Assembly: GCA_051960855.1 (NCBI GenBank)
Contig: JBQCDV010000038.1
Location: 2,625 to 66,624 of the forward strand
Length of the DNA stretch: 64,000 nt
DNA from: Actinomycetales bacterium
GTDB lineage: Bacteria; Actinomycetota; Actinomycetes; JAJZTN01
Direction: 5' to 3'
Part shown: positions 1 to 64,000 of the stretch, piece by piece
How positions within the stretch are numbered: position 1 is the stretch's first letter
Layout of the letters: each line of letters opens with the position of its first letter
The notes under the pieces: model-generated
Told to the model about the DNA's origin: nothing
Database searches by the model: none
The model's input: the letters and a program-made list of their open reading frames with translations, nothing else
Translations under genes and position numbers: made by a program

Positions 1-2
1 AC

Positions 3-773
3 GAGTTCGCGCTGGGCGTGACGCGGGCGATGGGTCACCACCTCTCGCGCCTCGTGGAGTGGGAGTACGTCGCGCTGGCCGAGCACCTCACCGCCCGCGA
101 CGGGCTGACCCCCGAGGAGGCCGGGCCGGCGGCACTGGCGACGCTCGCCGAGCACCTGCTCGACCTGGAGGCCCTGCTCCTCTACGTCTGGCGGCGGCAG
201 CTCGTGGCGACCGCGGGGCGGGTCCTCGCGGGCCGGGACGGGACCGTGTCGACGCGGGAGCGGACGGTCGGCTTTGCCGATCTCGTCTCCTACACCCGGC
301 TGGCGCAGCGACTGTCTGAGCGGGAGCTCGCCGCGCTGGTCGACCGATTCGAGTCCCTGTCGGCCGACGTCATCGCCGCCCACGGCGGCCGCGTCGTCAA
401 GACGGTCGGGGACGAGGTCCTCTTCCTCATGCCCAGCCCCCGCACGGCAGCCGACACCGCGCTCGACCTCGCCGAGACGATGGCCGCCGACCCCCTGGTC
501 CCGGACGTTCGCGTCGGTCTGGCCTCGGGGCTCGTCCTGACGCGGATGGGCGACGTCTTCGGCACGGTCGTCAACCTCGCCAGCCGCCTCACCGCGGTGG
601 CCCGGCCCGGCACCGTCCTCGTCGACCCGGAGACCGCCGCACGTCTCGACGGCGACGAGCGCTTCGCGCTGCGGCGGCTGCGGTCGCGGCTGGTGCGCGG
701 GCTCGGACACGTCGCGCCCTCCGAGCTCAGTCGAGCGCCGGCGGAGTCGGCACGGGCGGCGGGCGAGCACTAA
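3..773 (+). CDS. Class III adenylate/guanylate cyclase catalytic domain protein (5' partial, runs off window start)
   Basis: Translation contains the cyclase core 'RVVKTVGDEVLFLMPSP ... GLASGLVLTRMGDVFGTVVNLASRL', typical of class III nucleotidyl cyclases. Frame is open back to the window edge. Confidence 0.65.
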   Translation, partial: EFALGVTRAMGHHLSRLVEWEYVALAEHLTARDGLTPEEAGPAALATLAEHLLDLEALLLYVWRRQLVATAGRVLAGRDGTVSTRERTVGFADLVSYTRLAQRLSERELAALVDRFESLSADVIAAHGGRVVKTVGDEVLFLMPSPRTAADTALDLAETMAADPLVPDVRVGLASGLVLTRMGDVFGTVVNLASRLTAVARPGTVLVDPETAARLDGDERFALRRLRSRLVRGLGHVAPSELSRAPAESARAAGEH

Positions 774-784
774 CGTCTGCGCCC

Positions 785-1606
785 GTGACCTCCGACTTCC
801 TCCGAATCGAGCGGTCCGACGACGGTTACGTCGCCGAGGTCGTCCTGGCCCGCACCTCCGCGCACAACGCCCTGTCGACCGACTTCGCGGCGGCCATCGC
901 CGAGACCTGCGCCGAGCTTGCCCGCGACGAGTCGCTGCGCTGCGTCGTTCTCTCCTCGGACTCCGACAAGGCCTTCTGCGTCGGCGCGGACCTCAAGGAG
1001 CGCAACACGTACAGCGACGCCCAGCTGCTCGCCCAGCGGCCGGTCTTCCGCGCCTGCTTCGGGGGAATCCTCGACCTGCCGGTGCCGACGATCGCGGCGG
1101 TGCACGGCTACGCGCTCGGTGGCGGCTGCGAGCTCGCCCTGTCGTGCGACCTCATCGTGGCCGACGACACCGCCGTGCTGGGGCTGCCCGAGGTGAGTGT
1201 CGGTGTCATCCCGGGCGGTGGCGGCACCCAGCTCCTCACCCGGCGCCTCGGCTGGGGGCGTGCTGCCGACCTGATTTTCACCGCTCGTCGTGTCGACGCC
1301 GACGAGGCCCTGCGCCTCGGGCTGGTCGACCGCCGGGTCGCGACGGGTCAGGCGCGCGCCGCAGCGGGCGAACTGGCGGCGGCCATCGCCTCCCACTCCC
1401 CGGTGGGAGTGCGCAACGCGAAGCGTGCGATGCGGCGGGGCTATGACGTGGACCTCGCCACCGGCCTCGACGTCGAGGACGGCGCGTGGCGCGCGACGGC
1501 GTTCTCTCCGGACCGGGCCGAAGGCGTCGCGGCGTTCAACGAGAAGCGCCGCCCGCAGTGGCCGGGCCTCGCTGGCATCTCGGGAGCACGGGGAGAGTCT
1601 CGATGA
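785..1606 (+). CDS. Enoyl-CoA hydratase/isomerase (crotonase family)
   Basis: GTG start at 785. Crotonase motifs 'AFCVGADLKERN' and 'HGYALGGGCELALSCDLIVA'. Stop overlaps the next start (ATGA at 1603-1606). Confidence 0.85.
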   Translation: MTSDFLRIERSDDGYVAEVVLARTSAHNALSTDFAAAIAETCAELARDESLRCVVLSSDSDKAFCVGADLKERNTYSDAQLLAQRPVFRACFGGILDLPVPTIAAVHGYALGGGCELALSCDLIVADDTAVLGLPEVSVGVIPGGGGTQLLTRRLGWGRAADLIFTARRVDADEALRLGLVDRRVATGQARAAAGELAAAIASHSPVGVRNAKRAMRRGYDVDLATGLDVEDGAWRATAFSPDRAEGVAAFNEKRRPQWPGLAGISGARGESR

Positions 1607-2517
1607 GCGACCTGCCTGACCGCCTGTCGCTGCGCGAGGTCGGGCCGCGTGACGGCCTGCAGAACGAGGTGCCGGTCTCCACCGACGGCAAGGTCGCTCT
1701 CATCGACGCCCTCAGCCGCACCGGGGTGAGCCGCATCGAGGCCGTCTCGTTCGTCTCTCCGCGAGCGATCCCGCAGATGGCCGACGCCGATGAGGTGTGG
1801 TCCTCCGTGCAGCGCAGCGAGGACGTCCGCTACAGCGCTCTCGTCCCCAACCTGCGGGGGGCGCAGCGGGCGCTCGACGCCGGCTTCCCCGAGATCGAGG
1901 TCGTCATCTCGGCCTCAGACACCCACAACCGCAAAAACCTCAACCGCTCGACCGACGAGTCCCTCGCCGAGCTGGCCCCGCTCGTCGAGCTCGCACACGA
2001 CCGCGGCGCGCGCGTGCAGGCGATCATCTCGACAGCCTGGGGCTGCCCCTACGAGGGCGACCTGCCCGTGACCCGCGTCCTCGACGTGGCGTCGCGGGCC
2101 CTCGCGACGGGAGCCGACTCCCTGTCCTATGGCGACACCACCGGGATGGCCACGCCGTTCCGGGTGACCCAGCTCGTCGGCGAGACCCGCATGGCTCACC
2201 CGGACGTGCCGCTCAACCTGCACTTCCACAACACTCGAGGGACGGGGCTCGCCAACGTCCTCGCCGCCCTGCAGCTGGGAGTGTCCGACTTCGACGCGAG
2301 CATCGGCGGTCTCGGCGGCTGCCCCTACGCCCCGGGAGCGAGCGGCAACATCGCGACCGAGGAGCTCGTGCACATGGTGGAGGACATGGGCGTCGCGACG
2401 GGGATCGACCTCGACGCGCTGCTCGCGGCCGCGGCCGAGGCCGAGCGGCTCGTTGGCCGGACTCTGCCCTCGCAGGTGCTGCGCGCCGGTCCCCGCACGC
2501 GACGCACGCCGGCGTGA
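1603..2517 (+). CDS. Hydroxymethylglutaryl-CoA lyase
   Basis: 'MSDLPDRLSLREVGPRDGLQNE' is an HMGL-like TIM-barrel N-terminus, with 'HFHNTRGTGLAN' downstream. ATG at 1603 overlaps the upstream stop, so the longer 1486 ORF is not used. Confidence 0.85.
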   Translation: MSDLPDRLSLREVGPRDGLQNEVPVSTDGKVALIDALSRTGVSRIEAVSFVSPRAIPQMADADEVWSSVQRSEDVRYSALVPNLRGAQRALDAGFPEIEVVISASDTHNRKNLNRSTDESLAELAPLVELAHDRGARVQAIISTAWGCPYEGDLPVTRVLDVASRALATGADSLSYGDTTGMATPFRVTQLVGETRMAHPDVPLNLHFHNTRGTGLANVLAALQLGVSDFDASIGGLGGCPYAPGASGNIATEELVHMVEDMGVATGIDLDALLAAAAEAERLVGRTLPSQVLRAGPRTRRTPA

Positions 2518-2653
2518 GGCCGGTAGCGACGCTGCGGCGTTCGGCGATGGCGTGTGGGGCTGTGGTGGCGCCTGGTGCGTCACCGTCGCCTGGGCGCCGG
2601 TGCCATGCTGTCCCCGGTGGAGGGAAGGTCCCACCGTCGCATCCAGATGAGAG

Positions 2654-3340
2654 GTGCTGTCCGTGACGTCGGTGCTGCTGGCCGAGGACGACGCGGCGAT
2701 CGCTGACCCGCTCGCGCGGGCGCTGCGTCGCGAGGGGTACGACGTCGAGGTGCGCGGTGACGGCGTCAGCGCGCTCGAGATGGCACTCGAGCAGGGCACC
2801 GACCTGCTGGTGCTGGACCTCGGACTGCCGGACATGGACGGGTTGGAGGTGTGTCGGCGACTGCGCAGTCAGGGCAGCAGCGTGCCCGTGCTCGTCCTCA
2901 CGGCCCGAGCCGACGAGGTCGACACGGTCGTCGGCCTGGACGCGGGGGCCGACGACTACGTGACCAAGCCCTTCCGCCTCGCCGAGCTGATGGCCCGGGT
3001 GCGGGCGCTGCTGCGCCGCGGCACCCCGGACGTCCCCACCCTGGCCACCGTGCACGGGGTCCGCCTGGACGCCGGGTCGCGCCAGGCGTGGCGCGACGGC
3101 CAGGAGCTGAACCTCACCGCCAAGGAGTTCGACCTGCTGCGCGTGCTGGTCCGCGAGGCCGGCAAGGTGGTCAGTCGCGAGCAGCTGATGCGCGAGGTAT
3201 GGGACTCCGCCTGGTGGAACTCCACCAAGACCCTCGACATGCACATCTCCTGGCTGCGGCGGAAGCTCGGCGACGAGGCCAACTCGCCGCGCTACATCGC
3301 GACCGTGCGGGGCGTCGGCTTCCGCTTCGAGCGCGAGTGA
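2654..3340 (+). CDS. Two-component response regulator, OmpR/PhoB winged-helix family
   Basis: Receiver motif 'VLLAEDD ... LLVLDLGLPDMDG' plus a C-terminal winged-helix 'TAKEFDLLRVL ... RGVGFRF'. The true start may be the GTG at 2663. Confidence 0.85.
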   Translation: MLSVTSVLLAEDDAAIADPLARALRREGYDVEVRGDGVSALEMALEQGTDLLVLDLGLPDMDGLEVCRRLRSQGSSVPVLVLTARADEVDTVVGLDAGADDYVTKPFRLAELMARVRALLRRGTPDVPTLATVHGVRLDAGSRQAWRDGQELNLTAKEFDLLRVLVREAGKVVSREQLMREVWDSAWWNSTKTLDMHISWLRRKLGDEANSPRYIATVRGVGFRFERE

Positions 3341-3380
3341 CATCTGCCGCCGGCGCGCGCGACAGGAGTAGGTAGGCCAC

Positions 3381-4652
3381 GTGCGACGCCGGCTGCTGCA
3401 GACAACGCTGACCGTCGCGGTCGTGGCCGTGCTGCTGCTCGGGGTGCCTCTGGCGATAGCCGGTGCCCTCCTGCAGCGCGAGACCGCCCAGGCCAACGTC
3501 GCCACCACCGCTGCCACCCTCGGTCGCGCCCTCGACCGTCGCGTGCAGGAGGGGCTGCCGGTGACGCCGCGGCTGCTGGACGACGTGCTCGGGCGCGACC
3601 GGCTGCGGGCAGAGGTCGTGCTGCCGGACGGCACGCGGGTGGTGGCGGGGCCGGCCGTGTCCGGGACGCTGCTCACCGCCTCGGTCCAGACATCGCACGG
3701 TGTCGACGTCCTGGTGGAGGAGTCCCGGGCGCTCGTCGACAGCGCCATGCGGCGGATCGTGCTGCTGGTCGCCGCGGTCGCAGTGGTGGCGGTCGCCGCG
3801 GCCGTCGCCGTGGGCGTGCTGCAGGCGCGACGCCTGGCTCGGCCCCTCGATGAGCTGGCTGTGACCGCACAGCGCCTGGGCTCGGGGGAGAGCCGCGTCG
3901 ACGTCTCGGAGACGGGCATCGAGGAGCTGGACCGGCTCGGTGAGGCCCTGCGGCGCAGCGCGACGCGGGTGGCCGACCTGCTTGCTGCCGAGCGGAGGTT
4001 CGCCTCCGACGCCTCGCACCAGCTGCGCACGCCGCTAGCGGCCCTCTCGCTGCGGCTCGACGAGATCGCCGAGACCGACGACCTCGACGTGGCACGCGAG
4101 GAGGCGGCCGTGGCCCTCACCCAGGTCGAGCGGTTGACCGGGGTGGTCCAGCAGCTGCTCGATGCGGCCCGGCGCACCCGCGCCGGCACGGTGACGCCCG
4201 TCGACGTGACTGCGGTGGTCGAGCAGCAGCTGCACGAGTGGCGGCCGGTGGTCGAGGCCGCCGGGCGGCGGCTGCGCGTGGTCGGGGAGCGGCCGGCGCA
4301 GGCGCTGGCAACGCCGGGCGGCCTGGCCCAGATCGTCGCCACCCTGCTGGAGAACGCCCTCATGCACGGCGCCGGCACCATCATGGTCACGACCCGCAGC
4401 ACCAGTACCTGGACAGTGGTGGAGGTCAGCGACGAGGGACCGGGGGTGCCCTCGGGACTCGAGGCGAGGATCTTCGAGCGGTCCGTCAGCGGGTCGGGCA
4501 GCACGGGTCTGGGGTTGAGTCTTGCTCGCGACCTCGCCGTCGTCGACGGGGGACGGCTCGAGCTTGTCCGGGCACGGCCAGCGACGTTCGCGGTGTTCCT
4601 GCCCGCGCCCGTCGACCCCGATGCCCCACCGCCGCCGCCCACCGTGGCCTAG
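3381..4652 (+). CDS. Sensor histidine kinase (HAMP-HisKA-HATPase)
   Basis: GTG start preceded by AGGAG. Two N-terminal TM helices, H-box 'ASHQLRTPLAALSLRLDEI', and G-boxes 'GSGSTGLGLSLARDL'. Sits immediately downstream of the response regulator. Confidence 0.85.
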   Translation: MRRRLLQTTLTVAVVAVLLLGVPLAIAGALLQRETAQANVATTAATLGRALDRRVQEGLPVTPRLLDDVLGRDRLRAEVVLPDGTRVVAGPAVSGTLLTASVQTSHGVDVLVEESRALVDSAMRRIVLLVAAVAVVAVAAAVAVGVLQARRLARPLDELAVTAQRLGSGESRVDVSETGIEELDRLGEALRRSATRVADLLAAERRFASDASHQLRTPLAALSLRLDEIAETDDLDVAREEAAVALTQVERLTGVVQQLLDAARRTRAGTVTPVDVTAVVEQQLHEWRPVVEAAGRRLRVVGERPAQALATPGGLAQIVATLLENALMHGAGTIMVTTRSTSTWTVVEVSDEGPGVPSGLEARIFERSVSGSGSTGLGLSLARDLAVVDGGRLELVRARPATFAVFLPAPVDPDAPPPPPTVA

Positions 4653-4689
4653 CGGCTGACGTGCCCCCGTAGCGGGCTCGCAGCAACCC

Positions 4690-5250
4690 TCAGGCTGCTG
4701 CCTCCTCCCGCAGCTCCTGGTCGAGCTCGGGAAAGACGAAGCGCCGGTAGGACCAGAAGCGGAACAGCGTGCCGAGGCCGAGACCGACGACGTTCGCCGA
4801 GATGTTGTCGGCCAGCGGGCTGGTGAAGCCCAGCAGGTAGTGCGACACGCCCAGGCAGGTGAGCGCGATGAGCAGGCCGACCCCGTTGAGGGCGAAGAAC
4901 AGCACGTACTCGCGACGCAGGCTGCTCCGGCCCCGGTGACGGAAGGTCCAGTGCCGGTTGCCGAAGTAGGCGACGGTCGTGGCGACGATGGTGGACACCG
5001 TCTTGGCCGTCAGCGGCTTCTCGTCCAGCATGCCGCCCAGTGCCCCGGGGGCCCCGAGGCGCAGCAGGTTGAAGACGCCGACGTCCACCACGAAGGCGAC
5101 CAAGCCGACGACGCCGAACTTCGCGATCTCCCGGGCCAGCCGGTGCACCGCGGCCGAGACGCCGAGCCGGCTGAGCAGCGCCTCGACCCGGGACCCAGCA
5201 GCGGAGGCAGACAAGACCGCACGCGGCTGCGGCGACGGGGCTGATGGCAC
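4690..5250 (-). CDS. GtrA-family small membrane protein (polysaccharide synthesis-associated)
   Basis: 'KFGVVGLVAFVVDVGVFNLL ... YFGNRHWTFR' with 4 TM helices, GtrA-like. The N-terminal extent is uncertain. Confidence 0.65.
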   Translation of the reverse strand: MPSAPSPQPRAVLSASAAGSRVEALLSRLGVSAAVHRLAREIAKFGVVGLVAFVVDVGVFNLLRLGAPGALGGMLDEKPLTAKTVSTIVATTVAYFGNRHWTFRHRGRSSLRREYVLFFALNGVGLLIALTCLGVSHYLLGFTSPLADNISANVVGLGLGTLFRFWSYRRFVFPELDQELREEAAA

Positions 5251-5289
5251 CGACCAAGCCTAAGTGCCCGAGGGCAGCGATCGTTCCGC

Positions 5290-6441
5290 GTGGCGGCCCG
5301 CTACCGTGCCGTCGTGACCTTCCCGATCGTCGGTGTGGTGGGCGGGGGCCAGCTCGCGCGGATGCTGGCGCCGCCGGCGGTGGCGCTGGGCATCGGGCTG
5401 CGGGTGCTGGCCACCGGCCCCGACGAGAGCGCCGCCCAGGTCATCCCGGATGTGCATGAGGGACGACACGACGACCTCGAGGCGCTGCTGCGCTTCGCCG
5501 AGGGCTGTGACGTCGTCACCTTCGACCACGAGCACGTGCCGCAGCCGCACCTCGCGGCCCTTGCTGACGCGGGCGTCACCCTGCGACCAGGGCCGCAGGC
5601 GCTGGCCCACGCGCAAGACAAGCTGCTCATGCGGCAGCGGCTGACCGAGCTGGGGCTGCCGTGCCCGCGGTGGCAGCGGGTCGAGACTCCCGAGGACCTC
5701 GAGCGCTTCCTGGCCGACGTGGGCGGCGAGGTCGTCGTCAAGACTCCCCGCGGCGGCTACGACGGTCGCGGCGTCCGGGTGGTCAGCAGCGCCGCCGATG
5801 TGAGCGACTGGTGGGGTCAAGGGGCGCTGCTCGCCGAGGAGCGGGTGGACTTCGTCGGCGAGCTCGCCGCCATGGTCGCGCGCAGTCCTCACGGCCAGGC
5901 CGTCGCCTACCCCGTGGTCCAGACGCTGCAGGTTGACGGCATCTGCAGCGAGGTGGTGGCGCCGGCTCGCATCGACGACGACGTCGCGGTCTACGCGCAG
6001 GAGGTCGCTTTGCGCATCGCCGGCGCCCTCGACGTCACCGGCGTCCTCGCGGTCGAGCTGTTCCGCACGCCGACCGGGATCCTCGTCAACGAGCTGGCGA
6101 TGCGCCCTCACAACTCCGGCCACTGGTCGATCGACGGAGCGGTGACCTCCCAGTTCGAGAACCACCTCCGCGCCGTCCTCGACCTGCCGCTCGGCGACCC
6201 GCGTCCCCTCGCCCCCGTGTCGGTCATGGTCAACGTCCTCGGCGGCGACTACCCCGACCTCTATCCGGCCTACCGTCACGTCATGGCCCGGGACCCTGAA
6301 CTGAAGGTGCACGTCTACGGCAAGCAGGTGCGCCCGGGTCGCAAGGTCGGCCACGTGACCGCGGTGGGCCGCGACGCGCACGACCTGCTCGAGCGAGCGC
6401 GGCACGCGGCGGCGTACCTGCGCGGCGACATCACGGAGTGA
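5290..6441 (+). CDS. purK: N5-carboxyaminoimidazole ribonucleotide synthase
   Basis: ATP-grasp protein with '[13 protein letters not shown] ... [12 protein letters not shown]', directly followed by purE. Confidence 0.9.
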
Positions 6442-6445
6442 CAGC

Positions 6446-7021
6446 GTGACGAACGACGCTGCGACGCCCCCCGCCGTCCCCAGCTCTCCCGCCACCGCAC
6501 CCCCGCTCTGGGGCGACGCCGCCGGAGCCCTCGTCGGTGTCGTCATGGGGTCGGACTCGGACTGGCGGGTGATGTCGGCGGCTGCCGAGGCGCTCACGGA
6601 GTTCGACGTTCCCCACGAGGTGCACGTGGTGTCGGCGCACCGGATGCCCCACGAGATGCTCGCCTACGGCACCGAAGCAGCGGACCGGGGCCTGCGCGTG
6701 ATCATCGCCGGAGCCGGCGGAGCGGCCCACCTGCCCGGCATGCTCGCGGCTGTCACGCCACTGCCGGTCATCGGCGTCCCCGTCCCGCTCGCGACTCTCG
6801 ATGGCATGGATTCGCTGCTGTCGATCGCGCAGATGCCGGCGGGAGTCCCGGTCGCGACCGTCGCCATCGGTGGGGCGCGCAACGCGGGCCTGCTGGCGGT
6901 GCGGATCCTCGCGGCGAGCGACATCGCCCTGCGTCAACGGATGGTCGCCTTCCAGGTGGCACTCGGCGAGGCGGCCAGTGCCAAGGGGCGAGCGCTGCGG
7001 GAGCGGCTCTCCGGGGCCTGA
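6446..7021 (+). CDS. purE: N5-CAIR mutase
   Basis: '[12 protein letters not shown] ... [11 protein letters not shown] ... [14 protein letters not shown]'. Confidence 0.9.
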
Positions 7022-7026
7022 CCGAG

Positions 7027-7683
7027 CTAGCGTCCGCCTCGCTCGTGCTGGCTGTCTGTGCGCGGTTGAGGCGCACCGTCGAGCCACTGCTCCCGCGAGA
7101 TGCGGTAGAGCACATGCCGCTTGAGCGGGCTGTCGTCGGCGACGTTGGGGTGGTCGAAGTCGCCGCCCTCGTCGTGCCACATGCCCAGCCGCTGCATGAC
7201 ACGCTGCGATCGCAGGTTGGTCGTTGCGGTGAACGAGACAACCTCTTCGCGTCGTAGCGACGTGAAGGCGTAGTCGAGAGCCGCAGAGGCCGCCTCCGTG
7301 GCGTAGCCGCGCCCCCAGAAGTCGCGAGCGAGGCGCCACCCCACCTCGAGGGCTGGGTCCTCGGCGGTCGTGAAGGCGGCTGTGAAGCGCGGATGGGCCA
7401 GCCCGACGAAGCCGAGGAAGTGCCCAGGGTCGGGCGCGGCAACGTCTCGCAGCTGCACCGCCCACAGGCCGTACCCGCGCTCGGCCAGCAGGCTCCGTTG
7501 CCGGTCGAGGAACTCGTCGCTGGCCGCTGAGGTGAGCAGCGAGGGGAAGTGCTCCATGACGACCGGGTCGGCGCCGAGCGCGGCCCAGGGCTCGCGGTCG
7601 GTGTCACGCCACTGCCGCAGGAGCAGCCGGCTTGTCGTCAGTTCGACAGGAAGCGTCGCGCTCAACGCGGCAGCTTCGGCCAC
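7027..7683 (-). CDS. GNAT family N-acetyltransferase (RimJ/RimL-like)
   Basis: 'LTTSRLLLRQW ... VVMEHFP ... GYATEAASAALDYAF' is a GNAT fold. GTG start. Confidence 0.7.
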   Translation of the reverse strand: MAEAAALSATLPVELTTSRLLLRQWRDTDREPWAALGADPVVMEHFPSLLTSAASDEFLDRQRSLLAERGYGLWAVQLRDVAAPDPGHFLGFVGLAHPRFTAAFTTAEDPALEVGWRLARDFWGRGYATEAASAALDYAFTSLRREEVVSFTATTNLRSQRVMQRLGMWHDEGGDFDHPNVADDSPLKRHVLYRISREQWLDGAPQPRTDSQHERGGR

Positions 7684-8107
7684 TCGATGGCAGGGCAGCG
7701 GTCCATCACGACGTCGAGACCTGCTCGCTGAGCCCGAGCCGCAGCCTCCTCGTCGACCACGGTGAGCTGCAGCCAGACAGCGCGAGCGGCGATGCCGATG
7801 GCCTCATCGACCACCGTCCCGCACAGCTCGGCACGGACGAAGACGTCGACGACGTCGATCGGACCGACGGCCTCCCTTGCGGCGGCGAGTGTGGGATAGC
7901 CCTGCTCGCCGTGCACCTCGAACGGCGTGTGCCGTGCCTTCAGGTGCACCGGCACGATGCGCTTGCCCTGACTCTGCAGGAACCGGGCCACGCCATGCGC
8001 CGGCCGCCGCGCGTTGTCCGAGAGCCCCACGACCGCCCATACGCGCGTATCGTCGCGCAGCCGCCGGATGACGTCGCGGTCTCCCCACGCGCCCAGGGCG
8101 CTCACGG
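7662..8107 (-). CDS. CoA-binding domain protein (YccU-like)
   Basis: 'WAVVGLSDNARRPAHGVARFLQSQGKRIVPV' is CoA_binding-like. The start was chosen as the GTG that overlaps the ugd stop (GTGA). The longer ORF runs to 8279 but overlaps ugd. Confidence 0.55.
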
Positions 8108-9424
8108 TCGGCCCAACCCCCGGACGGTCCAGCCGGCTGCGCGCCACCTGTCGGCGTCCAGGACGTTGCGCCCGTCCAGCAGCCGCCGCTGCCGCACGAC
8201 CTCGCCGACGACCTCGGGGTCCATCTCGCGGAACTCCCGCCACTCCGTCAGATGCAGGACGAGGTCGGCGTCGCGGCACGCCTCCATCGCGCTGTCGGCG
8301 TAGGTCAGCGTGGGGAAGTCGCGCCGGGCGTTGTCGTTGGCCTTGGGGTCGTAGACGCTGACGGCGCCCCCCTGCAGGTGGATGAGCCCGGCAACCGACA
8401 GGGCCGGGCTGTCGCGGGTGTCGTCGCTGTCGGGCTTGAACGCCGCACCGAGCACGGCCACCCGGGTGCCGAGGAAGCTGCCACCGACCAGCCCGAGGGC
8501 GAGCTCGACGACCCGCTGGCGCCGCCGGATGTTGATGGCGTCAACCTCGCGCAGGAAGCTCAGCGCCTGGTCGACCCCTAGCTCGCCCGCGCGGGCCATG
8601 AAGGCACGGATGTCCTTGGGCAGACAGCCGCCGCCGAAGCCGATGCCGGCATTGAGGAACTTCCGCCCGATGCGGGCGTCGTAGCCGATCGCGTCGGCGA
8701 GCTTGGTGACGTCACCGCCGGTCGCCTCGCACAGCTCGGCCATGGCGTTGATGAAGGAGATCTTGGTGGCGAGGAAGGCGTTGGCGGACACCTTGACCAG
8801 CTCCGCGGTCGCGTAGTCCACGGTCAGGAACGGCGTGCCCGACGCGATCGCCGTCCCGTAGACCTCCCGCAGGACGGGCTCGTCCTCGGTGGCGGTCGCC
8901 GGGTCGAGCCCGACGACGATGCGGTCGGGACGCAGCGTGTCCTCCACCGCGAAGCCCTCGCGCAGGAACTCCGGGTTCCACGCCAGGTGCACGGCATCCT
9001 CCGCCGGCGCAAGCTCGTGCAGCCGCGTCAGCACCGCGGGCGCCGTTCCGACCGGGACCGTCGACTTGCCGACGACGAGGGTGGCGCGCTGCAGGTGGGG
9101 CGCGAGACCGTCGACGGCGCTGTGCACGTAGGTGAGGTCGGCGGAGTACTCGCCCTTGCGCTGCGGGGTGCCGACGCACACGAAGTGCACGTCGCCGAAT
9201 TCGGCGACCTCCTCGTAGGAGGTCGTGAAGCGCAGCCGTCCGCTCTCGACGTGCTTGCGCAGCAGCGGCTCGAGGTCGGGCTCGTAGAACGGCACCTCCC
9301 CGCGCTGCAGCATCTCGACCTTGCGCTGGTCGACGTCCATGCCCAGCACCTCGAAGCCGAGCTCGGACATCGCGGCGGCGTGCGTCGCCCCCAGGTACCC
9401 CGTGCCGATCACCGTCAGACGCAT
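8102..9424 (-). CDS. ugd: UDP-glucose 6-dehydrogenase
   Basis: 'MRLTVIGTGYLGATHAAAMSELGFEV' Rossmann N-terminus. 'GGGCLPKDIRAF' contains the catalytic Cys motif. Confidence 0.85.
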   Translation of the reverse strand: MRLTVIGTGYLGATHAAAMSELGFEVLGMDVDQRKVEMLQRGEVPFYEPDLEPLLRKHVESGRLRFTTSYEEVAEFGDVHFVCVGTPQRKGEYSADLTYVHSAVDGLAPHLQRATLVVGKSTVPVGTAPAVLTRLHELAPAEDAVHLAWNPEFLREGFAVEDTLRPDRIVVGLDPATATEDEPVLREVYGTAIASGTPFLTVDYATAELVKVSANAFLATKISFINAMAELCEATGGDVTKLADAIGYDARIGRKFLNAGIGFGGGCLPKDIRAFMARAGELGVDQALSFLREVDAINIRRRQRVVELALGLVGGSFLGTRVAVLGAAFKPDSDDTRDSPALSVAGLIHLQGGAVSVYDPKANDNARRDFPTLTYADSAMEACRDADLVLHLTEWREFREMDPEVVGEVVRQRRLLDGRNVLDADRWRAAGWTVRGLGRP

Positions 9425-9559
9425 GCGCCGAGCCTAGCCGCGGCACCCCTTCCCGAACGCCGCCCGCACGCGCCCTGTGGGTGAGCAGCTGTCCGCCAGC
9501 GTCGCTACTGTTCGGTAACAAAGACTGGTTCTGCCGACCACCTCGCCGGAGGGACACCG

Positions 9560-10714
9560 ATGTCCGACTTCGACCTCTTCCAGCTGTCCGAGGACCACGA
9601 GGCGCTGCGTGCCGCTGTCCGCGACGTCGCCGAGGACAAGATCAAGCCCTACGCGGCGGAGGTGGACGAGCAGAGCCGTTTTCCGCAGGAGGCCTACGAC
9701 GCCCTGCGGGCCTCGGACTTCGCAGCACCCCACGTCCCGGAGGAGTACGACGGCGTCGGAGCCGACGCGCTGGCCGTCTGCATCGTCATCGAGGAGGTCG
9801 CGCGGGTCTGCGCCTCCAGCTCGCTGATCCCCGCGGTCAACAAGCTCGGGAGCATGCCGCTGCTGCTGGCCGCCAGCGACGAGCAGAAGCAGCGCTACCT
9901 GCCGCCGATGGCCCGCGGCGAGGCGATGTTCAGCTATGGCCTGTCCGAGCGGGAGGCCGGCAGCGACACCGCCGCGATGCGCACCCGAGCACGGCGGGAC
10001 GGCGACGAGTGGGTGCTCGACGGCCAGAAGTCGTGGATCACCAACGCCGGCGTCAGCGAGTACTACACGGTGTTGGCGGTCACCGACCCCGACGGCCCCA
10101 GGGGCCGCAACATCTCGGCGTTCGTCGTCGAGAAGGGCGACCCCGGCTTCAGCTTCGGGGAGCCTGAGAAGAAGCTCGGCATCAAGGGCTCGCCGACGCG
10201 GGAGCTGCGCTTCGACTCCTGCCGCATCCCTGGCGACCGGCTGGTGGGCGAGCTCGGCGAGGGCCTGAAGATCGCGCTGCGCACGCTGGACCACACTCGC
10301 ATCACCATCGGCGCGCAGGCCGTCGGGATCGCGCAGGGGGCGCTGGACTTCGCCACCGGCTACGTCAAGGAGCGCCAGCAGTTCGGCAAGGCGATCGCGG
10401 AGTTCCAGGGCGTGCAGTTCATGCTCGCCGACATGGCGATGAAGCTCGAGGCGGCGCGCCAGTTGGTCTACGTCGCCGCCAGCAAGAGCGAGCGCAACGA
10501 CCCCGACCTGACGTTCTTCGGCGCCGCCGCCAAGTGCTACGCCGCAGATGCCGCCATGGAGATCACCACGGACGCCGTTCAGCTCCTGGGCGGCTACGGC
10601 TACACCAAGGACTACCCGGTCGAGCGCATGATGCGCGACGCGAAGATCACCCAGATCTACGAGGGCACCAACCAGATCCAGCGACTGGTGATGGCCCGCC
10701 AGCTGCTGAAGTAG
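9560..10714 (+). CDS. Acyl-CoA dehydrogenase
   Basis: 'YGLSEREAGSD ... WITNAG' and a C-terminal 'QLLGGYGYTKDYPVERMMRDAKITQIYEGTNQIQR'. RBS GGAGGGA. Confidence 0.9.
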   Translation: MSDFDLFQLSEDHEALRAAVRDVAEDKIKPYAAEVDEQSRFPQEAYDALRASDFAAPHVPEEYDGVGADALAVCIVIEEVARVCASSSLIPAVNKLGSMPLLLAASDEQKQRYLPPMARGEAMFSYGLSEREAGSDTAAMRTRARRDGDEWVLDGQKSWITNAGVSEYYTVLAVTDPDGPRGRNISAFVVEKGDPGFSFGEPEKKLGIKGSPTRELRFDSCRIPGDRLVGELGEGLKIALRTLDHTRITIGAQAVGIAQGALDFATGYVKERQQFGKAIAEFQGVQFMLADMAMKLEAARQLVYVAASKSERNDPDLTFFGAAAKCYAADAAMEITTDAVQLLGGYGYTKDYPVERMMRDAKITQIYEGTNQIQRLVMARQLLK

Positions 10715-10730
10715 CACCGAGCAGCGCGTA

Positions 10731-12422
10731 GTGACGCACGCCGACGGGACGAACGCCGCAGCCACGGCGGACGTCGTGGTCGTCGGTGCCGGCCTGGCGG
10801 GGCTGGTCGTCACCGCCGAGCTGGTCCAGGCGGGGCACCGGGTCGTGCTGCTGGACCAGGAGGGTGAGGGGTCCCTTGGCGGCCAGGCCTGGTGGTCCTT
10901 CGGCGGCCTCTTCCTCGTCGACAGCCCGGAGCAGCGGCGGCTGCGCGTGCGGGACTCGGTCGAACTGGCTTGGCGGGACTGGGAGGCCACAGCTGGCTTC
11001 GACCGGCCGGAGGACCACTGGCCACGCGAGTGGGCCCGCTCCTACGTGGAGTTCGCCGCGGGGGAGAAGCGCGCGTGGCTGCGCTCCCTCGGTGTGCGCT
11101 TCTTCCCCGTCGTTGGCTGGGCCGAGCGCGGCGGGAGCGGCGCCCTGGGGCCCGGCAACTCGGTGCCCCGCTTCCACATCGTGTGGGGCACCGGCCCGGG
11201 TGTGCTCGAGCCCTTCCTGCAGCGGGTGCGCGATGCTGTCGACCGCGGCCTCGTCACGCTGCTCCCGCGCCACCGCGTCGCGGAGTTGGTGGTCTCCGTT
11301 GTCGAGGGCGGCCGTCGGCGGGTGACCGGAGTGCGCGGTCACCGGCTGGTCGCCACGGACGCACGGCGCGGCGAGACGTCATCGCGTGAGGTGGTCGGCG
11401 ACTTCGAGCTGGCAGCTCAGGCTGTCGTCCTCACCAGCGGCGGTCTCGGTGGCGACGAGGAGCGGGTGCGCTCGTTGTGGCCCGCACGTCTGGGGACGCC
11501 TCCGTCCCGCATGCTCGCGGGGGTGCCGGCTCACGTCGACGGCTCCGGTGTGCGGGCGGCGGTGACGGCCGGTGCCCGCACCATCAACGGCGACCGGATG
11601 TGGCACTACGTCGAGGGGGTGCACGCGCCCGACCCGGTGTGGCCGCGGCACGGCATCCGGATCCTGCCCGGTCCCTCGGCCCTGTGGCTGGACGCCACGG
11701 GGCACCGGCTGCCAGCGCCGTTCTACCCGGGGTTCGACACCCTCGGCACGCTCGCCCACCTGCGCTCGACGGGGCACGACCACAGCTGGTTCGTGGCGAC
11801 TCGGGAGATCGCCGGCAAGGAGTTCGCGTTGTCTGGCAGCGACCAGAACCCCGACCTCACCGGCCGCTCCTGGCGAGGCGTCCTCGCCCGCGCCAGGACC
11901 GAGGTCCCCACCCCCCTGCAACGCATCCTCGACGCGAGTGGCGATGCCGTGGTGGCCGACGACCTGCCGCAGCTGGTGGCCGGCATGAACGCGCTGACCG
12001 GGCAGGAGCTGCTCGATCCCGCCCAGGTCGAGCGCGAGGTCAGGGCACGCGATGACGAAGCGACAGCGCCGTTCGGCAAGGACGCGCAGCTCACAGCGGT
12101 GCGAGCGGCGCGCCGCTACGTCGGCGACCGGCTCGTGCGCGTCGCCGCGCCGCACCGCCTGCTGGATCCTGCGCACGGTCCGCTCGTGGCGCTGCGACTG
12201 TCGGTGCTGACCCGCAAGACGCTGGGCGGCCTCGAGACCGACCTCGGCGGCCGGGTGCTGGACGTTGCCGGGCAGCCGGTGGAGGGGTTGTTCGCAGCGG
12301 GGGAGGCGGCTGGCTTCGGCGGCGGCGGGATGCACGGCTACCGAGCGTTGGAGGGCACCTTCCTCGGCGGCTGCCTCTACTCCGGCCGGGTGGTGGCCAG
12401 CGCGCTCTCGTCCCAGCTGTGA
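10731..12422 (+). CDS. FAD-binding dehydrogenase (COG3573-like predicted oxidoreductase)
   Basis: 'DVVVVGAGLAGLVVTAEL ... VVLLDQE' dinucleotide-binding motif. About 560 aa. The 3' end overlaps the convergent GGDEF/EAL gene by 46 bp. Confidence 0.7.
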   Translation: MTHADGTNAAATADVVVVGAGLAGLVVTAELVQAGHRVVLLDQEGEGSLGGQAWWSFGGLFLVDSPEQRRLRVRDSVELAWRDWEATAGFDRPEDHWPREWARSYVEFAAGEKRAWLRSLGVRFFPVVGWAERGGSGALGPGNSVPRFHIVWGTGPGVLEPFLQRVRDAVDRGLVTLLPRHRVAELVVSVVEGGRRRVTGVRGHRLVATDARRGETSSREVVGDFELAAQAVVLTSGGLGGDEERVRSLWPARLGTPPSRMLAGVPAHVDGSGVRAAVTAGARTINGDRMWHYVEGVHAPDPVWPRHGIRILPGPSALWLDATGHRLPAPFYPGFDTLGTLAHLRSTGHDHSWFVATREIAGKEFALSGSDQNPDLTGRSWRGVLARARTEVPTPLQRILDASGDAVVADDLPQLVAGMNALTGQELLDPAQVEREVRARDDEATAPFGKDAQLTAVRAARRYVGDRLVRVAAPHRLLDPAHGPLVALRLSVLTRKTLGGLETDLGGRVLDVAGQPVEGLFAAGEAAGFGGGGMHGYRALEGTFLGGCLYSGRVVASALSSQL

Positions 12423-14992
12423 CGGGACTGCGACGGCACCGTCCGGCCATCGCACGCGGCTCCCTGCGCCTGCCGGCAGCCGAGCTGCCGCAGCGTCTCC
12501 AGGGCGGCGGCGCTCGCGACGCCCGTGCCGACCACCTCCCACTGCAGCTCCTGAGCGGCGGCGATCACACCTCGTGCGACCGCACGGGCTCCCGGCGCGC
12601 CCGACGAACGGCTCGGGTCGAGGCCTGCGACGAGGTCAGCCGACAGCTTCACGACGTCGAGGGGCAGCTGCGCCAGCACCGCCAGCCGCGTCGACGCCGT
12701 CCCGAAATGGTCGACGCCGACCCGCACTCCCAGCTCCCGCAGCCGCCTCAGGACAGGCACCAGGGCTTCGCCGTTCGCGACGACCTGAGACTCGGAGAAC
12801 TCCAGCACCAGGCGGCGCGGCTCTAGGCCAGTCGAGGAGAGGGCGTCGGCCACCAGGGGCAGAAGGTCGAGCGTCAGAGCCTGCGAGGAGACGACGTCGA
12901 CGTGGACGGCTCGGGGCGTCGGCCAGGTGGTCGCCTCGGAGCAGGCGCGTTGCAGCAGCAGTGTGGCCACGTCCTCGAGGACCCCGGCCTGCTGTGCCAG
13001 GCGCAGCCACGAGTCGTGCGAGGGATGGTGCAGGGACGGCGCGGCGTGCCCACGCCCGGAGAGGACGCCGAGGGTCGGGTGGTGCCAGTCCAGCACGGCC
13101 TCCTGGCCCACCACCGAGCCGGAAGCGGTGTCAACGATCGGCTCGTAGCGCACCCGCAACTGATCGCGGGCGACAGCGTGCCGGATGTCCTCGGCGATCG
13201 AGGCGAGCTCGCGAAGCGACTGGGGGAGGGAGTCGTCCGAAGCCGCGATCGCCCCTCGGCCATGACGCTTGACCTGGTAGAGGGCGCCATCGGAGCGGTC
13301 GAGCAGCTCCTCCGGACTGCTCGAGGCCGCGCCGAGTGCGATGCCGCCGCTGGTCGTGACCCGGATGCTGGAGCCGGCCACGGCGAACGGCGCATCGAAG
13401 CAGGCCAGCAGCCGGTCGGCCAGCGTCCGCGCTTCCGCCGGGCTGTTCAGCTCCGCGGCGGCGACGACGAACTCGTCGCCGCTGATGCGGGCTACGAGAT
13501 CTCCAGCGCGCGCGGCCGAGCGCAGGCGCTGGCCGACCTCGATGAGTAGGTCGTCTCCCGCTGCGTGGCCGAAGGCATCGTTGACCCGCTTGAAGTGGTC
13601 GAGGTCGAGAAAGATCACTCCTACCGACGTCCCCGAGCGGCGCGCAGCGTCCAGCATCCGCTGCAGGCTGTCCCGCAGCAGGAGCCGGTTGGGCAGCCCG
13701 GTGAGCGCGTCGTGCAGAGCCAGCCGCTCCAGGGACGCTTCGACGTCCTTGCGAGCCGTGATGTCCACCAGCTGAACGGTCGCGCGGGCAACGTCGGAGG
13801 GGTCGCGGACGGCGGCCACCTCGACCCAGGAGATCGAGCCGTCCCGGCTGCGCAGCCGCAGCTCGCCCTGCCACTCCCCGTCCCGGTCGAGCCCCTGGAG
13901 CACCTCGGCGATGTCCCCAGCTGACTCGAGCGCGACGAGTTCGGACAGGGCTCGTCCGGCCGGCTCGGCGACCCGCATCAGCCGGCAGAAGGCGGGGTTA
14001 GCCCAGTCGACGACACCGTGGCGCGCACCGTCGAGCGCGACCACTGCGTTGCCGACCAGAGCGCTCTCCAGCAGCTGGCGGAGGCTGCGCTGCCCCCGGA
14101 GGGCGGCCGTCAGAGCCGACCACCGCTCCTGGTCGACCAGTGCCAGGTGGGCTCCCAGCAGCGCCAGCATCGCGAGAAAGCCCTGTGCCGACACGGCCCG
14201 CAGGTCCGGCCGGCCGAGCGTCACGAAGGGGCCATGGTCGGCCAGGGTGTAGGCGATGGCGAGCGACGCCGTCCAGCTCACGTGCAGACCGGTGAAGCGC
14301 AGGCCGAGCCGCGCGCCGGCCCAGACGGTGAACGGCACGAGGAGCCACGTCATCGGCAGCTCGACGCGGGGGTCGAAGACGACGAGGTAGGCCACCGTGG
14401 AGGACAGCAGGCAGATCCCGGCCTCCATGAGGCGAGGCCGACGGACGGGCGGGGTAGAGGACAGGGCTGCGACGATGACCACGACGATGAGCGCGCTCGT
14501 GCCGTTGCGCGTCAGGACGAGCCCGACGGAGCGCAGCAGGTGGCCCGCACCGTCGGCAGCGGGGGAGGCGAGTGCCGTGAGCGGGGCGCTGGCGCAGGCA
14601 GCGGCGGTCGCAGCTGCGAGGGCCGACCCGATGTCGCGTGGCTGCCGTAGGACGACCCGCCCGCGGGCCACTGCGCCGCATCGCTCCAGAACGGCCGCGA
14701 GGACAGCGGCCTGGACGACGTTGGCCACCCCGAAGACGACGGCAGACCGGAGTGGCGCTCCCGTCCAGGCGTTCAGAGTCACCGTGGACACGGCGATTCC
14801 CACGGCTGCGACGCGTGCCATCGTCGCTCCGGAGCGTCGCTCGCGGTCACGTTGGCGAGCGGCGAGCAGCCACAGCGCCCCGACTCCCGCGGCGGGCCAG
14901 ATAAGGGCGAGCGAGGCTGTCGCGGGCACAGTGAGCCGTCCGAGGACCACCGCTGCGGCGAAGAGGGCGAGCCAGGGCCCGGCGCTCAGCAT
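12377..14992 (-). CDS. Membrane sensor-PAS-GGDEF-EAL protein (c-di-GMP turnover)
   Basis: An N-terminal multi-TM sensor, a PAS region, a diguanylate cyclase domain with the variant 'SGDEF' signature, and an EAL-type phosphodiesterase domain ('EAV', 'DHFGTA', 'EFSES'). Confidence 0.85.
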   Translation of the reverse strand: MLSAGPWLALFAAAVVLGRLTVPATASLALIWPAAGVGALWLLAARQRDRERRSGATMARVAAVGIAVSTVTLNAWTGAPLRSAVVFGVANVVQAAVLAAVLERCGAVARGRVVLRQPRDIGSALAAATAAACASAPLTALASPAADGAGHLLRSVGLVLTRNGTSALIVVVIVAALSSTPPVRRPRLMEAGICLLSSTVAYLVVFDPRVELPMTWLLVPFTVWAGARLGLRFTGLHVSWTASLAIAYTLADHGPFVTLGRPDLRAVSAQGFLAMLALLGAHLALVDQERWSALTAALRGQRSLRQLLESALVGNAVVALDGARHGVVDWANPAFCRLMRVAEPAGRALSELVALESAGDIAEVLQGLDRDGEWQGELRLRSRDGSISWVEVAAVRDPSDVARATVQLVDITARKDVEASLERLALHDALTGLPNRLLLRDSLQRMLDAARRSGTSVGVIFLDLDHFKRVNDAFGHAAGDDLLIEVGQRLRSAARAGDLVARISGDEFVVAAAELNSPAEARTLADRLLACFDAPFAVAGSSIRVTTSGGIALGAASSSPEELLDRSDGALYQVKRHGRGAIAASDDSLPQSLRELASIAEDIRHAVARDQLRVRYEPIVDTASGSVVGQEAVLDWHHPTLGVLSGRGHAAPSLHHPSHDSWLRLAQQAGVLEDVATLLLQRACSEATTWPTPRAVHVDVVSSQALTLDLLPLVADALSSTGLEPRRLVLEFSESQVVANGEALVPVLRRLRELGVRVGVDHFGTASTRLAVLAQLPLDVVKLSADLVAGLDPSRSSGAPGARAVARGVIAAAQELQWEVVGTGVASAAALETLRQLGCRQAQGAACDGRTVPSQSRHSWDESALATTRPE

Positions 14993-15113
14993 GGGCCGCC
15001 TCCTCCTCGGGCACTTGTGACGCCTACCTATCGGCAGCGACAGCAGCGCCTGGAGGACAAGTCAGTGCCATCGCGGTCAGCCAAGCCGCAAGGCGGTCGT
15101 GGGAGCTGTTCGC

Positions 15114-16154
15114 TCAGGAGCCGGAGGCAGGTGTGCGGTCGTGCTTGAGGTCGTCGAAAAGCCGCAGCGCGGCCTGACGGTCCCACTTCACAGTCGATCC
15201 CACAGGCGTGTGGTAGTCGGGGTCCGCCACCGGGACAGTCGTGCGGACACCGGAGGACCCCGCAACGGCCCGCATGGCCAGCGCCCAGCGCGCGACATCG
15301 AGGGGACCGCTCGCGTCGTCGACGGTCAGGGAGTCGCCGGCCGCGAGCGCGAGGCTGCCGAGCCGCCACGGCAGCAGGAGGGTGGTGGGGCTCGTGGCCT
15401 TGTCGCTGATCGCGCCCAGCACCTCACGCTGCCGCTCGACCCGGCCGAGGTCCCCGCGGGGATCGGAGTACCGCGCGCGGACATACGCCAGAGCTGTGGG
15501 ACCGGTGACCGTCTGGCAGCCGGCTTGGATGTGCAGCCCGGCCTTCGTGTCGTTCATCGCCCGTTTCGGGCACACCTGCACGCCGCCGACCGCGTCAACC
15601 ATGTCGACGAAGCCCAGAAAACCGATCTGCACGTAGTGGTCGATCCGCAGCCCCGTCACATTCTCGACGGTGGTGACCAGGAGAGGCGCGCCCCCGAAGG
15701 CGAACGCCGCGTTGAGCTTGTTGCGTCCGTGCCCCGGTATCGGCACGTAGGAGTCGCGGGGCAGGCTGACCAGCACCGAGGGTCCGCCGTTGTCCGGCAC
15801 GTGCAGCAGCAGGATCGTGTCGGTGCGCTGACCCTCCGCTCGCCCGGTATGCAGCTCTCGCCGTTGCTGCGGAGTCAGCTGCTCGCGGCCGTCGGAGCCC
15901 ACCATCAGGTAGTTCGTCCCCGCAGCGGCGGCGGGGCGGTCTCCCGAGCTGAAGGCGGTCACCTTGTCGACGCGCAGCCATGCCAGCGCCGCGACGACCA
16001 GCAGCGCCACGAGCACCACGGCGATGACGGCCACCAGCCATCGGACCCACCGGAACCGCCGGCGCCGGCGGGGTAGCGGCTGCGCCTCGCGAGGGTTGGG
16101 CGGCGGCGGGTCTGATCGGTAGATGACGTGGGTCGGCTCGTCGGGGCCGCTCAC
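15114..16154 (-). CDS. LCP family (LytR-CpsA-Psr) cell-wall glycopolymer ligase
   Basis: A single N-terminal TM segment, then 'NYLMVGSDGRE ... RTDTILLLHVP ... SLPRDSYVPIPGHGRNKLNAAFAFGG', the LCP catalytic core. Confidence 0.85.
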   Translation of the reverse strand: MSGPDEPTHVIYRSDPPPPNPREAQPLPRRRRRFRWVRWLVAVIAVVLVALLVVAALAWLRVDKVTAFSSGDRPAAAAGTNYLMVGSDGREQLTPQQRRELHTGRAEGQRTDTILLLHVPDNGGPSVLVSLPRDSYVPIPGHGRNKLNAAFAFGGAPLLVTTVENVTGLRIDHYVQIGFLGFVDMVDAVGGVQVCPKRAMNDTKAGLHIQAGCQTVTGPTALAYVRARYSDPRGDLGRVERQREVLGAISDKATSPTTLLLPWRLGSLALAAGDSLTVDDASGPLDVARWALAMRAVAGSSGVRTTVPVADPDYHTPVGSTVKWDRQAALRLFDDLKHDRTPASGS

Positions 16155-16188
16155 GCCGTCACCCCCGAGCCGGAACGCCGCTGCGTCG

Positions 16189-17664
16189 CTACCCGACGCT
16201 GCACGACTTCTCCTCGGCGGCGGTGTGGGTCTCGATCGTCCCGCCCGCGGTGCTCGTGCCGCTGGCGGACGGGGTCGGTGCTGCCGACGCCACGGTCACG
16301 GGCTTGAGGCCGGAGTAGTCGGAGCCGAGCAGCACCTGGAAGGTGCCCCCGAGACCGTCGACCTGAGTGAAGGTCGCGTCGGGCAGGGCTGCCTGGAGGG
16401 TCTTGACCGAACGGCTCCAGCGAGGGTCGTAACGGACCTCAGTGCTGGTCATCCCCGTCGTGTCCGCGTTGCCGGGGGAGCCGACGATGCGGAAGCCGGC
16501 CGCGCGGAAGTCGTCGGCGGCGCGCGTGGCGAGACCGGAGGTGCCAGCGGCGTTGAGCAGCTTCACCGAGATCTCCGACGGTGGCACCTCGGCGACGACG
16601 GCCGGGGTGGCCGACGGTGAGGGAGTCGGCGTCGGGGAGTTGATCGGCCGGTCGTTCTCGATGTCGCTGAAGAGCCGCTGGGAGAGCGTCTCGTCCCACA
16701 GCACCGCCGAGCCGACGCCGCCGGGACGGTAGTCCTCGTTGGCGATCGGGACGGTGGCGAACACGATTCGGTTGGCGGACACGTTGCGCAGCTGCTGAGC
16801 GAGGTCGACAACGTCCGAGCGGGACAGACCGGGGTCGGCGTCGACGGCGTCGAGGGCGGCGTTGACGAAGGAGAGCAGCTTGACGGGGTTGAAGAGGACG
16901 CCGGCGCTCGTGGCCTCCTGGAACATCGCCCCGATGAAGGCCTGCTGGCGGCGCATGCGACCGATGTCGCCCTTGCCGTCGAAGTAGCGGGCGCGGACGT
17001 ACTTCAGCGCCTCGATGCCGTCCATGTGCTGCAGGCCGGGCTGCAGGTCGAGGCCGGCCTTCTGGTCCTTGATGGGCTGGCGGACGCACACGTTGACGCC
17101 GTTCAGAGCGTCGACCATGTCGACGAAGCCGTTGAAGTTGACCTCGACGTAGTGGTCGATGCGGACGTTGGTGTTCTGCTCGACGGTGCGGACCAACAGG
17201 GGGGCGCCGCCGAAGGCGAACGCGGCGTTGAGCTTGTTGTGGGTGACGCCCACCTGCTCGCCGTTCGACTCGTGCGGAGGGATCGTCACGTAGCTGTCGC
17301 GCGGCAGGCTGACGACGATGGCGCGGTCACGGTCCGCGCTGATGTGCAGCAGCAGCATCGTGTCGGAGCGCTGCCCCGAGCCGTTGTCGGCTGTGGCGCG
17401 GCCGACATGCAGCTTCTTGATCTGCTGGGGCGTCAGGCCCTCGCGGTTGTCCGAGCCAACGATCAGGTAGGTGACCGCGTCACCGGTCGCGGGGTTCTTG
17501 GTCGGCCGGTCCTGCTCGTTGAGCCCCTTGAAGACGTCGTTGCGGTGGATGCGGCCGGAGGAGTAGGTCAGAGCGGCCCAGCCGCCGCCGCTGACGACGA
17601 GCACGAGCGCGCTCACGATCGTCGCGACGAAGGCCAGGGCTCGTCGCATCGCGTGATCGCGCAT
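16189..17664 (-). CDS. LCP family protein with C-terminal LytR_C-like domain
   Basis: A second LCP core ('TYLIVGSDNRE ... RSDTMLLLHI ... SLPRDSYVTIPPH ... KLNAAFAFGGAPLL') with a ~150-aa C-terminal extension ('KLLNAAGTSGLATRAADDFRAAGFRIV'). Paralogue of the adjacent gene. Confidence 0.85.
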   Translation of the reverse strand: MRDHAMRRALAFVATIVSALVLVVSGGGWAALTYSSGRIHRNDVFKGLNEQDRPTKNPATGDAVTYLIVGSDNREGLTPQQIKKLHVGRATADNGSGQRSDTMLLLHISADRDRAIVVSLPRDSYVTIPPHESNGEQVGVTHNKLNAAFAFGGAPLLVRTVEQNTNVRIDHYVEVNFNGFVDMVDALNGVNVCVRQPIKDQKAGLDLQPGLQHMDGIEALKYVRARYFDGKGDIGRMRRQQAFIGAMFQEATSAGVLFNPVKLLSFVNAALDAVDADPGLSRSDVVDLAQQLRNVSANRIVFATVPIANEDYRPGGVGSAVLWDETLSQRLFSDIENDRPINSPTPTPSPSATPAVVAEVPPSEISVKLLNAAGTSGLATRAADDFRAAGFRIVGSPGNADTTGMTSTEVRYDPRWSRSVKTLQAALPDATFTQVDGLGGTFQVLLGSDYSGLKPVTVASAAPTPSASGTSTAGGTIETHTAAEEKSCSVG

Positions 17665-17686
17665 GGCTGGTCAGCCCCTCCTTGGT

Positions 17687-17731
17687 GGTCGTGTCTCTGT
17701 CGGTCGTGTCTCTGTCGGTCGTGTGTCGGGG
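17687..17731. repeat. 15-bp tandem repeat (GGTCGTGTCTCTGTC x3, third copy degenerate) upstream of the LCP gene
   Basis: Direct reading of the sequence. Lies 23-67 bp upstream of the 17664 start codon. Confidence 0.7.
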
Positions 17732-17835
17732 AGAACACGCCTCCCCGGGTGGCCTTCGAGCCTACCCGCGGTGATCACCACTCACGCCCGGTCGCGAGCT
17801 GGCCGGACGACCCGCGAGGTGCAGGCGCCGATCTC

Positions 17836-19077
17836 TTACATCCCGTTGGTCTTCGCCGGCTTGCTCGCCGACTCACGTGCCGAGCCGCCCGTCGGCTCCG
17901 TCACCGGCTCGCTCGCCGCCGGCTGCTCGCTCACGGGCAGCGGGGGGCGCCTCCGGTCAGCCCTGTCATCCGCGCGCCGGCGCGCCCACTCGCGCATGCG
18001 TCGCTCGCACGGCTGCTCGACGGCGTAGTAGAGAGCAGCCGCTGCCGCCACCGCCAGGACTCCAACGAGGATGAGGAGGCCGATGTTCCGGTTGCCCTCG
18101 GGCTGCGGGCCGATGGTGAGCTGGAAGCAGCGGATCACGGTCTGGTGGACGAGGTAGAAGCAGTAGCTCCAGGCGCCGAGCAGCACGAGGGGCCGCCACC
18201 GGAAGATGCTGCGGCGCCCGTCGATATCCAGGAGCGCGGCGGCCCCGATGGCGCCGGCGAAGAGCAGCGGCGTGACGAGCCGGTCGGCGACCTGCAGGCC
18301 GAAGTCGAGCGCCGGCAGCTGGGCCCGGATGGCGAAGCGCACCGGGATCTGGACGATCACCCAGAGCAGGATCAGCGCGATCCACCCCCACAGCCACCCC
18401 GGCGGCCGCCACCCCCGCCGCATGACCGTCGCGAGCGTCATGCCGAGCACGAACTGCCAGAGGGTGAAGAGCGGAGTCCGGAACGCCCAGGTCTGGTCCT
18501 TGCCCGTGAGGAGGGCGAGGACGACCGCTGACACCGCAACGACCACTACCGCCAGCCCGGCCAGCAGTCCCAGCAGCTGCCGGTTGGTGCGGCGCTGCAG
18601 CGGGGCGACGAGGAAGGGGAACATGGCGTAGAAGAAGGCCTCGCACGACAGCGTCCACGACACCGGGTTGCCGGGAAAGGTCGGTTGGAGCCGGGGCACC
18701 CACGCCTGCACGAGGAAGACCGAGAGCAGCGCGGTCCACGTCAGGGGCTGTCCGGAGGCGAAGTAGAAGACCGGAACGGCCAGCACGATGCCGGCCAGGT
18801 GCGAGGGGTAGATGCGCGCGACGCGTCGCCAGTAGAACTGGGACCTCTCACCGCCCTCGCGCCACGACCACACCAGCACGAAGCCGGACAGGATGAAGAA
18901 GAACGTCACGCCTGCCGCGCCGTACTCGGTCTCCGGGTAGATCAGCGGGACCTTCGCGAGGCCGGTGGTCGGAGACGTGCCGTGGAAGTGGTGCACGAAC
19001 ACCGCGAGCGCGGCGAACCACCGCAGCCCCGTCAGGGAGTCGAGCCGCGGGGTAGCAGGTCGGGCGCCGGAAGCCAT
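17836..19077 (-). CDS. Acyltransferase family 3 membrane protein (O-acyltransferase)
   Basis: 'LDSLTGLRWFAALAVFVHHF' is an acyltransferase_3 N-terminus, followed by about 10 TM helices. Start set at the internal ATG (MASGARP) rather than the 19224 ORF start. Confidence 0.75.
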   Translation of the reverse strand: MASGARPATPRLDSLTGLRWFAALAVFVHHFHGTSPTTGLAKVPLIYPETEYGAAGVTFFFILSGFVLVWSWREGGERSQFYWRRVARIYPSHLAGIVLAVPVFYFASGQPLTWTALLSVFLVQAWVPRLQPTFPGNPVSWTLSCEAFFYAMFPFLVAPLQRRTNRQLLGLLAGLAVVVVAVSAVVLALLTGKDQTWAFRTPLFTLWQFVLGMTLATVMRRGWRPPGWLWGWIALILLWVIVQIPVRFAIRAQLPALDFGLQVADRLVTPLLFAGAIGAAALLDIDGRRSIFRWRPLVLLGAWSYCFYLVHQTVIRCFQLTIGPQPEGNRNIGLLILVGVLAVAAAAALYYAVEQPCERRMREWARRRADDRADRRRPPLPVSEQPAASEPVTEPTGGSARESASKPAKTNGM

Positions 19078-19103
19078 CGGGCCGCGACGATACCCCGCGA
19101 TAC

Positions 19104-20220
19104 CCTCCGCGGCATGGCTGCCAGACGCCCGATGGACGACGACAGCCCGGCGGCGGGAGGTGACGACACCGTCGTCTGGCCTCCGGTCTCGGTGATCATG
19201 CCGGTGCTCGAGGAGGAGACCCACCTCGCCGAGGCGGTCGCCCGCGTGCTCGCCCAGGACTACCCGGGCGAGCTTGAGGTGGTGCTCGCGGTGGGACCGT
19301 CACGCGATCGCACCGAGGCGATCGCCGCCGAGCTCGCTGCCGCGGACGAGCGGGTCCGCGTCGTGCCCAACCCGACCGGCGCGACACCCTCGGGCCTGAA
19401 CGCCGCCCTGCGCGCCAGCCGCCACAGCATCGTCGTGCGCGTGGACGGGCACGGTCTCCTCTCTGACGGCTACATCCGCTCGGCTGTCCGGCTGCTGGAG
19501 GACACGGGGGCTGCCAATGTCGGAGGGACGATGGCGGCGGAGGGGACCGCGCCGCTCCAGCAAGCCGTGGCCTGTGCGATGCGCAGCCCGCTCGGGGTGG
19601 GCGGCGCCAAGTTTCACGTCGGCGGCGCCGAGGGCCCGGCCGAGAGCGTGTACCTCGGAGTCTTCCGCCGTGAGGTGCTCGAGGAGCTCGGCGGCTTCGA
19701 CGAGCGCTTTCGCCGCGCGCAGGACTGGGAGCTGAACTACCGCATCCGCACCAGCGGGCGCACGATCTGGTACTCCCCGACGCTGTCGGTGACCTACCGT
19801 CCCCGCGCCACCTGGCGGGCCCTCGCTCGGCAGTTCTTCCACACCGGACAGTGGCGGCGCCACGTCGTGCGCACCTATCCCGACACTGCTTCGCCGCGCT
19901 ACCTCGCGGCCCCGGTCGCTGTCGCTGGCATCGCCCTCGGGACCGCGATGGGGGTGACGGCCCAGGTGACAGCAGACCGCCACCCGGGCTGGGCCCGCCT
20001 GCTGCGGCTGGGTTGGGCAGCGCCCGCGGGGTATGGCGCGCTCGTGACCCTCGGAGGCTTTGCGATCACCCGGCAGCAACCGTGGCGCGTCCGCTCGCTG
20101 ATGCCGGCGGTGCTGGCCACCATGCACCTCACGTGGGGCGCGGGCTTCCTGGTGCCCGAACGGCAGAGCCATCCCGAACGGCAGAGCCATCCCGAACGGC
20201 AGAGCGACGGTGACGCATGA
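19104..20220 (+). CDS. Glycosyltransferase family 2
   Basis: 'VSVIMPVLEEETHLAEAVARVLAQDYPGELEVVLAV' GT-A N-terminus with DxD-type motifs. Diverges from the acyltransferase across a 26-bp spacer. C-terminus carries an 18-bp tandem repeat (ERQSHP x3). Confidence 0.8.
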
Positions 20221-23200
20221 GCGCCGACATCACGGTCGTTGTCATCGTCTACAACGACGCTGCTCGACTGCCCGCCGCCGTCGACTCCGTGGTGGCTCAG
20301 CAGCTTCCCACTGGTCGGACCCTCGAGGTCATCGTCGTCGATGACGCCTCGACCGACGGCTCCGGAGACGTCGCCCGCCACCTCGCGCAGACGCGCAGCA
20401 CGCCGAGCTGCGTCGTTCGGGCTCTGACCCTCCCCACCAACAGCGGCGGCTGCAGCCGGCCGCGCAACGTCGGGATCGACGCCGCGCAGGGCCGCTACGT
20501 GATGTTTCTCGACAGTGACGACGTGCTGCCCCCGGGTGCCTGCGCCGCGCTGCTCGCCGCCGCCGAGCGGGAAGCCGCGCCGGTCGCGGCCGGACTGTGC
20601 ATCCGACGGCATCTGGCGACGGGGCGTGACGAGCGCTGGTACCGCTACCTCTACGAGGCCGACGACGTCATCACCGACCTCGCGGACCGGCCCGACCAGC
20701 TCTACGACACGCTGTCGACCAACAAGCTGTACCTGCGTAGCTACCTCGACGAGCACGGGCTGCGCTTCCCGGAGGGCCTGCACTACGAGGACCTGCTCTT
20801 CTCGACCAGCGCCTATGTGACAGCCGCGCGCATCGCCATCACGGCCGCCCCCGTCTACATCTGGCACATCGCCGACGAGAGCGCGCCGGCCTCGATCAGC
20901 CACCGCCGCTTCGACCTGCGCAACTGGGCCGACCGGATGGAGGTGCACCGGCGTTCGGACGCGTACCTGCGGGAGGCGGGCGTCGCGGCGCACCTGCAGG
21001 GGGCCAAGGACCGCAAGTTCCTCAACCACGACCTCAAGCTCTTCCTCGAGGACGTCCTGACCTACCCCCCGGAACAGCGGACCCGGCTGCTCGACCTCGT
21101 CGCCGACTACCTGACAGAGCCGCGACCCGATGGCTTGCCGCCGGTGCTGGCCTCGGCCCCCGACGCGCATCGGCCCTCGCGCCTGGCGGCCTTCGTCGTC
21201 GCGGCCCGCGACCTTCCCCGGGTGCTGCAGGCGGCGAGGTTCTATGTCACCGGCCAGGTCGACTTCCCGGTCGTCGCGGGCGAGGACGACGGGGTGCGGC
21301 ACCTGCGCTGGGAGGCGCGGGAGCTGGCCGGCGCCGACCTCGACCTGTCGGACACCGGCTGGCTGAGCGCTCCGCTCTCCCTCGTCCCGATCGGCGCGGT
21401 CGTCACACACGTTGCGCTCGAGGAGCCCAGCGGCGAGCTGCGCCTCACCGGCCGGCTGTGGGACGTCGGTGGTCGCCTGTGGGGTGGGGACCCCGAGCTG
21501 CTCCTCGTGGTGCGCGGTGCGCTGGGGCGACTGCGGTGGTCTCGCCCGCTGTCCGCCGTCAAGCCGGCCTCACCGGCGGAGCCGTGGGGCTTCGACGTCC
21601 CCGTGGACCTGGCCGCCGTCGCGCAGGCGCTGCGACCGGTCGACCTTGCGCTGGGCTCAGGGCCCGTCCTGCGTATCGAGGCGACGCTGCAGGGCGAGAC
21701 CCGGCGCGTGCGGCTCGCGCTCGACCTCGCCGACCGCGACGTGCTCCCACTCGACCTCGGGACGCTCGGAACCCGCTGGGCCCCGCTGCTGGGACGCAGC
21801 TGGGGACTGACCGAGCAGCGGGGTGTCCTGACCCTGCAGTTCCCATCCGCCGCTGCCGCGGTCACGTCGACGGGTGCGCTCGTCCGGCGTGCCAGAAGCT
21901 CCGGCTACGCCGGGCGCCTGCGCCGTGCCGCCCGTGTCGGCGCGGCCATCGCCCGCCGCCGTCCGCCCGCCGACCTGGTCTTCCGGCTCGCGCAGCGGCT
22001 GCCGGTGCGTCCGGGCACCGCGCTGTTCGAGAGCCACCTGGGGCGGCAGTACAGCGACAGCCCGAAGTACGTCTACGAGGCACTCGTCCGCTCCGGGGCC
22101 CCGTGGCAGGTGACCTGGTCCTACGCCGACACCACCGCCGGCTTCCCCGCGTCGGCGAGGAGAGTGCGGCGCGGCAGCTGGCGCTGGGCGCTGGCGCTGG
22201 CCACCAGCGAGGTGTGGGTCGACAACCAGGGCTGGCCCCGATGGGTGACTAAGCGGCCCGAGCAGCGCTACCTGCAGACCTGGCACGGCACGCCCCTGAA
22301 GACGATGGGCTTCGACGAGCCGACCTTCAAGCGCGGCAGCGGCGCCGACCGAGCGCGGCTGCGCCGGATGGCCGAGCGCTGGGATTGGTTTGTGGCGCCG
22401 TCGCGCTACACCGAGGAGCGGCTCACCTCGGCGTTCGGCTACACGGGGGAGGTCCTCCGCGTCGGCTACCCGCGCAACGACCGGCTCGTCCGCCACACGC
22501 CGGGCGACGTCCGCGCGGTCCGGCACCGCTTAGGGCTGCCGGACGGCAAGCGCGTCGTGCTCTACGCGCCCACGTTCCGTGACGCCGCGCGGAAGGCCGG
22601 GACGCCGTTCTCGCTGCCTCTTGACCCTGCCGAGTTCGCCCGGCGCTTCCCGGACGCGATCCTGCTGGTGCGCACCCACTACCTCGACGAGTGGAGCGCG
22701 CCCGAGGGGCTGCACGACAGCGTCCGCGACGTCAGCGGCCATCACGACGTGACCGACCTGATGCTCGCCGCAGACGTCCTCGTTACTGACTACTCGTCGG
22801 TCATGTTCGACTGGGTGACGACGGGACGACCGGTCGTCTTCTTTCCCTACGACTACGACGACTACGTCCGCGACCAGCGAGGCACCTACTTCGACCTGCT
22901 TGCCGAAGCCCCCGGCCCGGTCGCGATGACGGCACCCGAGCTGCTCGACCTGCTGGCGCTGCCCGACGCCGAGCTACAGACCCGCTTCGCCGCCCGCTAC
23001 CGCGACTTCGTCGACCGGTACACCGACTACGAGACCGGGCATGCCAGCGAGTCCGCGGTCGAGGCCGTCTTCGGCGTGCCCGCGCCGGTGGCGGACGAGC
23101 CCCCCGCCGAACGGCGTCGCGTCGTGATCGTCGCCAACTCCATCGACACCCTCGGCGGTGTGCAGCGCGTCGGGCATGCCCTCGCCGCCGGCTTCGCCGA

Positions 23201-24254
23201 GCGCGGTCACGACGTCGAGCTGGTCGGGATCCGGCACGACGAGCCGCACCACGACTTCGCCGTTCGTGGATATCGCGCGTGGACGCTCTACGACGAGGGC
23301 TTCGAGCCGGGTCGACGCCTCCCCTCCCGCCTCAACCGGTTCGACCTGCCGCGTCGCCGGCAGCGCACGCGGATGCGGCGCGAGGCAGTCCGCCGGCTGT
23401 CCGGGGCCATCACCCGCGAGCCGGGCACGATCGTCATCTGCATGCAGGTGTGGGCGATGCGGTGGCTCAGCGGCTGCGACCTCAGCCGCGTGCGGCTGGT
23501 GGTCCAGTCGCACGAGGACTACTCGGCGTCGAAGGGGCTGACGCCGGCGTCGGAGGGATCGCTGCGCTACGCGCGCATGGACCGCTACTACCGCGGGGCA
23601 GACCGGCTCCTCACGCTCACAGAGGAGGATGCAGCGGCCTTTCGGGCCGACGGGTTCCAGCACGTCGAGGCGATGCCCAACCCGCTGTCGATGGAGGTCG
23701 GGCCGCCTGCCGCGCTCACCGCGCCAGTGGTCCTCACCGTCGGCCGCTACGACGCCCAGAAGAACCAGGCCGCCCTCATCGACGCCTGGGCGCTGCTCGC
23801 GGACCGGCACCCCGGGTGGCGGTTGCGACTCGTCGGTGCCGGCCCGTTGGAGGCCGAACTGCGCGCGCAGGTGACCCGGCTGGGGCTCGACGGCTGCGTC
23901 GAGGTCGCAGGGCCGAGCAACGACGTGCGCGCCGAACTGCAGGCAGCGGCTGTCTTCGCGCTGCCCTCCGACTTCGAGGGCCTGCCCGTCGTCGTTGCCG
24001 AGGCCATGGCCAATGGCCTGCCCGTGGTTGCCTTCGACTGCGGCCCCGGGCTGCGCGAGATGGTGCAGGACGGCGAGACCGGGCTGCTGGTCGACAAGAA
24101 CGACGTTGCCGGGCTGGCCGGCGCGCTCGAACGGCTCATGTCCGACCTCGAACTGCGCCGGCGGCTGGGGGCCGCTGGCCAGGTCGCCGTCCAGCGGTAT
24201 GACCCGGCGGTCGTCTTCGAGCGCTGGGAGCGGCTCTTCGACGAGCTCGGCTAG
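20217..24254 (+). CDS. Trifunctional fusion: GT2 glycosyltransferase, then CDP-glycerol glycerophosphotransferase (TagB/TagF family), then GT4 (group 1) glycosyltransferase
   Basis: N-terminal 'VVVIVYNDAARLP ... VVDDASTDGS ... FLDSDDVLPPG' is GT2. Middle 'LQTWHGTPLKTMG ... VLYAPTFRD ... [11 protein letters not shown] ... VVFFPYDYDDY' is TagF-like. C-terminal 'VVIVANSIDTLGGVQRV ... EGLPVVVAEAMANGLPVVAFD' is GT4. ATG overlaps the upstream GT2 stop (ATGA). Uninterrupted 1345-codon frame. Confidence 0.8.
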   Translation: MSADITVVVIVYNDAARLPAAVDSVVAQQLPTGRTLEVIVVDDASTDGSGDVARHLAQTRSTPSCVVRALTLPTNSGGCSRPRNVGIDAAQGRYVMFLDSDDVLPPGACAALLAAAEREAAPVAAGLCIRRHLATGRDERWYRYLYEADDVITDLADRPDQLYDTLSTNKLYLRSYLDEHGLRFPEGLHYEDLLFSTSAYVTAARIAITAAPVYIWHIADESAPASISHRRFDLRNWADRMEVHRRSDAYLREAGVAAHLQGAKDRKFLNHDLKLFLEDVLTYPPEQRTRLLDLVADYLTEPRPDGLPPVLASAPDAHRPSRLAAFVVAARDLPRVLQAARFYVTGQVDFPVVAGEDDGVRHLRWEARELAGADLDLSDTGWLSAPLSLVPIGAVVTHVALEEPSGELRLTGRLWDVGGRLWGGDPELLLVVRGALGRLRWSRPLSAVKPASPAEPWGFDVPVDLAAVAQALRPVDLALGSGPVLRIEATLQGETRRVRLALDLADRDVLPLDLGTLGTRWAPLLGRSWGLTEQRGVLTLQFPSAAAAVTSTGALVRRARSSGYAGRLRRAARVGAAIARRRPPADLVFRLAQRLPVRPGTALFESHLGRQYSDSPKYVYEALVRSGAPWQVTWSYADTTAGFPASARRVRRGSWRWALALATSEVWVDNQGWPRWVTKRPEQRYLQTWHGTPLKTMGFDEPTFKRGSGADRARLRRMAERWDWFVAPSRYTEERLTSAFGYTGEVLRVGYPRNDRLVRHTPGDVRAVRHRLGLPDGKRVVLYAPTFRDAARKAGTPFSLPLDPAEFARRFPDAILLVRTHYLDEWSAPEGLHDSVRDVSGHHDVTDLMLAADVLVTDYSSVMFDWVTTGRPVVFFPYDYDDYVRDQRGTYFDLLAEAPGPVAMTAPELLDLLALPDAELQTRFAARYRDFVDRYTDYETGHASESAVEAVFGVPAPVADEPPAERRRVVIVANSIDTLGGVQRVGHALAAGFAERGHDVELVGIRHDEPHHDFAVRGYRAWTLYDEGFEPGRRLPSRLNRFDLPRRRQRTRMRREAVRRLSGAITREPGTIVICMQVWAMRWLSGCDLSRVRLVVQSHEDYSASKGLTPASEGSLRYARMDRYYRGADRLLTLTEEDAAAFRADGFQHVEAMPNPLSMEVGPPAALTAPVVLTVGRYDAQKNQAALIDAWALLADRHPGWRLRLVGAGPLEAELRAQVTRLGLDGCVEVAGPSNDVRAELQAAAVFALPSDFEGLPVVVAEAMANGLPVVAFDCGPGLREMVQDGETGLLVDKNDVAGLAGALERLMSDLELRRRLGAAGQVAVQRYDPAVVFERWERLFDELG

Positions 24255-25528
24255 CCGGAGTGGGCGGCGTTCGTGGTCTCGTCGCCGGTGTTCGCGTCGC
24301 TGCGTGAGGTGCTGCCCACACTGCTACCTGCAGTGCTACCGGGACCGCTCTCGCTGGGGGAGGCGGTCGACGCCGTTCCTGGCCCGGGCTGCCCGTCGCC
24401 GGAGAGCAGCGCCATCGCTTTGCGCGACTGGGAGTAGGCCCGGTAGACCGCGCGCGTCAGGCCGAGACGACGACCGCCCTTGCGTGGCTGCTGCGGGTCG
24501 AAGTCGTCGTTGTCGACGGCCAGCGGCGAGTCCTCGCGGGTGAGCAGGGCCACGATCTCCTCGCGCACGATGCGGCGCAGGTCGTCCTCGGTTGCCATGT
24601 CGAACCATTCCTCGGATGTCGGGTCGGCGCCGCTCGGGGGCAGGAGCGGGTAGAGCGGGATCGTCGTGCGGGTGGTGCCCTTCGGGTCGTAGCGCGCCTC
24701 GTAGGCATCCACGACGTCGTCGGCGGGGCCGTCCATCAGCATCCGGCCGTCCTCCAGCCAGATCGCGCGGTCGCAGGTCTCGCGGACCACGGCTAGCGAG
24801 TGGCTCACGAGGAACACGGTGCCGGCCTCCTCGCGCAACTCGGCGATGCGGCGTTCGCTCTTCTGCCGGAACTCCGCATCGCCCGTCGCCAGCGCCTCGT
24901 CGATGAGCAGCACGTCGTGGGACTGTGCGGCTGCGATCGCGAACCGCAGGCGTGCTCCCATCCCGGAGGAGTAGGTGCGCATGGGCAACGAGATGAAGTC
25001 TCCGATGCCGGCGAAGTCGACGATGTCCTCGTAGGAATCCTTGACCTGCTGGGGCGTCATGCCCATCGCGAGACAGCCGAGCTCGACGTTGCGCTCCCCG
25101 CTCAGGTCGTTCATGAGGGCCGCGTTGACGCCGAGCAGGCTCGCCTTGCCCCGCGTCCAGACGGTCCCGCGCTCGGGCGGCAGGAGGCCGGCGATCGCCC
25201 GTAGCAGCGTCGACTTGCCCGACCCGTTACGGCCGATGAGCCCGATGGCCTCACCCTCGTACGCGGTGAAGCTGACGCCCTTGACGGCGTGGACCTCGCG
25301 CAGGGTGGGGGCATTCTGCCGACGCAGGATGCGGCGGAACGCGTTGGCGGCGTTGCCCTTGCCCGTCCCACTGCCGTAGACGCGGTAGACGACATGGACG
25401 TCGTCGACCACCACCGTCGGAGGCACGTCGAAGGGCCACGGGGTGGAGGACTCCACCGGTGCCGAGGGTGTGTCGCTGGCGCCCGGTTCAGCGAACCGGA
25501 AGCGGGTGTCCGTCTCAGCCGCGGCCAT
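24251..25528 (-). CDS. ABC transporter ATP-binding protein, polysaccharide/teichoic-acid export type (TagH/Wzt-like), with a ~150-aa low-complexity C-terminal tail
   Basis: Walker A 'GRNGSGKSTL', signature 'YSSGMGARLRFA' and Walker B 'LLIDEALATGD'. Stop overlaps the convergent 1345-aa gene. Start overlaps the permease stop. Confidence 0.85.
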   Translation of the reverse strand: MAAAETDTRFRFAEPGASDTPSAPVESSTPWPFDVPPTVVVDDVHVVYRVYGSGTGKGNAANAFRRILRRQNAPTLREVHAVKGVSFTAYEGEAIGLIGRNGSGKSTLLRAIAGLLPPERGTVWTRGKASLLGVNAALMNDLSGERNVELGCLAMGMTPQQVKDSYEDIVDFAGIGDFISLPMRTYSSGMGARLRFAIAAAQSHDVLLIDEALATGDAEFRQKSERRIAELREEAGTVFLVSHSLAVVRETCDRAIWLEDGRMLMDGPADDVVDAYEARYDPKGTTRTTIPLYPLLPPSGADPTSEEWFDMATEDDLRRIVREEIVALLTREDSPLAVDNDDFDPQQPRKGGRRLGLTRAVYRAYSQSRKAMALLSGDGQPGPGTASTASPSESGPGSTAGSSVGSTSRSDANTGDETTNAAHSG

Positions 25529-26340
25529 AGGTCTCCTCCCCTCGGTAGAAGACGGTGAAGCCGACGAGCAGGCCGACGACCGCCCAGACGATCGCGTACA
25601 GCCAGGTGTGCGGCCCGGCGTTGTGCTCCCGCAGCAGGGCGTCGCGGATGAGTTCGATGTAGACGGAGCCCGGGTTGGCTGCGAGTAGGAACTTGATGAG
25701 GTGGGGTGCGTCCTTGGCCTTGTCCTGGATCGAGTAGAAGACGCCCGAGAGGTAGAGCCAGGTGCGCAGGATGAACGGGAGCAGCTGGCTGACGTCCGGG
25801 ATGTTCGCGCCGATGCGTGCCATCACGAAGCTGGCGCCGACGTTGAACATCGTCTGCAGCAGCAGGGCGGGAAACACGAGGAGCCAGGCGAACGTCAGCG
25901 GCTCGCCGGTCAGCAGCACGATGATCGCCAGCACCACCATCGAGACCGCCAACTGCTGCAGCTCGATGATGACCAGCGCCAGCGGCAGGGTGGCCCGCGG
26001 GAAGTGCATTGCCCGGATGAAGCCGAGGTTGTCGATGATGGCGCGGGCACCGCTCTGGACCGAACGCTGCGTGTAGGTGAAGACGAAGATGCCGCAGACG
26101 AGGTAGGCGATGTAGTTGGGAACGCCGGACTTCGTCTTCAGCAGGATGCCGAACACGAGGTAGTAGACCGCGGCGTTGAGCAGCGGCGTGAGGACCTGCC
26201 AGACCTGCCCGAGGCGGGCGGTGCTGTACACGGCGAGGTTGCGCGCACTGGCGAAGGAGACGATGAAGTGCCGGCGACCCCAGAGCTCGGCGAGGTACTG
26301 CCCGAGCGGAGGGCGCTCCGCCGACTGCTGCAGGCCCATC
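25515..26340 (-). CDS. ABC-2 type transporter permease (TagG/Wzm-like)
   Basis: Six TM helices with an ABC-2 pattern ('GRRHFIVSFASARNLAVYSTARLGQVWQVLTPLLN'). Start chosen at the internal ATG (MGLQQ). The ORF extends to 26708 with a non-membrane, low-complexity N-terminus that is probably not translated. Confidence 0.7.
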
Positions 26341-26633
26341 CGCTCCGCGAACGCGCCGAGGGACTCGCCCGAGCGCTGGGCAAAGTGCGAGGAGGCCTCG
26401 CGCGGGTCGTTGTCAGGAGCCGGTGAGCTTCGGCCCGAGTCGTCGCCCGGGCCCCCACTGCCGCCGGTCCTGGCCACCGCTGTCGTCACGGGGGCCAAGC
26501 CTAGGCGAGCGGCCCGCCTGTGCCTGCTCACCCCGGCGCCTCGTCGTCCACAGACGGCAATCCGTTGCTCTTTCCTCCACAGCGCACTGGCATCCCACCT
26601 GCTCAGGGGGCCGTCGCGCCTAACTTCGAACCT

Positions 26634-28214
26634 ATGTACGAGTCCTCGAATGACCCTCCTATCCCTGAGGGAGACGGCTGTGGGAGTGGCGGCTTCCGGC
26701 GAGCGCATGCCGCTCCCGAGGGCGGCGCCTTCACCTTCAGCGGTCGCAGCCCTGGGGCGGAGGTGGTGGCGGACCTGGAGCGCCTGGAGCTACCGCGATG
26801 CTCGGACGCGGAGGTCGTGGAGGTCATCAAGGCGTGGCAAGCGGTGGAGTCGCGCGCGAAGGCACGACTGTGGGAGGCGGTGACGGAGTTCATGCGGCGT
26901 CGCCCCCGAGAGGGACGAGGCGAGGACCCCGGTGCGCCGTGGGACCGGGACGTATCGGGATTCGCCACGGCAGAGGTCGCGGCTGCCTTGAACCTGCCGT
27001 TGTCCGCCGCTGACAACCTCGCGGCGGAAGCCGCCGAGGTCCAGCAGCAGTACCCGGCGCTGGTCGAGTCCTTGGGCGAGGGCCGCGTCAACCCCTCCCG
27101 CTTCTACACGGTCGTCCGCGGGCTGCGCGGGGTGGACGAGAAGGTCGCCCAGGCGGTGCTGGAGGCGGTGCTTCCCGATGCCGAGGGCCCGGTGTCCAAC
27201 GGGACCCTGCGCAGCCGCCTGCGGCGTGCGGTGATGCGCGCCGACCCGGAGGCCGCCGTTCGCCGCTGCGAGGAGGCCGCCCGCCGGGACACCGCCCTGG
27301 TCCTCCACCCGAGAGAGGACGCGATGGCCAGCCTCGTGGCGACCGCCCCCGCGGTGGACCTGGTCGCCGTGCACACGGCGGTCGACGCCTTCGCGAAAAC
27401 GCTGGCCGACGCCGGCGCTCCAGGGGCGCTGGCCAAGCTTCGCGTGCGCTCCCTTCAGGAGCTCGTCCTCACCCACCCCGCCATCACGGGCCTGGGTCCA
27501 TGGCAGCGCGCTCTCGGACTGCCCGTCACCAGTGACACCTCCCGCACCCGTGGAGGGGCGCCTGCCGGACGGGAGCGGGGCCAAGCGACTGGCGGGGTCG
27601 GCTCGACAGCGGACGACGCCGTGGGAGGCGTCGACGACGAAGGGCGGCTCCAGCTGGGGCTGCCGTTGAGTGAGATCCCCACCTTCGGCTGCGGATCCGC
27701 CGGCAGGTTCTCCTCACTGACGATGGTGGCCATTCCATATGACGTGCTCCTGGGCGTCAGCGAGGCGCCTGGCGAGCTCGTGGGCTACGGGCCGCTTCCG
27801 GCTCCGGTGGCCCGCGCTATCGCCGGCGATCAGACCGGTACCTGGCAGAGACTCGTGACCGATCCGCTCAGCGGCTCCGTGCAGGACTTCGGGACGACGC
27901 GCTATCGGCCTCCGGCCAAACTGGCCGGCCACGTCGTCACCCGAGACTGGACATGTCGAGCTCCCGGCTGCTCTGCCCCTGCCGTCGTCTGCGACCTCGA
28001 TCACGCGACCCCGTACCGCCATGACGGTACGGGTGGGGCCACCTGCGCGGCCAACCTCATCCCGCTGTGCCGTCGGCACCACCGGTGCAAGACGTTCACG
28101 GGCTGGACGGTGCGGCGTGAGCCCGACGGCAGAGTCGTCTGGCGCACACCCACGGGGCACGAGTACGTGACCTATCCCGACGGGCCGGTCCAGGACTGGG
28201 CGGCGCAGGACTGA
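26634..28214 (+). CDS. DUF222 / HNH endonuclease-domain protein (13E12-repeat family)
   Basis: C-terminal HNH motif 'CDLDHATPYRHDGTGGATCAANLIPLCRRHHRCK' and a DUF222-like N-terminal region. Start set at ATG 26634 (MYESSND). The ORF is open from 26520. Confidence 0.75.
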   Translation: MYESSNDPPIPEGDGCGSGGFRRAHAAPEGGAFTFSGRSPGAEVVADLERLELPRCSDAEVVEVIKAWQAVESRAKARLWEAVTEFMRRRPREGRGEDPGAPWDRDVSGFATAEVAAALNLPLSAADNLAAEAAEVQQQYPALVESLGEGRVNPSRFYTVVRGLRGVDEKVAQAVLEAVLPDAEGPVSNGTLRSRLRRAVMRADPEAAVRRCEEAARRDTALVLHPREDAMASLVATAPAVDLVAVHTAVDAFAKTLADAGAPGALAKLRVRSLQELVLTHPAITGLGPWQRALGLPVTSDTSRTRGGAPAGRERGQATGGVGSTADDAVGGVDDEGRLQLGLPLSEIPTFGCGSAGRFSSLTMVAIPYDVLLGVSEAPGELVGYGPLPAPVARAIAGDQTGTWQRLVTDPLSGSVQDFGTTRYRPPAKLAGHVVTRDWTCRAPGCSAPAVVCDLDHATPYRHDGTGGATCAANLIPLCRRHHRCKTFTGWTVRREPDGRVVWRTPTGHEYVTYPDGPVQDWAAQD

Positions 28215-28277
28215 GCGGTCCAGGACTGGGCGGCGCAGGACTGAGCGGCGCAGGACTGGGCGGCGCAGGAGCCCGCT
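28188..28277. repeat. 30-bp tandem direct repeat x3 (GTCCAGGACTGGGCGGCGCAGGACTGAGCG; third copy degenerate) spanning the HNH gene stop and the convergent GT2 stop
   Basis: Direct reading. Copy 1 encodes the last 8 codons plus TGA of the HNH gene. Copies 2 and 3 repeat the same codons plus stop downstream. Confidence 0.8.
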
Positions 28278-29187
28278 AGATGACGGGCGGCCTGCCGAGC
28301 AGGGTCATGCGCCAGGCGGTGGTCCAGCGCATGGGCTGGCGCGGGCCGGCGTCGGTCCTCCATCCCTCGGCAAAACCGCGCAGCCAGACAGCCAGGTCGC
28401 GGCTGGGTCGCAGCCGGACAGTCATGAGCGCCGTCCAGACGGCGAGGTAGGCGACCGCCATTGGCCACGGCAGGCGTCGGCGCGCAAGCCACACTCGGTT
28501 GCGCGCGTTGAGGCGGAGGTAGGCGGCATGGCGGCCAGGCGTGGTCGCCGGATGCTCGACAACGACCAACGGCTCGTAGGCGATCGCCCACCCGGCGTCG
28601 AGGGCGCGCCAGGCCAGGTCCGTCTCCTCGTGGGCGTAGCCGAACTCGTCGGGCAGACCGCCGACGGACTCGAGCACCGTCCGTCGCACGGCGCATGCGC
28701 CTCCCAGGAAGGTGGTGACGTCCGAGCCACGCCGGGGGTCTCCCACCAGCACTCGCGGCACGTGTCGCCGTTGCACGGCTCCAGAGCCGGGGTCGGCCAG
28801 CAGGAAGCTCAGGATTCCCAGACCGGGGCGGTTGGCGAAGGAGGTGACGATGACACGTCCCGCATCTTCGGCAGCGAACTCGGCGTCATCGTCGAGGAAG
28901 GCCACGACTGGTGCCGCGGTCGCGGCCCAGCCCACGTTGCGGCCACCGGGGATGCCGAGGTTCGTCTCGAGGTCGATGGCCCTGACGCCGGGCATCGGTG
29001 GGACGGGAGCGCCGTTGCCGACGACGACGATCTCCGCCGTCACGTCGCGGAACCGGCGGACGCTGTCGACCGCGCGCGCCAGTTCGGCGGGGCGGTCGCC
29101 CATTGTCAGGATGACGACGGCGAGGTCCGGCGAGGCGCCGTTCGGGCTGGTAGTGCCGCTGGCCGCGGGAGTTGCCGGCGGCTTCAT
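28276..29187 (-). CDS. Glycosyltransferase family 2
   Basis: 'LAVVILTMGDRPAELARAVDSVRRF ... VVVGNG ... VAFLDDDAEF' GT-A with DxD. Start ATG (MKPP) overlaps the upstream stop (ATGA). Confidence 0.75.
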   Translation of the reverse strand: MKPPATPAASGTTSPNGASPDLAVVILTMGDRPAELARAVDSVRRFRDVTAEIVVVGNGAPVPPMPGVRAIDLETNLGIPGGRNVGWAATAAPVVAFLDDDAEFAAEDAGRVIVTSFANRPGLGILSFLLADPGSGAVQRRHVPRVLVGDPRRGSDVTTFLGGACAVRRTVLESVGGLPDEFGYAHEETDLAWRALDAGWAIAYEPLVVVEHPATTPGRHAAYLRLNARNRVWLARRRLPWPMAVAYLAVWTALMTVRLRPSRDLAVWLRGFAEGWRTDAGPRQPMRWTTAWRMTLLGRPPVI

Positions 29188-30047
29188 CGCAGCCGGCTCG
29201 ACAGGACGATGCTCGCCAGATGCAGGCACCACTGCAGCACCGCGACGACGAGGAAGGCGACCACCAGCACGCGGGTGGCGGGCACAGGGGCGGTGGCCGA
29301 GCCGGCGACGACGTCAACGATCCCCGCGACCAGAAGCAGCAGCGAGGCCTCAGTCCCCCCGATGATGCGGTGGAAGGAGATGCGGGCGGCGAGGGCGCGG
29401 GCACGGGCGACGCTCGAGGAGCGGGGTGTCGTCGCCTCGTCCGTCACCGCAGGCATTCCTGCGCGGGCGCGGGCGACATCCACCAGGTCCGTCTCAGCCT
29501 TGATCAGCACGACCCCGAGGCCGGCAAGTGCCCCGACGAGGGCGTAGCCGTTGATGCCGGAATGAGCCGCGCGGATCCCGGCAGCCACCATCACGGCGGA
29601 CTCCACGACGTAGTGCCCCACGCGATCGAGGTAGACCCCGAGGAGGCTCAGCCTGCCCGTCCACCGAGCCACTTCGCCGTCGGAGCAGTCGAGCAGCAGA
29701 TAGAGCTGGATGAGCAGGGCCGAGAGAACCGCGCCCCAGACGGACGACCACAGCAGCGCCACTGCGCCGAGAAGGCCCACCACGATCATCCCGGCCGTCA
29801 GGCCGTTGGGACTGGCCCCCACCCTCACGAAGATGCGGGTGGCATAGATGGACAGGTAGCGCATGTAGAGGACGCCCGCCCAGTGCTCACCGCTGCGACG
29901 TCCGATGATGCTCGGTGGCTGCGTCACGGCCCGAAGCTCAGCGATGCTGGGGCGAGCCGGACGGTCCGGTCGAGCCGCACGGTCCGGTCGACCCGGTTGG
30001 TGGGGGGAGGCGCCGGTCATGTGGGACCCGGAAGATGTCTCAGCCAT
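29184..30047 (-). CDS. CDP-alcohol phosphatidyltransferase family membrane protein
   Basis: Signature 'DCSDGEVARWTGRLSLLGVYLDRVGHYVVE', i.e. D-G-x2-A-R-x8-G-x3-D-x3-D. About 6 TM helices. Confidence 0.8.
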   Translation of the reverse strand: MAETSSGSHMTGASPHQPGRPDRAARPDRPARPSIAELRAVTQPPSIIGRRSGEHWAGVLYMRYLSIYATRIFVRVGASPNGLTAGMIVVGLLGAVALLWSSVWGAVLSALLIQLYLLLDCSDGEVARWTGRLSLLGVYLDRVGHYVVESAVMVAAGIRAAHSGINGYALVGALAGLGVVLIKAETDLVDVARARAGMPAVTDEATTPRSSSVARARALAARISFHRIIGGTEASLLLLVAGIVDVVAGSATAPVPATRVLVVAFLVVAVLQWCLHLASIVLSSRLR

Positions 30048-31101
30048 CGAGAGCCGCCGCGAAGGCGCTCACCGCCTTCCGCGCCTGGTCGAGGCTGAGG
30101 TCCTCGTGCTCGAGGATCGTGTAGCGGTCCGGGCGAGTCGAGGGCGCGAAGACGACCGCCTCAGCGAACTGCTCGTCCGACAGCCCGAGGTCCGCCGGTC
30201 GGCGTGGCAGCCCGTAGTGGCGCAGGCAGGAGTCGATCTGGTCCAGACGCAGCTCGTCGCCGCGCAGCCACGTCGCAAACAGCGCGCCGACTCCGGCGAG
30301 GTCGCCGTGGTGCGCCGTTCCGGGGTACAGCTGGTCGACGGCATGCAGGATCTCGTGGCAGGCCCCGCTGCATGGCCGGCTCGTGCCTGCCACGGCCATC
30401 GCCATGCCGGACAGGACCAGGGCTTCGGCGAGACTGGTCAGGAAGGCATCGCTGTCCAACGGGTCGCGCCGGTGGAGCACGCATTCGGCCGCGGTGCGCG
30501 CGAAGGTCACCGCGAGCCCGTCGATTGGCTCGTCACGCTCCCGTGCCGCCAGCTCCCAGTCGGCGATTGCCGAGAGGTTGCTGACCGCGTCGCCGATTCC
30601 GGAGCGCACCATCTCGACCGGCCCGCTGCGCACATAGTCGAGGTCGACGACGACGGCGAGCGGCATGGCGACTCCAAAGGAGCCCTTGCGCCCTCCCTCG
30701 GTCTCGAGGCTCGAGACCGGAGAGCAGATGCCATCGTGCGAGAGGTTGGTGGCCACGGCGACCATCGGCAGGCCCAGGCGCGTGGCGGCGAACTTTGCCA
30801 CGTCGAGGGTTCGCCCGCCGCCGATCCCGAGGACGGCGTCGTAGGAGTTGCCAGCGATCGCTGCGACGAGCGCGGTGGCAGCTTCGACGCTGCCGGAGGA
30901 GACCGTGAAGGCGTCCGCTGCTCCGAGCGTCGGCCGCACAGCCTCCAGAATCGCCTCGCCCTGCCCCGGTCCCACTGCGATGGCGACACGGCCGGACGTC
31001 GACACCCACTGCTCGGCGAGCAGGGTCCCGAGCTCGGCGACCGCTCCGGCTCGGACGTCGATGAACAGCGGGGAGGCGACCATCCGCGCCAGCAGCGGCA
31101 T
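30040..31101 (-). CDS. Iron-containing alcohol dehydrogenase family enzyme, sn-glycerol-1-phosphate dehydrogenase-like (AraM/EgsA family)
   Basis: 'AVLGIGGGRTLDVAKFAA' (GGGxxxDxAK) and 'GIGDAVSN ... ACHEILHAVD' are metal/NAD(P) motifs of the G1PDH / glycerol-DH / DHQS-like fold. Start at the internal ATG (MPLLARM), which overlaps the upstream stop by 1 nt. Confidence 0.65.
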   Translation of the reverse strand: MPLLARMVASPLFIDVRAGAVAELGTLLAEQWVSTSGRVAIAVGPGQGEAILEAVRPTLGAADAFTVSSGSVEAATALVAAIAGNSYDAVLGIGGGRTLDVAKFAATRLGLPMVAVATNLSHDGICSPVSSLETEGGRKGSFGVAMPLAVVVDLDYVRSGPVEMVRSGIGDAVSNLSAIADWELAARERDEPIDGLAVTFARTAAECVLHRRDPLDSDAFLTSLAEALVLSGMAMAVAGTSRPCSGACHEILHAVDQLYPGTAHHGDLAGVGALFATWLRGDELRLDQIDSCLRHYGLPRRPADLGLSDEQFAEAVVFAPSTRPDRYTILEHEDLSLDQARKAVSAFAAALDG

Positions 31102-31874
31102 CAGCTGCCCCGTGTCGCGACGATGCCGGCAGCGATGCCCTGCGCGCGGGCCAAGTCGTCGTGGTTGTCGATCTCGACCCAGTCCACGTGTCCGATCGGC
31201 GCCACGTCGACCCGCACACCGCGGTCGGCGAGCTCCTGGTAGCCGTCCTCGTAGTACAGCTGGGGGTCGCGCTCCCACGTGGCCTGCAGCGCGGCGACGA
31301 GGTCGTCCACCACGGGCGGCTCGATCAGCGTGACACCGATGTACTCACCGGTCGCGTCCTCCGGAGGCATCAGCTTGGTGATGCGGCGCACGCCCTGGCC
31401 CTCAGACCAGACGACCTTCATCTCCTCGTCGGCGAGCGACTTCTCGGTATCCAGCGCGAGGACCAGACCCGGACCGGGCAGGGTCCCCTTCGCGGCGAGC
31501 AGGGTGTGCTCGACCGACACCGGGTGCACGGTGTCGCCGTTGGCCAGCACCACCCCCTGGGCGAGGAGGTCACGAGCGCACCAGAGCGAGTAGCAGTTGT
31601 TCCACTCCTCGGCCTTGTCGTTGTGGACGAGCTCCAGCTGGACGCCGTAGCGCTCCTCGAGAGCCTGCTGCCTCGCGGCCACCTGGTCCGCGGCGTAGCC
31701 GACGACGACGGCGACGTCGGTGAGCCCGACCGCTGCGAAGTTCGCCAGCGTCAGGTCCAGCACCGTCGTCTCCTGCTCCGTGCCCGCGCCGATCGGCACC
31801 AGGGTCTTGGGCAGGGTGTCTGTCCACGGACGCAGCCGGCGTCCGGCCCCTGCCGCGAGCACGAGTCCGATCAT
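31101..31874 (-). CDS. Sugar/polyol-phosphate nucleotidyltransferase (LicC-like NTP_transferase)
   Basis: 'MIGLVLAAGAGRRLRPWTDTLPKTLVPIG' is a glycine-rich NTP_transferase N-terminus. About 257 aa. Confidence 0.75.
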   Translation of the reverse strand: MIGLVLAAGAGRRLRPWTDTLPKTLVPIGAGTEQETTVLDLTLANFAAVGLTDVAVVVGYAADQVAARQQALEERYGVQLELVHNDKAEEWNNCYSLWCARDLLAQGVVLANGDTVHPVSVEHTLLAAKGTLPGPGLVLALDTEKSLADEEMKVVWSEGQGVRRITKLMPPEDATGEYIGVTLIEPPVVDDLVAALQATWERDPQLYYEDGYQELADRGVRVDVAPIGHVDWVEIDNHDDLARAQGIAAGIVATRGS

Positions 31875-31887
31875 GATGCGGATTCTC

Positions 31888-33708
31888 CTATTCGTCGCTG
31901 TCGCGAGTGTTGCTGGCGTGCATGTCCCTGTGTGGCCTCACCGTGCGGACATGGCTGCCCGAGTCTGCCGTGGCCCGAGCCGGCCGGGCGCTGCCGGGTC
32001 GCACGACGGGTCGCACGACGGGGCGGCGGCGCGGGGCGGTCTCGCGGAACCTGCGCGAGGCCCCCGCCACCACGCAGGCCGCCACCCACGCTGTCAGAGC
32101 CACCAAAGCGGTGACGCCGAGCCGCCCCCCGCCGAACGCGGCGACCCACACCAGCGCAAGTCGCCCGACAGCACCGAGAGTCGCCGCCTGCGGCGGCCAG
32201 ACGGGCAGCCGGGGCGCGGCCGTGAGTCGGTACACGACGTCGTAGTGCCGCTGCGCGAGGACCAGGACGAGCACGAACGCCGCTGCGGGGGCGTGCCGAC
32301 CGCCCGGATCGCGCGCGAGGAGGACGCCGAGCAGCCCGACCGCGGCGTACTCGACGGCGCGGAGCGCGGCGGGCGCCAACCACCACCAGCGCACGAGGGC
32401 GGCGCCACGCGGCAGCCGCGGACCGGTCGGGGCGAGGTCGGCCATCGACGCCAGCACGGCTGCGATGGACTGCGCCGCGCTCTCGCCGGGGGCCGGTCGG
32501 CGCAGGGCGCGCAGGAGCCGACCTCCGACGGTCCAGGCGGCAGCGAGCAGGCCGAGGACGAGCAGCGCGACGAAGACGACTCGGGCGTTCGTGACGGCGG
32601 CGAGCACCGCGATGAGCAGCCAGCGCTCACCGATGGGCAGCGCGAGCACGCGACGCAGCGCCACCCCTCTGGTGCTGGCCATGCGTCCGGAGAACAGCTC
32701 CGCCGGTGCGGACTCGTCCACTCGAGTGGCATCCGCGACCGCAGCGGCGGCCGTGGGTTCGGGCGCGGGCCCGGGTCCGGGTTCAGGCGCGGGTCCGGGT
32801 TCGGGCGCGGGTCGTGCCCTGTCCACGGCGCTGAGATGGAAGCCGAAGTCGGCGACGTGGCGGGCGGTCTGCAGCGCGATGCACAGCGTCGCCAGCAGCC
32901 AGACGTCATGACCCTGCCGAGCGGCCCCATAGGCGAGGCCGCCGTAGACGACGAACTCCTTGAGCCGGTCGAGGGCCGCATCCAGCCACGCGCCGCGCTC
33001 GGAGTAGGAGACGGCGTAGCGGGCGAGCTGCCCGTCGACGCAGTCGAGCGCGAACGACAGCTCGAGCAGGAGCGCGCCGACCACCATCCACACCCTCACC
33101 CCCGTCCCGAACGCCGCAGCGGTGGCGAGCGCGGTCAGCAGGGCGAGCCAGGTCACGGCGTCGGGCGTCAGACGCCGGCGGGCGAACCACCGTGCGAGAT
33201 AGCGCGACCACGGGCTGATGGCGGCGCTGGTGAAGACTCCGTCGGCGGACTTCACTGCCGACCGGAGGCGCACCGCCTCCTCGTCCACGGTGTCGCAGGC
33301 GGCGACGGCGGCGGCCGCAGCCTCGGCGGTCGGGGCGGCTGTCGACACCAGCGGTTCCGGCACGGGGCGTGTGGGGGTCAGCCCTGAGGTGACGAGGGCC
33401 GCGGTGAGGGAATCCGGCAGGAGGGAGCCCGCCTCGGCAGCCGCGAGGTCGAGAGCGGGCCGGTGCTCCGGGTCGACGGAGAGCAGACCACCTGCGGCGC
33501 GCACGCCGCGGCGTTCGTCACGCAGCAGCAGCCGGAGGGCGTGGTCGTGCCCGACCCACGCGCCGTCTACCAGCACCACGGTCTCAGCCGGGTCGACCCG
33601 ACCGAGCGTTTGCGGGTCCGACGACACCCTCACGTCGCGGACTCGACCCCCTCCCACGAGGCGGACGCGATGACGCAGCTCGCCAGGGTCGGAGGAGCCA
33701 CGCGGCAC
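31888..33708 (-). CDS. Three-part membrane protein: an N-terminal cytoplasmic domain of unknown function, a CDP-alcohol phosphatidyltransferase domain, and a C-terminal multi-TM domain
   Basis: The central 'DCVDGQLARYAVSYSERGAWLDAALDRLKE' is a second CDP-OH-phosphotransferase signature. A Pro/Glu/Gly/Ala linker follows (PAPEPGPAPEPGPGPAPEP, 32756-32818), then a hydrophobic C-terminal third. Confidence 0.7.
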   Translation of the reverse strand: MPRGSSDPGELRHRVRLVGGGRVRDVRVSSDPQTLGRVDPAETVVLVDGAWVGHDHALRLLLRDERRGVRAAGGLLSVDPEHRPALDLAAAEAGSLLPDSLTAALVTSGLTPTRPVPEPLVSTAAPTAEAAAAAVAACDTVDEEAVRLRSAVKSADGVFTSAAISPWSRYLARWFARRRLTPDAVTWLALLTALATAAAFGTGVRVWMVVGALLLELSFALDCVDGQLARYAVSYSERGAWLDAALDRLKEFVVYGGLAYGAARQGHDVWLLATLCIALQTARHVADFGFHLSAVDRARPAPEPGPAPEPGPGPAPEPTAAAAVADATRVDESAPAELFSGRMASTRGVALRRVLALPIGERWLLIAVLAAVTNARVVFVALLVLGLLAAAWTVGGRLLRALRRPAPGESAAQSIAAVLASMADLAPTGPRLPRGAALVRWWWLAPAALRAVEYAAVGLLGVLLARDPGGRHAPAAAFVLVLVLAQRHYDVVYRLTAAPRLPVWPPQAATLGAVGRLALVWVAAFGGGRLGVTALVALTAWVAACVVAGASRRFRETAPRRRPVVRPVVRPGSARPARATADSGSHVRTVRPHRDMHASNTRDSDE

Positions 33709-33737
33709 GATGACGACGACGGTCAGCAGGGACTCCG

Positions 33738-35441
33738 GTGTCAGCAGGGCAGTCGGGGCGGTCTCGCAAGGGTTGGCGGGGCTGGCCTGCCATCGTAGGG
33801 GCCGTGAGCGGACCGCCCGACGTCCCTGCCGCTGTCCCGGCTGCTGTCTCTGCCGCTGTCCCAGTCGGCCCCCCAGCTGACGACGTCGTCAGCGTCGTCG
33901 TCAGCGTTGTCGTCATCGTCTACAACGACGCCGCGCGGCTCCCAGCCGCCGTCGCCTCCGCGCTCGCCCAGCAGCTGCCCCGGCCAGCCGCGGAGGCGGA
34001 CCACGCGGCAGCGCGGCCGGTTCTCGAGGTCGTCGTCGTCGACGACGCGTCGACCGACGCCACACCGCAGGTGTGCGCGGAGCTGGCCGCCGACCCGCGC
34101 GTGAGGGTCCTGCGTCGCAGTGCCAACAGCGGCGGCTGCTCGGCCCCCCGCAACGACGGCATGGAAGCCGCGCGCGGTCGCTGGGTGATGTTCCTCGACA
34201 GCGACGATGTCCTGCCGCCGGGCGCTGTCGCAGCACTGGTGGGCGCCGGCGAAGCCAGCCACGCCGACGTCGCCAGCGGTCTGTGCCAGCGCGTGTACCT
34301 CGACAGTGGCGCGGTCCGGCCGTGGTGCCCTGAGCTCTACTCGCGCCCTCGCATCCTTGCCGGCATCGACGACGAGCCCACGCTCTGGCGCGACAGCCTC
34401 AGCACCAACAAGGCCTACCGCCGCACCTTCCTCGAGCATCACCGGCTGCGGTTCCCGCTCGGCATGCACTTCGAGGACCTGGTCTTCTCCGCTCGCGTCT
34501 ACCTCGCCGCCTCGCGAATCGCCCTCGTCCCGGATCCTGTGTACCGCTGGCTGGTTGCGGGGGAGGACGTCCCTGCCGTCAGCATCTCGATGCGCCGGCA
34601 CTCCCTCGACAGCCTGAGGGATCGCGTCCGGGCGCACGAGCTGATCGACGAGGCGCTGGCGACCGCTCGCCCGGCTGACGCCCGGTTGCGGGCGGCCAAG
34701 GACGCGAAGTTCGTCGAGTCCGACCTGCGGCTCTACCTCGACGACCTGTGGCGCCGCGACGATGACTACCGGTCCGGCTTCCTCGAGCTGCTCCAGCCGT
34801 ACCTGCGCAGCGTGCCCGACTCGTCGTGGCGGCTGATGACGCCGCTGCCGCGGGAGGCGGCCGCCGCCGTGCGGGCGGGGGACCTCGACGCCGCACAGGA
34901 CGTCGTCGAGCGCCTCCGTCGCGCTGACCGTCGCTCCCTCACCTGTCTGGCCCGTCTCGACACGATCGACGAACGCCGCCCCGTCGCGTCCGTCGTGCTC
35001 GTCGGTGGCCCTGGTGAGGGCCCGGAGCGCCTGAGTGTCGACCTGGTGCCGGTTGTGGCTGGGCTGGCCGTCCCGCGGCGCGTATGGCTGCGGCGGCCGG
35101 TGACGGCGCGGGCGGCTGACACCGAGCGGCGCCGCTGGGAGCTCGAGCTCGTGCCTCCGCCGGTGCTGCCGTTGCTGCCGGTGTCGTGGCGGCTCGCCGT
35201 CGCCGCACCGCCGCTGGTCGCGCCGCAGACCGTTGCCCCGCCGCGCCTCTGGCGTGAGCCGCCGACGGTGGGTCGCTGGACCTGGGACGTCAGCCGCGGC
35301 GGCGACGTTCAGCTGTCGGACGCGAGGTCGCGACGGTGGGAGCGCCGCGTCGACGCGTGGCGGCGCCGCTGGCGCTGGACGTCGACGGGTCGACTCGTGC
35401 TGGCGGGACGCAGCCGCCTCGGTCGTAGGGTGGCGCCATGA
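33738..35441 (+). CDS. Glycosyltransferase family 2 (paralogue of the GT2 domain of the 1345-aa fusion)
   Basis: '[24 protein letters not shown] ... VVVDDASTDATP ... FLDSDDVLPPGAVAAL' is near-identical at the nucleotide level to the 20217..24254 N-terminus. An alternative GTG start is at 33804. Confidence 0.75.
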   Translation: MSAGQSGRSRKGWRGWPAIVGAVSGPPDVPAAVPAAVSAAVPVGPPADDVVSVVVSVVVIVYNDAARLPAAVASALAQQLPRPAAEADHAAARPVLEVVVVDDASTDATPQVCAELAADPRVRVLRRSANSGGCSAPRNDGMEAARGRWVMFLDSDDVLPPGAVAALVGAGEASHADVASGLCQRVYLDSGAVRPWCPELYSRPRILAGIDDEPTLWRDSLSTNKAYRRTFLEHHRLRFPLGMHFEDLVFSARVYLAASRIALVPDPVYRWLVAGEDVPAVSISMRRHSLDSLRDRVRAHELIDEALATARPADARLRAAKDAKFVESDLRLYLDDLWRRDDDYRSGFLELLQPYLRSVPDSSWRLMTPLPREAAAAVRAGDLDAAQDVVERLRRADRRSLTCLARLDTIDERRPVASVVLVGGPGEGPERLSVDLVPVVAGLAVPRRVWLRRPVTARAADTERRRWELELVPPPVLPLLPVSWRLAVAAPPLVAPQTVAPPRLWREPPTVGRWTWDVSRGGDVQLSDARSRRWERRVDAWRRRWRWTSTGRLVLAGRSRLGRRVAP

Positions 35442-36418
35442 CGTGGTTGATCACTGGCGGAGCAGGCTTCATCGGGGCACATGTCGTCGCGGCGATGCGC
35501 GCGGCTGGAGAGAGCGTCGTGGTGCTCGACGATCTGTCGACGGGCAACCGCGAGAGCGTTCCGGGCGACGTGCCGTTCGTCGAGGCATCGGTGCTGGACC
35601 TCGAGGCCGTGCGCCAGGCGATGCGCGACCACGAGATCGACGGCGTCGTGCACATCGCCGCCAAGAAGCAGGTCGGCGAGTCCGTCGACAAGCCACTGGC
35701 GTACTACTGGGAGAACGTCGAAGGCCTGCGCCGGCTCCTGCAGGCGTGCGTGGACGAGGGCGTGGACCGCTTCCTCTTCTCGTCATCCGCCGCGGTGTAC
35801 GGCAACCCGCCCGTGTCCGTGGTCGAAGAGGACACTCCCTGCGCCCCAGAGAGCCCCTACGGCGAGACGAAGCTGATCGGGGAGTGGCTGCTGCGCGACG
35901 TCGCACGGGCCCACGGGCTGAAGTGGCTGGCACTGCGCTACTTCAACGTGGCGGGCGCCGCGGCTCCGGAGCTGGGAGACCCGGGTGTGTTCAACCTGAT
36001 CCCCATGGTCTTCGAGCGGCTGACCGACGGGAAGGCTCCGCTGATCTTCGGCGACGACTACCCGACGCCGGACGGGACCTGTATCCGCGACTACATCCAC
36101 GTCGCGGACATCGCCTCCGCCCACGTGGCTGCCGCCGCGGCCATTCGAGACGGTCGGGAGACCGCCGGTGTCCTCAACATCGGCCGGGGCGAGGGGGTAT
36201 CCGTCCGTGAGGTCGTCGACCTGGTCCTCGAGGTCACCGGCCGCACCGATGTTGACCCGGAGGTCGTCGGACGCCGGGCGGGTGACCCCGCCGCCTACGC
36301 CGCTTCCGGCCGTGCCATCCGGCAGCGGCTCGGCTGGGCGCCGCAGCACGACCTTCAGGACATGGTGAGCTCGGCGTGGGCGGGATGGGTCAGGCGCCAC
36401 CCCGACGCGCTTCGCTGA
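35438..36418 (+). CDS. galE: UDP-glucose 4-epimerase
   Basis: 'MTWLITGGAGFIGAHVV' and 'YGETKLIGE' are short-chain dehydrogenase/reductase (SDR) epimerase motifs. ATGA overlap with the upstream GT2. Confidence 0.85.
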   Translation: MTWLITGGAGFIGAHVVAAMRAAGESVVVLDDLSTGNRESVPGDVPFVEASVLDLEAVRQAMRDHEIDGVVHIAAKKQVGESVDKPLAYYWENVEGLRRLLQACVDEGVDRFLFSSSAAVYGNPPVSVVEEDTPCAPESPYGETKLIGEWLLRDVARAHGLKWLALRYFNVAGAAAPELGDPGVFNLIPMVFERLTDGKAPLIFGDDYPTPDGTCIRDYIHVADIASAHVAAAAAIRDGRETAGVLNIGRGEGVSVREVVDLVLEVTGRTDVDPEVVGRRAGDPAAYAASGRAIRQRLGWAPQHDLQDMVSSAWAGWVRRHPDALR

Positions 36419-38384
36419 GCTGCTCTCGCGCGGTCAGCTCTCGGACGCGCTGGTAGCGGCGGAGCGCCAGGGGATCGCCGTTCAGCTCTGGGGCGGGGGC
36501 CCAGCCGGGCCGCACGTCGGTCGCCGTCTCGAGGAACTTCTGCTCGTCTGCCTCCCACGTGTGTCCCAGGGAGTGCCGACACAGCACATAGCCCTGGCTC
36601 GTCGTGCGGTAGATCCCACCGCCCGCGTCGCGCACCGCAGTGAGCAGGTGCAGGTCGACGCCGCGTGGCTGAGGAGCCCAGCCGCCCACCGCCGCAAGGT
36701 CCTCTGCACGGATGAGGATGGTTCCGCCTGCCACCCACTCGACGTAGCGCTCCGGGCTCGCCTCGACGCGCCGGTGCAGCGTGCGGTCGGACGTCGCCAG
36801 GTACACCCATTCGACGAGCATCCCGGTCACCGTCGCTCCCGACCACGTCGAGGCTTGCACCAGGTCGGTGAGGTGATGCGGGCCGTACCAGTCGTCATCG
36901 TCGAGTTTCGCGAGGAATGCCCCGGACGCGGCGCGTGTGGCGTGCTGAAGGACGGTTCCCAGAGGGAGGTCCGCCGAGGCGGCAAGCATCTGGACCGCTA
37001 TGCCGCGTTCACGGAGGGGGGCCAGGAGCCGATCGAGCTCGGCGGCAGGCACGTCCAGGTCGTGCAAGGCCAGCACCAGCTCCAGTTCGCCATGGGCGGC
37101 GAAGTCCTGCCGGGCCACCGTGGCGAGGGCCAGGTCGAGGTAGGACAGGCGCCGGGTCGCCAGGAGGACTGAGACCGAGGGGCGGCGCGGGCCGAGGGCC
37201 CGCAGGCCGGCCCCGTCAAGGAGGCGACGCCATGCGCCGACTGTTGCGTGGTCGCGCAGAGCAGCCCTGCGCAGTTGCAAGGAGTGGAGCTCGCGCTCGT
37301 CGGGGCCGCCCTCACAGGCCTCGTGGCCTCTCGCATGCGGGGAGGCGAGCAACTCGGAAAGTTCAGCGCCTACGAGCCGGTTCACGGTCAGCGGCAGCCG
37401 GTCCCCCGAGATGGGTACCTGGGCGGCGGCGAGCTGTGTGATGAGTCGGGCGGCTGTGATTGGCGCGACGTCGCCCAGGGCGCTCACGTCCACAGACCGC
37501 AGCCTCCGGAGGGGATGCAGGTGTCGGAACGACAGGGGCGCTTGTCCTCGGCCGAGGTCGACGACGACCGCGTCGTCGTCGTCGACGACCCGGAGGCGTC
37601 CGTCGGTGACGAAGCGCCCGACACCGTGAATCTGATCCCGCTGAAAACCGTGGGGGTTGCAGGTGATGACGTCGACGGGCGGCACGCACTCGGACACGAG
37701 CAGCCGCGCGGGGCCGCCGTGCTGCTGCTCGTTCGGGTCCAGCTCGCCCACGCCCAGCACCACATCGAAGGGCGAGATGTGCGGGTTGTCGGATCGCCAG
37801 GTGTGGTGGGCGTTTGCCACGGTGCGAGCCGCAGAGTCCCCCGACACCCAGGCGAGGTCTACGCCGTCCTCAACACCGACGCGCATTCCCGCCAGCGGCA
37901 GGCGCCGGCGCCCGAGCTCGCTAGCCGCGAGCAGCGTTGACAGTACTGCGTGAACGCGGACGGCGGCTGGCAGCTGGACACGCAGCTGCACTCCGCGAGC
38001 GGGTGCGGGCAGCTGTTCGAGACTCGCCCGAACCGCTGGGCCCAGCCGGGGATCTGAGAGCGAGATGGCGCCTCCCCGGCCGACCCACGGCTCCTCGGTG
38101 ATGAGTTGTACGACACGACTCCGCCCGAGCGACGGCGCAACAGCAAGCAGCGTGCGAAGCTCGGCGAAGCTCGAACACGCGATGACCACGCGCTCCCAGG
38201 TCCGCGCGTAGTCCTCCAGCGCACCCACCGAAGGTGCGGGCCACTCGAGCCGCTGGCAGTCGGGGGGCAGGTCGGGTGCCCCCTTCTCGACTGCAAGGTC
38301 GCTCGCGCCCGCTAGGAGCAAGCACGTCCCAGCCTCGGCACCTGGTGAGGTCACGGCACACTCCCACGTGTTGCAGCCCGGCAT
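36390..38384 (-). CDS. Large glycosyltransferase: a ~400-aa N-terminal domain of unknown function plus a C-terminal GT2 domain
   Basis: C-terminal 'SVSVLLATRRLSYLDLALATVARQ ... FLAKLDDDDWYGPHHL' is GT-A with DxD. No motif was recognised in the N-terminal region. The 3' end overlaps galE by 29 bp. Confidence 0.6.
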   Translation of the reverse strand: MPGCNTWECAVTSPGAEAGTCLLLAGASDLAVEKGAPDLPPDCQRLEWPAPSVGALEDYARTWERVVIACSSFAELRTLLAVAPSLGRSRVVQLITEEPWVGRGGAISLSDPRLGPAVRASLEQLPAPARGVQLRVQLPAAVRVHAVLSTLLAASELGRRRLPLAGMRVGVEDGVDLAWVSGDSAARTVANAHHTWRSDNPHISPFDVVLGVGELDPNEQQHGGPARLLVSECVPPVDVITCNPHGFQRDQIHGVGRFVTDGRLRVVDDDDAVVVDLGRGQAPLSFRHLHPLRRLRSVDVSALGDVAPITAARLITQLAAAQVPISGDRLPLTVNRLVGAELSELLASPHARGHEACEGGPDERELHSLQLRRAALRDHATVGAWRRLLDGAGLRALGPRRPSVSVLLATRRLSYLDLALATVARQDFAAHGELELVLALHDLDVPAAELDRLLAPLRERGIAVQMLAASADLPLGTVLQHATRAASGAFLAKLDDDDWYGPHHLTDLVQASTWSGATVTGMLVEWVYLATSDRTLHRRVEASPERYVEWVAGGTILIRAEDLAAVGGWAPQPRGVDLHLLTAVRDAGGGIYRTTSQGYVLCRHSLGHTWEADEQKFLETATDVRPGWAPAPELNGDPLALRRYQRVRELTAREQLSEARRGGA

Positions 38385-38558
38385 GATCGGTGGTCGCCGC
38401 AGCGTAGCGAGGCCCTACCCTCGACTGTCGTGCCTCGTCGACGACTGCTCCCCTGGCGTTCCGGTGTCGAGTCCGCAATTGCCGTCGAGCCAACGAGCGC
38501 CTCTCGCCGGATCGATAGCCGCTGCTCGCGGCAGTGGCCCCTTCCCGTCCGCGTTGGC

Positions 38559-39917
38559 ATGGCGACGATCCCAGCGCGTGAGTCGGGGCTTCGGGTCGTC
38601 GTGGAGTCGATGCTCGATCAGGCTGAAGAAGTGTGTGTATACCTCAACGGATATGAGGAGGTCCCTGACTGGCTCGCTGCGGCCCCCCGGGTTGTTGCGC
38701 GACTTGGCGAGGATCTTGGCGACCGAGGCAAGTTCGCGTTTGTTGATGGCTTCGATGGGGTCTACCTGACGGTCGACGACGACATCGCCTACCCGCCCGA
38801 CTATGTCGCGGCCACGGTGTCCGGACTCCAGCGGTACCCCGGCGCCGTGGTGGGCTGGCACGGGAGCCTCCTCGATCCGGACATCACCGACTACTACGAC
38901 CACAGCAAACGCCACGTGTTCAATCACGGCAGGGCGTGCCTGCGCGATGAGGTCGTCCACGTGCTCGGGACGGGTGCACTCGGCTTCGATACTCGTGCGC
39001 TGAGCGTCTCCCTCCGCGACTTCGAGGTCCCTAACACCGCTGACCTCTACTTTGCGCGGCTGTGTCAACGACAGGCCGTGCCCCAAGTGGTTCTCGCTCA
39101 CCCTCCGGGGTGGGCGCCGCCGATCCCTTTTCCCCGTGAGGCCACGATCTGGGGTGCCTCTGTAGACAACAACGCCTCGAGGTTCGACACGCGCACCGCA
39201 GCGGCCGCGCTTCTGCCCGAGCTGGCTGCCATGCGCCTGTCGACCCTGGCTACGGCCGGTCCGCTGGCCGTCTTGCGGGTCCGCGACGCTGAGCGAGCCG
39301 TCGGAGTGGAGGCAGCCCTTCGGACGCTCCTGATGCCCTTCCGGATCGCTGTCGCGACCATTGCTGACGAGGCTGCCCACAGTGCTGGCGCTGCCCCGAT
39401 GACTGCCACCGACTCGGGCGCTGCAGAAAACCGTCCGTCCGGCTGGACGGTCTCAGCGGCCACCGACGGAGGGACGCTCGTGTTGACCGGCGACCACGGA
39501 AGGGTGCGCTTTCCGTGGCCGCTGCTGCTGGGCCCCGACACCGCCGCGGTGGACCCGAGCGGCGTGGTCCTCGCGGCAGAACCAGAGCGGCATGCCTCGC
39601 TTACAAGGCGGCTCGCCGAAGAGGAACTGCACCATGTGACCGTGGTCAACCCCCTATCGCCGCTCGACCGTCATCCCGGGCAACTGCTGCTGTGGGCCAT
39701 CCCTCGACTCGCCGGCGCGCCTGACGATGGCACTTGCTTGGCTGCAGCGGCGTTCGAGCCGGTCGTCGAAGCCGACCTCGTTGCGACGGTGCGCCGGCTT
39801 CTTGACCGCCCCGACGTGGCGGCGGCCATGCTGGACGCACAGCTGGCGGCAACTGGCCGGCGGGCGCGAACAAAATGCGGGTCTGCGCTCTGGAACTGGC
39901 TGCAGGAGCAGGCCTAG
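38559..39917 (+). CDS. Putative GT-A fold glycosyltransferase (DXD)
   Basis: 'MATIPARESGLRVVVESMLDQAEEVCVYLNGY ... YLTVDDDIAYPPDYV' resembles nucleotide-diphospho-sugar transferases. Start set at the internal ATG. Visibly lower GC than the window average. Confidence 0.45.
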   Translation: MATIPARESGLRVVVESMLDQAEEVCVYLNGYEEVPDWLAAAPRVVARLGEDLGDRGKFAFVDGFDGVYLTVDDDIAYPPDYVAATVSGLQRYPGAVVGWHGSLLDPDITDYYDHSKRHVFNHGRACLRDEVVHVLGTGALGFDTRALSVSLRDFEVPNTADLYFARLCQRQAVPQVVLAHPPGWAPPIPFPREATIWGASVDNNASRFDTRTAAAALLPELAAMRLSTLATAGPLAVLRVRDAERAVGVEAALRTLLMPFRIAVATIADEAAHSAGAAPMTATDSGAAENRPSGWTVSAATDGGTLVLTGDHGRVRFPWPLLLGPDTAAVDPSGVVLAAEPERHASLTRRLAEEELHHVTVVNPLSPLDRHPGQLLLWAIPRLAGAPDDGTCLAAAAFEPVVEADLVATVRRLLDRPDVAAAMLDAQLAATGRRARTKCGSALWNWLQEQA

Positions 39918-41068
39918 AGCGACAGCAACGCGAATTCCTGCTCCCACCGATCCGCAACGACCTGAGGGCTGAACCGCTGGACCGACGCGTGCGCTGCCTC
40001 ACCCAGGCGACGGCGCAGCGTCGGGTCGACCATGAGCCGCTCCATCGCAGCGGCTAGCGCGTCGAGGTTGCCTGGCGGAAGCACGAGTCCGTCGGACTCG
40101 TCGGTCACGAGCTCGCGCACTCCTGGTGCCACGTCGAAGGCGATGCACGGAAGGCCGTACTCCATTGCCTCCGTGAGGACGACCGGCATTCCCTCGCTAC
40201 GTGACGACAGCACGTAGATCGAGGCCTCCTGCAGGGCTGCACCGACGTCGGTCGTGGCACCCATGAGCTGGACGCTCCCCTGCAGCTCGAGTTCGTCAAT
40301 CTGCTCCTGGAGTGACGCCCGGAGCGGCCCGTCCCCGTAGATCCGCAGCCGCCATTCCGGGTGGCGAGGGGTCAGGCGAGCCCAGGCGGAGATGAGCATG
40401 TCGAAGCCCTTCTCCGGGGCCAAGCGCCCAAGAGACACGACGGTGGGAGCAGTGAGGTCGCTCGTGCGTTCAGCGAGGACGCCTAGTGGGTTGGGAATGT
40501 AGCCCGCGTTCGTCATCCCGTCGAAGGCCCACAGGTCCGCGTCGCGCTGTGTCAGGAGCAGGAACCGATCCGCTCCCGCAAAGAAGCGCTTCACTCGGGC
40601 GTATCGCCCTGACTGACGTGAGGCCTGATAGGACTCGTGGCTCATTCCGATGACCAACGCTCCGGCAGTGTCTGCCAACCGCACCCACTCCATCGCCCAG
40701 ACTTGGGTAACGATGACAATCGGGTCGTCGGCCTGCCGAATCAGTGCCGTCAACTTCGCGGCGCCGCTGCGCTGGACGGAAACGCGGCGCCGGCGCTCGA
40801 TCTGGCGCCTGACATTGAGATTGTGCAGCAAGTGCGGCGGATGCCAGTAATTTGGCGGGTCCGCCTCATGAAGAATGGTGACAGGGTGTCCGTAGGTCGC
40901 CGGGTCATAGTGAGCATCGCGAGAGTGGACGATGCCGACCAGACGGACACGGTAGCCCCTTCCCGCAAGAAGCTCCGCGAGCGACAGGACGAAGCGGGTC
41001 ATCCCTCCCAGGTCCTCGATGTTGTTGGCCACGATGAAGACGTCGCGGGAACGGATCTGATCGCTCAC
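39914..41068 (-). CDS. Glycosyltransferase family 4 (group 1)
   Basis: 'VFIVANNIEDLGGMTRFVLSLAELLAGRGYRVRLVGI ... EGMPVVLTEAMEYGLPCIAFD'. GTG start overlaps the upstream stop (GTGA). Paralogous to the C-terminal domain of the 1345-aa fusion. Confidence 0.8.
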   Translation of the reverse strand: MSDQIRSRDVFIVANNIEDLGGMTRFVLSLAELLAGRGYRVRLVGIVHSRDAHYDPATYGHPVTILHEADPPNYWHPPHLLHNLNVRRQIERRRRVSVQRSGAAKLTALIRQADDPIVIVTQVWAMEWVRLADTAGALVIGMSHESYQASRQSGRYARVKRFFAGADRFLLLTQRDADLWAFDGMTNAGYIPNPLGVLAERTSDLTAPTVVSLGRLAPEKGFDMLISAWARLTPRHPEWRLRIYGDGPLRASLQEQIDELELQGSVQLMGATTDVGAALQEASIYVLSSRSEGMPVVLTEAMEYGLPCIAFDVAPGVRELVTDESDGLVLPPGNLDALAAAMERLMVDPTLRRRLGEAAHASVQRFSPQVVADRWEQEFALLSL

Positions 41069-43899
41069 TGCGGAAGCTCCACCAGCTCTGGAAACAGATC
41101 GTCGACGACTTGACGGGCCGCGTCGCCGCGGTCGTACTCGCAGTAGGAGGCGAGGAAGCGGTCGTAGCGGGCGGCGAACTGCGGCTGCCACGAGTCGACG
41201 TCCGACAGCCTCTCGACCAACTCATCTGAGGTCTCGACAAGTGGGCCGGGAGCCTCCTGCGAGAGATCGAAGTACGCGCCGCGCTCACTCGACACGTAGC
41301 TGTCATAGTCGTAGGTGTAAAAGATCATCGGCCGGCCGGTGAGAGCGAAGTCGAACATCACCGAGGAGTAGTCGGTGACCAGAAGGTCGGCCGCAAGCAT
41401 CAGTGGCGTGATGTCGGGAAGCTGCGAGACATCCCGAGCCACATGGCGTGCGGACTCCGGCAGTCGCGAGCGGTCGAGGTAGTGCGACCGCACGAGCAGC
41501 AGAGTGCCGGGCAGCTTCTCGGCGAAGGCCTGGAGGTCGATCGGCAGTTCAAACTCTTCGTGGCCGCCGCGGTAGCTCTCGCGAAAGGTGGGCGCATAGA
41601 GCACGATGCGCCGGTCCTCTGGAAGCCCAAGCGCGCGCCGCGCGGCGACTTTGGCCTCGGTGTCGGCGCCAACGAGAGGATCGTTGCGGGGGTAGCCAGT
41701 TCGCAAGAGTTGCCCCGTCACGTGCAATCCCCGGACGAGTGTCCGGACATCGTGCTCGCTCCGCACCAGGAAGTCATCCCACCGCGCCACCATGGCCCGG
41801 TGCGCGGCGCGAGCCACATCGCTCTGGCGCAGGAGACCCGGGCTGTCCTCGCCCATCCGCTTGAGCGCGCTCCCATGCCAGGTCTGGAGGTATCGGACCC
41901 GACCGGGTTTGACCACGTCGCGGGGAAATCCTTGGTTGTCAACCCACACCTCAGCGCGGGCGAGGGCCATCCACCAGGCCCAAGACCCGCGTTTCACGAG
42001 GCTCGCGGAGCGCGGAAATCCACTGCGGTCGCGGGCGTAGGACCACACCAGCTCCCAGCGCTCGGCGTCTGGGCGTCCGTCCAGTCGGCGTCGTAGCTCC
42101 TCGTACACGTATTTTGGAGAGTCGGAGTAAGACCGTCCCATATGGCTCTCAAAGACGACGGTGCGACGACGGCGCGGCAGGTGTGTCAGCACCGTCCGGA
42201 AGACACTCGCCTTCGTGTCCTGGCTTGCTAGGGAGGTGGTGAGCTCCTTCCGAAATGCTCGAAGCCTGTCCCGAAGCACTGAAGCGGCGGAGCCAGCTGC
42301 CACGGTGCGCACCAGCTCATCCGCAGCGCGGGTCGATCGCCGCATCGCGGTCGCCTGCAGCGCGAGGTTGCCGTTGCGGGTCCGGTAGGTCTCAACCGCG
42401 TCGAACAGAGCGGCCGGTTGGCGCCGGGCGAGTGGGACGACAGCGGGCGCCGCGTCGGGAGGGAGCGAGAGCGGAAGGTAGGCCTCGTCCCGGCCGACCT
42501 GGATGCGCAGGTTGACGTCCCAGACCCGGTCGAGCGGAGTGCGGGGCGTGACGAGCTGACCGACGGGCACAGCCGCCCGCCAGCGCACCATCCCGTCCGT
42601 GAATTCCACGTCCGTGGCAGGAACCTCGCCGCCGGCAGTCCCACCGCGCTGCCGGACCCGGACGGTGAACACGGCGTCCCGTGGGATGCGACCAAAGTGG
42701 TTGCGCGTTTCTGCGCTTATGTTGAGTCGTCGAGGGTCGCACGAGAGCTCGCTGATGGTCGATGTCAGCGGCAGCTTCGCGAGAGGTAGGTCCTGCCAAC
42801 CGAGGCTCGTCACATCGAGCCACTCGCGATCTTCGGCGTCCTGCGGGAGACCCCAGAAGATGCGGCCGCCCTCGCGGACGAGGTCGACGTCGAGCTTGCG
42901 GCCCTGCGTGAGGTAGGCGCTCAAGGCCACGAGGCGGCGCGCGTCACGGCGCCGGATCAGGTGGGCGGCGACCGCTAGCAGCCGATCCGCCTTGTCGTAG
43001 GCCTCAGGACCGATGTGCTCGAGATAGGCACCCATGAGTGTCATGAACCGCTCGTGGAACTCCGGCGTCCGCAGCGGCAGGTCGTTCAGGTAGAGCCGCA
43101 GGTCCTGCTTGAGAAACTTGACGTCCTTGTGGTTGCGCAGTTCCTCGCGGCCGTGCTCCGCGAAGAAGGCGTCGATGTCGTGGTGGATCGAGAGGCGGTT
43201 TTCGAGCCCGGTGATGTCGTCGCGGCGGTTGGTGATGGAGAGGCTCGTCGCTTTCTCGGCGACGTTCCAGAAATAGACGACGGGCGGGATCAGGGTGATA
43301 CCGCGTGCAAGACAGTAGGCCTTTGCCGTGAAGAGCAGGTCCTCATACTGGCGCCCATCCGGGAACCGAAGACCCTCACGGTCGAGGAACTCACGACGGT
43401 AGAGCTTGTTGGTCGAGATGGTGTCGTAAAGAAGGTCTGGTTGTTCGTCGACGTCCTGGTAGGTCACCGTCGAGCGGTAGAGCCATTCGTACCAAGGCGT
43501 CACGCGACCGCCCTGATCGAGATGCACACGCACAATGCGGCCCGAGACGATGTCGCTGCCGGTCCGCACCGCCGCCTCGTAGAGATTGCGACAGGCGTGG
43601 TGATCGATCGTGTCGTCGCTGTCCAGGAAGAAAAGGAAGGGGGCCGAGCTCGCGGCGATGCCGGCATTGCGAGGCGTTCCGGGCGCCCCCGAGTTGGTGT
43701 CCAGCCGCACGAAGCTGACCCGGTCGTGATCGCGAGCCAGCTGCGCGGCGACCTCGGGTGTGTTGTCGGTCGAGGCGTCGTCGACGATGACGACCTCGAC
43801 CGCGCGAAGCGACTGCGCCAAGGCAGAGGCCACCGCCTGCGGGAGCCGGTTCGGATCGTTGTGGACGATGACCACTACCGCGACAAGAGCATCGGTCAC
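41065..43899 (-). CDS. Bifunctional GT2 glycosyltransferase plus CDP-glycerol glycerophosphotransferase (TagF family)
   Basis: N-terminal '[24 protein letters not shown] ... [12 protein letters not shown] ... FLDSDDTI' is GT2. C-terminal '[13 protein letters not shown] ... VLYAPTFRE ... [11 protein letters not shown] ... [11 protein letters not shown]' is TagF-like. Start set at the GTG overlapping the scoB stop. The ORF is open to 44127. Lower GC. Confidence 0.75.
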
Positions 43900-44597
43900 G
43901 CGGGCGACCCCGCCGCGTTGCGAACGTCGTTGCTGTCGCCTCCGTCGGCGACCGGGTGCAGGTCGGGGGCCACGATGAGCGACGGCTCGGTCTTGTCCCG
44001 GACCTCCTCGACGGTGACGCCGGGGGCGAGCTCGCGCAGCACGAGCCCCTCCGGGGTGACGTCGATGACCGCGAGGTCCGTGATGATCCGCTGGACTACG
44101 GCCTTGCCGGTGAGCGGCAGGGCGCACTCGTCGACAATCTTGTAGCTGCCGTCTTTGGCCACGTGCTCCATCAGCACGATGACCTTCTTCGCGCCGTGGA
44201 CGAGGTCCATGGCGCCACCCATCCCCTTGACCATCTTGCCGGGGATCATCCAGTTGGCCAGGTCTCCGCTCGCCGACACCTGCATGGCTCCGAGGATGGC
44301 TGCGTCGACGGCGCCGCCCCGGATCATTCCGAAGCTCAGCGAGGAGTCGAAGAAGACCGCTCCCGGCAGCAGGGTGACGGTTTCCTTGCCGGCGTTGATG
44401 AGGTCGGGATCCTCGTCGCCTTCGTAGGGGTAGGGGCCGACGCCGAGGATGCCGTTCTCGCTCTGGAGCACGACGGTCACGCCCTCGGGAAGGTAGTTGG
44501 GCACCAGCGTCGGCAGCCCGATGCCGAGGTTGACGTAGGCGCCGTCCGGCAGCTCGCGGGCCGCGCGCGCGGCCATCTGCTCGCGGGTGAGAGCCAT
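43896..44597 (-). CDS. scoB: 3-oxoacid CoA-transferase subunit B
   Basis: '[30 protein letters not shown] ... ENGILGVGP'. ATG overlaps the scoA stop (TGATG). Confidence 0.85.
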
Positions 44598-45427
44598 CAG
44601 GACCCCATCTCCTCTCCGGTGCCGGCCTCGACCGGCACGGCCGGGACGACTGGCACGGCCGGCACAGCCTGCTCCGACCGGGGCCGCACGGTGCGCTTCT
44701 CGATCCGCTTCTCCACCTCGGGGCCGACGACCACGACGCGCTGGACGAAGATGCCGGGCAGATGGATCTCGTCCGGGTCCAGCTCCCCGGGCTCCACGAG
44801 CTCCTCGACCTCGGCGATGGTCACGCGGCCGGCCATCGCGCACAGCGGGTTGAAGTTACGCGCGGACTTGTTGAAGACGAGATTGCCGTGCCGGTCGCCC
44901 TTCCACGCGTGCACGAGGCCGAAGTCGGTCGTGATGGCCTCCTCGAGCACGTAGGTGCGCCCGCCGAACTCCCGCGTCTCCTTGACAGGGCTGGCGAGGG
45001 CGACAGAGCCGTCCGGGTGGTAGCGCCACGGGAGGCCGCCCTCGGCAACCTGGGTACCCACGCCGGTGGCTGTGTAGAAGGCCGGGACCCCGACTCCGCC
45101 GGCGCGCAGCCGCTCCGCGAGCGTGCCCTGGGGGGTGAGCTCGACCTCCAGCTCGCCGGAGAGGAACTGGCGGGCGAACTCCTTGTTCTCGCCGACGTAC
45201 GACGAGGTCATCCGGGCGATGCGGCGGTCGGCCAGCAGGATCCCGAGCCCCCAGTCGTCCACTCCGCAGTTGTTCGAGACGACCCTGAGGCCCCCGACGC
45301 CCCGGTCGTGCAGCGCCCGGATCAGCTGCATCGGGTTGCCGCACAGCCCGAAGCCCCCGACCGCGAGGGACGACCCCTCCGCGACGTCGGCAACAGCCTC
45401 GGCTGCACTTGCGACGACCTTGTCCAC
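44597..45427 (-). CDS. scoA: 3-oxoacid CoA-transferase subunit A
   Basis: '[32 protein letters not shown]'. GTG start preceded by GGAGGAGG. Confidence 0.85.
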
Positions 45428-45624
45428 GTCTGCCTCCTCCGTTCCTCGGCACTCTAACGGCCCGCCCGCCGCGGCCCGATGTCCCACACTCGGCCTTTGC
45501 TTGCCGCTAGCCTCGCGCGGGCTCCTGATGATCCATTCGGGTGAAATCCCCGTGCCCGCCTCGCGTGGCCGCTTGCCGCGCGACTTCAGGACCACGCCGT
45601 TCCGGTCGAGGGGGAGAGGTGCGC

Positions 45625-47976
45625 GTGTCCCACCTGAGGTCGTTCGTCTGCATCCGCCGAGGCCGTGCGGTTCTCGCCGCGGCCGCTGCCCTGGCTACGG
45701 CCGCGACGACGGGGCCGGTGCTGTCGGGTGCTCTGGCGTCGGCCGCCGTCGCCGCTGTCGCACCCCCATCGTTCGTGCTGCACGGCAGCGGGTGGGGCCA
45801 CGGCGTGGGGATGAGCCAGTACGGCGCCTATGCGCAGGCACGCGCTGGCCGGAGCGCCGCCACGATCCTGGGCATGTACTTCCCGGGGACGTCTCTGGGG
45901 AACGTCGACGACACCGCGACCGCCGTTGTGAACCTGCTGCACGACACCTCCTCGACCACGTTCGGCGTCGCGGGCGTGGCCGGTGGGACGGCTGCGGTCG
46001 CGCTCACCGTCCCGGCGGGTTCGACCGTGACGCAGACGAGCCCGCCGCCGGCCTCGAACACCCCCACCGCCACTGCGAGCGACACCACGACACCGACGAC
46101 ACCGACACCGACGACGACGCCGTCCCCCACGCCGACGGGAGGCAGCGTCCTGCCGGCAGACACGGTGCTGCTCACGGCCACGTCGGCAGCGACCTTCCGG
46201 ATCGCCAGCGACAGCACGCGTGGCGTCATGGTGACCTCAAGCGACGGGCGGGCCTGGTCGGTGCAGCCGGCCGCGCCGTTGCGGGTGACGTGGTCGGGTG
46301 CCACCGGCGGGCCGAACGGCGCCAATGGCCTGCTGAAGGTCACCGGACCGACCGGGGGCTACACGACCTACCGCTACGGCCAGGTCTCGTTGCGGTGGGA
46401 CCGGACCAGCACCGGCTCCAACCTCGAGACGGTCCTGACGCTGCCGGTAGCGGCGTACCTGCTTGGTATCGGCGAGATGCCCTCGTCGTGGGGCGTCTCC
46501 GGGGCGGCGGCCCTGCAGGCTCAGGCGATCGTGGCCCGCACGTACGCACTGCGCGCCGTCGCCGCGAACTCCGCCAGCAAGCGGGCCACCTGCGCCTGCC
46601 AGCTCTACGACACGACGGCCGACCAGGTCTACGTCGGCTGGTCCAAGGAGTCCGACCCGACCTACGGCGCCTACTGGCGTGCGGCAGTGACCGCGACAGC
46701 CGGCAAGGCCGTGACCTACCAAGGCGCCCTCGCGCAGACCTACTACTCCTCCAGCAACGGGGGCCGGACCGAGTCCGCCGCCGATGTGTGGGGCGGGTCC
46801 GTGCCCTACCTGACGTCCGTCGCAGACCCGTGGAGCCTGAGCTCCGTGAACCCCAACCGGGCCTGGTCGGCGACGATCAGCCAGGCGAAGATGGCCTCCG
46901 CCTTCGGTCTCCCGGACGTCATGCGCCTGGACCTGTCACGGCGCACGGCCGGCGGCGGGATCCGCCAGGCGACCGCGACGTCCAGCAGCGGGGCGACTGC
47001 GACGCTCAGCGGGGCCACCCTGGCCTCCCGCCTCGGCCTACGGGCCCGGTGGGTCCAGCGGCTGACCGACCGGGCCGGCGGCGCCGACCGCTTCGCGACC
47101 GCGGTTGCGATCGCTGCGAAGGTCAGCTCTCCGGCGTCTGTCGCCGTCCTCGCGAACGGCGAGGACGAGCATCTCGTTGACGGCGTGGTGGCGGGTCCAT
47201 TGGCTGACGCGGCACGCGGCGTCGTCCTGCTGGCCGACACCACCTCGCTGCCCGCAGCGACGACCGCCGAGCTCACACGCCGCCGGCCCAGCACGGTCTA
47301 CCTGGTCGGCGGCACAGCGGCCCTGGGACCGCAGGTCGAGGCGCAGCTCGCGCAGCTGCTGCCGGGGACGACCGTCGTGCGTGAGGGGGGCGCCGACCGC
47401 TACGAGACCGCCGCGCTGGTCAGCCGCGAGGCCCGCCGGCTGGTCCCGGCTTCGACCGGTGCCGCGAGCGCCCTGGTCGCCCCCGGAGACAACGCGCAGG
47501 CGCTGCTCGATGCGCTGGTCGCCGCTGGTCCGGCCGCCGCTCTCTCGCGCCCGCTGCTGCTGGTGTCGAAGACGTCGCTGCCCGCCTCGACGGCGGCCGC
47601 TCTCAAGGACCTCGGGATCACCTCGACGACCGTGGTCGCTACGGGCGGATCGGTCGCTGACAGTGTCGTCGCGCAACTGCCCGCGCCGGTCGCGGTGCGG
47701 GGGGCCGACCAGGTCGCCACGGCGGCGGCCGTCGCTACGGCGTTCAGCGCCAGTGTTGGCACGGGCACCGTGGTGCTGGCGAAGAACGCCGGGGCGCCAG
47801 TCGACGCCCTCGCTGCTGCCAGCCTGGGGCGGCTCATCCTGCTGACGGACCCCGTGGCGCTGCCGACTGCGACCGCGCAGTGGCTTCAGTCCCACGGCCA
47901 GGTCGACACCGTGCTAGCCGTCGGCGGCACAGCGGTGGTGTCGGCCGCGACGCTGACGGCGGCCGCGCAGAGCTAG
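45625..47976 (+). CDS. Secreted SpoIID/LytB-domain protein with C-terminal cell-wall-binding repeat 2 (CWB2) modules
   Basis: GTG start with a GGAGAGG RBS and a signal peptide. '[15 protein letters not shown]' is SpoIID-like. The C-terminal half has three repeats of 'DR(F/Y)(A/E)TAxxxx ... LxxGxxxxxxDGxxxxPLA', typical of CWB2. Confidence 0.7.
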
Positions 47977-48764
47977 AGCAGGACCTCGTCGACCCGCTCG
48001 GAGGCGATGCGCCGCTCCACGACTGCCGCGTCGAGGTGGCGGCAGAGCACCAGCGACCCGCCGGAGCTGAGCGCGCCCAGCAGGTGCGCGGCGACCGCGG
48101 GGTCCAGCGGCGAGCGGTCGGTCAGCAGCCGCGCTCCTGCTGGGACGACGCCTGCGGCCCGCACGTCGCGCAGCGACAGCGAGCTGCCGTCGCGCACGAG
48201 GGCGGCAGCCATGGGGTCGGGGGTCGCCACGACCGGGGCGATGTCGGGCTGAGCGAGCAGGGCGCGGTCGGCGTCGTGGCCTCCCTCGAGCAGCGGCTCC
48301 GGCGCGGGCGCGTTGAGCGGCGCCAGAGCGGTGACCAGCACCTGCCACGACGGAGCGGAGACGGCTCCCACTGCTGAGCCGGTGTCGTGCCCCGTGGCGG
48401 CCGAATGCACCGCGGGGGGTCCGACAACGACGGCGGCCGGCTCCCCGGACGGCGTTCGGGGATCGCCTGACCCGTCCTCTCGCAGGTCCACCACCGTCAC
48501 GCCGCAGGACCAGGCCGCGAGGAGCCAGACGCAGGCCTGCCAGTGCGGGGGCAGCGCGATGCCGAGGGCGTCTCCGTCTTCGAGCTCGAGGTCGGTGACG
48601 AGCAGGTTGCCGGCCTTGGCGACCCAGTTCGCCGCGGTCGCCACCGACAGCTCCGTGCGTTCGCCGGTCGCGTCGTCGTAGTACGTGACCAGCGGGCGCG
48701 CCGCGTCCCGGCGCAGGGCCTGCCGGAGCAGCTCGGCAACGTCGACCTCGGAGGCAGCGGGCAT
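47973..48764 (-). CDS. Conserved actinobacterial hypothetical protein (TIGR03089-like)
   Basis: Soluble, about 260 aa, no catalytic motif recognised. Family assignment is from memory of typical manC-neighbourhood genes. Start set at the internal ATG (MPAASEVD). Confidence 0.35.
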   Translation of the reverse strand: MPAASEVDVAELLRQALRRDAARPLVTYYDDATGERTELSVATAANWVAKAGNLLVTDLELEDGDALGIALPPHWQACVWLLAAWSCGVTVVDLREDGSGDPRTPSGEPAAVVVGPPAVHSAATGHDTGSAVGAVSAPSWQVLVTALAPLNAPAPEPLLEGGHDADRALLAQPDIAPVVATPDPMAAALVRDGSSLSLRDVRAAGVVPAGARLLTDRSPLDPAVAAHLLGALSSGGSLVLCRHLDAAVVERRIASERVDEVLL

Positions 48765-48815
48765 GCCCGCCACCCTAGATCGGTCTCGCCGGACGTCGAA
48801 CTCGCCGCGACCCTG

Positions 48816-48878
48816 CAGGTTGGCCAGGTGGGCCAGGTAGGCCAGGCTTGCCACGTGGGCCAGGTTGGCCACGTTGTC
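48816..48878. repeat. Seven tandem copies of a degenerate 9-bp unit CAGGTNGGC / CACGTGGGC in a divergent intergenic region
   Basis: Direct reading. Located between the TIGR03089-like gene start (48764) and the manC start (48960). Confidence 0.6.
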
Positions 48879-48959
48879 GGTGCCGGTGCGTAGGCTTCGC
48901 CAGCATCACGTTGCGTCCGAACGGCGCTGCCGGAGGCGGGCGAGCGTCGTCGGCGACCT

Positions 48960-50075
48960 GTGAGGGGGCATGCGGTGGAGGCTCGGGGGGCTCGTGCGCG
49001 GGAGGCGGTCATCCTCGTCGGCGGTCAGGGCAGTCGGCTGCGTCCTCTGACGCTGGGGACGGCCAAGCCACTGCTACCCGTCGCCGGGCTGCCGTTCGTC
49101 GTCCACCAGCTGGCCAAGCTGGCCGCCGCCGGGATCGAGCACGTCGTCATGGCGACGAGCTACCGCGCGAGCACCTTCGCGGAGTCGCTGGGGGACGGTG
49201 CGGCACTGGGGCTGCGGGTCGAGTACGTCACCGAGACCGAGCCGCTCGGCACCGGCGGCGCCATCCGCAACGTGGCCGACCGGCTGGAGGCGGCGCCCGA
49301 CGAGCCGGTGGTGGTGCTCAACGGCGACATCCTCAGCGGCCACGACCTGCCGGCGCAGCTCGACCGCCACCAGGCCAGCGACGCCGACGTCACGCTGCAC
49401 CTGACCGAGGCGGAGGACCCCCGTCAGTTCGGGGTGGTGCCCACCGACGGTGACGGACGGGTGCTCGCCTTCCACGAAAAGATGGCCGAGCCGGTGAGCA
49501 GCCAGATCAACGCCGGCTGCTACGTCTTCCGCCGCAAGCTCATCGACACCATTCCGGACGGCCGCCCGGTGTCGGTCGAGCGGGAGACCTTCCCGCAGCT
49601 GCTGGCTGACGGCTCCGTCGTGATCGGTCACCTCGACGCCTCCTACTGGATGGACCTCGGCAGCGCCGCGGCCTACGTGCAGGGCTGCCGCGATGTCGTC
49701 CTGGGCCGCATCGGCTCGCACGCGCTGCCCGTCGTCCCGGGGGAGAAGCTGCTGCTCGACGGTGCCGAGGTCGACCCCGCCGCCCTGGTGCGAGGTGGCA
49801 GCACGATCGGACGCGGCGCGCGCGTCGCGCCCGGTGCGGTCGTCGAGGGATCGGTGCTGCTCGACGGTGCCGTGGTCGAGCGGGAGGCCTTGGTGCGCGA
49901 CTCCGTGATCGGTTCGGAGGCCCGCGTCGGCGAGCGCACCGTCGTGCGGGACGCCGTGGTCGGCGACCGTTCCGACACGGGAGCCGACAACGAGCTCATC
50001 GCCGCCGTGCGCCTGTGGTCGGACCGCCGGCTGCCCGACGCGTCGCTGCGCTTCACCCCGCCGCCGGCGACGTGA
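48960..50075 (+). CDS. manC: Mannose-1-phosphate guanylyltransferase (GDP-mannose pyrophosphorylase)
   Basis: 'AVILVGGQGSRLRPLTLGTAKPLLPVAG' is an NTP_transferase N-terminus, with a C-terminal left-handed beta-helix. GTG start. An alternative GTG at 48975 sits after GAGGGGG. Confidence 0.8.
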   Translation: MRGHAVEARGARAREAVILVGGQGSRLRPLTLGTAKPLLPVAGLPFVVHQLAKLAAAGIEHVVMATSYRASTFAESLGDGAALGLRVEYVTETEPLGTGGAIRNVADRLEAAPDEPVVVLNGDILSGHDLPAQLDRHQASDADVTLHLTEAEDPRQFGVVPTDGDGRVLAFHEKMAEPVSSQINAGCYVFRRKLIDTIPDGRPVSVERETFPQLLADGSVVIGHLDASYWMDLGSAAAYVQGCRDVVLGRIGSHALPVVPGEKLLLDGAEVDPAALVRGGSTIGRGARVAPGAVVEGSVLLDGAVVEREALVRDSVIGSEARVGERTVVRDAVVGDRSDTGADNELIAAVRLWSDRRLPDASLRFTPPPAT

Positions 50076-51043
50076 CACCTGCGGATGCCCCCGTCATCGA
50101 CGTCTGGCACGCCGGTCGGCCCGTCCCGGTCGACGCGATGCTGTCGGTCTATCGGCGCGGAGGGTCCGACCCGACGATGCGACGCGAGCGGACGGGGGTG
50201 TGGTGGCTGACCCTTCGGACTCCTGACGGTGCCGCGACTCTGCGGCTCGCTCCCCTCCGCCCCGCCTCCGGCGGCGTCGGGGACGTGGCGATCGCCGGAT
50301 GGGGGGCGGGGGCCGAGTGGGCGGTGGCGGCTGCGCCGGACCTGCTCGGTCGGTCGGACGACACCGTGGGCGACTTCCACTGCACTCACCCCGTGCTCCG
50401 CGAGGTGCAGCGCCGGCGCCCCGGGCTGCGAGTGGGACGGTCCGGGTTGGTGCTCGGCGCGCTCGCCCCGGCGATCCTCGAGCAGAAGGTGACCGGCGTC
50501 GAGGCGTTCGGCGCCTTCGCCACACTCACGCGGCAGCACGGCGACCTCGCCCCGCTGCCGCCGGTCCTCGATGCCGACGCCGCCGCAGCCGGTGTCGCCG
50601 CGATGCGCGTGCCGCTGTCGCCGGAGCAGTGGGGTGCGATCCCCTCGTGGGACTGGCATCGAGCGGAGGTCGACGGGAAGCGGTCGGCGACGCTGCTGCG
50701 GGCCGTGGCCAGGGCCGGTGCGCTCGAGCGGCTGTCAGCCGCCGACCCCGCCACCGCCGACGCCGCTCTCCGCGCGCTGCCAGGGGTGGGGGCGTGGACG
50801 TCGTCGGAGGTCCGCTACCGGGCGCTGGGAGATCCGGATGCGGTCAGCGTGGGCGACTACCACCTGAGCAAGCGGGTCGGCTGGGCGCTGGTCGGCCGCC
50901 CCGTGGACGACGACGCGATGCTCGAGCTGCTCGAGCCGTGGCGAGGCCACCGCTACCGCGTCGTGCGCCTCGTCGAACTCAGCGGTCTGGCCCCGCCGCG
51001 CCGCGGCCCCCGGATGTCCGTCCACGGGCATCGGGACCGGTAG
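50072..51043 (+). CDS. DNA-3-methyladenine glycosylase II family (HhH-GPD, AlkA-like) protein
   Basis: HhH-GPD region '[33 protein letters not shown]'. GTG overlaps the manC stop (GTGA). The 3' end overlaps convergent cofE by about 65 bp. Confidence 0.55.
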
Positions 51044-51845
51044 AGGCATCGGGACCGGTAGAGGCATCGCGACCAGCAGAGACTCGGGGTGCTGCGGCTT
51101 GCTCGCGGCCCAGCGCGATCGCCTGCTCCGTGCCCAGCCAGAACTGGTCCTCGTCGAGTGGGCGCACCAGCGCCTGCGCGCCCGGTCCGTCCTCGTCGGT
51201 CACCAGGTGGGCCAGGCCGCGCACCACGGCGGCCGGCACACCGGTCAGCTTGCCCTTGACGAGGTCGGCGGCGGCAGCGATCTCGTCGGCGACCGCCGCG
51301 ACGGTGACCTGCAGGACGTTGCCGTGGCTGTCCCGCCGCCCTCGGGCGTCGTCGAGCACGCGCAAGCCGGCGGCTCCGATCGCCACATCGGTCTGACCCA
51401 GGCGCCACGGCCGGCCGAACGTGTCGGTGACGACGACGGCGAGGCGGCGGCCGCTGCGACGTTCGAGCTCGGCGCGCAGCGCGCGGGCGGAGGCGTCGGG
51501 GTCGCGGGGCAGCAGGACCAGAGTCCCGGAGGCGGTGTTGCTGGCGTCGACGCCGGCCGCTGCGGTGACGAGGCCGTGGTGGGTGGCCACGATCGACGTC
51601 GTGCCCCGCGGCGTCCTCCAGCTGCTGACGACGCGGGCGGTCTCGGCTGCGATGACGGCTTCGCGCTCCTCGTCGGTGGTCGCGGACACGAGGCGGCCCT
51701 CGGCCTTGCTAACGGCCTTGCTCGTGATGACGACGATGTCGCCATCGGCCAGGGCTGGCGCCGACTGGGCGAGGATGTCGGCGAGGTCGTCGCCGGGCTG
51801 GATCTCCGGCACCCCCTCGACCGGCAGGACCGAGAACGCCGGCAT
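50979..51845 (-). CDS. cofE: Coenzyme F420-0:L-glutamate ligase
   Basis: '[15 protein letters not shown] ... [13 protein letters not shown] ... [24 protein letters not shown]'. ATG overlaps the cofD stop. The C-terminal tail carries an 18-bp duplication (DASTGP x2). Confidence 0.8.
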
Positions 51846-52825
51846 CAGGAGAGCTCGTCGGCGAGTGCCAGGCACGCGGCCGCGATGTCGGCAGCGGCGG
51901 CGACGTCGGTCATGAGCAGTGGCCGCGCCCGCACGGGAATCTCGGGCAAATCCCGCCCTGCCGCCGGTGTCAGCAGCGTCCCTGCATCAACGTCGTCGAC
52001 CAGCCAGCCGTCGAGGAAGTCGCTGTAGAGCTCGCCGACGTCCTGAGCGGTCGGCTTCACGCCGATCGCGCGCAGGCAGGCGTCAGCCATCCCGCGCACG
52101 GGGGCGCCACCGAGGATGGGGGAGACGCCCACGACCGGCGCCTCGGTGGCGACGAGGGCGGCGCGCAGGCCCGGCACGGCCAGGATCGTGCCGATGCTGA
52201 CGACCGGGTTGGACGGAGGCAGCACGACGACGTCGGCCTCCGCGAGGGCCGTGAGGACCCCCGGGGCGGGCTCGCTCTCCTGCGCCCCGACCGCCACGAT
52301 GGACTGCGCCTCGGGCTCGGCGTGCCAGCGCACCCACCACTCCTGGAAGTGCACGGCCTGCCGCTCGCCCGTCTCGGGAGACACGATCACGACGTGGGTC
52401 TCGATCCGGGCGTCGCTCATCGGCAGCAGCGTCACGCCGGCTCCGGGCAGTCCCCAGCGCTGGGACAGCAGTCGTGTCACCTCGGTCAGCGACAGTCCCT
52501 GCCCGAGCAGTTGAGTGCGGTAGATGTGTGTCGCGAGGTCTCGGTCGCCGAGTCCGAACCACTGGGGGAGGGCGCCGTAGGCCGCTAGCTCGTCCTTGAC
52601 CCGCCACGACTCGTCGATCCGGCCCCAGCCGCGCTCGTCATCGATGCCACCGCCGAGGGTGTACATCACCGTGTCGAGGTCGGGGCAGACGCGCAGCCCG
52701 AACAGCGTGATGTCGTCGCCGGTGTTGCCGATGACGGTGAGGCGGGAGTCCGGGGGGAGCGCCTGGAGCAGCCCGCGCAGGAATCTCGCGCCCCCGACGC
52801 CTCCAGACAGTGCGACGACATGCAT
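51845..52825 (-). CDS. cofD: 2-phospho-L-lactate transferase
   Basis: '[19 protein letters not shown] ... VIGNTGDD' is the CofD/FbiA signature. Confidence 0.85.
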
Positions 52826-52894
52826 GTCGCCAGTCTCCCATCCGCCCCTGACAGACCGGTCGGGAGATTTCTGGTGCTGATATCACCAAGCGGC

Positions 52895-52925
52895 TTGACG
52901 CCCACGGAGCGACGCGCGTGTAATT
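52895..52925 (+). promoter_or_regulatory. Candidate sigma-70 (HrdB-like) promoter for whiB: TTGACG-N18-TGTAAT
   Basis: Read from the sequence about 90 bp upstream of the whiB ATG. A GGAGG RBS lies 8 nt before the start. Not tested. Confidence 0.35.
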
Positions 52926-53013
52926 CCACCCGTGGGATTCGCGGTGCCGGCGGGCGCCGCCCCGCTGTCGCCGGGCAGTTGCCTGGTGACCCGCCTGGGT
53001 CGAGGAGGCAAGG

Positions 53014-53280
53014 ATGGGCGAGGTCTTGGCTTTCGTCGAGATCGCCGACGAGGAGCTCACGGAGCTCTCCTGGCAGGAGCGAGCACTGTGCGCCCAGACC
53101 GATCCAGAGGCCTTCTTTCCGGAGAAGGGCGGCTCGACCCGCGAGGCCAAGCGGGTCTGCCTCAGCTGCGACGTGCGCTCGGAGTGCCTCGAGTACGCCC
53201 TCGCTCATGACGAGCGGTTCGGCATCTGGGGCGGCCTCAGCGAGCGTGAGCGGCGCCGCCTGAAGAAGAGCGCGATCTGA
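53014..53280 (+). CDS. whiB: WhiB-family (Wbl) Fe-S transcriptional regulator, WhiB/WhiB2 orthologue type
   Basis: 'WQERALCAQTDPEAFFPEKGGSTREAKRVCLSCDVRSECLEYALAHDERFGIWGGLSERERRRLKK' has four Cys and the C-terminal GIWGG turn. It is almost identical to the Streptomyces WhiB core. Confidence 0.9.
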   Translation: MGEVLAFVEIADEELTELSWQERALCAQTDPEAFFPEKGGSTREAKRVCLSCDVRSECLEYALAHDERFGIWGGLSERERRRLKKSAI

Positions 53281-53371
53281 CCTTGCCGCGGGGCGGCACG
53301 ACGTAGCCTGAGCAGGGCTGCCGCCGAACGGATGCGGTGGGGATCGGACGAGACGAGGGGCGGCACGGGCT

Positions 53372-56300
53372 GTGGACGACACGGCGGCCGCCGGCGCCCC
53401 CCCGCTGAACGTCCCGCACGTGACCGCAGTGCTCGTCTGTCACGACGGCGCCCGGTGGCTTCCGAGAGTCCTCGCCGCGCTGGCGGTCCAGACCCGCCCC
53501 GTCGACGAGCTCGTGGTGGTCGACACCGGCAGCCGCGATGGCACCTCCGAGCTGCTCGCTGCGAGCCTGCCGCCGGGGGCCAGGCTTCTGCAGCGGCCAC
53601 GGCGGACGTCGTTCGGGAGCGCCGTTGCGGCCGCGGTCGCCACCCTCGGCGAGTCCGCCGTCGCCGACGGCCCCACCCCCTCCGCTGGCGCGACCGACGC
53701 GTGGCTGTGGATCCTGCACGACGACAGCGCGCCTGCCTCCGACGCACTGGCCGCGCTGCTCGCGCACGCCGAGGACCACCCGCTCGCCGATGTTCTGGGC
53801 TGCAAGGTCCGCGGATGGCACGACCGGCGCGCGTTGCTGGAGGTCGGCTTCACCACCTCGCGCTCCGGGCGACGTGACACGGGGCTCGAACCGCTCGAGC
53901 AGGACCAGGGCCAACACGACGCAGCGCGCGAGGTCCTGGCGGTCGGCACGGCCGGAATGCTGGTGCGGCTGCCGGTCTGGCGCGCCCTCGGCGGGCTCGA
54001 CCCGCGGATGCCCCTGTACCGCGACGACCTCGACCTCTGCTGGCAGGTGTGGCGATCCGGAGGCGAGGTGCACGTCGTCACCGGCGCCGTGGTCGCCCAC
54101 GCCGAGGCCGCCACCCTCGGTCGGCGGGTGGTGTCGGTCCGCGGCCGACGCCCGCACTACCTGGACCGGCGGCACGCCGCGCTCACCCTGCTGCGGCACC
54201 GCTCCCTGGCTCTGCTGCCACTGCTGATGCTGCGCGTGGTCCTCGGTGGGCTCGTGCGCACCGGTGGCTTCCTCCTCGGGAAGGCGCCCGGCTTCGCCAT
54301 CGACGAGGCGCGTGCGCTGGTGGCTCTGGTGCTGCGCCCCGACCAGCTGCTGGTCGGCCGGTGGCGCCGGCGACGGCGGGTGGCGGCGCTGCGACGTTCG
54401 CGCTCAGCGGTGACGGCCCGCCCGACGCCGCCGCTGACACCCCCGCGGGTGGCCGCCCGGCACGCCTGGGAGTCGCTGCTCGCGATCGGTAGCGGCGCCG
54501 CCTCCGCGCTCGCGGTCGGCACTCGCGCCCGTCGCACCGCTCGCTATGGAACAGGCGCCGACGAGACCGGCGCTGTGGAGACCGGGCCCGTCGCGGAGGA
54601 CGCACAGGACCTCGCGGCAGCCTCGAGCACCGTCCTCGGGCTGCTGCGCCGCCCGGTGGTCCTGCTCCTGCTCGGGCTCCTCGTGACGGTCCTCGTCGCC
54701 GACCGCGGGCTCTACGGCAGCGGGCGGCTCGTCGCCTCCGGCATGCTGCCCGCCCCGAACGGCGCCGCGGACTGGTGGCACCTCGTGCGGTGGCCCTGGC
54801 ACGACAGTGGAGGCGGGAGCGCCGAGCCCGGGCCGCTGTGGGCGCTCGTGCTGGCCGCGCTGTCGGTCCTCACCCTCGGCTCTGCCCCGCTCGCGGTCGA
54901 CCTGCTCGTACTCGGCGCGGTGCCGCTCGCGGCGCTGTCCGCGGCGCTGTCCCTGCGAGGGCTGGTCCGGACGACGCCACTACGGGTGGCCGCCGCCCTC
55001 GTCTGGGCTGCCCAGCCGCTCGTCCTCGTCGCGGTCGCGCGCGGCACGCTGCCGGTCCTTGTGGCCGCTGTCGTCCTGCCGCCCGCCGCTGCCGCGTTGG
55101 TGCGGGTTCTCGGCAGCCGCGACCGCGTCGGGACGGCGCGAGCCGGAGCGGCGGGAGCCCTGGCCGTCGCGGTGCTCGGCGCGTTCGTGCCTGCGGTCGC
55201 CGCCCTCGTGTGCTCGGTGGCGCTGCTCGCAGCACTGGGCGTGCTGGCCGTGCGCGGCCTCCGACGTTTGACGAGGGCAGGGAGCCGACGGGGCGCTCAA
55301 GCGAGGCGGGTGAGCGTCGGAGGACTACTCGTCCTGGCGCTGCTGCCGCCCGTGATGCTGCTGCCCGACGTCGCCCGCGTGAGCGGCCGCAGCTCGAAGG
55401 GCGCCACGTCCTGGCTGGACTCCTCCGGCGTCGCCCACTGGCTGCTGGGCGAGGCCGGGACCCCTGTCGCCGCCTGGCCGGGCACCCCCACCCCGTGGCA
55501 CGTGCTGCTCGGAGTGCCGGAGGCTGCCCCGGTGCTGGGCGACCTCGCCGGTGCTGCCACCGCTGCCCTCGCCCTCCTCGCAGTGCTCGCCCTGCTGCGC
55601 CGCGACCGTCGCGGCGCGGCGGCCCGCGCGTGGCTCGCCAGCCTGGTCGCCCTGGCAGCCGTGGTCGCTCTCGCGTTCATCCGCGAGGCGCGGACCGACC
55701 TCTGGGGCGGAACGGCGGGGCCGGGCCGTGGCCTCGTCGGTGTCCTCGGGCTCTGCGTGGTCGCCGCCCTCATCGTCGCGGTCCTGTCGGCCGCTACCGG
55801 GCTCGGGGAGGTGCTGGCGAGGCATCGCTTCGGCTGGCGGCAGCCGGTCGTGGCGGTGGTCGCGACCGCGGCGGTGGCCGTGCCGGCCGTGGCGCTGGGC
55901 GCGGTCGCGTTTCTCGGTGCTGGCCACGCCGGCGACCTGCAGCGGCGCACACCGCTCGCCCTGCCGGCGTACGTCGCCGCAGCAGCCCAGACGGGTGAGG
56001 CGCCCCGCAGCCTGCTGCTCGCCGACGACGCCCGGAGTGGCTCCGGCGTCGTTCACACGGCTCTCGTCGGGCGCACGCCGCCTCGGCTCGGCGATGAGCG
56101 CTTCCCCGCCGCCCCGACCGCCCTCGTCTCGCTGGTGGGAGACCTCGCTGCGGGGCGAGTCCCGGACGCGGGAACGGCACTCGCGCCGTGGGCGATCCGG
56201 TTCGTCGTGGCGACGCCGCCGGTGTCCGCGCGGCTGGCCGCCGCGCTCGACACCACCCCTGGCCTCGCCCGCGTTGGAGGGCAGCACGGGACCCAGGTGT

Positions 56301-56854
56301 GGGAGGTCGACGGCCCTACCCCGCGCGCTGTGCTCCTAGCGGGCAACGTGGCGAACGGCGCTCCTGGCACGCAGCCCGTCGGTGTCGTTGGGGAGGGGGA
56401 CGTGGCGACTCAGGTCCTTCCGGTCGCCGCGGTCCCAGGACAGCCACTCGACCGTCAGGTCGCGGCGGCTGGGTCGCCCCGTCTGCTGCGTCTGTCGGAG
56501 GCGCCGGACGAGGGGTGGCAGGCGACCCTCGACGGCCGTCCCCTCACCCGTGTCGACGCGGCCGACGCGCTCGTCTTCAAGCTGCCCGCAGGCGCCGGTG
56601 GCCGGTTAAGGGTGTGGCACGACGACGACGCCTTCGGGCTGCTCGTGGCGGCGCTCGCCGCGTTCGCGCTGACCGTGGTCCTGGCCCTTCCCGGGATGCG
56701 GCGCGAGCAGCGGGATCTCGAGCCCGCCCCCGACGGCGAGCGGGCCGGCGAGAACGAGCCGGTGCCGACGCAGGTCCCTGTCCCCAGCTCCGTCGCCGCT
56801 GTGCCTGCGCCCGGGCAGCGGGCCGCGCGGGAAGAGCCGGAGCTCCGGCGATGA
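53372..56854 (+). CDS. Large glycosyltransferase family 2 protein with a ~750-aa polytopic membrane C-terminal domain
   Basis: N-terminal 'VTAVLVCHDGARWLPRVLAALAVQTRPVDELVVVDTGSRDGT ... WLWILHDDSAP' is GT2. Then come at least 15 predicted TM helices and a C-terminal soluble region. Confidence 0.7.
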   Translation: MDDTAAAGAPPLNVPHVTAVLVCHDGARWLPRVLAALAVQTRPVDELVVVDTGSRDGTSELLAASLPPGARLLQRPRRTSFGSAVAAAVATLGESAVADGPTPSAGATDAWLWILHDDSAPASDALAALLAHAEDHPLADVLGCKVRGWHDRRALLEVGFTTSRSGRRDTGLEPLEQDQGQHDAAREVLAVGTAGMLVRLPVWRALGGLDPRMPLYRDDLDLCWQVWRSGGEVHVVTGAVVAHAEAATLGRRVVSVRGRRPHYLDRRHAALTLLRHRSLALLPLLMLRVVLGGLVRTGGFLLGKAPGFAIDEARALVALVLRPDQLLVGRWRRRRRVAALRRSRSAVTARPTPPLTPPRVAARHAWESLLAIGSGAASALAVGTRARRTARYGTGADETGAVETGPVAEDAQDLAAASSTVLGLLRRPVVLLLLGLLVTVLVADRGLYGSGRLVASGMLPAPNGAADWWHLVRWPWHDSGGGSAEPGPLWALVLAALSVLTLGSAPLAVDLLVLGAVPLAALSAALSLRGLVRTTPLRVAAALVWAAQPLVLVAVARGTLPVLVAAVVLPPAAAALVRVLGSRDRVGTARAGAAGALAVAVLGAFVPAVAALVCSVALLAALGVLAVRGLRRLTRAGSRRGAQARRVSVGGLLVLALLPPVMLLPDVARVSGRSSKGATSWLDSSGVAHWLLGEAGTPVAAWPGTPTPWHVLLGVPEAAPVLGDLAGAATAALALLAVLALLRRDRRGAAARAWLASLVALAAVVALAFIREARTDLWGGTAGPGRGLVGVLGLCVVAALIVAVLSAATGLGEVLARHRFGWRQPVVAVVATAAVAVPAVALGAVAFLGAGHAGDLQRRTPLALPAYVAAAAQTGEAPRSLLLADDARSGSGVVHTALVGRTPPRLGDERFPAAPTALVSLVGDLAAGRVPDAGTALAPWAIRFVVATPPVSARLAAALDTTPGLARVGGQHGTQVWEVDGPTPRAVLLAGNVANGAPGTQPVGVVGEGDVATQVLPVAAVPGQPLDRQVAAAGSPRLLRLSEAPDEGWQATLDGRPLTRVDAADALVFKLPAGAGGRLRVWHDDDAFGLLVAALAAFALTVVLALPGMRREQRDLEPAPDGERAGENEPVPTQVPVPSSVAAVPAPGQRAAREEPELRR

Positions 56855-58398
56855 GCCGGGCCGACGCTCGTCGCAGCCTCGCGGCCGCGCTGCTGGTCGC
56901 GCTCGTGGCCGCGGCGGTCGTCGTCGCCGCCCTCGTGGGACTTCCCACGGTGCAAGCGGGCCAGGCCACGCGCCCCGCCGCGGCCGCGCCGACTGCCGCC
57001 CCAGCCGTCCGCCCCGTTGTTCGGAACGTCCTGGCCTGTCCCCAGGTGCCAGCGCCGGTGGCGGCGGTGCCGGAGTCGTCAGCGCGGGAGTCGAGGAGCG
57101 GCGGTTCGCCCGTCCCCGCGGAGGTGCTGGCCCTGGCAGCGCCGGTGCACTCCCCGGCTGCCGGCACGGACGTGACGCCGGACCTCGGAGTGCTCGAGCT
57201 GCAGGCCGCGGGGGACGGCGGGGTGAGGACGTTCGCGAGCGTGCGGGCGCCCGCCCGGCTGACCGCCGCTCAGCTGCCCGACGCCGTCGTCCTCACCGAT
57301 GCCCGAGACGAGCTCGCCGCGGGGGCGGCCGCGTCGGTGGTGACGGGCAGTGGCAGCTCACGTGACGTGCTGGCGTGCCAGCCGGCCACCGCGGAGGCGG
57401 CGTTCGTCGGTGTCGCCACGACGGTCGGCGAACGCCCCGTCCTGCTGCTCACCAACCCCAGCGACGGCGCCGCCGTCGCCCAGGTGCAGCTGTTCTCGCC
57501 GACAGGGCCCGTGGCGATGGCCGGCGGAGGCGTTGTCGCCGTCGCGCCCGGGGCCACCAAGCAGCTCGCGCTCGACGCCGCCGCTGCCGACGTGACCGAC
57601 CTCGGGGTCCGGGTGGTCGCACGGCAGGGACGGGTTGCGGCCGCACTGCGGGTCACCCGTAGCTCTGGCCTGACCGACCTGCCGCCGGTCTGGCTGTCCG
57701 GTGCGCCGGTGAGCCGGACCCACCTCGTCCAGCTGCCGACCCTGCCCTCAGAGGCGAACGCCGTCGTCACCCTGCTCGCGCCCGGGACGACCGATGCGGT
57801 CGCGGCCCTGTCGGTCACCGCCGCCGACGGCACCACGACAGCCTTGCCGCCGGTGACGGTCGCCGCCGGCACCACACACGACGTGCGCCTGTCGGCGCCA
57901 TCGGGCCCCGCGGTGCTGCGCGTGCGCGCGGACGTGCCGCTCGTGGCTGCGGTCCGCGTCACGTCACCGGCACCAGGCGAGGGCTCGAACGTCGCTGTCC
58001 TCGCTCCCGCGGCGACCTCGCGCGCCGCCCTCGTGGGTGCGGCCGGTTGTCTGCGCGGGCAGACCTGCCGGCTGGTCGTCTCTGCTGACACGGGGGCTGC
58101 CCGAGTCCGTGTCGGCCTCGTCACCCGCGACGGCGTCGCCTCCCAGCAGACACTGCAGCTGGCGGCCGGGGCGACCGAGGAGGTGGGACTGCAGCTGCCG
58201 GAGGGGACCGACGCCGCGGGCGTGATCCTGACCTCGCTGGACGGTGCTCCCGTCGCTGCGTCGGCAGCGCTGCTCACGGACGGCGTGCTGCGCGCGGTGC
58301 CGCTGCGAGCTGTGGTGCCGGCGATTCCCGTGCCCGTGGTGACAGCCGACGTGCGGACGGGCCAGGAGGTCGGCGCGGCCGCCGGCCGTTCTCGCTGA
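56851..58398 (+). CDS. Membrane-anchored secreted protein of unknown function (possibly DUF5719-like)
   Basis: ATG overlaps the upstream stop (ATGA). An N-terminal TM anchor is followed by an Ala/Val/Thr-rich extracytoplasmic domain. The 56188 ORF start is an overlap artefact. Confidence 0.4.
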   Translation: MSRADARRSLAAALLVALVAAAVVVAALVGLPTVQAGQATRPAAAAPTAAPAVRPVVRNVLACPQVPAPVAAVPESSARESRSGGSPVPAEVLALAAPVHSPAAGTDVTPDLGVLELQAAGDGGVRTFASVRAPARLTAAQLPDAVVLTDARDELAAGAAASVVTGSGSSRDVLACQPATAEAAFVGVATTVGERPVLLLTNPSDGAAVAQVQLFSPTGPVAMAGGGVVAVAPGATKQLALDAAAADVTDLGVRVVARQGRVAAALRVTRSSGLTDLPPVWLSGAPVSRTHLVQLPTLPSEANAVVTLLAPGTTDAVAALSVTAADGTTTALPPVTVAAGTTHDVRLSAPSGPAVLRVRADVPLVAAVRVTSPAPGEGSNVAVLAPAATSRAALVGAAGCLRGQTCRLVVSADTGAARVRVGLVTRDGVASQQTLQLAAGATEEVGLQLPEGTDAAGVILTSLDGAPVAASAALLTDGVLRAVPLRAVVPAIPVPVVTADVRTGQEVGAAAGRSR

Positions 58399-58426
58399 CA
58401 GGCTCAGTCGTCGCTCGCTGACAGGC

Positions 58427-58948
58427 TCAGTCGTCGCCGGGGTAGTCGGGGTCGACTTCGTCAGGAGGAAGTCCGAGCAGGTCGGCCACCTGGTCGACGA
58501 CGACGAGGCGGACGAGGTCGGCCAGATCCTCGCGGTCGCGGGCGCGCGACTCGAGCGGTCGGCGGAAGACCACGATGCGGGCAGGGTGAGCCGGCGAAGC
58601 GGGCAGCGTGATCGCCCAGGGGACGGGCTCGTCGGAGCCGGGTGCCCGCCCCGCGGCCCGCAGCAGCTCTCCGTCGGGGTCGGGGACGTCCTCGACGGCC
58701 ACGTCGACGCCGGACAGTTGCTCGCTCCAGCGTCGTTCGAGCTCCTCGAGGACGTCGAGGACGAGGTCGTCGAAGCGCTCCGACGGCGAGTGGGACAGCG
58801 GCACGGCGGGGGGAGCCAGGGGGCCGCGCAGGCCTCGGCCATGTCGGTCGCGGCGGCGGGAGGAGGCCCGGCGGTCCTGCCGCGGGAGCGCGCTGTTGTC
58901 GTGGCGCGGGAGCGCGCTGGTGTCGTCGGAGCCGGCGGAGTCCGTCAC
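58427..58948 (-). CDS. Conserved hypothetical protein (putative metallopeptidase-like family common near whiB in actinobacteria)
   Basis: About 170 aa, acidic, 'FDDLVLDVLEELERRW ... ARIVVFRRPLE'. No firm motif. Family recalled, not verified. Confidence 0.35.
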   Translation of the reverse strand: MTDSAGSDDTSALPRHDNSALPRQDRRASSRRRDRHGRGLRGPLAPPAVPLSHSPSERFDDLVLDVLEELERRWSEQLSGVDVAVEDVPDPDGELLRAAGRAPGSDEPVPWAITLPASPAHPARIVVFRRPLESRARDREDLADLVRLVVVDQVADLLGLPPDEVDPDYPGDD

Positions 58949-58983
58949 GGCTTCACGCTAGGGGACGGCGCCCGACGGCGAGC

Positions 58984-59023
58984 GAGGGCGGCCGAGGGCG
59001 GCCGAGGGCGGCCGAGGGCGATC
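58984..59023. repeat. 10-bp tandem repeat GAGGGCGGCC x4
   Basis: Direct reading. Lies in the divergent spacer between the 58948 and 59110 gene starts. Confidence 0.6.
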
Positions 59024-59109
59024 GTGACTGCGCGACTCGCCAGGGGTGTGGAGCCGACGTCATCGCGCCAATCCACGGCTTGGCTATCTCCGCCAGGTAC
59101 GGTCACCTC

Positions 59110-59463
59110 GTGAGCCCCCTGCGACGCTGCTCCCGGACCGCCTGCGGGCGGCCGGCCGTCGCGACGCTGACCTATGTCTACGCCGACTCGACCGCTGTCC
59201 TCGGGCCGCTCGCGACCTACGCGGAGCCCCACTGCTACGACCTGTGCGCGGTCCACTCGGCTCGGCTGACCGTGCCTCGCGGGTGGGAGGTCATGCGCCT
59301 CGCGGCCGATCCCAACGCGCTGGCGCCGTCCTCGGACGACCTCGAGGCCCTGGCCGATGCCGTGCGCGAGGCGGCCAGGCCGAGCGCCCCCGAGCCGGCC
59401 CGTGCGGTGGAGGTCGGGCGCCGGGGTCACCTCCGGGTCCTGCGCGACCCGGACGTCTCCTAG
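59110..59463 (+). CDS. DUF3499-like small protein
   Basis: 'RRCSRTACGRPAVATLTYVYADSTAVLGPLATYAEPHCYDLCAVHSARLTVPRGWEVMRL' is a Cys/His-containing motif. This family is conserved upstream of pmm in many actinobacteria. GTG start. Confidence 0.5.
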   Translation: MSPLRRCSRTACGRPAVATLTYVYADSTAVLGPLATYAEPHCYDLCAVHSARLTVPRGWEVMRLAADPNALAPSSDDLEALADAVREAARPSAPEPARAVEVGRRGHLRVLRDPDVS

Positions 59464-59486
59464 ATCTCGCCGGTAGGCTCGCGGCC

Positions 59487-61082
59487 GTGCCGAGCCGCTC
59501 TTTCGACCTGTCCGAGATCGCTAAGGCCTACGACATCCGGGGCGTGGTCCCCGATCAGCTCGACGAGGAGATCGCCGAGCGCGCGGGAGCGGCCTTCGTG
59601 CGGCTCACCGACGCCACCCACATCGTGACCGGCTACGACATGCGCCCGTCGTCGCCAGGCCTCGCGGCCGCCTTCGCACGGGGGGCGACCTCGCAGGGTG
59701 CAGACGTGACCGAGATCGGCCTGGCCTCCACCGACGAGCTCTACTTCGCCTCCGGCTCCCTCGATGTGCCCGGCGCGATGTTCACCGCCAGCCACAACCC
59801 CGCCAAGTACAACGGCATCAAGATGTGCCGTGCCGGCGCTCGCCCGGTCGGTGCCGAGACCGGCCTCGCCGATGTGCGCCGGATGATCGAGCAGGGCGTC
59901 CCTGCCAGCGACAAGCCGGCCGGGACCGTGTCCTCGCAGGACCTCCTGCCCGCCTACGCCGAGCACTTGCGCAGCCTCGTCGGCCTCGAGGGCCTTCGGC
60001 CGCTGACCGTGGTGGTCGACGCTGGCAACGGGATGGCCGGTCACACCGTCCCCGCCGTCCTCGACCCGCTTCCGCTCACGGTGGTGCCGCTGTACTTCGA
60101 GCTCGACGGCACCTTCCCGCACCACGAGGCCAACCCGATCGACCCGGCCAACCTTGTCGACCTGCAGGCCAAGGTCCGCGAGGTCGGCGCTGACCTCGGC
60201 CTCGCTTTCGACGGGGACGCCGACAGGTGCTTCGTGGTGGACGAGCACGGCGCGGTGGTCTCCCCGTCTGCGCTGACCGCGCTCATCGCCACGCGGGAGC
60301 TGGCCAAGGAGCGGGCCGAGGGCCGTGAGGGCGTGGCCGTGATCCACAACCTCATCACCTCGCGCGCGGTCCCGGAGATCGTGGAGGCTGCCGGGGGCCG
60401 GGCCGTGCGCACCCGCGTGGGACACAGCTTCATCAAGGCGACGATGGCTGAGACGGGGGCTGTCTTCGGTGGCGAACACTCCGGTCACTTCTACTTCCGG
60501 GACTTCTGGCGCGCCGACTCCGGGATGCTCGCGGCGCTGCACGTCATCGCCGCGCTGGGCTCGACAGACAAGCCGTTGTCCGAACTGGTCGCGGAGTTCG
60601 CCCGCTACAGCCAGAGCGGTGAGATCAACAGCGAGGTCGCGGATGCGCAGGCCAGCATCGCGGCGGTCCGGGAGCACTACGCGGCCCAGCCCGGGCTGCA
60701 GCTCGACGAGCTCGACGGGCTGACGGTCAGCGGTGAGGGCTGGTGGTTCAACCTGCGACCGTCCAACACCGAGCCGCTGCTGCGCCTGAACGTCGAGGGC
60801 GACGACGAGGCGACGATGGTGCGGGTCCGCGACGAGGTCCTCGCCCGGATCCGCACTCCGGAGTCGTCCCCATCCACGGAAGGCAACCCCGAGCACTCCG
60901 CCGGCCTACCAGCTTGGGTGCTCGAGGTCGTCCGTTGCCCGGCCGACACCGGCGAGCTCGACGTCAGCGACACCGTCCTGACGTGCCGCTCGTGCGGCCG
61001 CCGCTACCCCGTGCGTGACGGCATCCCGGTGCTGCTGGTCGACGAGGCACTCCCGCCAGCGGGACAGGAGCGGGAGGCGTGA
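59487..61082 (+). CDS. Phosphomannomutase/phosphoglucomutase with a C-terminal Trm112-like zinc-ribbon domain fused on
   Basis: 'GAMFTASHNPAKYNGIKM' is the phosphohexomutase active-site loop. The last ~55 aa, 'VLEVVRCPADTGELDVSDTVLTCRSCGRRYPVRDGIPVLLVDEA', match the Trm112/DUF343 motif. Confidence 0.8.
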   Translation: MPSRSFDLSEIAKAYDIRGVVPDQLDEEIAERAGAAFVRLTDATHIVTGYDMRPSSPGLAAAFARGATSQGADVTEIGLASTDELYFASGSLDVPGAMFTASHNPAKYNGIKMCRAGARPVGAETGLADVRRMIEQGVPASDKPAGTVSSQDLLPAYAEHLRSLVGLEGLRPLTVVVDAGNGMAGHTVPAVLDPLPLTVVPLYFELDGTFPHHEANPIDPANLVDLQAKVREVGADLGLAFDGDADRCFVVDEHGAVVSPSALTALIATRELAKERAEGREGVAVIHNLITSRAVPEIVEAAGGRAVRTRVGHSFIKATMAETGAVFGGEHSGHFYFRDFWRADSGMLAALHVIAALGSTDKPLSELVAEFARYSQSGEINSEVADAQASIAAVREHYAAQPGLQLDELDGLTVSGEGWWFNLRPSNTEPLLRLNVEGDDEATMVRVRDEVLARIRTPESSPSTEGNPEHSAGLPAWVLEVVRCPADTGELDVSDTVLTCRSCGRRYPVRDGIPVLLVDEALPPAGQEREA

Positions 61083-62125
61083 CCGACTTCTTCGACGACT
61101 CCCGACTCGACGACGCCGACGCCCTCGCCGAGGCCGACGAGGCGCTGCGGCATCTCGCGGAAGCTGGCGCCCGGGTGCGGCGCGAGCTGGTCCAAGCCGA
61201 GGAGGCGGTCCCGCAGCACGACGGCGACGACCGTCCCCGCGCCGTCGTCGTGGCCGGCAGCGACGCCCGTCTGCTGCGCGCGGTGCTGGAGCCGTGGTGC
61301 CCGGTCCCGTTCGTGGCGTGGCCGGCCCCGGGCCTGCCCGGCTGGGCCGGCCCGCTCGACCTCGTCGTGGTCCTGGCACCGCAGGGCGAGGACGAGGTCG
61401 CGACGGCCACGGCGGGGGAAGCCGCCCGTCGCGGCTGCCGTCTGGTCCTCTCCGTGCCGGAGGCCTCCCCGCTGGCCGACCTTGCCGGCGGCCGCCACCA
61501 CGTGCTGCTGCCGTCGGCGACTGGTGACGCCCTCGCCGCAGCGGTCGTCGCCCTGCGGACGCTGCACCGGCTCGGCCTCGGCCCCGACGTAGCCGCCGAG
61601 GACGTCGCGGCTGCCCTCGACGAGGTCGCGATCGCCTGCGCTCCCCAGCGCCCGCTCGGGGACAACCCGGCCAAGGACCTCGCTGTCGTGCTCGCCGACA
61701 GCGTGCCGCTGGTCTGGGGCGGCACGGTCCTCGCGGCGAGGGCGGGCCGACGCGTCGTCGAGGCCGTGCGCCGCGCCAGCGGACGGGCGGCTCTAGCGGC
61801 GGACGCCCGGCATCTGCTGCCCGTGCTGGAGGGGGCGCCGCCGCGAGACCCGTTCGCGGACCCGTTCGCCGACGGTGACCCCGCGGCCCGGCCCGCCCTC
61901 GTCGTGCTGGATGACGGCAGCGACGAGGCGGTGGTGCGCGTGCAGCGCAGCCGGCTGCTGGCTGCGGCGGAGGCAAACGACGTGCGGTCCCAGACGCTGA
62001 GCCGGCACGACACCGCCCCGGTGGCCCGGTACGCCGCGCTGCTCGCCGAGGGGCTCTGGGCGGCGTCCTACCTCGGGCTCGGGCTGGGGCGTCCCGGCCG
62101 GGACCTCGTCGCGGTCGTGGCATGA
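61079..62125 (+). CDS. Conserved hypothetical protein (SIS-domain-like) of the pmm-manA neighbourhood
   Basis: ATGA overlap with pmm. Positional equivalent of the gene between pmmA and manA in other actinobacteria. Domain assignment is tentative. Confidence 0.4.
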   Translation: MTDFFDDSRLDDADALAEADEALRHLAEAGARVRRELVQAEEAVPQHDGDDRPRAVVVAGSDARLLRAVLEPWCPVPFVAWPAPGLPGWAGPLDLVVVLAPQGEDEVATATAGEAARRGCRLVLSVPEASPLADLAGGRHHVLLPSATGDALAAAVVALRTLHRLGLGPDVAAEDVAAALDEVAIACAPQRPLGDNPAKDLAVVLADSVPLVWGGTVLAARAGRRVVEAVRRASGRAALAADARHLLPVLEGAPPRDPFADPFADGDPAARPALVVLDDGSDEAVVRVQRSRLLAAAEANDVRSQTLSRHDTAPVARYAALLAEGLWAASYLGLGLGRPGRDLVAVVA

Positions 62126-63447
62126 GCTCCCTCGCCAGTCGCCTTCCGACCGAAGCCCGAGCTCGTCTGCTGCCGCTGCGTCCAGCGGTGCAGCACTACG
62201 CGTGGGGGTCACGCGAGGCTCTCCCCGAGTTGCTGGGGGAGCCGCCGGACGGGCGGCCCTGGGCAGAGGCGTGGTTCGGGGCGCATCCGGCTGCCCCCTC
62301 CACGCTGTCCGACGGGACGCCGCTCGACGCCGTGCTCGAGCGCGAGCCCTCGCTCCTCGGGCCGGAGGGTCAGCACACCCATCTGCCCTTCCTCGTCAAG
62401 CTGCTCGCTGCCGCGGAGCCGCTGTCGTTGCAGTCGCATCCCAGCGAGGAGCAGGCACGGCTGGGCTGGCAGCGCGAGGAGGCCGCGGGCGTGGCCCTCG
62501 ATGCCCCTCACCGCAGCTACCGCGACCCGCATCCCAAGCCCGAAGCTGTCCTGGCACTCACCGAGTTCCTCGCCCTCTGCGGGTGGCGCGAGGTCACCGA
62601 CCTCGCTGACTGGCTGGGCTGCCTCGGAGTGGCCGAGCTGCAGGACCTGCTCCGGCCGCTGCTGACCGCCGACGACGACGGCGAGCGCCGTTGCGACGCC
62701 GTTCGGGAGCTGCTCTCGCTTCCAGCTGAGCAGCGGGAGCGGCTCACGGCGGCCGTCGCCGAGGCACTGCCCACCGTCCAGGACCCGCGTCGGGCTCTCG
62801 ACGTCGAGGTCCTTGGCGCCATCGTCGCGCGCTACCCCGGGGACGCGGGCGTGCTCGTCGCCCAGCTGCTCGCGCCGCACCGGCTGCAGCCGCTGCAGAG
62901 CCTCTTCGTGCCGCCGGGCTGCCCTCACAGCTACGTCTCGGGTGTGGCCGCCGAGGTGATGACGAGCTCGGACAACGTCCTGCGCGGCGGACTCACACCC
63001 AAGCACGTGGACGTGCCCGAGCTGGTGCGCACGCTCGACGGCCGCGCGACTGTGGTGCCGACGGCCGGCTTCGCCGTGCCCGCGGCAGTCGGTTTTGCGC
63101 CCAGCCTGCTGGAGCTGGATGCCGACCTCCATCCCGACGCGGTCCTGCCCGCCGCCGTGGGGGCTTCGCTGCTGCTCGTGCTCGACGGGGAGCTCACAGT
63201 CGAGACGGGGAACGTCTCGAGTCCCGGAACCGGCGAGAGCGGCGACCACGGGGACGGTGAGCGCCACACGCTCCGCCGCGGCCAGGCCGTCCTCGTGCCC
63301 CACGCCGTCGGACCGGTGACGGTCCGGGGCGGCGGCTCGCTGCTGCGCGTCATCACCACCGCGCCGACCGGGCAAGCAGCGGACCCAGCAGCGGACCCAG
63401 CAGCGAGCCCAGCCGTCGACGGGGCCGGCAGGGGAGACGGCGCGTGA
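62122..63447 (+). CDS. manA: Mannose-6-phosphate isomerase, class I
   Basis: 'VQHYAWGSREALPELLG ... PWAEAWFGAHP ... LSLQSHP' are type I PMI motifs. Confidence 0.8.
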   Translation: MSSLASRLPTEARARLLPLRPAVQHYAWGSREALPELLGEPPDGRPWAEAWFGAHPAAPSTLSDGTPLDAVLEREPSLLGPEGQHTHLPFLVKLLAAAEPLSLQSHPSEEQARLGWQREEAAGVALDAPHRSYRDPHPKPEAVLALTEFLALCGWREVTDLADWLGCLGVAELQDLLRPLLTADDDGERRCDAVRELLSLPAEQRERLTAAVAEALPTVQDPRRALDVEVLGAIVARYPGDAGVLVAQLLAPHRLQPLQSLFVPPGCPHSYVSGVAAEVMTSSDNVLRGGLTPKHVDVPELVRTLDGRATVVPTAGFAVPAAVGFAPSLLELDADLHPDAVLPAAVGASLLLVLDGELTVETGNVSSPGTGESGDHGDGERHTLRRGQAVLVPHAVGPVTVRGGGSLLRVITTAPTGQAADPAADPAASPAVDGAGRGDGA

Positions 63448-64000
63448 GCGCGGAGGGCGGCACCCGCGCGATCGTCGCGGCGCTCAGTGCGAACCTCGGC
63501 ATCGCGGTCGCGAAGTTCGTGGCGTTCCTGTTCACTCGCTCGTCGTCGATGCTGGCGGAGTCCATCCACTCGGTCGCCGACTCCGGCAACCAGGTGCTGC
63601 TGCTCGTCGGCAGCCGGCGGGCGCGCCGGGCGGCCACTGCGGCGCACCCCTTTGGCTACGGCCGGGAGCGCTACGTCTACGCCTTCCTCGTAGCCCTGGT
63701 CCTGTTTCTGCTCGGCGGTGTCTTCGCTATCTACGAGGGCTGGCACAAGATCTCGGAGGCGCTGGCCGGGCACGGCGAGGTGGAGTCACCGGTCTGGGCC
63801 TTCGCCGTGCTGATCATCTCGATCGGTCTGGAGGGCTTCTCCTTCCGCACGGCGATGCGCGAGGCCAACGTCACCCGGGGCACGGTCTCCTGGGTGGACT
63901 ACATCCGGCGTGCGAAGGCGCCGGAGCTGCCCGTGGTCCTGCTCGAGGACACGGGCGCCCTCATCGGCCTGGTGCTGGCACTGGTGGGTGTCACCCTCGC
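63444..64000 (+). CDS. Cation diffusion facilitator family transporter (3' partial)
   Basis: GTG overlaps the manA stop (GTGA). 'AIVAALSANLGIAVAKFVAFLFTRSSSMLAESIHSVADSGNQVLLLVGSRRA' is a CDF TM1-TM2 signature with HxxxD. Runs off the window end. Confidence 0.75.
   Translation, partial: MSAEGGTRAIVAALSANLGIAVAKFVAFLFTRSSSMLAESIHSVADSGNQVLLLVGSRRARRAATAAHPFGYGRERYVYAFLVALVLFLLGGVFAIYEGWHKISEALAGHGEVESPVWAFAVLIISIGLEGFSFRTAMREANVTRGTVSWVDYIRRAKAPELPVVLLEDTGALIGLVLALVGVTL

Follow-up and report, generated by a model that had tools for sequence, protein, structure and literature searches.

A DUF5941-family CDP-alcohol phosphotransferase in a conserved actinobacterial gene cassette: a candidate for glycerol-phosphate transfer to an exported envelope lipid or polymer

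The DNA analysed here, a stretch of 64,000 nucleotides with a GC content of 72% that we refer to as the window, contains a seven-gene cassette whose members are labelled A to G in Table 1. Genes A to E are tightly packed: the stop codon of gene B and the ATG of gene C overlap in an ATGA, and the listed ORFs overlap at C/D and D/E. Genes E and F are separated by an inserted ORF with a DUF222 domain, which the cassettes of Streptomyces and Actinopolymorpha lack and which elsewhere does not form part of the cassette. The window also encodes LCP ligases and TarF-like CDP-glycerol glycerophosphotransferases, two of each, and the cassette here sits in a teichoic-acid-type locus. A tblastn search with a Bacillus subtilis TagD query gave no match in the window, only weakly suggesting that TagD is absent from it.

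Table 1. Features of the cassette and of the long CDP-alcohol phosphotransferase (gene A), with positions in the window
Feature	Position	Strand	Evidence
Gene A, long CDP-alcohol phosphotransferase, 606 aa	31888..33708	(-)	GTG as first canonical start; ORF list
Putative 5' extension of gene A	33709..33729	(-)	Translation, raw sequence, homologue alignment
Predicted cytoplasmic N-domain, aa 1-150, cytidylyltransferase-like	33259..33708	(-)	AF2 pLDDT 84-94; Foldseek to AF2299
Juxtamembrane helix and TM1-TM4 of core, aa 158-297	32818..33237	(-)	AF2 helices; profile match to AF2299 and DIPPS
Active-site signature D222xxD225GxxAR(x8)G239xxxD243xxxD247	32968..33045	(-)	Translation; invariant in 42 aligned homologues
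Disordered cytoplasmic TM4-TM5 loop with (PAPEPG)n insertion, aa 298-345	32674..32817	(-)	pLDDT <50
18-bp tandem repeat, 3.3 copies, coding for PAPEPG units	32755..32813	.	TRF score 83
TM5-TM6 of core, aa 346-403, with conserved LPIGERW and GRxLR	32500..32673	(-)	Subfamily and PIPS alignment
C-terminal extension (DUF5941), about four TM helices, aa 404-557	32038..32499	(-)	Pfam PF19365, alignments
Arg/Pro-rich cytoplasmic tail, lineage-specific, aa 558-606	31891..32037	(-)	Alignment, TRF, AF2 model
12-bp tandem repeat in tail, 2.3 copies, coding for PVVRPVVRP	31995-32022		TRF
Gene B, LicC/IPCT-like nucleotidyltransferase, 257 aa	31101..31874	(-)	Pfam NTP_transferase, NTP_transf_3
Gene C, glycerol-1-phosphate-dehydrogenase-like Fe-ADH_2 enzyme, 353 aa	30040..31101	(-)	NCBIfam, PDB
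Gene D, short CDP-alcohol phosphotransferase paralogue, 7/8 signature residues, D4 = His	29184..30047	(-)	PF01066, 30.2 bits
Gene E, GT2 glycosyltransferase, hydrophobic TM segment absent	28276..29232	(-)	Pfam
DUF222 ORF	26520..28214	(+)	Pfam; also in MAG relative
Gene F, ABC-2 permease, Wzm/TagG-like	25515..26708	(-)	Pfam, NCBIfam
Gene G, ABC ATPase, TagH/Wzt-like	24251..25528	(-)	NCBIfam TagH models, 185-195 bits, under cut-offs

Gene A is well supported as a single genuine gene with the architecture of a membrane CDP-alcohol phosphotransferase of the DUF5941 family. The original prediction had described it as a three-domain protein of 606 residues, and as a real gene it stands: the ORF is present, its GC content by codon position (0.80/0.59/0.87) is typical of real genes, and its product matches Pfam PF01066 and PF19365. 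The ORF running antisense to it (31720-33387, plus strand) was rejected as a gene, having a lower GC3 (0.79 vs 0.87) and no family match. Homology and coding-type GC3 carry on upstream of the GTG at 33708, as seen in translations and in an alignment of homologue N-termini. The in-frame codons of this extension read ..L-L-T-V-V-V-I-V, which in homologues forms the N-domain's first beta-strand, and offer as starts only the CTG codons at 33729-33727 and 33726-33724, with a GGAG just 5'. The true start of gene A is probably a CTG, at 33726 or 33729.

The lack of a canonical start for this first beta-strand, together with a DUF5941 part some 50 residues shorter than in Streptomyces, could point to an artefact, either a merge of separate genes during gene prediction or a decaying pseudogene. 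A merge is contradicted by the recurrence of the architecture as one protein in hundreds of genomes, with about 940 homologues of around 600 residues, and by the clustering of relatives at 50% identity (E <= 1e-30), which gave 456 clusters. The frame of gene A is, moreover, uninterrupted, with a high GC3 and with all catalytic residues intact. In an independent MAG contig, 97.7-98.2% identical, the ORF has no interruption between residue 156 and the stop codon, which answers the concern about a frameshift or a stop on resequencing for that part of the gene. A match of the flanking domains to well-known unrelated families had been named in advance as a sign of a merge; of these domains, the C-terminal one is matched by Pfam DUF5941, and gene A is not a merge. 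We consider the artefact reading largely refuted, with a negligible residual probability.

The protein joins a widespread, already known yet uncharacterised actinobacterial family, named 'DUF5941 domain-containing protein' at NCBI. The architecture was seen in Streptomyces, Actinopolymorpha, Micromonospora, Pilimelia, Plantactinospora and Solirubrobacteraceae. In a scan of species-representative genomes the cassette was found in at least 552 matched stretches, the best 80 loci of which are all Streptomyces-type; genes A-B-C-D-E-F-G, with gene A at the head, are collinear in 77 of 82 loci and also in Actinopolymorpha, beside LCP genes. We found no functional study of any DUF5941 family member in the literature, and a 2026 synteny survey merely lists the cassette genes as orphans.

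The CDP-alcohol phosphotransferase signature announced for the middle of the protein is complete. Pfam CDP-OH_P_transf (PF01066) scores 36.4 bits (cut-off 22, E 8.3e-9), and the sequence reads D222-C-V-D225-G-Q-L-A-R230, eight residues, then G239-A-W-L-D243-A-A-L-D247, so that all 8 signature residues are found, G226 and A229 included. The last aspartate, D4, is Asp in all 82 loci. A cytosine-binding motif, P(D/N)xx(T/S) (PMC4634129), occurs at the start of TM1 as P182-D-A-V-T186. The AF2 model places a juxtamembrane helix at residues 158-177 and core helices at 182-201, 205-232, 237-264, 270-297 and 359-403, a fold that matches AF2299, DIPPS and PIPS; the prediction is thus of a core of six TM helices, of which TM2 and TM3 bear the signature. 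PIPS chains align to positions 180-371 of the gene A profile, and in a subfamily without DUF5941 the proteins stop directly after GRxLRSL. The predicted activity of the 606-residue protein would be a CMP-releasing transfer of a phospho-alcohol. Its substrates are less easily read: although the best E-value in an NCBIfam search was 7e-17, every equivalog score was far under its cut-off, including those for phosphatidylinositol-phosphate synthase (NF045883, 58.0 vs 170 bits) and archaetidylinositol-phosphate synthase (NF040950, 61.9 vs 180 bits), and the substrates are therefore deduced from the neighbouring genes only.

N-terminal to the core, where a soluble domain of about 190 residues with no recognisable motif had been described, we delimit a domain of about 150 residues that models as AF2299's cytidylyltransferase-like domain. 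In a Foldseek search, chains of AF2299, 330-341 residues long, were aligned over about 400 columns that include its N-domain (E 5e-5), and RmlA gave weak matches. No Pfam family matches the domain, while longer relatives give weak NTP_transf_3 matches (E 3e-4 to 6e-4). The GxGxR catalytic motif is absent from it, the N-terminus reading ..VVVIVPRGSS.., and the domain appears catalytically degenerate, its likeness to nucleotidyltransferases being structural only. In an hhalign comparison of the N-domain profile with the family of the operon nucleotidyltransferase, gene B, the probability was 0.1%, giving no support to the idea that gene B was recently duplicated into gene A.

The (PEPG)n stretch had been taken for a linker between domains. 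According to the model, it is instead a dispensable insertion of microsatellite type that interrupts the catalytic fold in the cytoplasmic TM4-TM5 loop, ahead of TM5 and TM6. It is lineage-specific, being absent from Streptomyces and other homologues, and in the related MAG contig it has exactly one 18-bp unit fewer. The underlying tandem repeat was placed by the original prediction at 32756-32818 with a unit of about 15-18 bp; the repeat is there, and TRF sharpens its period to 18 bp and shifts its limits slightly (Table 1). Likewise, the C-terminal domain of about 250 residues is indeed polytopic, but its first two helices, TM5 and TM6, belong to the core and only the last four or so constitute DUF5941. 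The Pfam match (PF19365) covers residues 443-554, scores 30.9 bits (cut-off 27) and is partial, spanning profile positions 84-191 of 208; conserved motifs include W443-L, R450, E453-Y and H488-Y-D-x-V-Y-R494. When the C-terminal 215 residues were modelled alone (pLDDT 67.8), a search of PDB structures returned nothing with E <3, and on this model DUF5941 has no recognisable structural relative.

Taken as a whole, the long protein would have ten TM helices laid out as in the choline/ethanolamine phosphotransferases of eukaryotes, whose acceptors are lipids. CHPT1 and CEPT1 (PDB 9uet, 8gyw, 8ero) likewise combine a soluble CDP-alcohol donor and a six-TM core with 3-4 C-terminal TM helices, about 10 in all; identity to the window protein is 10-12%, Foldseek E-values are 0.01-0.03, and the extra helices of the window protein, modelled alone, match nothing. 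Closer relatives are the PF19365 proteins of Streptomyces, which share the family and the seven-gene cassette at 40-47% identity; with zitB (SCO6751) as the syntenic anchor, SCO6752 is the probable orthologue in S. coelicolor, and SCO6752-SCO6758 would be the cassette. Compared with these, the window protein differs by its PEPG insertion, shortened DUF5941, different tail and teichoic-acid-locus context.

The existence of a smaller paralogue in the same operon was correctly predicted. Gene D lacks, however, the Asp that serves as catalytic base: its motif reads ...G-V-Y-L-D-R-V-G-H, and the alignment with AF2299 agrees on His at D4. Among the orthologues examined this position is Ala in 76, from Streptomyces, and His in 4, and Asp in none. 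In PIPS, a D-to-N change at D4 nearly abolishes activity and leaves substrate binding unaffected (PMC4634129). The paralogues had been proposed to be two active transferases, one donor-specific and one acceptor-specific, the extra domains of the long one serving for channelling or polymer recognition. Such a division would agree with the fact that 77 of 82 loci keep the two genes together and with the nucleotide- and metal-binding residues that both retain. The missing D4 makes two specialised transferases unlikely, and the supposed linker marks no domain boundary; we rate this reading as improbable. Judged from its sequence, gene D more probably acts as a partner that is non-catalytic or atypical. 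Substrate channelling or a polymer acceptor is possible for the long protein.

The remaining cassette genes suggest where the donor could come from and where the product could go. Gene C scores 246.8 bits with NF002022 (sn-glycerol-1-phosphate dehydrogenase, G1PDH; cut-off 413, E 3e-73), its best PDB matches are archaeal G1PDHs (4rgq, E 2e-42), and the metal-ligand Asp (..DG..) and His (..H...H.., ..HG..) are aligned. The best PDB match of gene B is LicC (1jyk, E 2.6e-12). LicC/IPCT-type enzymes use many different phospho-substrates, which counts against the assignment of gene B (PMC12275187). In the pathway that we propose, gene C would reduce DHAP to sn-glycerol-1-phosphate, and gene B would convert this with CTP into CDP-glycerol. 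At the cytoplasmic face, the 606-residue enzyme would then transfer glycerol-phosphate to a membrane-anchored acceptor with release of CMP, and gene D may serve as a non-catalytic partner. Candidate acceptors are a glycolipid and a lipid-linked glycan built with the GT2 enzyme; the product, an envelope glycopolymer or glycolipid, would leave the cell through the TagGH/Wzm-Wzt-like ABC transporter. As a full explanation, that the cassette transferase adds glycerol-phosphate to an exported envelope lipid or polymer, we consider this moderately likely. The view that the locus works for the envelope, on a glycopolymer or a glycolipid, and not on housekeeping phospholipid is supported by the TagH/Wzm-like exporter, the GT2 enzyme, the TarF-like polymerases and the LCP ligases. 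The same outcome, a glycerol-phosphate addition to a lipid-linked polymer with TagGH-type export, is obtained with TagD/TagF (TarF) and LtaS by unrelated folds; here it would involve a CDP-alcohol phosphotransferase, a LicC-like activation and a G1PDH-like precursor enzyme.

The nature of the donor is supported by the closest solved relatives of gene A, AF2299 and IPCT-DIPPS. AF2299 of Archaeoglobus fulgidus (PDB 4o6m/4o6n/4q7c), which accommodates the glycerol of CDP-glycerol (PMC4634129), is both the best profile match (E 4e-11) and the best fold match, with a TM-score by target of 0.56-0.60 and an identity of 17-18%. The two proteins share the juxtamembrane helix, six-TM core and full signature and, as far as the predicted fold goes, probably also a cytoplasmic nucleotidyltransferase-like N-domain; the window protein alone has the roughly four DUF5941 helices, the PEPG loop insertion and the Arg-rich tail, and, unlike AF2299, is bacterial and lies within a cassette with an exporter and a glycosyltransferase. 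IPCT-DIPPS (PDB 4mnd; NF041135) has the same domain order, a nucleotidyltransferase fold followed by a CDP-alcohol phosphotransferase, and its halves are matched here by gene B (IPCT) and by genes A and D (DIPPS). These relatives could also suggest a compatible-solute synthase that joins CDP-glycerol to a soluble polyol phosphate, yielding for example diglycerol phosphate or glycerophospho-inositol, with the N-domain left over from a bifunctional IPCT-DIPPS enzyme: the substrates of AF2299 and DIPPS are soluble and not lipids, which counts against a lipid acceptor (PMC4634129), and the operon brings both a polyol-phosphate dehydrogenase and a cytidylyltransferase. A solute would hardly account for the conserved GT2 enzyme and ABC-2 exporter, the extra TM helices or the cell-wall synthesis context. 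The cassette also lacks a phosphatase and, having a G1PDH-like gene in its place, the inositol-phosphate synthase; NF041135 gives 42.7 and 39 bits, where 580 is the cut-off. We regard the solute reading, relic included, as very unlikely.

A second alternative retains a lipid acceptor but stops at a single head group. The protein would be a Kennedy-type synthase that transfers one phospho-alcohol to diacylglycerol or glycosyl-diacylglycerol, giving a membrane lipid such as a phosphatidylglycerol-like product with an sn-1 head group. CDP-alcohol phosphotransferases with lipid acceptors possess 3-4 extra C-terminal TM helices (PMC4634129), and the 10-TM layout of CHPT1/CEPT1 aligns with the model over 432-447 Foldseek columns; the G1PDH-like enzyme could supply the sn-1 head group, and the GT2 enzyme is on hand for a glycolipid. 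This reading is weakened by the constant presence in the cassette of a TagH/Wzm-type ABC-2 exporter, typical of polymer export, by the teichoic-acid/LCP context here and in Actinopolymorpha, and by NCBIfam phospholipid-synthase scores far under the cut-offs. Furthermore, one Propionibacteriaceae MAG protein, a single example that ends at a contig end, fuses CDP-alcohol phosphotransferase and DUF5941 parts with a TagF-type Glyphos_transf domain. Synthesis of such a lipid is, overall, rather unlikely, and if the function were only a single head-group transfer, the protein would be nothing out of the ordinary within its uncharacterised family.

The envelope reading bears on a wider question. Lipoteichoic acid (LTA) has been reported for Streptomyces, Thermobifida and Agromyces, and lipoglycan for Corynebacteriales and Micrococcus. 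Streptomyces and Thermobifida make polyglycerolphosphate LTA, and the absence of a clear LtaS orthologue from actinobacterial genomes has led to the postulate of an alternative pathway (PMC3196553). Bacterial G1PDH homologues cluster for the most part in Firmicutes and in Actinobacteria, Streptomyces among them, and discussion of these proteins has been confined to archaeal-like lipids (PMC6431249). With its G1PDH-like enzyme, cytidylyltransferase, AF2299-like CDP-alcohol phosphotransferase that carries extra helices of lipid-acceptor type, GT2 enzyme and teichoic-acid-type exporter, the cassette offers a concrete and testable candidate pathway. More specifically, and only tentatively, it might be an LtaS-independent route to poly(glycerol-phosphate) LTA or another sn-1 glycerol-phosphate polymer in Actinomycetota: starting from sn-glycerol-1-phosphate, the G1PDH and LicC-like enzymes would produce the corresponding enantiomer of CDP-glycerol; the 10-TM enzyme, possibly as a heterodimer with gene D, would, at the cytoplasmic face, use a glycolipid to prime or polymerise glycerol-phosphate; and the TagGH-like transporter would export the product. 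If the envelope reading is true, this would be the first CDP-alcohol phosphotransferase, of neither TagF nor LtaS type, to build an envelope glycerol-phosphate structure; the LtaS-independent route would in addition give actinobacterial G1PDH homologues a role that involves no archaeal-type lipids.

Two further observations concern the surroundings of the cassette. In Streptomyces it adjoins genes of the squalene/phytoene-synthase family and polyprenyl-synthase genes, which we take to be the hopanoid cluster; a functional link to hopanoids was set aside because the loci of the window, Actinopolymorpha and the MAG do not have that neighbourhood. TagF-type enzymes use CDP-glycerol from sn-glycerol-3-phosphate, a need that has no simple fit with a G1PDH-fed pool and so counts against the proposed pathway.

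The 606-aa ORF that we call gene A has a GTG start and a codon-position GC of 0.80/0.59/0.87, which in a window of 72% GC is the pattern of a real gene. Its translation bears out the CDP-alcohol phosphotransferase (CDP-AP) signature of the original prediction: D222-C-V-D225-G-Q-L-A-R230 is followed, after 8 residues, by G239-A-W-L-D243-A-A-L-D247, so that all four aspartates (D1-D4) are present and the active site is intact, and a P(D/N)xx(T/S) motif spans P182-T186. The Pfam CDP-OH_P_transf model matches at 36.4 bits (cut-off 22), and NCBIfam phospho-inositol-type synthase models match at E 1e-15 to 7e-17, far under their equivalog cut-offs. The protein belongs to a catalogued yet uncharacterised family, PF19365 (DUF5941). 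Among 5.8 billion proteins searched we found 939 homologues, most of them from Streptomyces (40-47% identity); nearly all are ~590-610 aa long, carry PF01066 and PF19365, and bear the name 'DUF5941 domain-containing protein'. An exhaustive profile search yielded 456 clusters (50% identity level) with E <= 1e-30, with named members in Actinopolymorpha, Micromonospora, Spirilliplanes, Pilimelia, Plantactinospora, an Actinomycetales MAG and Solirubrobacteraceae. These numbers rule out a unique gene, and the occurrence of both domains as one protein in nearly all of the 939 homologues rules out a merge of separate genes with unrelated flanking families. An 'Actinomycetes bacterium' MAG encodes a partial protein with 97% identity to the gene A product, on a contig that matches the window collinearly across 9.2 kb at ~98% DNA identity. 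This contig differs in gene A by exactly one 18-bp repeat unit, and from residue 156 to the stop its reading frame is uninterrupted, with no sign of a frameshift.

We built an AlphaFold2 model on 42 homologues (mean pLDDT 72.7; 84-94 in the N-domain, up to 97 in the core). Foldseek against the PDB ranked AF2299 of Archaeoglobus fulgidus first (E 5e-5, TM-score by target 0.56-0.60, 398-413 alignment columns against chains of 330-341 residues), followed by the bifunctional IPCT-DIPPS, bacterial PIP synthases and CHPT1/CEPT1; the sequence profile also placed AF2299 first (E 4e-11). Both proteins have an N-domain ahead of the CDP-AP core, and given these rankings the N-domain of gene A is best read, from the model, as an AF2299-type cytidylyltransferase-like domain. 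It had been described as motif-less; it has no Pfam match and lacks the GxGxR motif. An hhalign comparison with the nucleotidyltransferase profile of gene B, next in the operon, found no similarity (probability 0.1%). In longer family members (700-865 aa) the N-domain is full-size and gives weak NTP_transf_3 matches. A sister subfamily (P0196, P0228 and many cluster representatives) combines a degenerate nucleotidyltransferase-like N-domain, in some cases with long low-complexity inserts, with a six-TM core that stops right after TM6, without DUF5941.

The tandem DNA repeat behind the PEPG stretch was recovered by Tandem Repeats Finder as an 18-bp unit in 3.3 copies, coding for PAPEPG units. 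Its role as an inter-domain linker was not borne out. In the model, a juxtamembrane helix (158-177) precedes four TM helices (182-297), of which TM2 and TM3 carry the signature, as they do in solved structures; the four are followed by the disordered PEPG region (298-345), and the two further helices that a six-TM core needs lie beyond it, at 359-403, with conserved LPIGERW and GRxLR motifs. PIP-synthase chains align to profile positions 180-371, and many representatives without DUF5941 end exactly at position 380-382, their own C-terminus (...GRLMRSLALPRQVVR in P0196 and ...GRVLRTISR in P0228), which maps to GRVLRSL, residues 396-402 of the window protein. Since model, alignment and C-termini agree, we place the PEPG stretch, as a modelled feature, in the TM4-TM5 loop inside the catalytic fold; by the topology of solved CDP-APs this loop would be cytoplasmic. 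No other aligned homologue has the insertion. DUF5941 proper follows TM6 and spans aa 404-557, about four helices. Its Pfam match reaches only profile positions 84-191 of 208, and ~50 residues of the Streptomyces domain are missing; the C-terminal part modelled alone had no structural neighbour in a PDB search. In CDP-APs that act on lipid acceptors, the C-terminus is extended by three or four TM helices (Clarke et al. 2015, PMC4634129). A 12-bp repeat lies in the Arg/Pro-rich tail, which is lineage-specific, too.

Upstream of GTG 33708 the frame stays open for 54 more codons, to the nearest in-frame stop, and the nearest 28 are coding-type, with G or C in third position in 25 (manual count). 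The translation there reads ...TALLTPESLLTVVVIV/PRGSS, and its LLTVVVIV (33709-33729, minus strand) aligns with the first beta-strand of homologue N-termini such as MTLAVVVATG and KEAVLVRVLVIG. This stretch offers no ATG, GTG or TTG; it does contain two CTG codons at 33729 and 33726, with GGAG just upstream, and a CTG start at one of them is the likely reading, an eroded N-terminus being the alternative. A CTG start would join the PEPG insertion and the shortened DUF5941 among the lineage-specific peculiarities of gene A. The divergent GT2 gene probably starts at GTG 33804 rather than 33738.

Features of the window discussed in the text
Feature	Position	Strand	Remarks
A, long CDP-AP	31888-33708	-	
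B, LicC/IPCT-like nucleotidyltransferase	31101-31874	-	best PDB match LicC, E 2.6e-12
C, Fe-ADH_2 enzyme	30040-31101	-	ATG overlaps stop of B
D, short CDP-AP	29184-30047	-	
E, GT2	28276-29232	-	
F, ABC-2 permease	25515-26708	-	
G, ABC ATPase	24251-25528	-	425 aa
DUF222 ORF	26520-28214	+	between E and F
18-bp repeat	32755-32813		in A
12-bp repeat	31995-32022		in A
TarF-like fusion	20217-24254	+	GT2 + Glyphos_transf + GT4, 1345 aa
TarF-like fusion	41065-44127	-	GT2 + Glyphos_transf, 1020 aa
Two LCP ligases	15114-17664	-	
Low-GC region	38000-44000		GC 0.65-0.68
GT4 gene	39914-41191		
ORF	38430-39917	+	no Pfam match
ORF	38415-39380	-	no Pfam match
SpoIID + three CWB2 repeats	45541-47976	+	
PAS-GGDEF-EAL protein	12377-14992	-	

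Gene A heads a packed operon: genes A-E are tightly spaced, with B ending and C starting in one ATGA, and the A-B-C-D-E-F-G order is collinear in 77 of the 82 loci fetched. The nearest relatives of gene C are archaeal sn-glycerol-1-phosphate dehydrogenases (NCBIfam G1PDH model, E 3e-73, 246.8 bits, under the cut-off of 413; PDB 4rgq, E 2e-42, metal-ligand residues aligned), those of gene F Wzm and those of gene G TagH/Wzt. The TagH-like ATPase is shorter (261-265 aa) in the cassettes of Streptomyces and Actinopolymorpha; its extra sequence here has no Pfam match, and the 98%-identical MAG contig lists no gene at this position. HNH endonuclease domains are frequent in DUF222 proteins, and the DUF222 ORF may be a mobile insertion splitting the operon; it is the same in that MAG contig and absent from the Streptomyces and Actinopolymorpha cassettes. 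In Streptomyces venezuelae the cassette is flanked by a cation-efflux gene on one side and, on the other, by squalene/phytoene-synthase-family and polyprenyl-synthase genes, which we take to be a hopanoid cluster. The collinear Actinopolymorpha pittospori cassette adjoins two LCP genes, on an actinomycete MAG contig A-F keep this order and no ATPase gene is annotated beyond the permease, and a Solirubrobacteraceae MAG has A-B(-C) beside MGDG_synth-type and TarS-like glycosyltransferases.

The smaller paralogue of the original prediction, gene D, is indeed in the operon; with it that prediction's observation is confirmed, and its interpretation is partly supported. Gene D keeps seven of the eight signature residues (D1, D2, G, A, R, G, D3) and P-N-x-x-T. 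Its D4 position is His, and Ala (n=76, Streptomyces) or His (n=4) in orthologues; in gene A it is Asp in 82/82 loci. In CDP-APs the metal is bound by D1-D3, and D4 probably acts as the catalytic base; its change to Asn nearly abolishes activity with substrate binding kept (Clarke et al. 2015, PMC4634129). Given this role, gene D probably binds a CDP-alcohol but is catalytically impaired or atypical, and could act as a pseudo-enzyme or as one partner in a heterodimer; because CDP-APs are dimers (PMC4634129), an A-D heterodimer is a reasonable idea by analogy.

The conserved cassette and the nearest characterised relative of each gene suggest a pathway. Gene C would convert DHAP to sn-glycerol-1-phosphate, gene B would couple this with CTP to CDP-glycerol, and, at the cytoplasmic face, gene A would pass glycerol-phosphate on to an acceptor anchored in the membrane, either as one unit or as a polymer. 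Its extra helices would form the site for that acceptor, in line with a proposal for CEPT-type enzymes. Gene E would supply or decorate a glycosyl acceptor, and F and G would export the product. It is speculation that the conserved TM4-6 residues R283, H284, D287, R352, R353, E361, R362, R376, R397 and R400 would suit a phosphorylated acceptor. TagF-type enzymes use CDP-glycerol from sn-glycerol-3-phosphate, with which the sn-1 stereochemistry expected from the cassette is not readily squared. AF2299 itself has room for the glycerol moiety of CDP-glycerol (Clarke et al. 2015, PMC4634129).

As a family member gene A is ordinary; the conserved cassette around it is an uncharacterised, experimentally tractable pathway. 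The literature searched does not mention DUF5941, and of SCO6752-SCO6758 only SCO6753 and SCO6757 turn up there, named in passing in work on other subjects. In a 2026 synteny survey the Streptomyces genes appear among the orphans, syntenic with araM, tagG, tagH and crtB and with no function assigned. The cassette is relevant to two open questions: the glycerol-phosphate polymer pathway without LtaS that has been postulated for Actinobacteria (PMC3196553) and the actinobacterial G1PDH homologues (PMC6431249). We consider it rather unlikely that the cassette is that pathway; if it were, the G1PDH homologues would gain a role as well.

By gene content, the window reads as a teichoic-acid-type locus, with two large TarF-like CDP-glycerol glycerophosphotransferase fusions, two LCP (LytR-CpsA-Psr) ligases, GalE, several GT2 and GT4 genes and an acyltransferase_3 gene; tblastn with an approximate B. 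subtilis TagD query detected no TagD-like gene in the 64 kb. A Propionibacteriaceae MAG protein, P0385 (locus L086, 10001-12970), fuses CDP-OH_P_transf, DUF5941 and TagF-type Glyphos_transf before running off the contig end after 990 aa; this single example, weak as evidence, hints at a Rosetta-stone link between the DUF5941 family and CDP-glycerol polymerases. The low-GC region (0.70-0.77 elsewhere in the window) holds the tabulated GT4 gene, the 1020-aa TarF-like gene and the two ORFs with no Pfam match, and may have been horizontally acquired.

Follow-up and report, generated by a model that had tools for sequence, protein, structure and literature searches.

The question raised by this locus is whether a block of surface-polymer genes at 38430..44127, which an earlier note had singled out for its lower GC content, was horizontally acquired or is a variable cassette. 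We addressed it within the 64-kb stretch of actinobacterial DNA analysed here (the window), and by comparison with related contigs.

Base composition of the block

The compositional dip was borne out in existence and position. With a sliding window of 5698 nt, the size of the block, the minimum fell at 38558-44255 (0.664), close to the limits first proposed, and GC was 66.6% in 38430-44127 against 72.7% for the remaining sequence. All 1-kb windows below 66.5% GC lay within 38-43.4 kb, with a single exception at about 25.2 kb. The size of the dip, on the other hand, had been overstated: instead of the claimed 56-62%, GC was 67.5% in 38559-39917 and 65.8% in 39914-43899, and values of 62% or less occurred in just 9% of the 300-nt and 0% of the 1-kb windows of the block. 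The single sample quoted at about 56%, 38581-38665, was measured at 56.5%.

At third codon positions (GC3) the KfiA-like gene stood at 0.759, the GT4 gene at 0.792 and the GT2-TagF gene at 0.811, corresponding to z-scores of -3.5, -2.6 and -2.1 against a background of 0.891 (sd 0.038) that describes the 43 other genes of this one window rather than the whole genome. The GC3 deficit is moderate, about 0.06-0.12. Synonymous codons ending in A or T were enriched with an odds ratio of 2.23 (p=4e-37, Mantel-Haenszel, stratified by amino acid). Among those named beforehand, TTT (7.1-fold), AAA (8.1-fold), TAT (3.9-fold) and GAT (3.2-fold) were clearly more frequent per 1000 codons, while GTA was raised just 1.4-fold. 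The return to typical composition noted in the flanks is sharp at scoB (GC3 0.88-0.96) but gradual on the left, where a 654-aa gene has 0.82. GC1 (0.71-0.75) and GC2 (0.46-0.51) are low in the block too, and equally low in homologues from other genomes with normal GC3, so that roughly half of the total dip reflects the amino-acid composition typical for these enzyme families and not foreign codon usage.

Gene content of the cassette and its flanks

The gene content had been read correctly as GT-A (here via solved structures), GT4 and GT2-TagF. The KfiA-like GT-A protein of 452 aa (38559..39917, plus strand, alternative start 38610) is encoded by the gene with the lowest GC3 of the window. It had no match in Pfam or NCBIfam, and its assignment comes from matches to heparosan synthase 2 (E=1e-44) and KfiA (E=7e-26) in a PDB profile search and from a Foldseek match (E=3e-16, 27-32% identity). 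A GT-A domain of the KfiA / PmHS2 GlcNAc-transferase type occupies the N-terminal ~220 aa and contains a DDD motif, invariant, at residues 73-75; the C-terminal half varies, and its structure model is of low confidence. The enzyme is a retaining GT-A, probably an alpha-HexNAc transferase, of a rare family with 9 matches in a word-seeded search of 5.8 billion proteins. On the minus strand follow the GT4 glycosyltransferase of 384 aa (39914..41068, GC 65.1%), whose start overlaps the TagF stop (GTGA), and the bifunctional 944-aa protein combining GT2 with a TagF-type polyol-phosphate transferase (41065..43899), whose start overlaps the scoB stop, likewise as GTGA; the latter keeps both catalytic histidines of S. 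epidermidis TagF. The proposed paralogy of this split pair to a fused gene was confirmed, at 39% and 44% amino-acid identity; the fused GT2-TagF-GT4 protein of 1345 aa (20217..24254, plus strand, GC3 0.91) is a distant paralogue.

The right flank consists of the conserved scoB (CoA-transferase subunit B, 43896..44597, minus strand, GC3 0.93), 100% identical at the amino-acid level in sister MAGs, and scoA (subunit A, 44597..45427, minus strand), which opens the scoA-scoB-TagF-GT4 run of overlapping genes. On the left, a GT2 gene (33738..35441) and a galE-like epimerase gene (35438..36418) form a conserved plus-strand flank at 33738..36418. Next to it lies the minus-strand gene of the 654-aa putative glycosyltransferase (36390..38354), which had no match in PDB or NCBIfam, a weak GT2 match at residues 475-540 and the NCBI name 'glycosyltransferase'. 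This gene and the KfiA-like gene diverge from an intergenic region at 38355..38558 (GC 0.69) that lies inside the cassette and presumably holds the promoters of both. All four cassette genes are in frame and in operons with overlapping stop and start codons. A search for mobile-element signatures gave no tRNA genes, no integrase and no flanking repeats beyond chance length.

Two alleles with shared flanks

The reading of the block as a variable cassette could be shown directly. Two sister MAGs (GCA_051953285.1 and GCA_051958875.1) are ~99-100% identical to the window in both flanks and just 60-72% identical over 36705-43876, with the same gene order, which identifies an allelic cassette exchanged by homologous recombination. 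Sliding identity against four sister contigs (L085, L087, L086, L083) delimits a strain-variable unit of 7.2 kb (36705..43876) with recombination breakpoints at its ends, placed at the first dense mismatches in base-level alignments. L085 matches the window at 99% over 33628-36700, including the left-flank genes, and at 33-71% thereafter; L087 and L086 match at 98-100% from 43887 to 46-47 kb and at 64-74% within the cassette; and L083 has 69% identity over 40056-43481. The unit therefore differs in extent from the block as first drawn: its left end lies 1.7 kb further out, inside the 654-aa gene, and its right end is 43876, the former limit of 44127 being the end of an over-long ORF. The 654-aa gene is thus a mosaic: the cassette supplies the N-terminal ~550 aa, which share 64% amino-acid identity with a 739-aa counterpart in the alternative allele, and the conserved flank supplies the C-terminal ~104 aa. 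The corresponding identities are 70-72% for GT4 and 63% for GT2-TagF (39% to the fused paralogue), while the intergenic region aligns poorly (identity 0.38-0.48).

The sequences compared all come from fragmented contigs of MAGs, three of which were combined to give the alternative allele. Chimeric contigs, in the window or in the sister MAGs, that join the flanks of one organism to the cassette of another have to be considered. Metagenome assemblies are involved throughout, and the sister contigs do break within the cassette: L087 ends at window position 43487 and L083 starts at 43481, without sequence overlap. We nevertheless regard such an artefact as most improbable. The window-type junctions recur in three assemblies, namely the window, the Logan contig L001 (100% identical) and JBQCEM (contigs L082 and L084, 99%). 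Among the alternative-type junctions, the right one is base-identical over ~140 nt in two assemblies (JBQCIX contig L087 and JBQCFQ contig L086) and the left one lies within a single JBQCIX contig, L085; moreover, the junctions fall at homologous, in-frame positions.

The GC3 deficit is confined to the allele of the window. In the alternative allele GC3 is 0.865 for TagF, 0.891 for GT4, 0.872 for the KfiA-like gene and 0.839 for the 739-aa gene, against 0.81, 0.79, 0.76 and 0.82 for the window counterparts. Where both alleles encode the same amino acid with different codons, the A/T-ending one is in the window 230 times and in the alternative allele 125 times. This paired test was individually significant in four of five segments; in the divergent part of the 654-aa gene the shift between alleles was not (p=0.08). 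These comparisons bear on the possibility that the dip is intrinsic to the gene families, or to weakly expressed cell-wall genes with their amino-acid composition and low codon adaptation, with no transfer and no effect of polymorphism. Such an origin explains about half of the dip, as GC1 (0.68-0.75) and GC2 (0.43-0.48) are low in TagF, GT4 and KfiA-like homologues across genomes, and other genes of the locus also stand at GC3 0.81-0.84. As an account of the whole it is very unlikely: TagF and GT4 homologues in three other contigs (L014, L043, L091) and KfiA-like homologues in three more (L088-L090) do not differ in GC3 from the flanks beside them (0.86-0.98), the alternative allele is near background in the identical position and operon, the paired codon test is directional, and the fused paralogue of the same window has high GC3. 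By homologue GC3, alternative allele and paired codons, then, this explanation is largely refuted.

Nor is the cassette an addition, as the phrase "alternative polymer-synthesis cassette" in the earlier note implied. A homologous, colinear cassette was replaced, and the tree groups both alleles as sisters (bootstrap 100%). In eight of nine relative-rate tests the proteins had changed to the same degree along either allele's branch, and in the ninth the alternative branch had changed more; together with the intact catalytic histidines and DDD motif, this argues that the window's allele is not decaying.

Origin of the window's allele and comparison with known systems

Import from a lower-GC donor, as originally suggested, is the most likely reading: the alternative allele and the distant homologues are free of a synonymous GC deficit, so the window's allele most likely came from a lower-GC related actinobacterium. 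We therefore think it probable, with some reserve, that 36705-43876 forms the core, variable among strains, of a wall-teichoic-acid-like glycopolymer locus, and that its allele in the window was imported from such a relative. Word-seeded searches of 5.8 billion proteins returned no donor. Outside the window's species cluster the closest relatives were the alternative allele (62-72% identity) and then sequences at 61% or less; the relatives were all actinobacterial, and every sampled one has high GC3. As all are actinobacterial and none is nearer than the alternative allele, we infer that any donor would be another high-GC actinobacterium of around mid-60s % GC, and not a member of a low-GC phylum. 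An origin in a distant low-GC phylum, e.g. from a Firmicutes tag/tar cassette, comes to mind because TagF/TarF enzymes are best known from Firmicutes and, among solved structures, TagF of Staphylococcus epidermidis comes nearest. It is barely credible, however, given that the best TagF and GT4 matches are all actinobacterial (44-59% identity, same GT2-TagF + GT4 architecture), that the cassette has 66-67% GC, far over Firmicutes values, and that its sister is an actinobacterial allele.

The main rival to import is reduced GC-biased gene conversion. Here the two alleles would be an old balanced polymorphism without any foreign donor, both kept in the lineage by diversifying or frequency-dependent selection; being too divergent to recombine, they would undergo less GC-biased gene conversion, especially the window's allele, and AT-biased mutation would lower GC3. 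The alleles are indeed each other's closest relatives, the donor search was without result, and the alternative allele is itself slightly under background (0.84-0.89). Across bacteria, gene GC content increases with evidence of recombination (PMC4450053). Also, the shift is limited to third positions, GC1 and GC2 being equal between the alleles, which counts against import in that some donor models predict a difference. Still, this pathway has to assume, ad hoc, that two alleles at one site differ in their recombination regime, and a nucleotide divergence of ~31% within 99% identical flanks is hard to keep in a single species unless a diverged lineage contributes by import. The present measurements fit this pathway and import alike; we consider it possible but rather unlikely.

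On the reading favoured here, at least two colinear cassette alleles circulate in one species and are swapped whole by homologous recombination, with one crossover where the 654-aa gene is conserved, at its 3' end, and the other in scoB or within the initial 8 codons of TagF. The allele of the window would have had its recent history in a related actinobacterium, with GC estimated in the mid-60s %, and would have entered without mobile-element machinery. The cassette carries four transferase genes, i.e. most of the 654-aa putative glycosyltransferase, the KfiA-like GT-A, GT4 and GT2-TagF, of which the last would attach a sugar and, from CDP-alcohol, a polyol phosphate. It does not include the common machinery, which comprises a CDP-alcohol pathway, a TagGH-like ABC exporter, LCP ligases and the second, fused TagF enzyme. 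The outcome could be an altered polymer repeat or decoration, and with it a different phage or toxin receptor type.

The pattern is that of the already familiar serotype cassettes rather than a new kind of system. Serotype-determining regions of this sort include the pneumococcal cps locus between dexB and aliA and the O-antigen (rfb) loci. The present locus resembles them in having housekeeping genes as conserved flanks (here scoB and galE/GT2), glycosyltransferase genes of lower GC than the genome at its centre, and whole-cassette replacement by flank recombination with no mobile-element genes. Unlike them, it has no Wzx/Wzy in the cassette, and export is by an ABC transporter whose genes lie outside; its GC deficit is small, at about 6 points for total GC and about 10 for GC3, and one breakpoint falls inside coding sequence, leaving a mosaic glycosyltransferase.

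Also comparable are the wall teichoic acid (WTA) cassettes of Bacillus subtilis, for which a swap by homologous recombination has been described (PMC8753576), and the alternative tag/tar sets of Staphylococcus aureus ST395 (PMC3993852, PMC3903184). There too, a TagF-type and glycosyltransferase block differs strongly between otherwise near-identical strains, is exchanged through conserved flanks, and is expected to change polymer type and the receptor for phages and gene transfer. In contrast to these Firmicutes cassettes, the present one belongs to an actinobacterium, uncultured and of high GC; its alleles are homologous versions of one colinear gene set (63-70% aa) and not different gene sets, and its GT2-TagF, GT4 and KfiA-like architectures are absent from the Firmicutes cassettes.

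The N-terminal ~220 aa of the 452-aa protein resemble, by profile and fold, E. coli K5 KfiA and the GlcNAc-transferase domain of Pasteurella multocida heparosan synthase 2 (PDB 5z8b, 8vh7, 8viw), but the protein is found in a teichoic-acid-type locus of a Gram-positive bacterium; its C-terminal half (~230 aa) is variable and unrelated to these enzymes, and it lacks a glucuronyltransferase domain as partner. Finally, in Streptomyces, variable teichuronic/teichoic acid glycopolymer clusters set the lectin specificity of umbrella toxins (bioRxiv 10.1101/2025.04.24.650519; PMC13274773). These are likewise actinobacterial wall glycopolymer loci whose transferase content varies among close relatives while precursor and export genes are conserved, and a surface arms race is the proposed driver; the Streptomyces comparisons are between species and concern TUA clusters (utr genes), whereas here a TagF-type cassette varies within one species between 99% identical flanks.

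A variable cassette at a conserved site

The proteins of the window come from an NCBI MAG labelled 'Actinomycetales bacterium' (locus tags ACTHK1_, 101-kb contig). Using exact-protein look-ups and the 90% clusters of these proteins, we located three sister MAGs and compared their contigs with the window. GCA_051960235.1 (JBQCEM) has the window's allele, with 98.9% identity over 42639-49246 and 99.0% over 37805-40782. In GCA_051953285.1 (JBQCIX), contig L085 follows the window at ~99% identity over 33628-36700 and drops to 33-71% past that point, L087 matches it at 98-100% from 46.7 kb leftwards as far as 43887 and at 64-74% beyond, and L083 runs at 69% identity across window 43481-40056. The same right-hand switch is seen in GCA_051958875.1 (JBQCFQ, contig L086), whose ~140 nt within the divergent stretch are identical to JBQCIX. 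Overall, the flanks are 98-100% identical to these two MAGs, and the sequence between them 60-72%.

Base-level alignment places the left breakpoint at 36705, where dense mismatches begin and beyond which the last ~104 codons of a 654-aa putative glycosyltransferase (GT) gene lie in the conserved flank, and the right breakpoint at 43876, in the eighth codon of the GT2-TagF gene, just past the scoB stop. The alternative allele, pieced together from three contigs, keeps the same gene order: a 739-aa homologue of the 654-aa GT, a KfiA-like gene, GT4 and GT2-TagF. Between the alleles these proteins share 64%, 67%, 70% and 63% amino acid identity, respectively, while the flanking epimerase and ScoB share 99-100%. 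Near-identical flanks around a divergent but colinear middle therefore define a 7.2-kb allelic cassette (36705-43876) inside one species, and we regard it as very probable that this is a variable cassette exchanged by recombination. The earlier note, which had drawn a block at 38430-44127 and offered a variable cassette as one reading, is borne out by the comparison of locus content among related strains that it called for; its bounds have to be shifted, since the cassette runs 1.7 kb further left and its right end is the true TagF start instead of 44127. An assembly artefact is largely excluded, since both kinds of junction were recovered from independent assemblies.

We do not class the cassette as a mobile genomic island, because the hallmarks looked for did not appear: there are no tRNA genes in the 64 kb, flanking repeats are short and at chance level, and there is no integrase at the cassette, where every ORF in the block encodes a transferase.

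Contigs L087 and L083 break within the cassette (at window 43487 and 43481) and share no sequence there, and the last ~20 nt of L086 depart from L087. These breaks are consistent with assembly-graph forks from co-occurring alleles, or with a third allele, in the community. Further right, in strains otherwise 99-100% identical, patches of 82-89% identity occur near 45147-45250 and 46047-46190, in the region of a gene (45541-47976, +) for a SpoIID-domain protein with three CWB2 cell-wall-binding repeats; they could reflect short recombination tracts or variable segments exposed at the surface. A search of genome contigs with ScoB returned no close genome, only 84-85% identity to Microbacterium, Nocardioides and Kribbella alike, and we consider ScoB unfit for finding close relatives because it is too conserved and patchy.

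Transferases of the cassette and the surrounding locus

The genes at 15-44 kb encode LCP ligases, an acyltransferase, a TagGH-like ABC transporter, CDP-alcohol transferases, an NTP-transferase, an Fe-ADH_2 protein, GT2 enzymes and GalE, and the region is a wall-glycopolymer locus. Four transferases (GT2-TagF, GT4, the KfiA-like GT-A and the putative GT) lie inside the cassette; the ABC transporter, LCP ligases and CDP-alcohol genes lie outside it. Pfam identifies GT4 and GT2 plus Glyphos_transf (TagF) in the block, which is bordered on the right by scoB and scoA. The TagF enzyme matches PF04464 with E=1.5e-90 (304 bits against a cut-off of 22), and its TagF domain aligns with residues 351-715 of Staphylococcus epidermidis TagF (E=7e-70). 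The two catalytic histidines of that enzyme (H444 and H584; structure 3L7I) are conserved in the alignment ('QTWHGSA' against 'QTWHGTP', and 'VRSHYL' against 'LRMHYL'). A narrower name, TarF, TarL or TarB, was rejected, as the NCBIfam equivalog scores fall far under their cut-offs (TarF 232 against 550; TarL 100 against 1000). Judged by its sequence, the enzyme is assigned to the TagF/TarF-type family (PF04464) and no further.

The 452-aa protein matched no Pfam or NCBIfam family. However, searching with a profile of its nine known homologues brings up the GlcNAc-transferase domain of Pasteurella heparosan synthase 2 (E=1e-44) and Escherichia coli KfiA (E=7e-26). A Foldseek search with its AlphaFold model leads to these structures too (E=3e-16; 197 columns, rmsd 2.4-2.7 Å), the model having pLDDT of 75-91 across residues 11-190 and a variable, poorly modelled C-terminal half. 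A DDD at residues 73-75 is invariant among the aligned homologues. Sequence, predicted fold and DxD motif thus all point to a KfiA-type GT-A, presumably CAZy family GT45. The label GT-A in the earlier note was right, because profile and Foldseek searches both find the KfiA and heparosan synthase 2 structures, and its GT4 and GT2-TagF labels agree with Pfam. The KfiA-like family is very rare, with nine matches in a word-seeded search of 5.8 billion proteins; its members (P0148-P0155) have in common a ~220-aa N-terminal domain, with unrelated or variable extensions, some carrying a ~100-aa N-terminal extension instead. For the 654-aa protein, Pfam and NCBIfam gave a sub-threshold GT2 match only, and a sequence search of the PDB was empty.

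The split GT2-TagF and GT4 pair is, as had been proposed, paralogous to the high-GC fused 1345-aa GT2-TagF-GT4 gene at 20217..24254 (+), with 39% identity over 967 aa and 44% over 381 aa. Among ScoB loci, a TagF/GT4 pair lies near scoAB only in L014 and L043; there the orientation is opposite and the pair is as far from one window copy as from the other (42%), and we used these two loci solely as composition controls.

Several other features of the locus deserve mention. The scoA, scoB, GT2-TagF and GT4 genes (41065-45427, -) run together, each stop codon overlapping the next start (TGATG, GTGA, GTGA), and the alternative allele has the same scoB-TagF junction. One would not expect a 3-oxoacid CoA-transferase to be translationally coupled to teichoic-acid genes. 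ScoB has a C-terminal tail of ~20 aa that is unmatched in most relatives. Between the TagGH-like ABC transporter and the GT2 and CDP-alcohol genes lies a DUF222 gene (PF02720, E=3e-10; 26520-28214, +; GC3 0.82); DUF222 proteins are often products of HNH-type mobile genes, and this one may mark another rearrangement point of the locus. A second, milder GC3 dip (0.81-0.84) covers the GT2, CDP-alcohol phosphatidyltransferase-like and Fe-ADH_2 (glycerol-1-phosphate-dehydrogenase-like) genes at 28276-31278 (-). A set of Fe-ADH_2, NTP-transferase, CDP-OH_P_transf and ABC-2 transporter genes occurs in the window (28276-33708) and on two short contigs with a KfiA-like homologue, L088 (4185-9146) and L089 (4785-10937), joined by DUF5941 in the window and L089; the third such locus, L090, shares only the NTP-transferase and an LCP gene. 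This set looks like a conserved, uncharacterised actinobacterial glycopolymer pathway, possibly one that uses a CDP-activated polyol by way of the glycerol-1-phosphate-dehydrogenase-like enzyme. Upstream of the fused TagF gene, at 19300-20220, a minus-strand ORF (19300..20190; GC1 0.88, GC3 0.74) competes with a plus-strand ORF (18532..20220; GC3 0.80), and both look atypical for genes of this genome.

Base composition of the window's allele

Against 72.1% GC for the whole window, 1-kb steps give 63.5-68.9% at ~38.0-44.5 kb and 71-75% on both sides. The lowest-GC stretch of the block's own length is 38558-44255 (66.4%), a near-exact match to the position reported in the earlier note. The depth of the dip had been overstated there: we could reproduce the figure for an 85-nt sample (56.5%), but the block as a whole has 66.6% GC, where 56-62% had been claimed, and values of 62% or less are reached in just 9% of its 300-nt windows. 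Genes were called by third-position GC and cross-checked with independent calls on an identical Logan contig. The 452-aa gene, or 435-aa from a later start (38559/38610..39917, +), has a GC3 of 0.76, GT4 (39914..41068, -) 0.79 and GT2-TagF (41065..43899, -) 0.81, compared with 0.891 ± 0.038 for the other 43 genes; the z-scores of -3.5, -2.6 and -2.1 are relative to those 43 genes of one window. Codons ending in A or T are 2.2-fold enriched after stratification by amino acid (Mantel-Haenszel odds ratio 2.23, p=4e-37). The A/T-ending codons singled out by eye hold up for TTT, AAA, TAT and GAT, which are enriched 3- to 8-fold, but hardly for GTA. The return of the flanks to typical composition that the note described is seen at the right edge, where scoB is back at a GC3 of 0.88-0.96; on the left, the 654-aa gene is intermediate (0.82). 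By GC3 and the codon test, then, the dip is significant and the composition of the block atypical of its host, with the background limited to the 43 genes.

Low GC could simply be a property of these enzymes or of their expression, and part of it is. In unrelated high-GC genomes, TagF, GT4 and KfiA-like homologues (loci L014, L043, L091 and L088-L090) match their own flanks in GC3 (0.89-0.98) and are still low in GC1 and GC2. About half of the total GC dip thus reflects amino acid composition common to the families, and none of the GC3 dip does; measured by total GC, the anomaly looked larger than it is, since GC1 and GC2 are low throughout these families. The alternative allele, in the same operon and site, has GC3 values of 0.865, 0.891, 0.872 and 0.839 for TagF, GT4, KfiA-like and 739-aa genes. 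At aligned codons for the same amino acid, 230 end in A/T in the window and G/C in the alternative, against 125 in reverse (15/5, 79/47, 46/23, 34/12 and 56/38 by segment, four of the five tests being individually significant), ~5.6 sd from equality by our own arithmetic; flank counts are 0/3 and 1/1. Together, the homologue, same-site allele and paired-codon controls largely exclude an intrinsic or expression effect. Relaxed selection or pseudogenisation is ruled out by relative-rate tests, in which protein evolution on the branch of the window's allele is not accelerated, and by the intact catalytic motifs. With even protein rates and intact motifs, the GC3 deficit is therefore a synonymous-site mark of the allele's own history.

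Origin of the window's allele and likeness to known systems

In a neighbour-joining tree of the low- and high-GC GT2-TagF proteins, a phylogeny that the earlier note had proposed, the two alleles are sisters with 100% bootstrap, the next branch is a metagenomic actinobacterial clade at 47-48% identity, and the fused paralogue is far off (41%). This distant position, with the 39-44% identity, excludes a recent duplication of the fused paralogue, and the tree and the taxonomy of the relatives exclude an origin in Firmicutes. No donor emerged from full homology searches with TagF, the KfiA-like protein and GT4; the relatives in the databases are all from actinobacteria, with nothing nearer than the alternative allele. 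The divergence is incongruent, 1% in the flanks against 31% in the cassette, with the alternative allele as the nearest relative of the window's.

In the simplest reading, the window's allele would have resided in a lower-GC genome before its import through recombination in the flanks. Genomic GC and GC3 are correlated in a usual relation (Muto and Osawa), from which the donor would be ~5-6 GC points lower, in the mid-60s %. The earlier note's proposal of import from a lower-GC donor is favoured by a GC3 deficit specific to the window's allele. It stands only for a relative, as a distant source of low GC can be excluded, and the actual donor would be one not yet sampled. The main rival supposes an old polymorphism within the lineage, whose alleles cease recombining with each other and so escape GC-biased gene conversion (gBGC), which has been tied to the GC content of genes in a range of bacteria (PMC4450053). 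That the two alleles are equal in GC1 and GC2 speaks for this rival, as does the missing donor. On balance we lean towards the full statement, a recombination-exchanged cassette that includes import from a lower-GC relative. It seems improbable that the cassettes are long-lived 'glycotypes' in one soil actinobacterial species under phage or toxin pressure, with the GC3 deficit marking a recombination-cold allele that escapes gBGC, not foreign origin, and with the rare KfiA-like transferase and GT2-TagF building an undescribed teichoic-acid type.

Actinobacterial wall-polymer genetics has so far been known mainly from between-species comparisons, and the cassette adds within-species switching of a teichoic-acid type, with base-level breakpoints, in an uncultured high-GC actinobacterium. 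It also provides a worked control for a common GC inference, in that the allele at the same site serves as an internal GC3 control and splits the dip into an amino acid part and a synonymous part, and it draws attention to a rare family of KfiA-like transferases that occurs together with the uncharacterised CDP-alcohol and Fe-ADH_2 (glycerol-1-phosphate-dehydrogenase-like) gene set. The system itself is of an already known kind and not a new one. Its pattern is like that of the serotype-determining regions of O-antigen and capsule loci, and like that of Bacillus subtilis, in which wall-teichoic-acid cassettes are swapped by homologous recombination (PMC8753576). It likewise resembles the case of Staphylococcus aureus ST395 (PMC3993852, PMC3903184) and the variable wall glycopolymers of Streptomyces, which set toxin-lectin specificity (bioRxiv 10.1101/2025.04.24.650519; PMC13274773).
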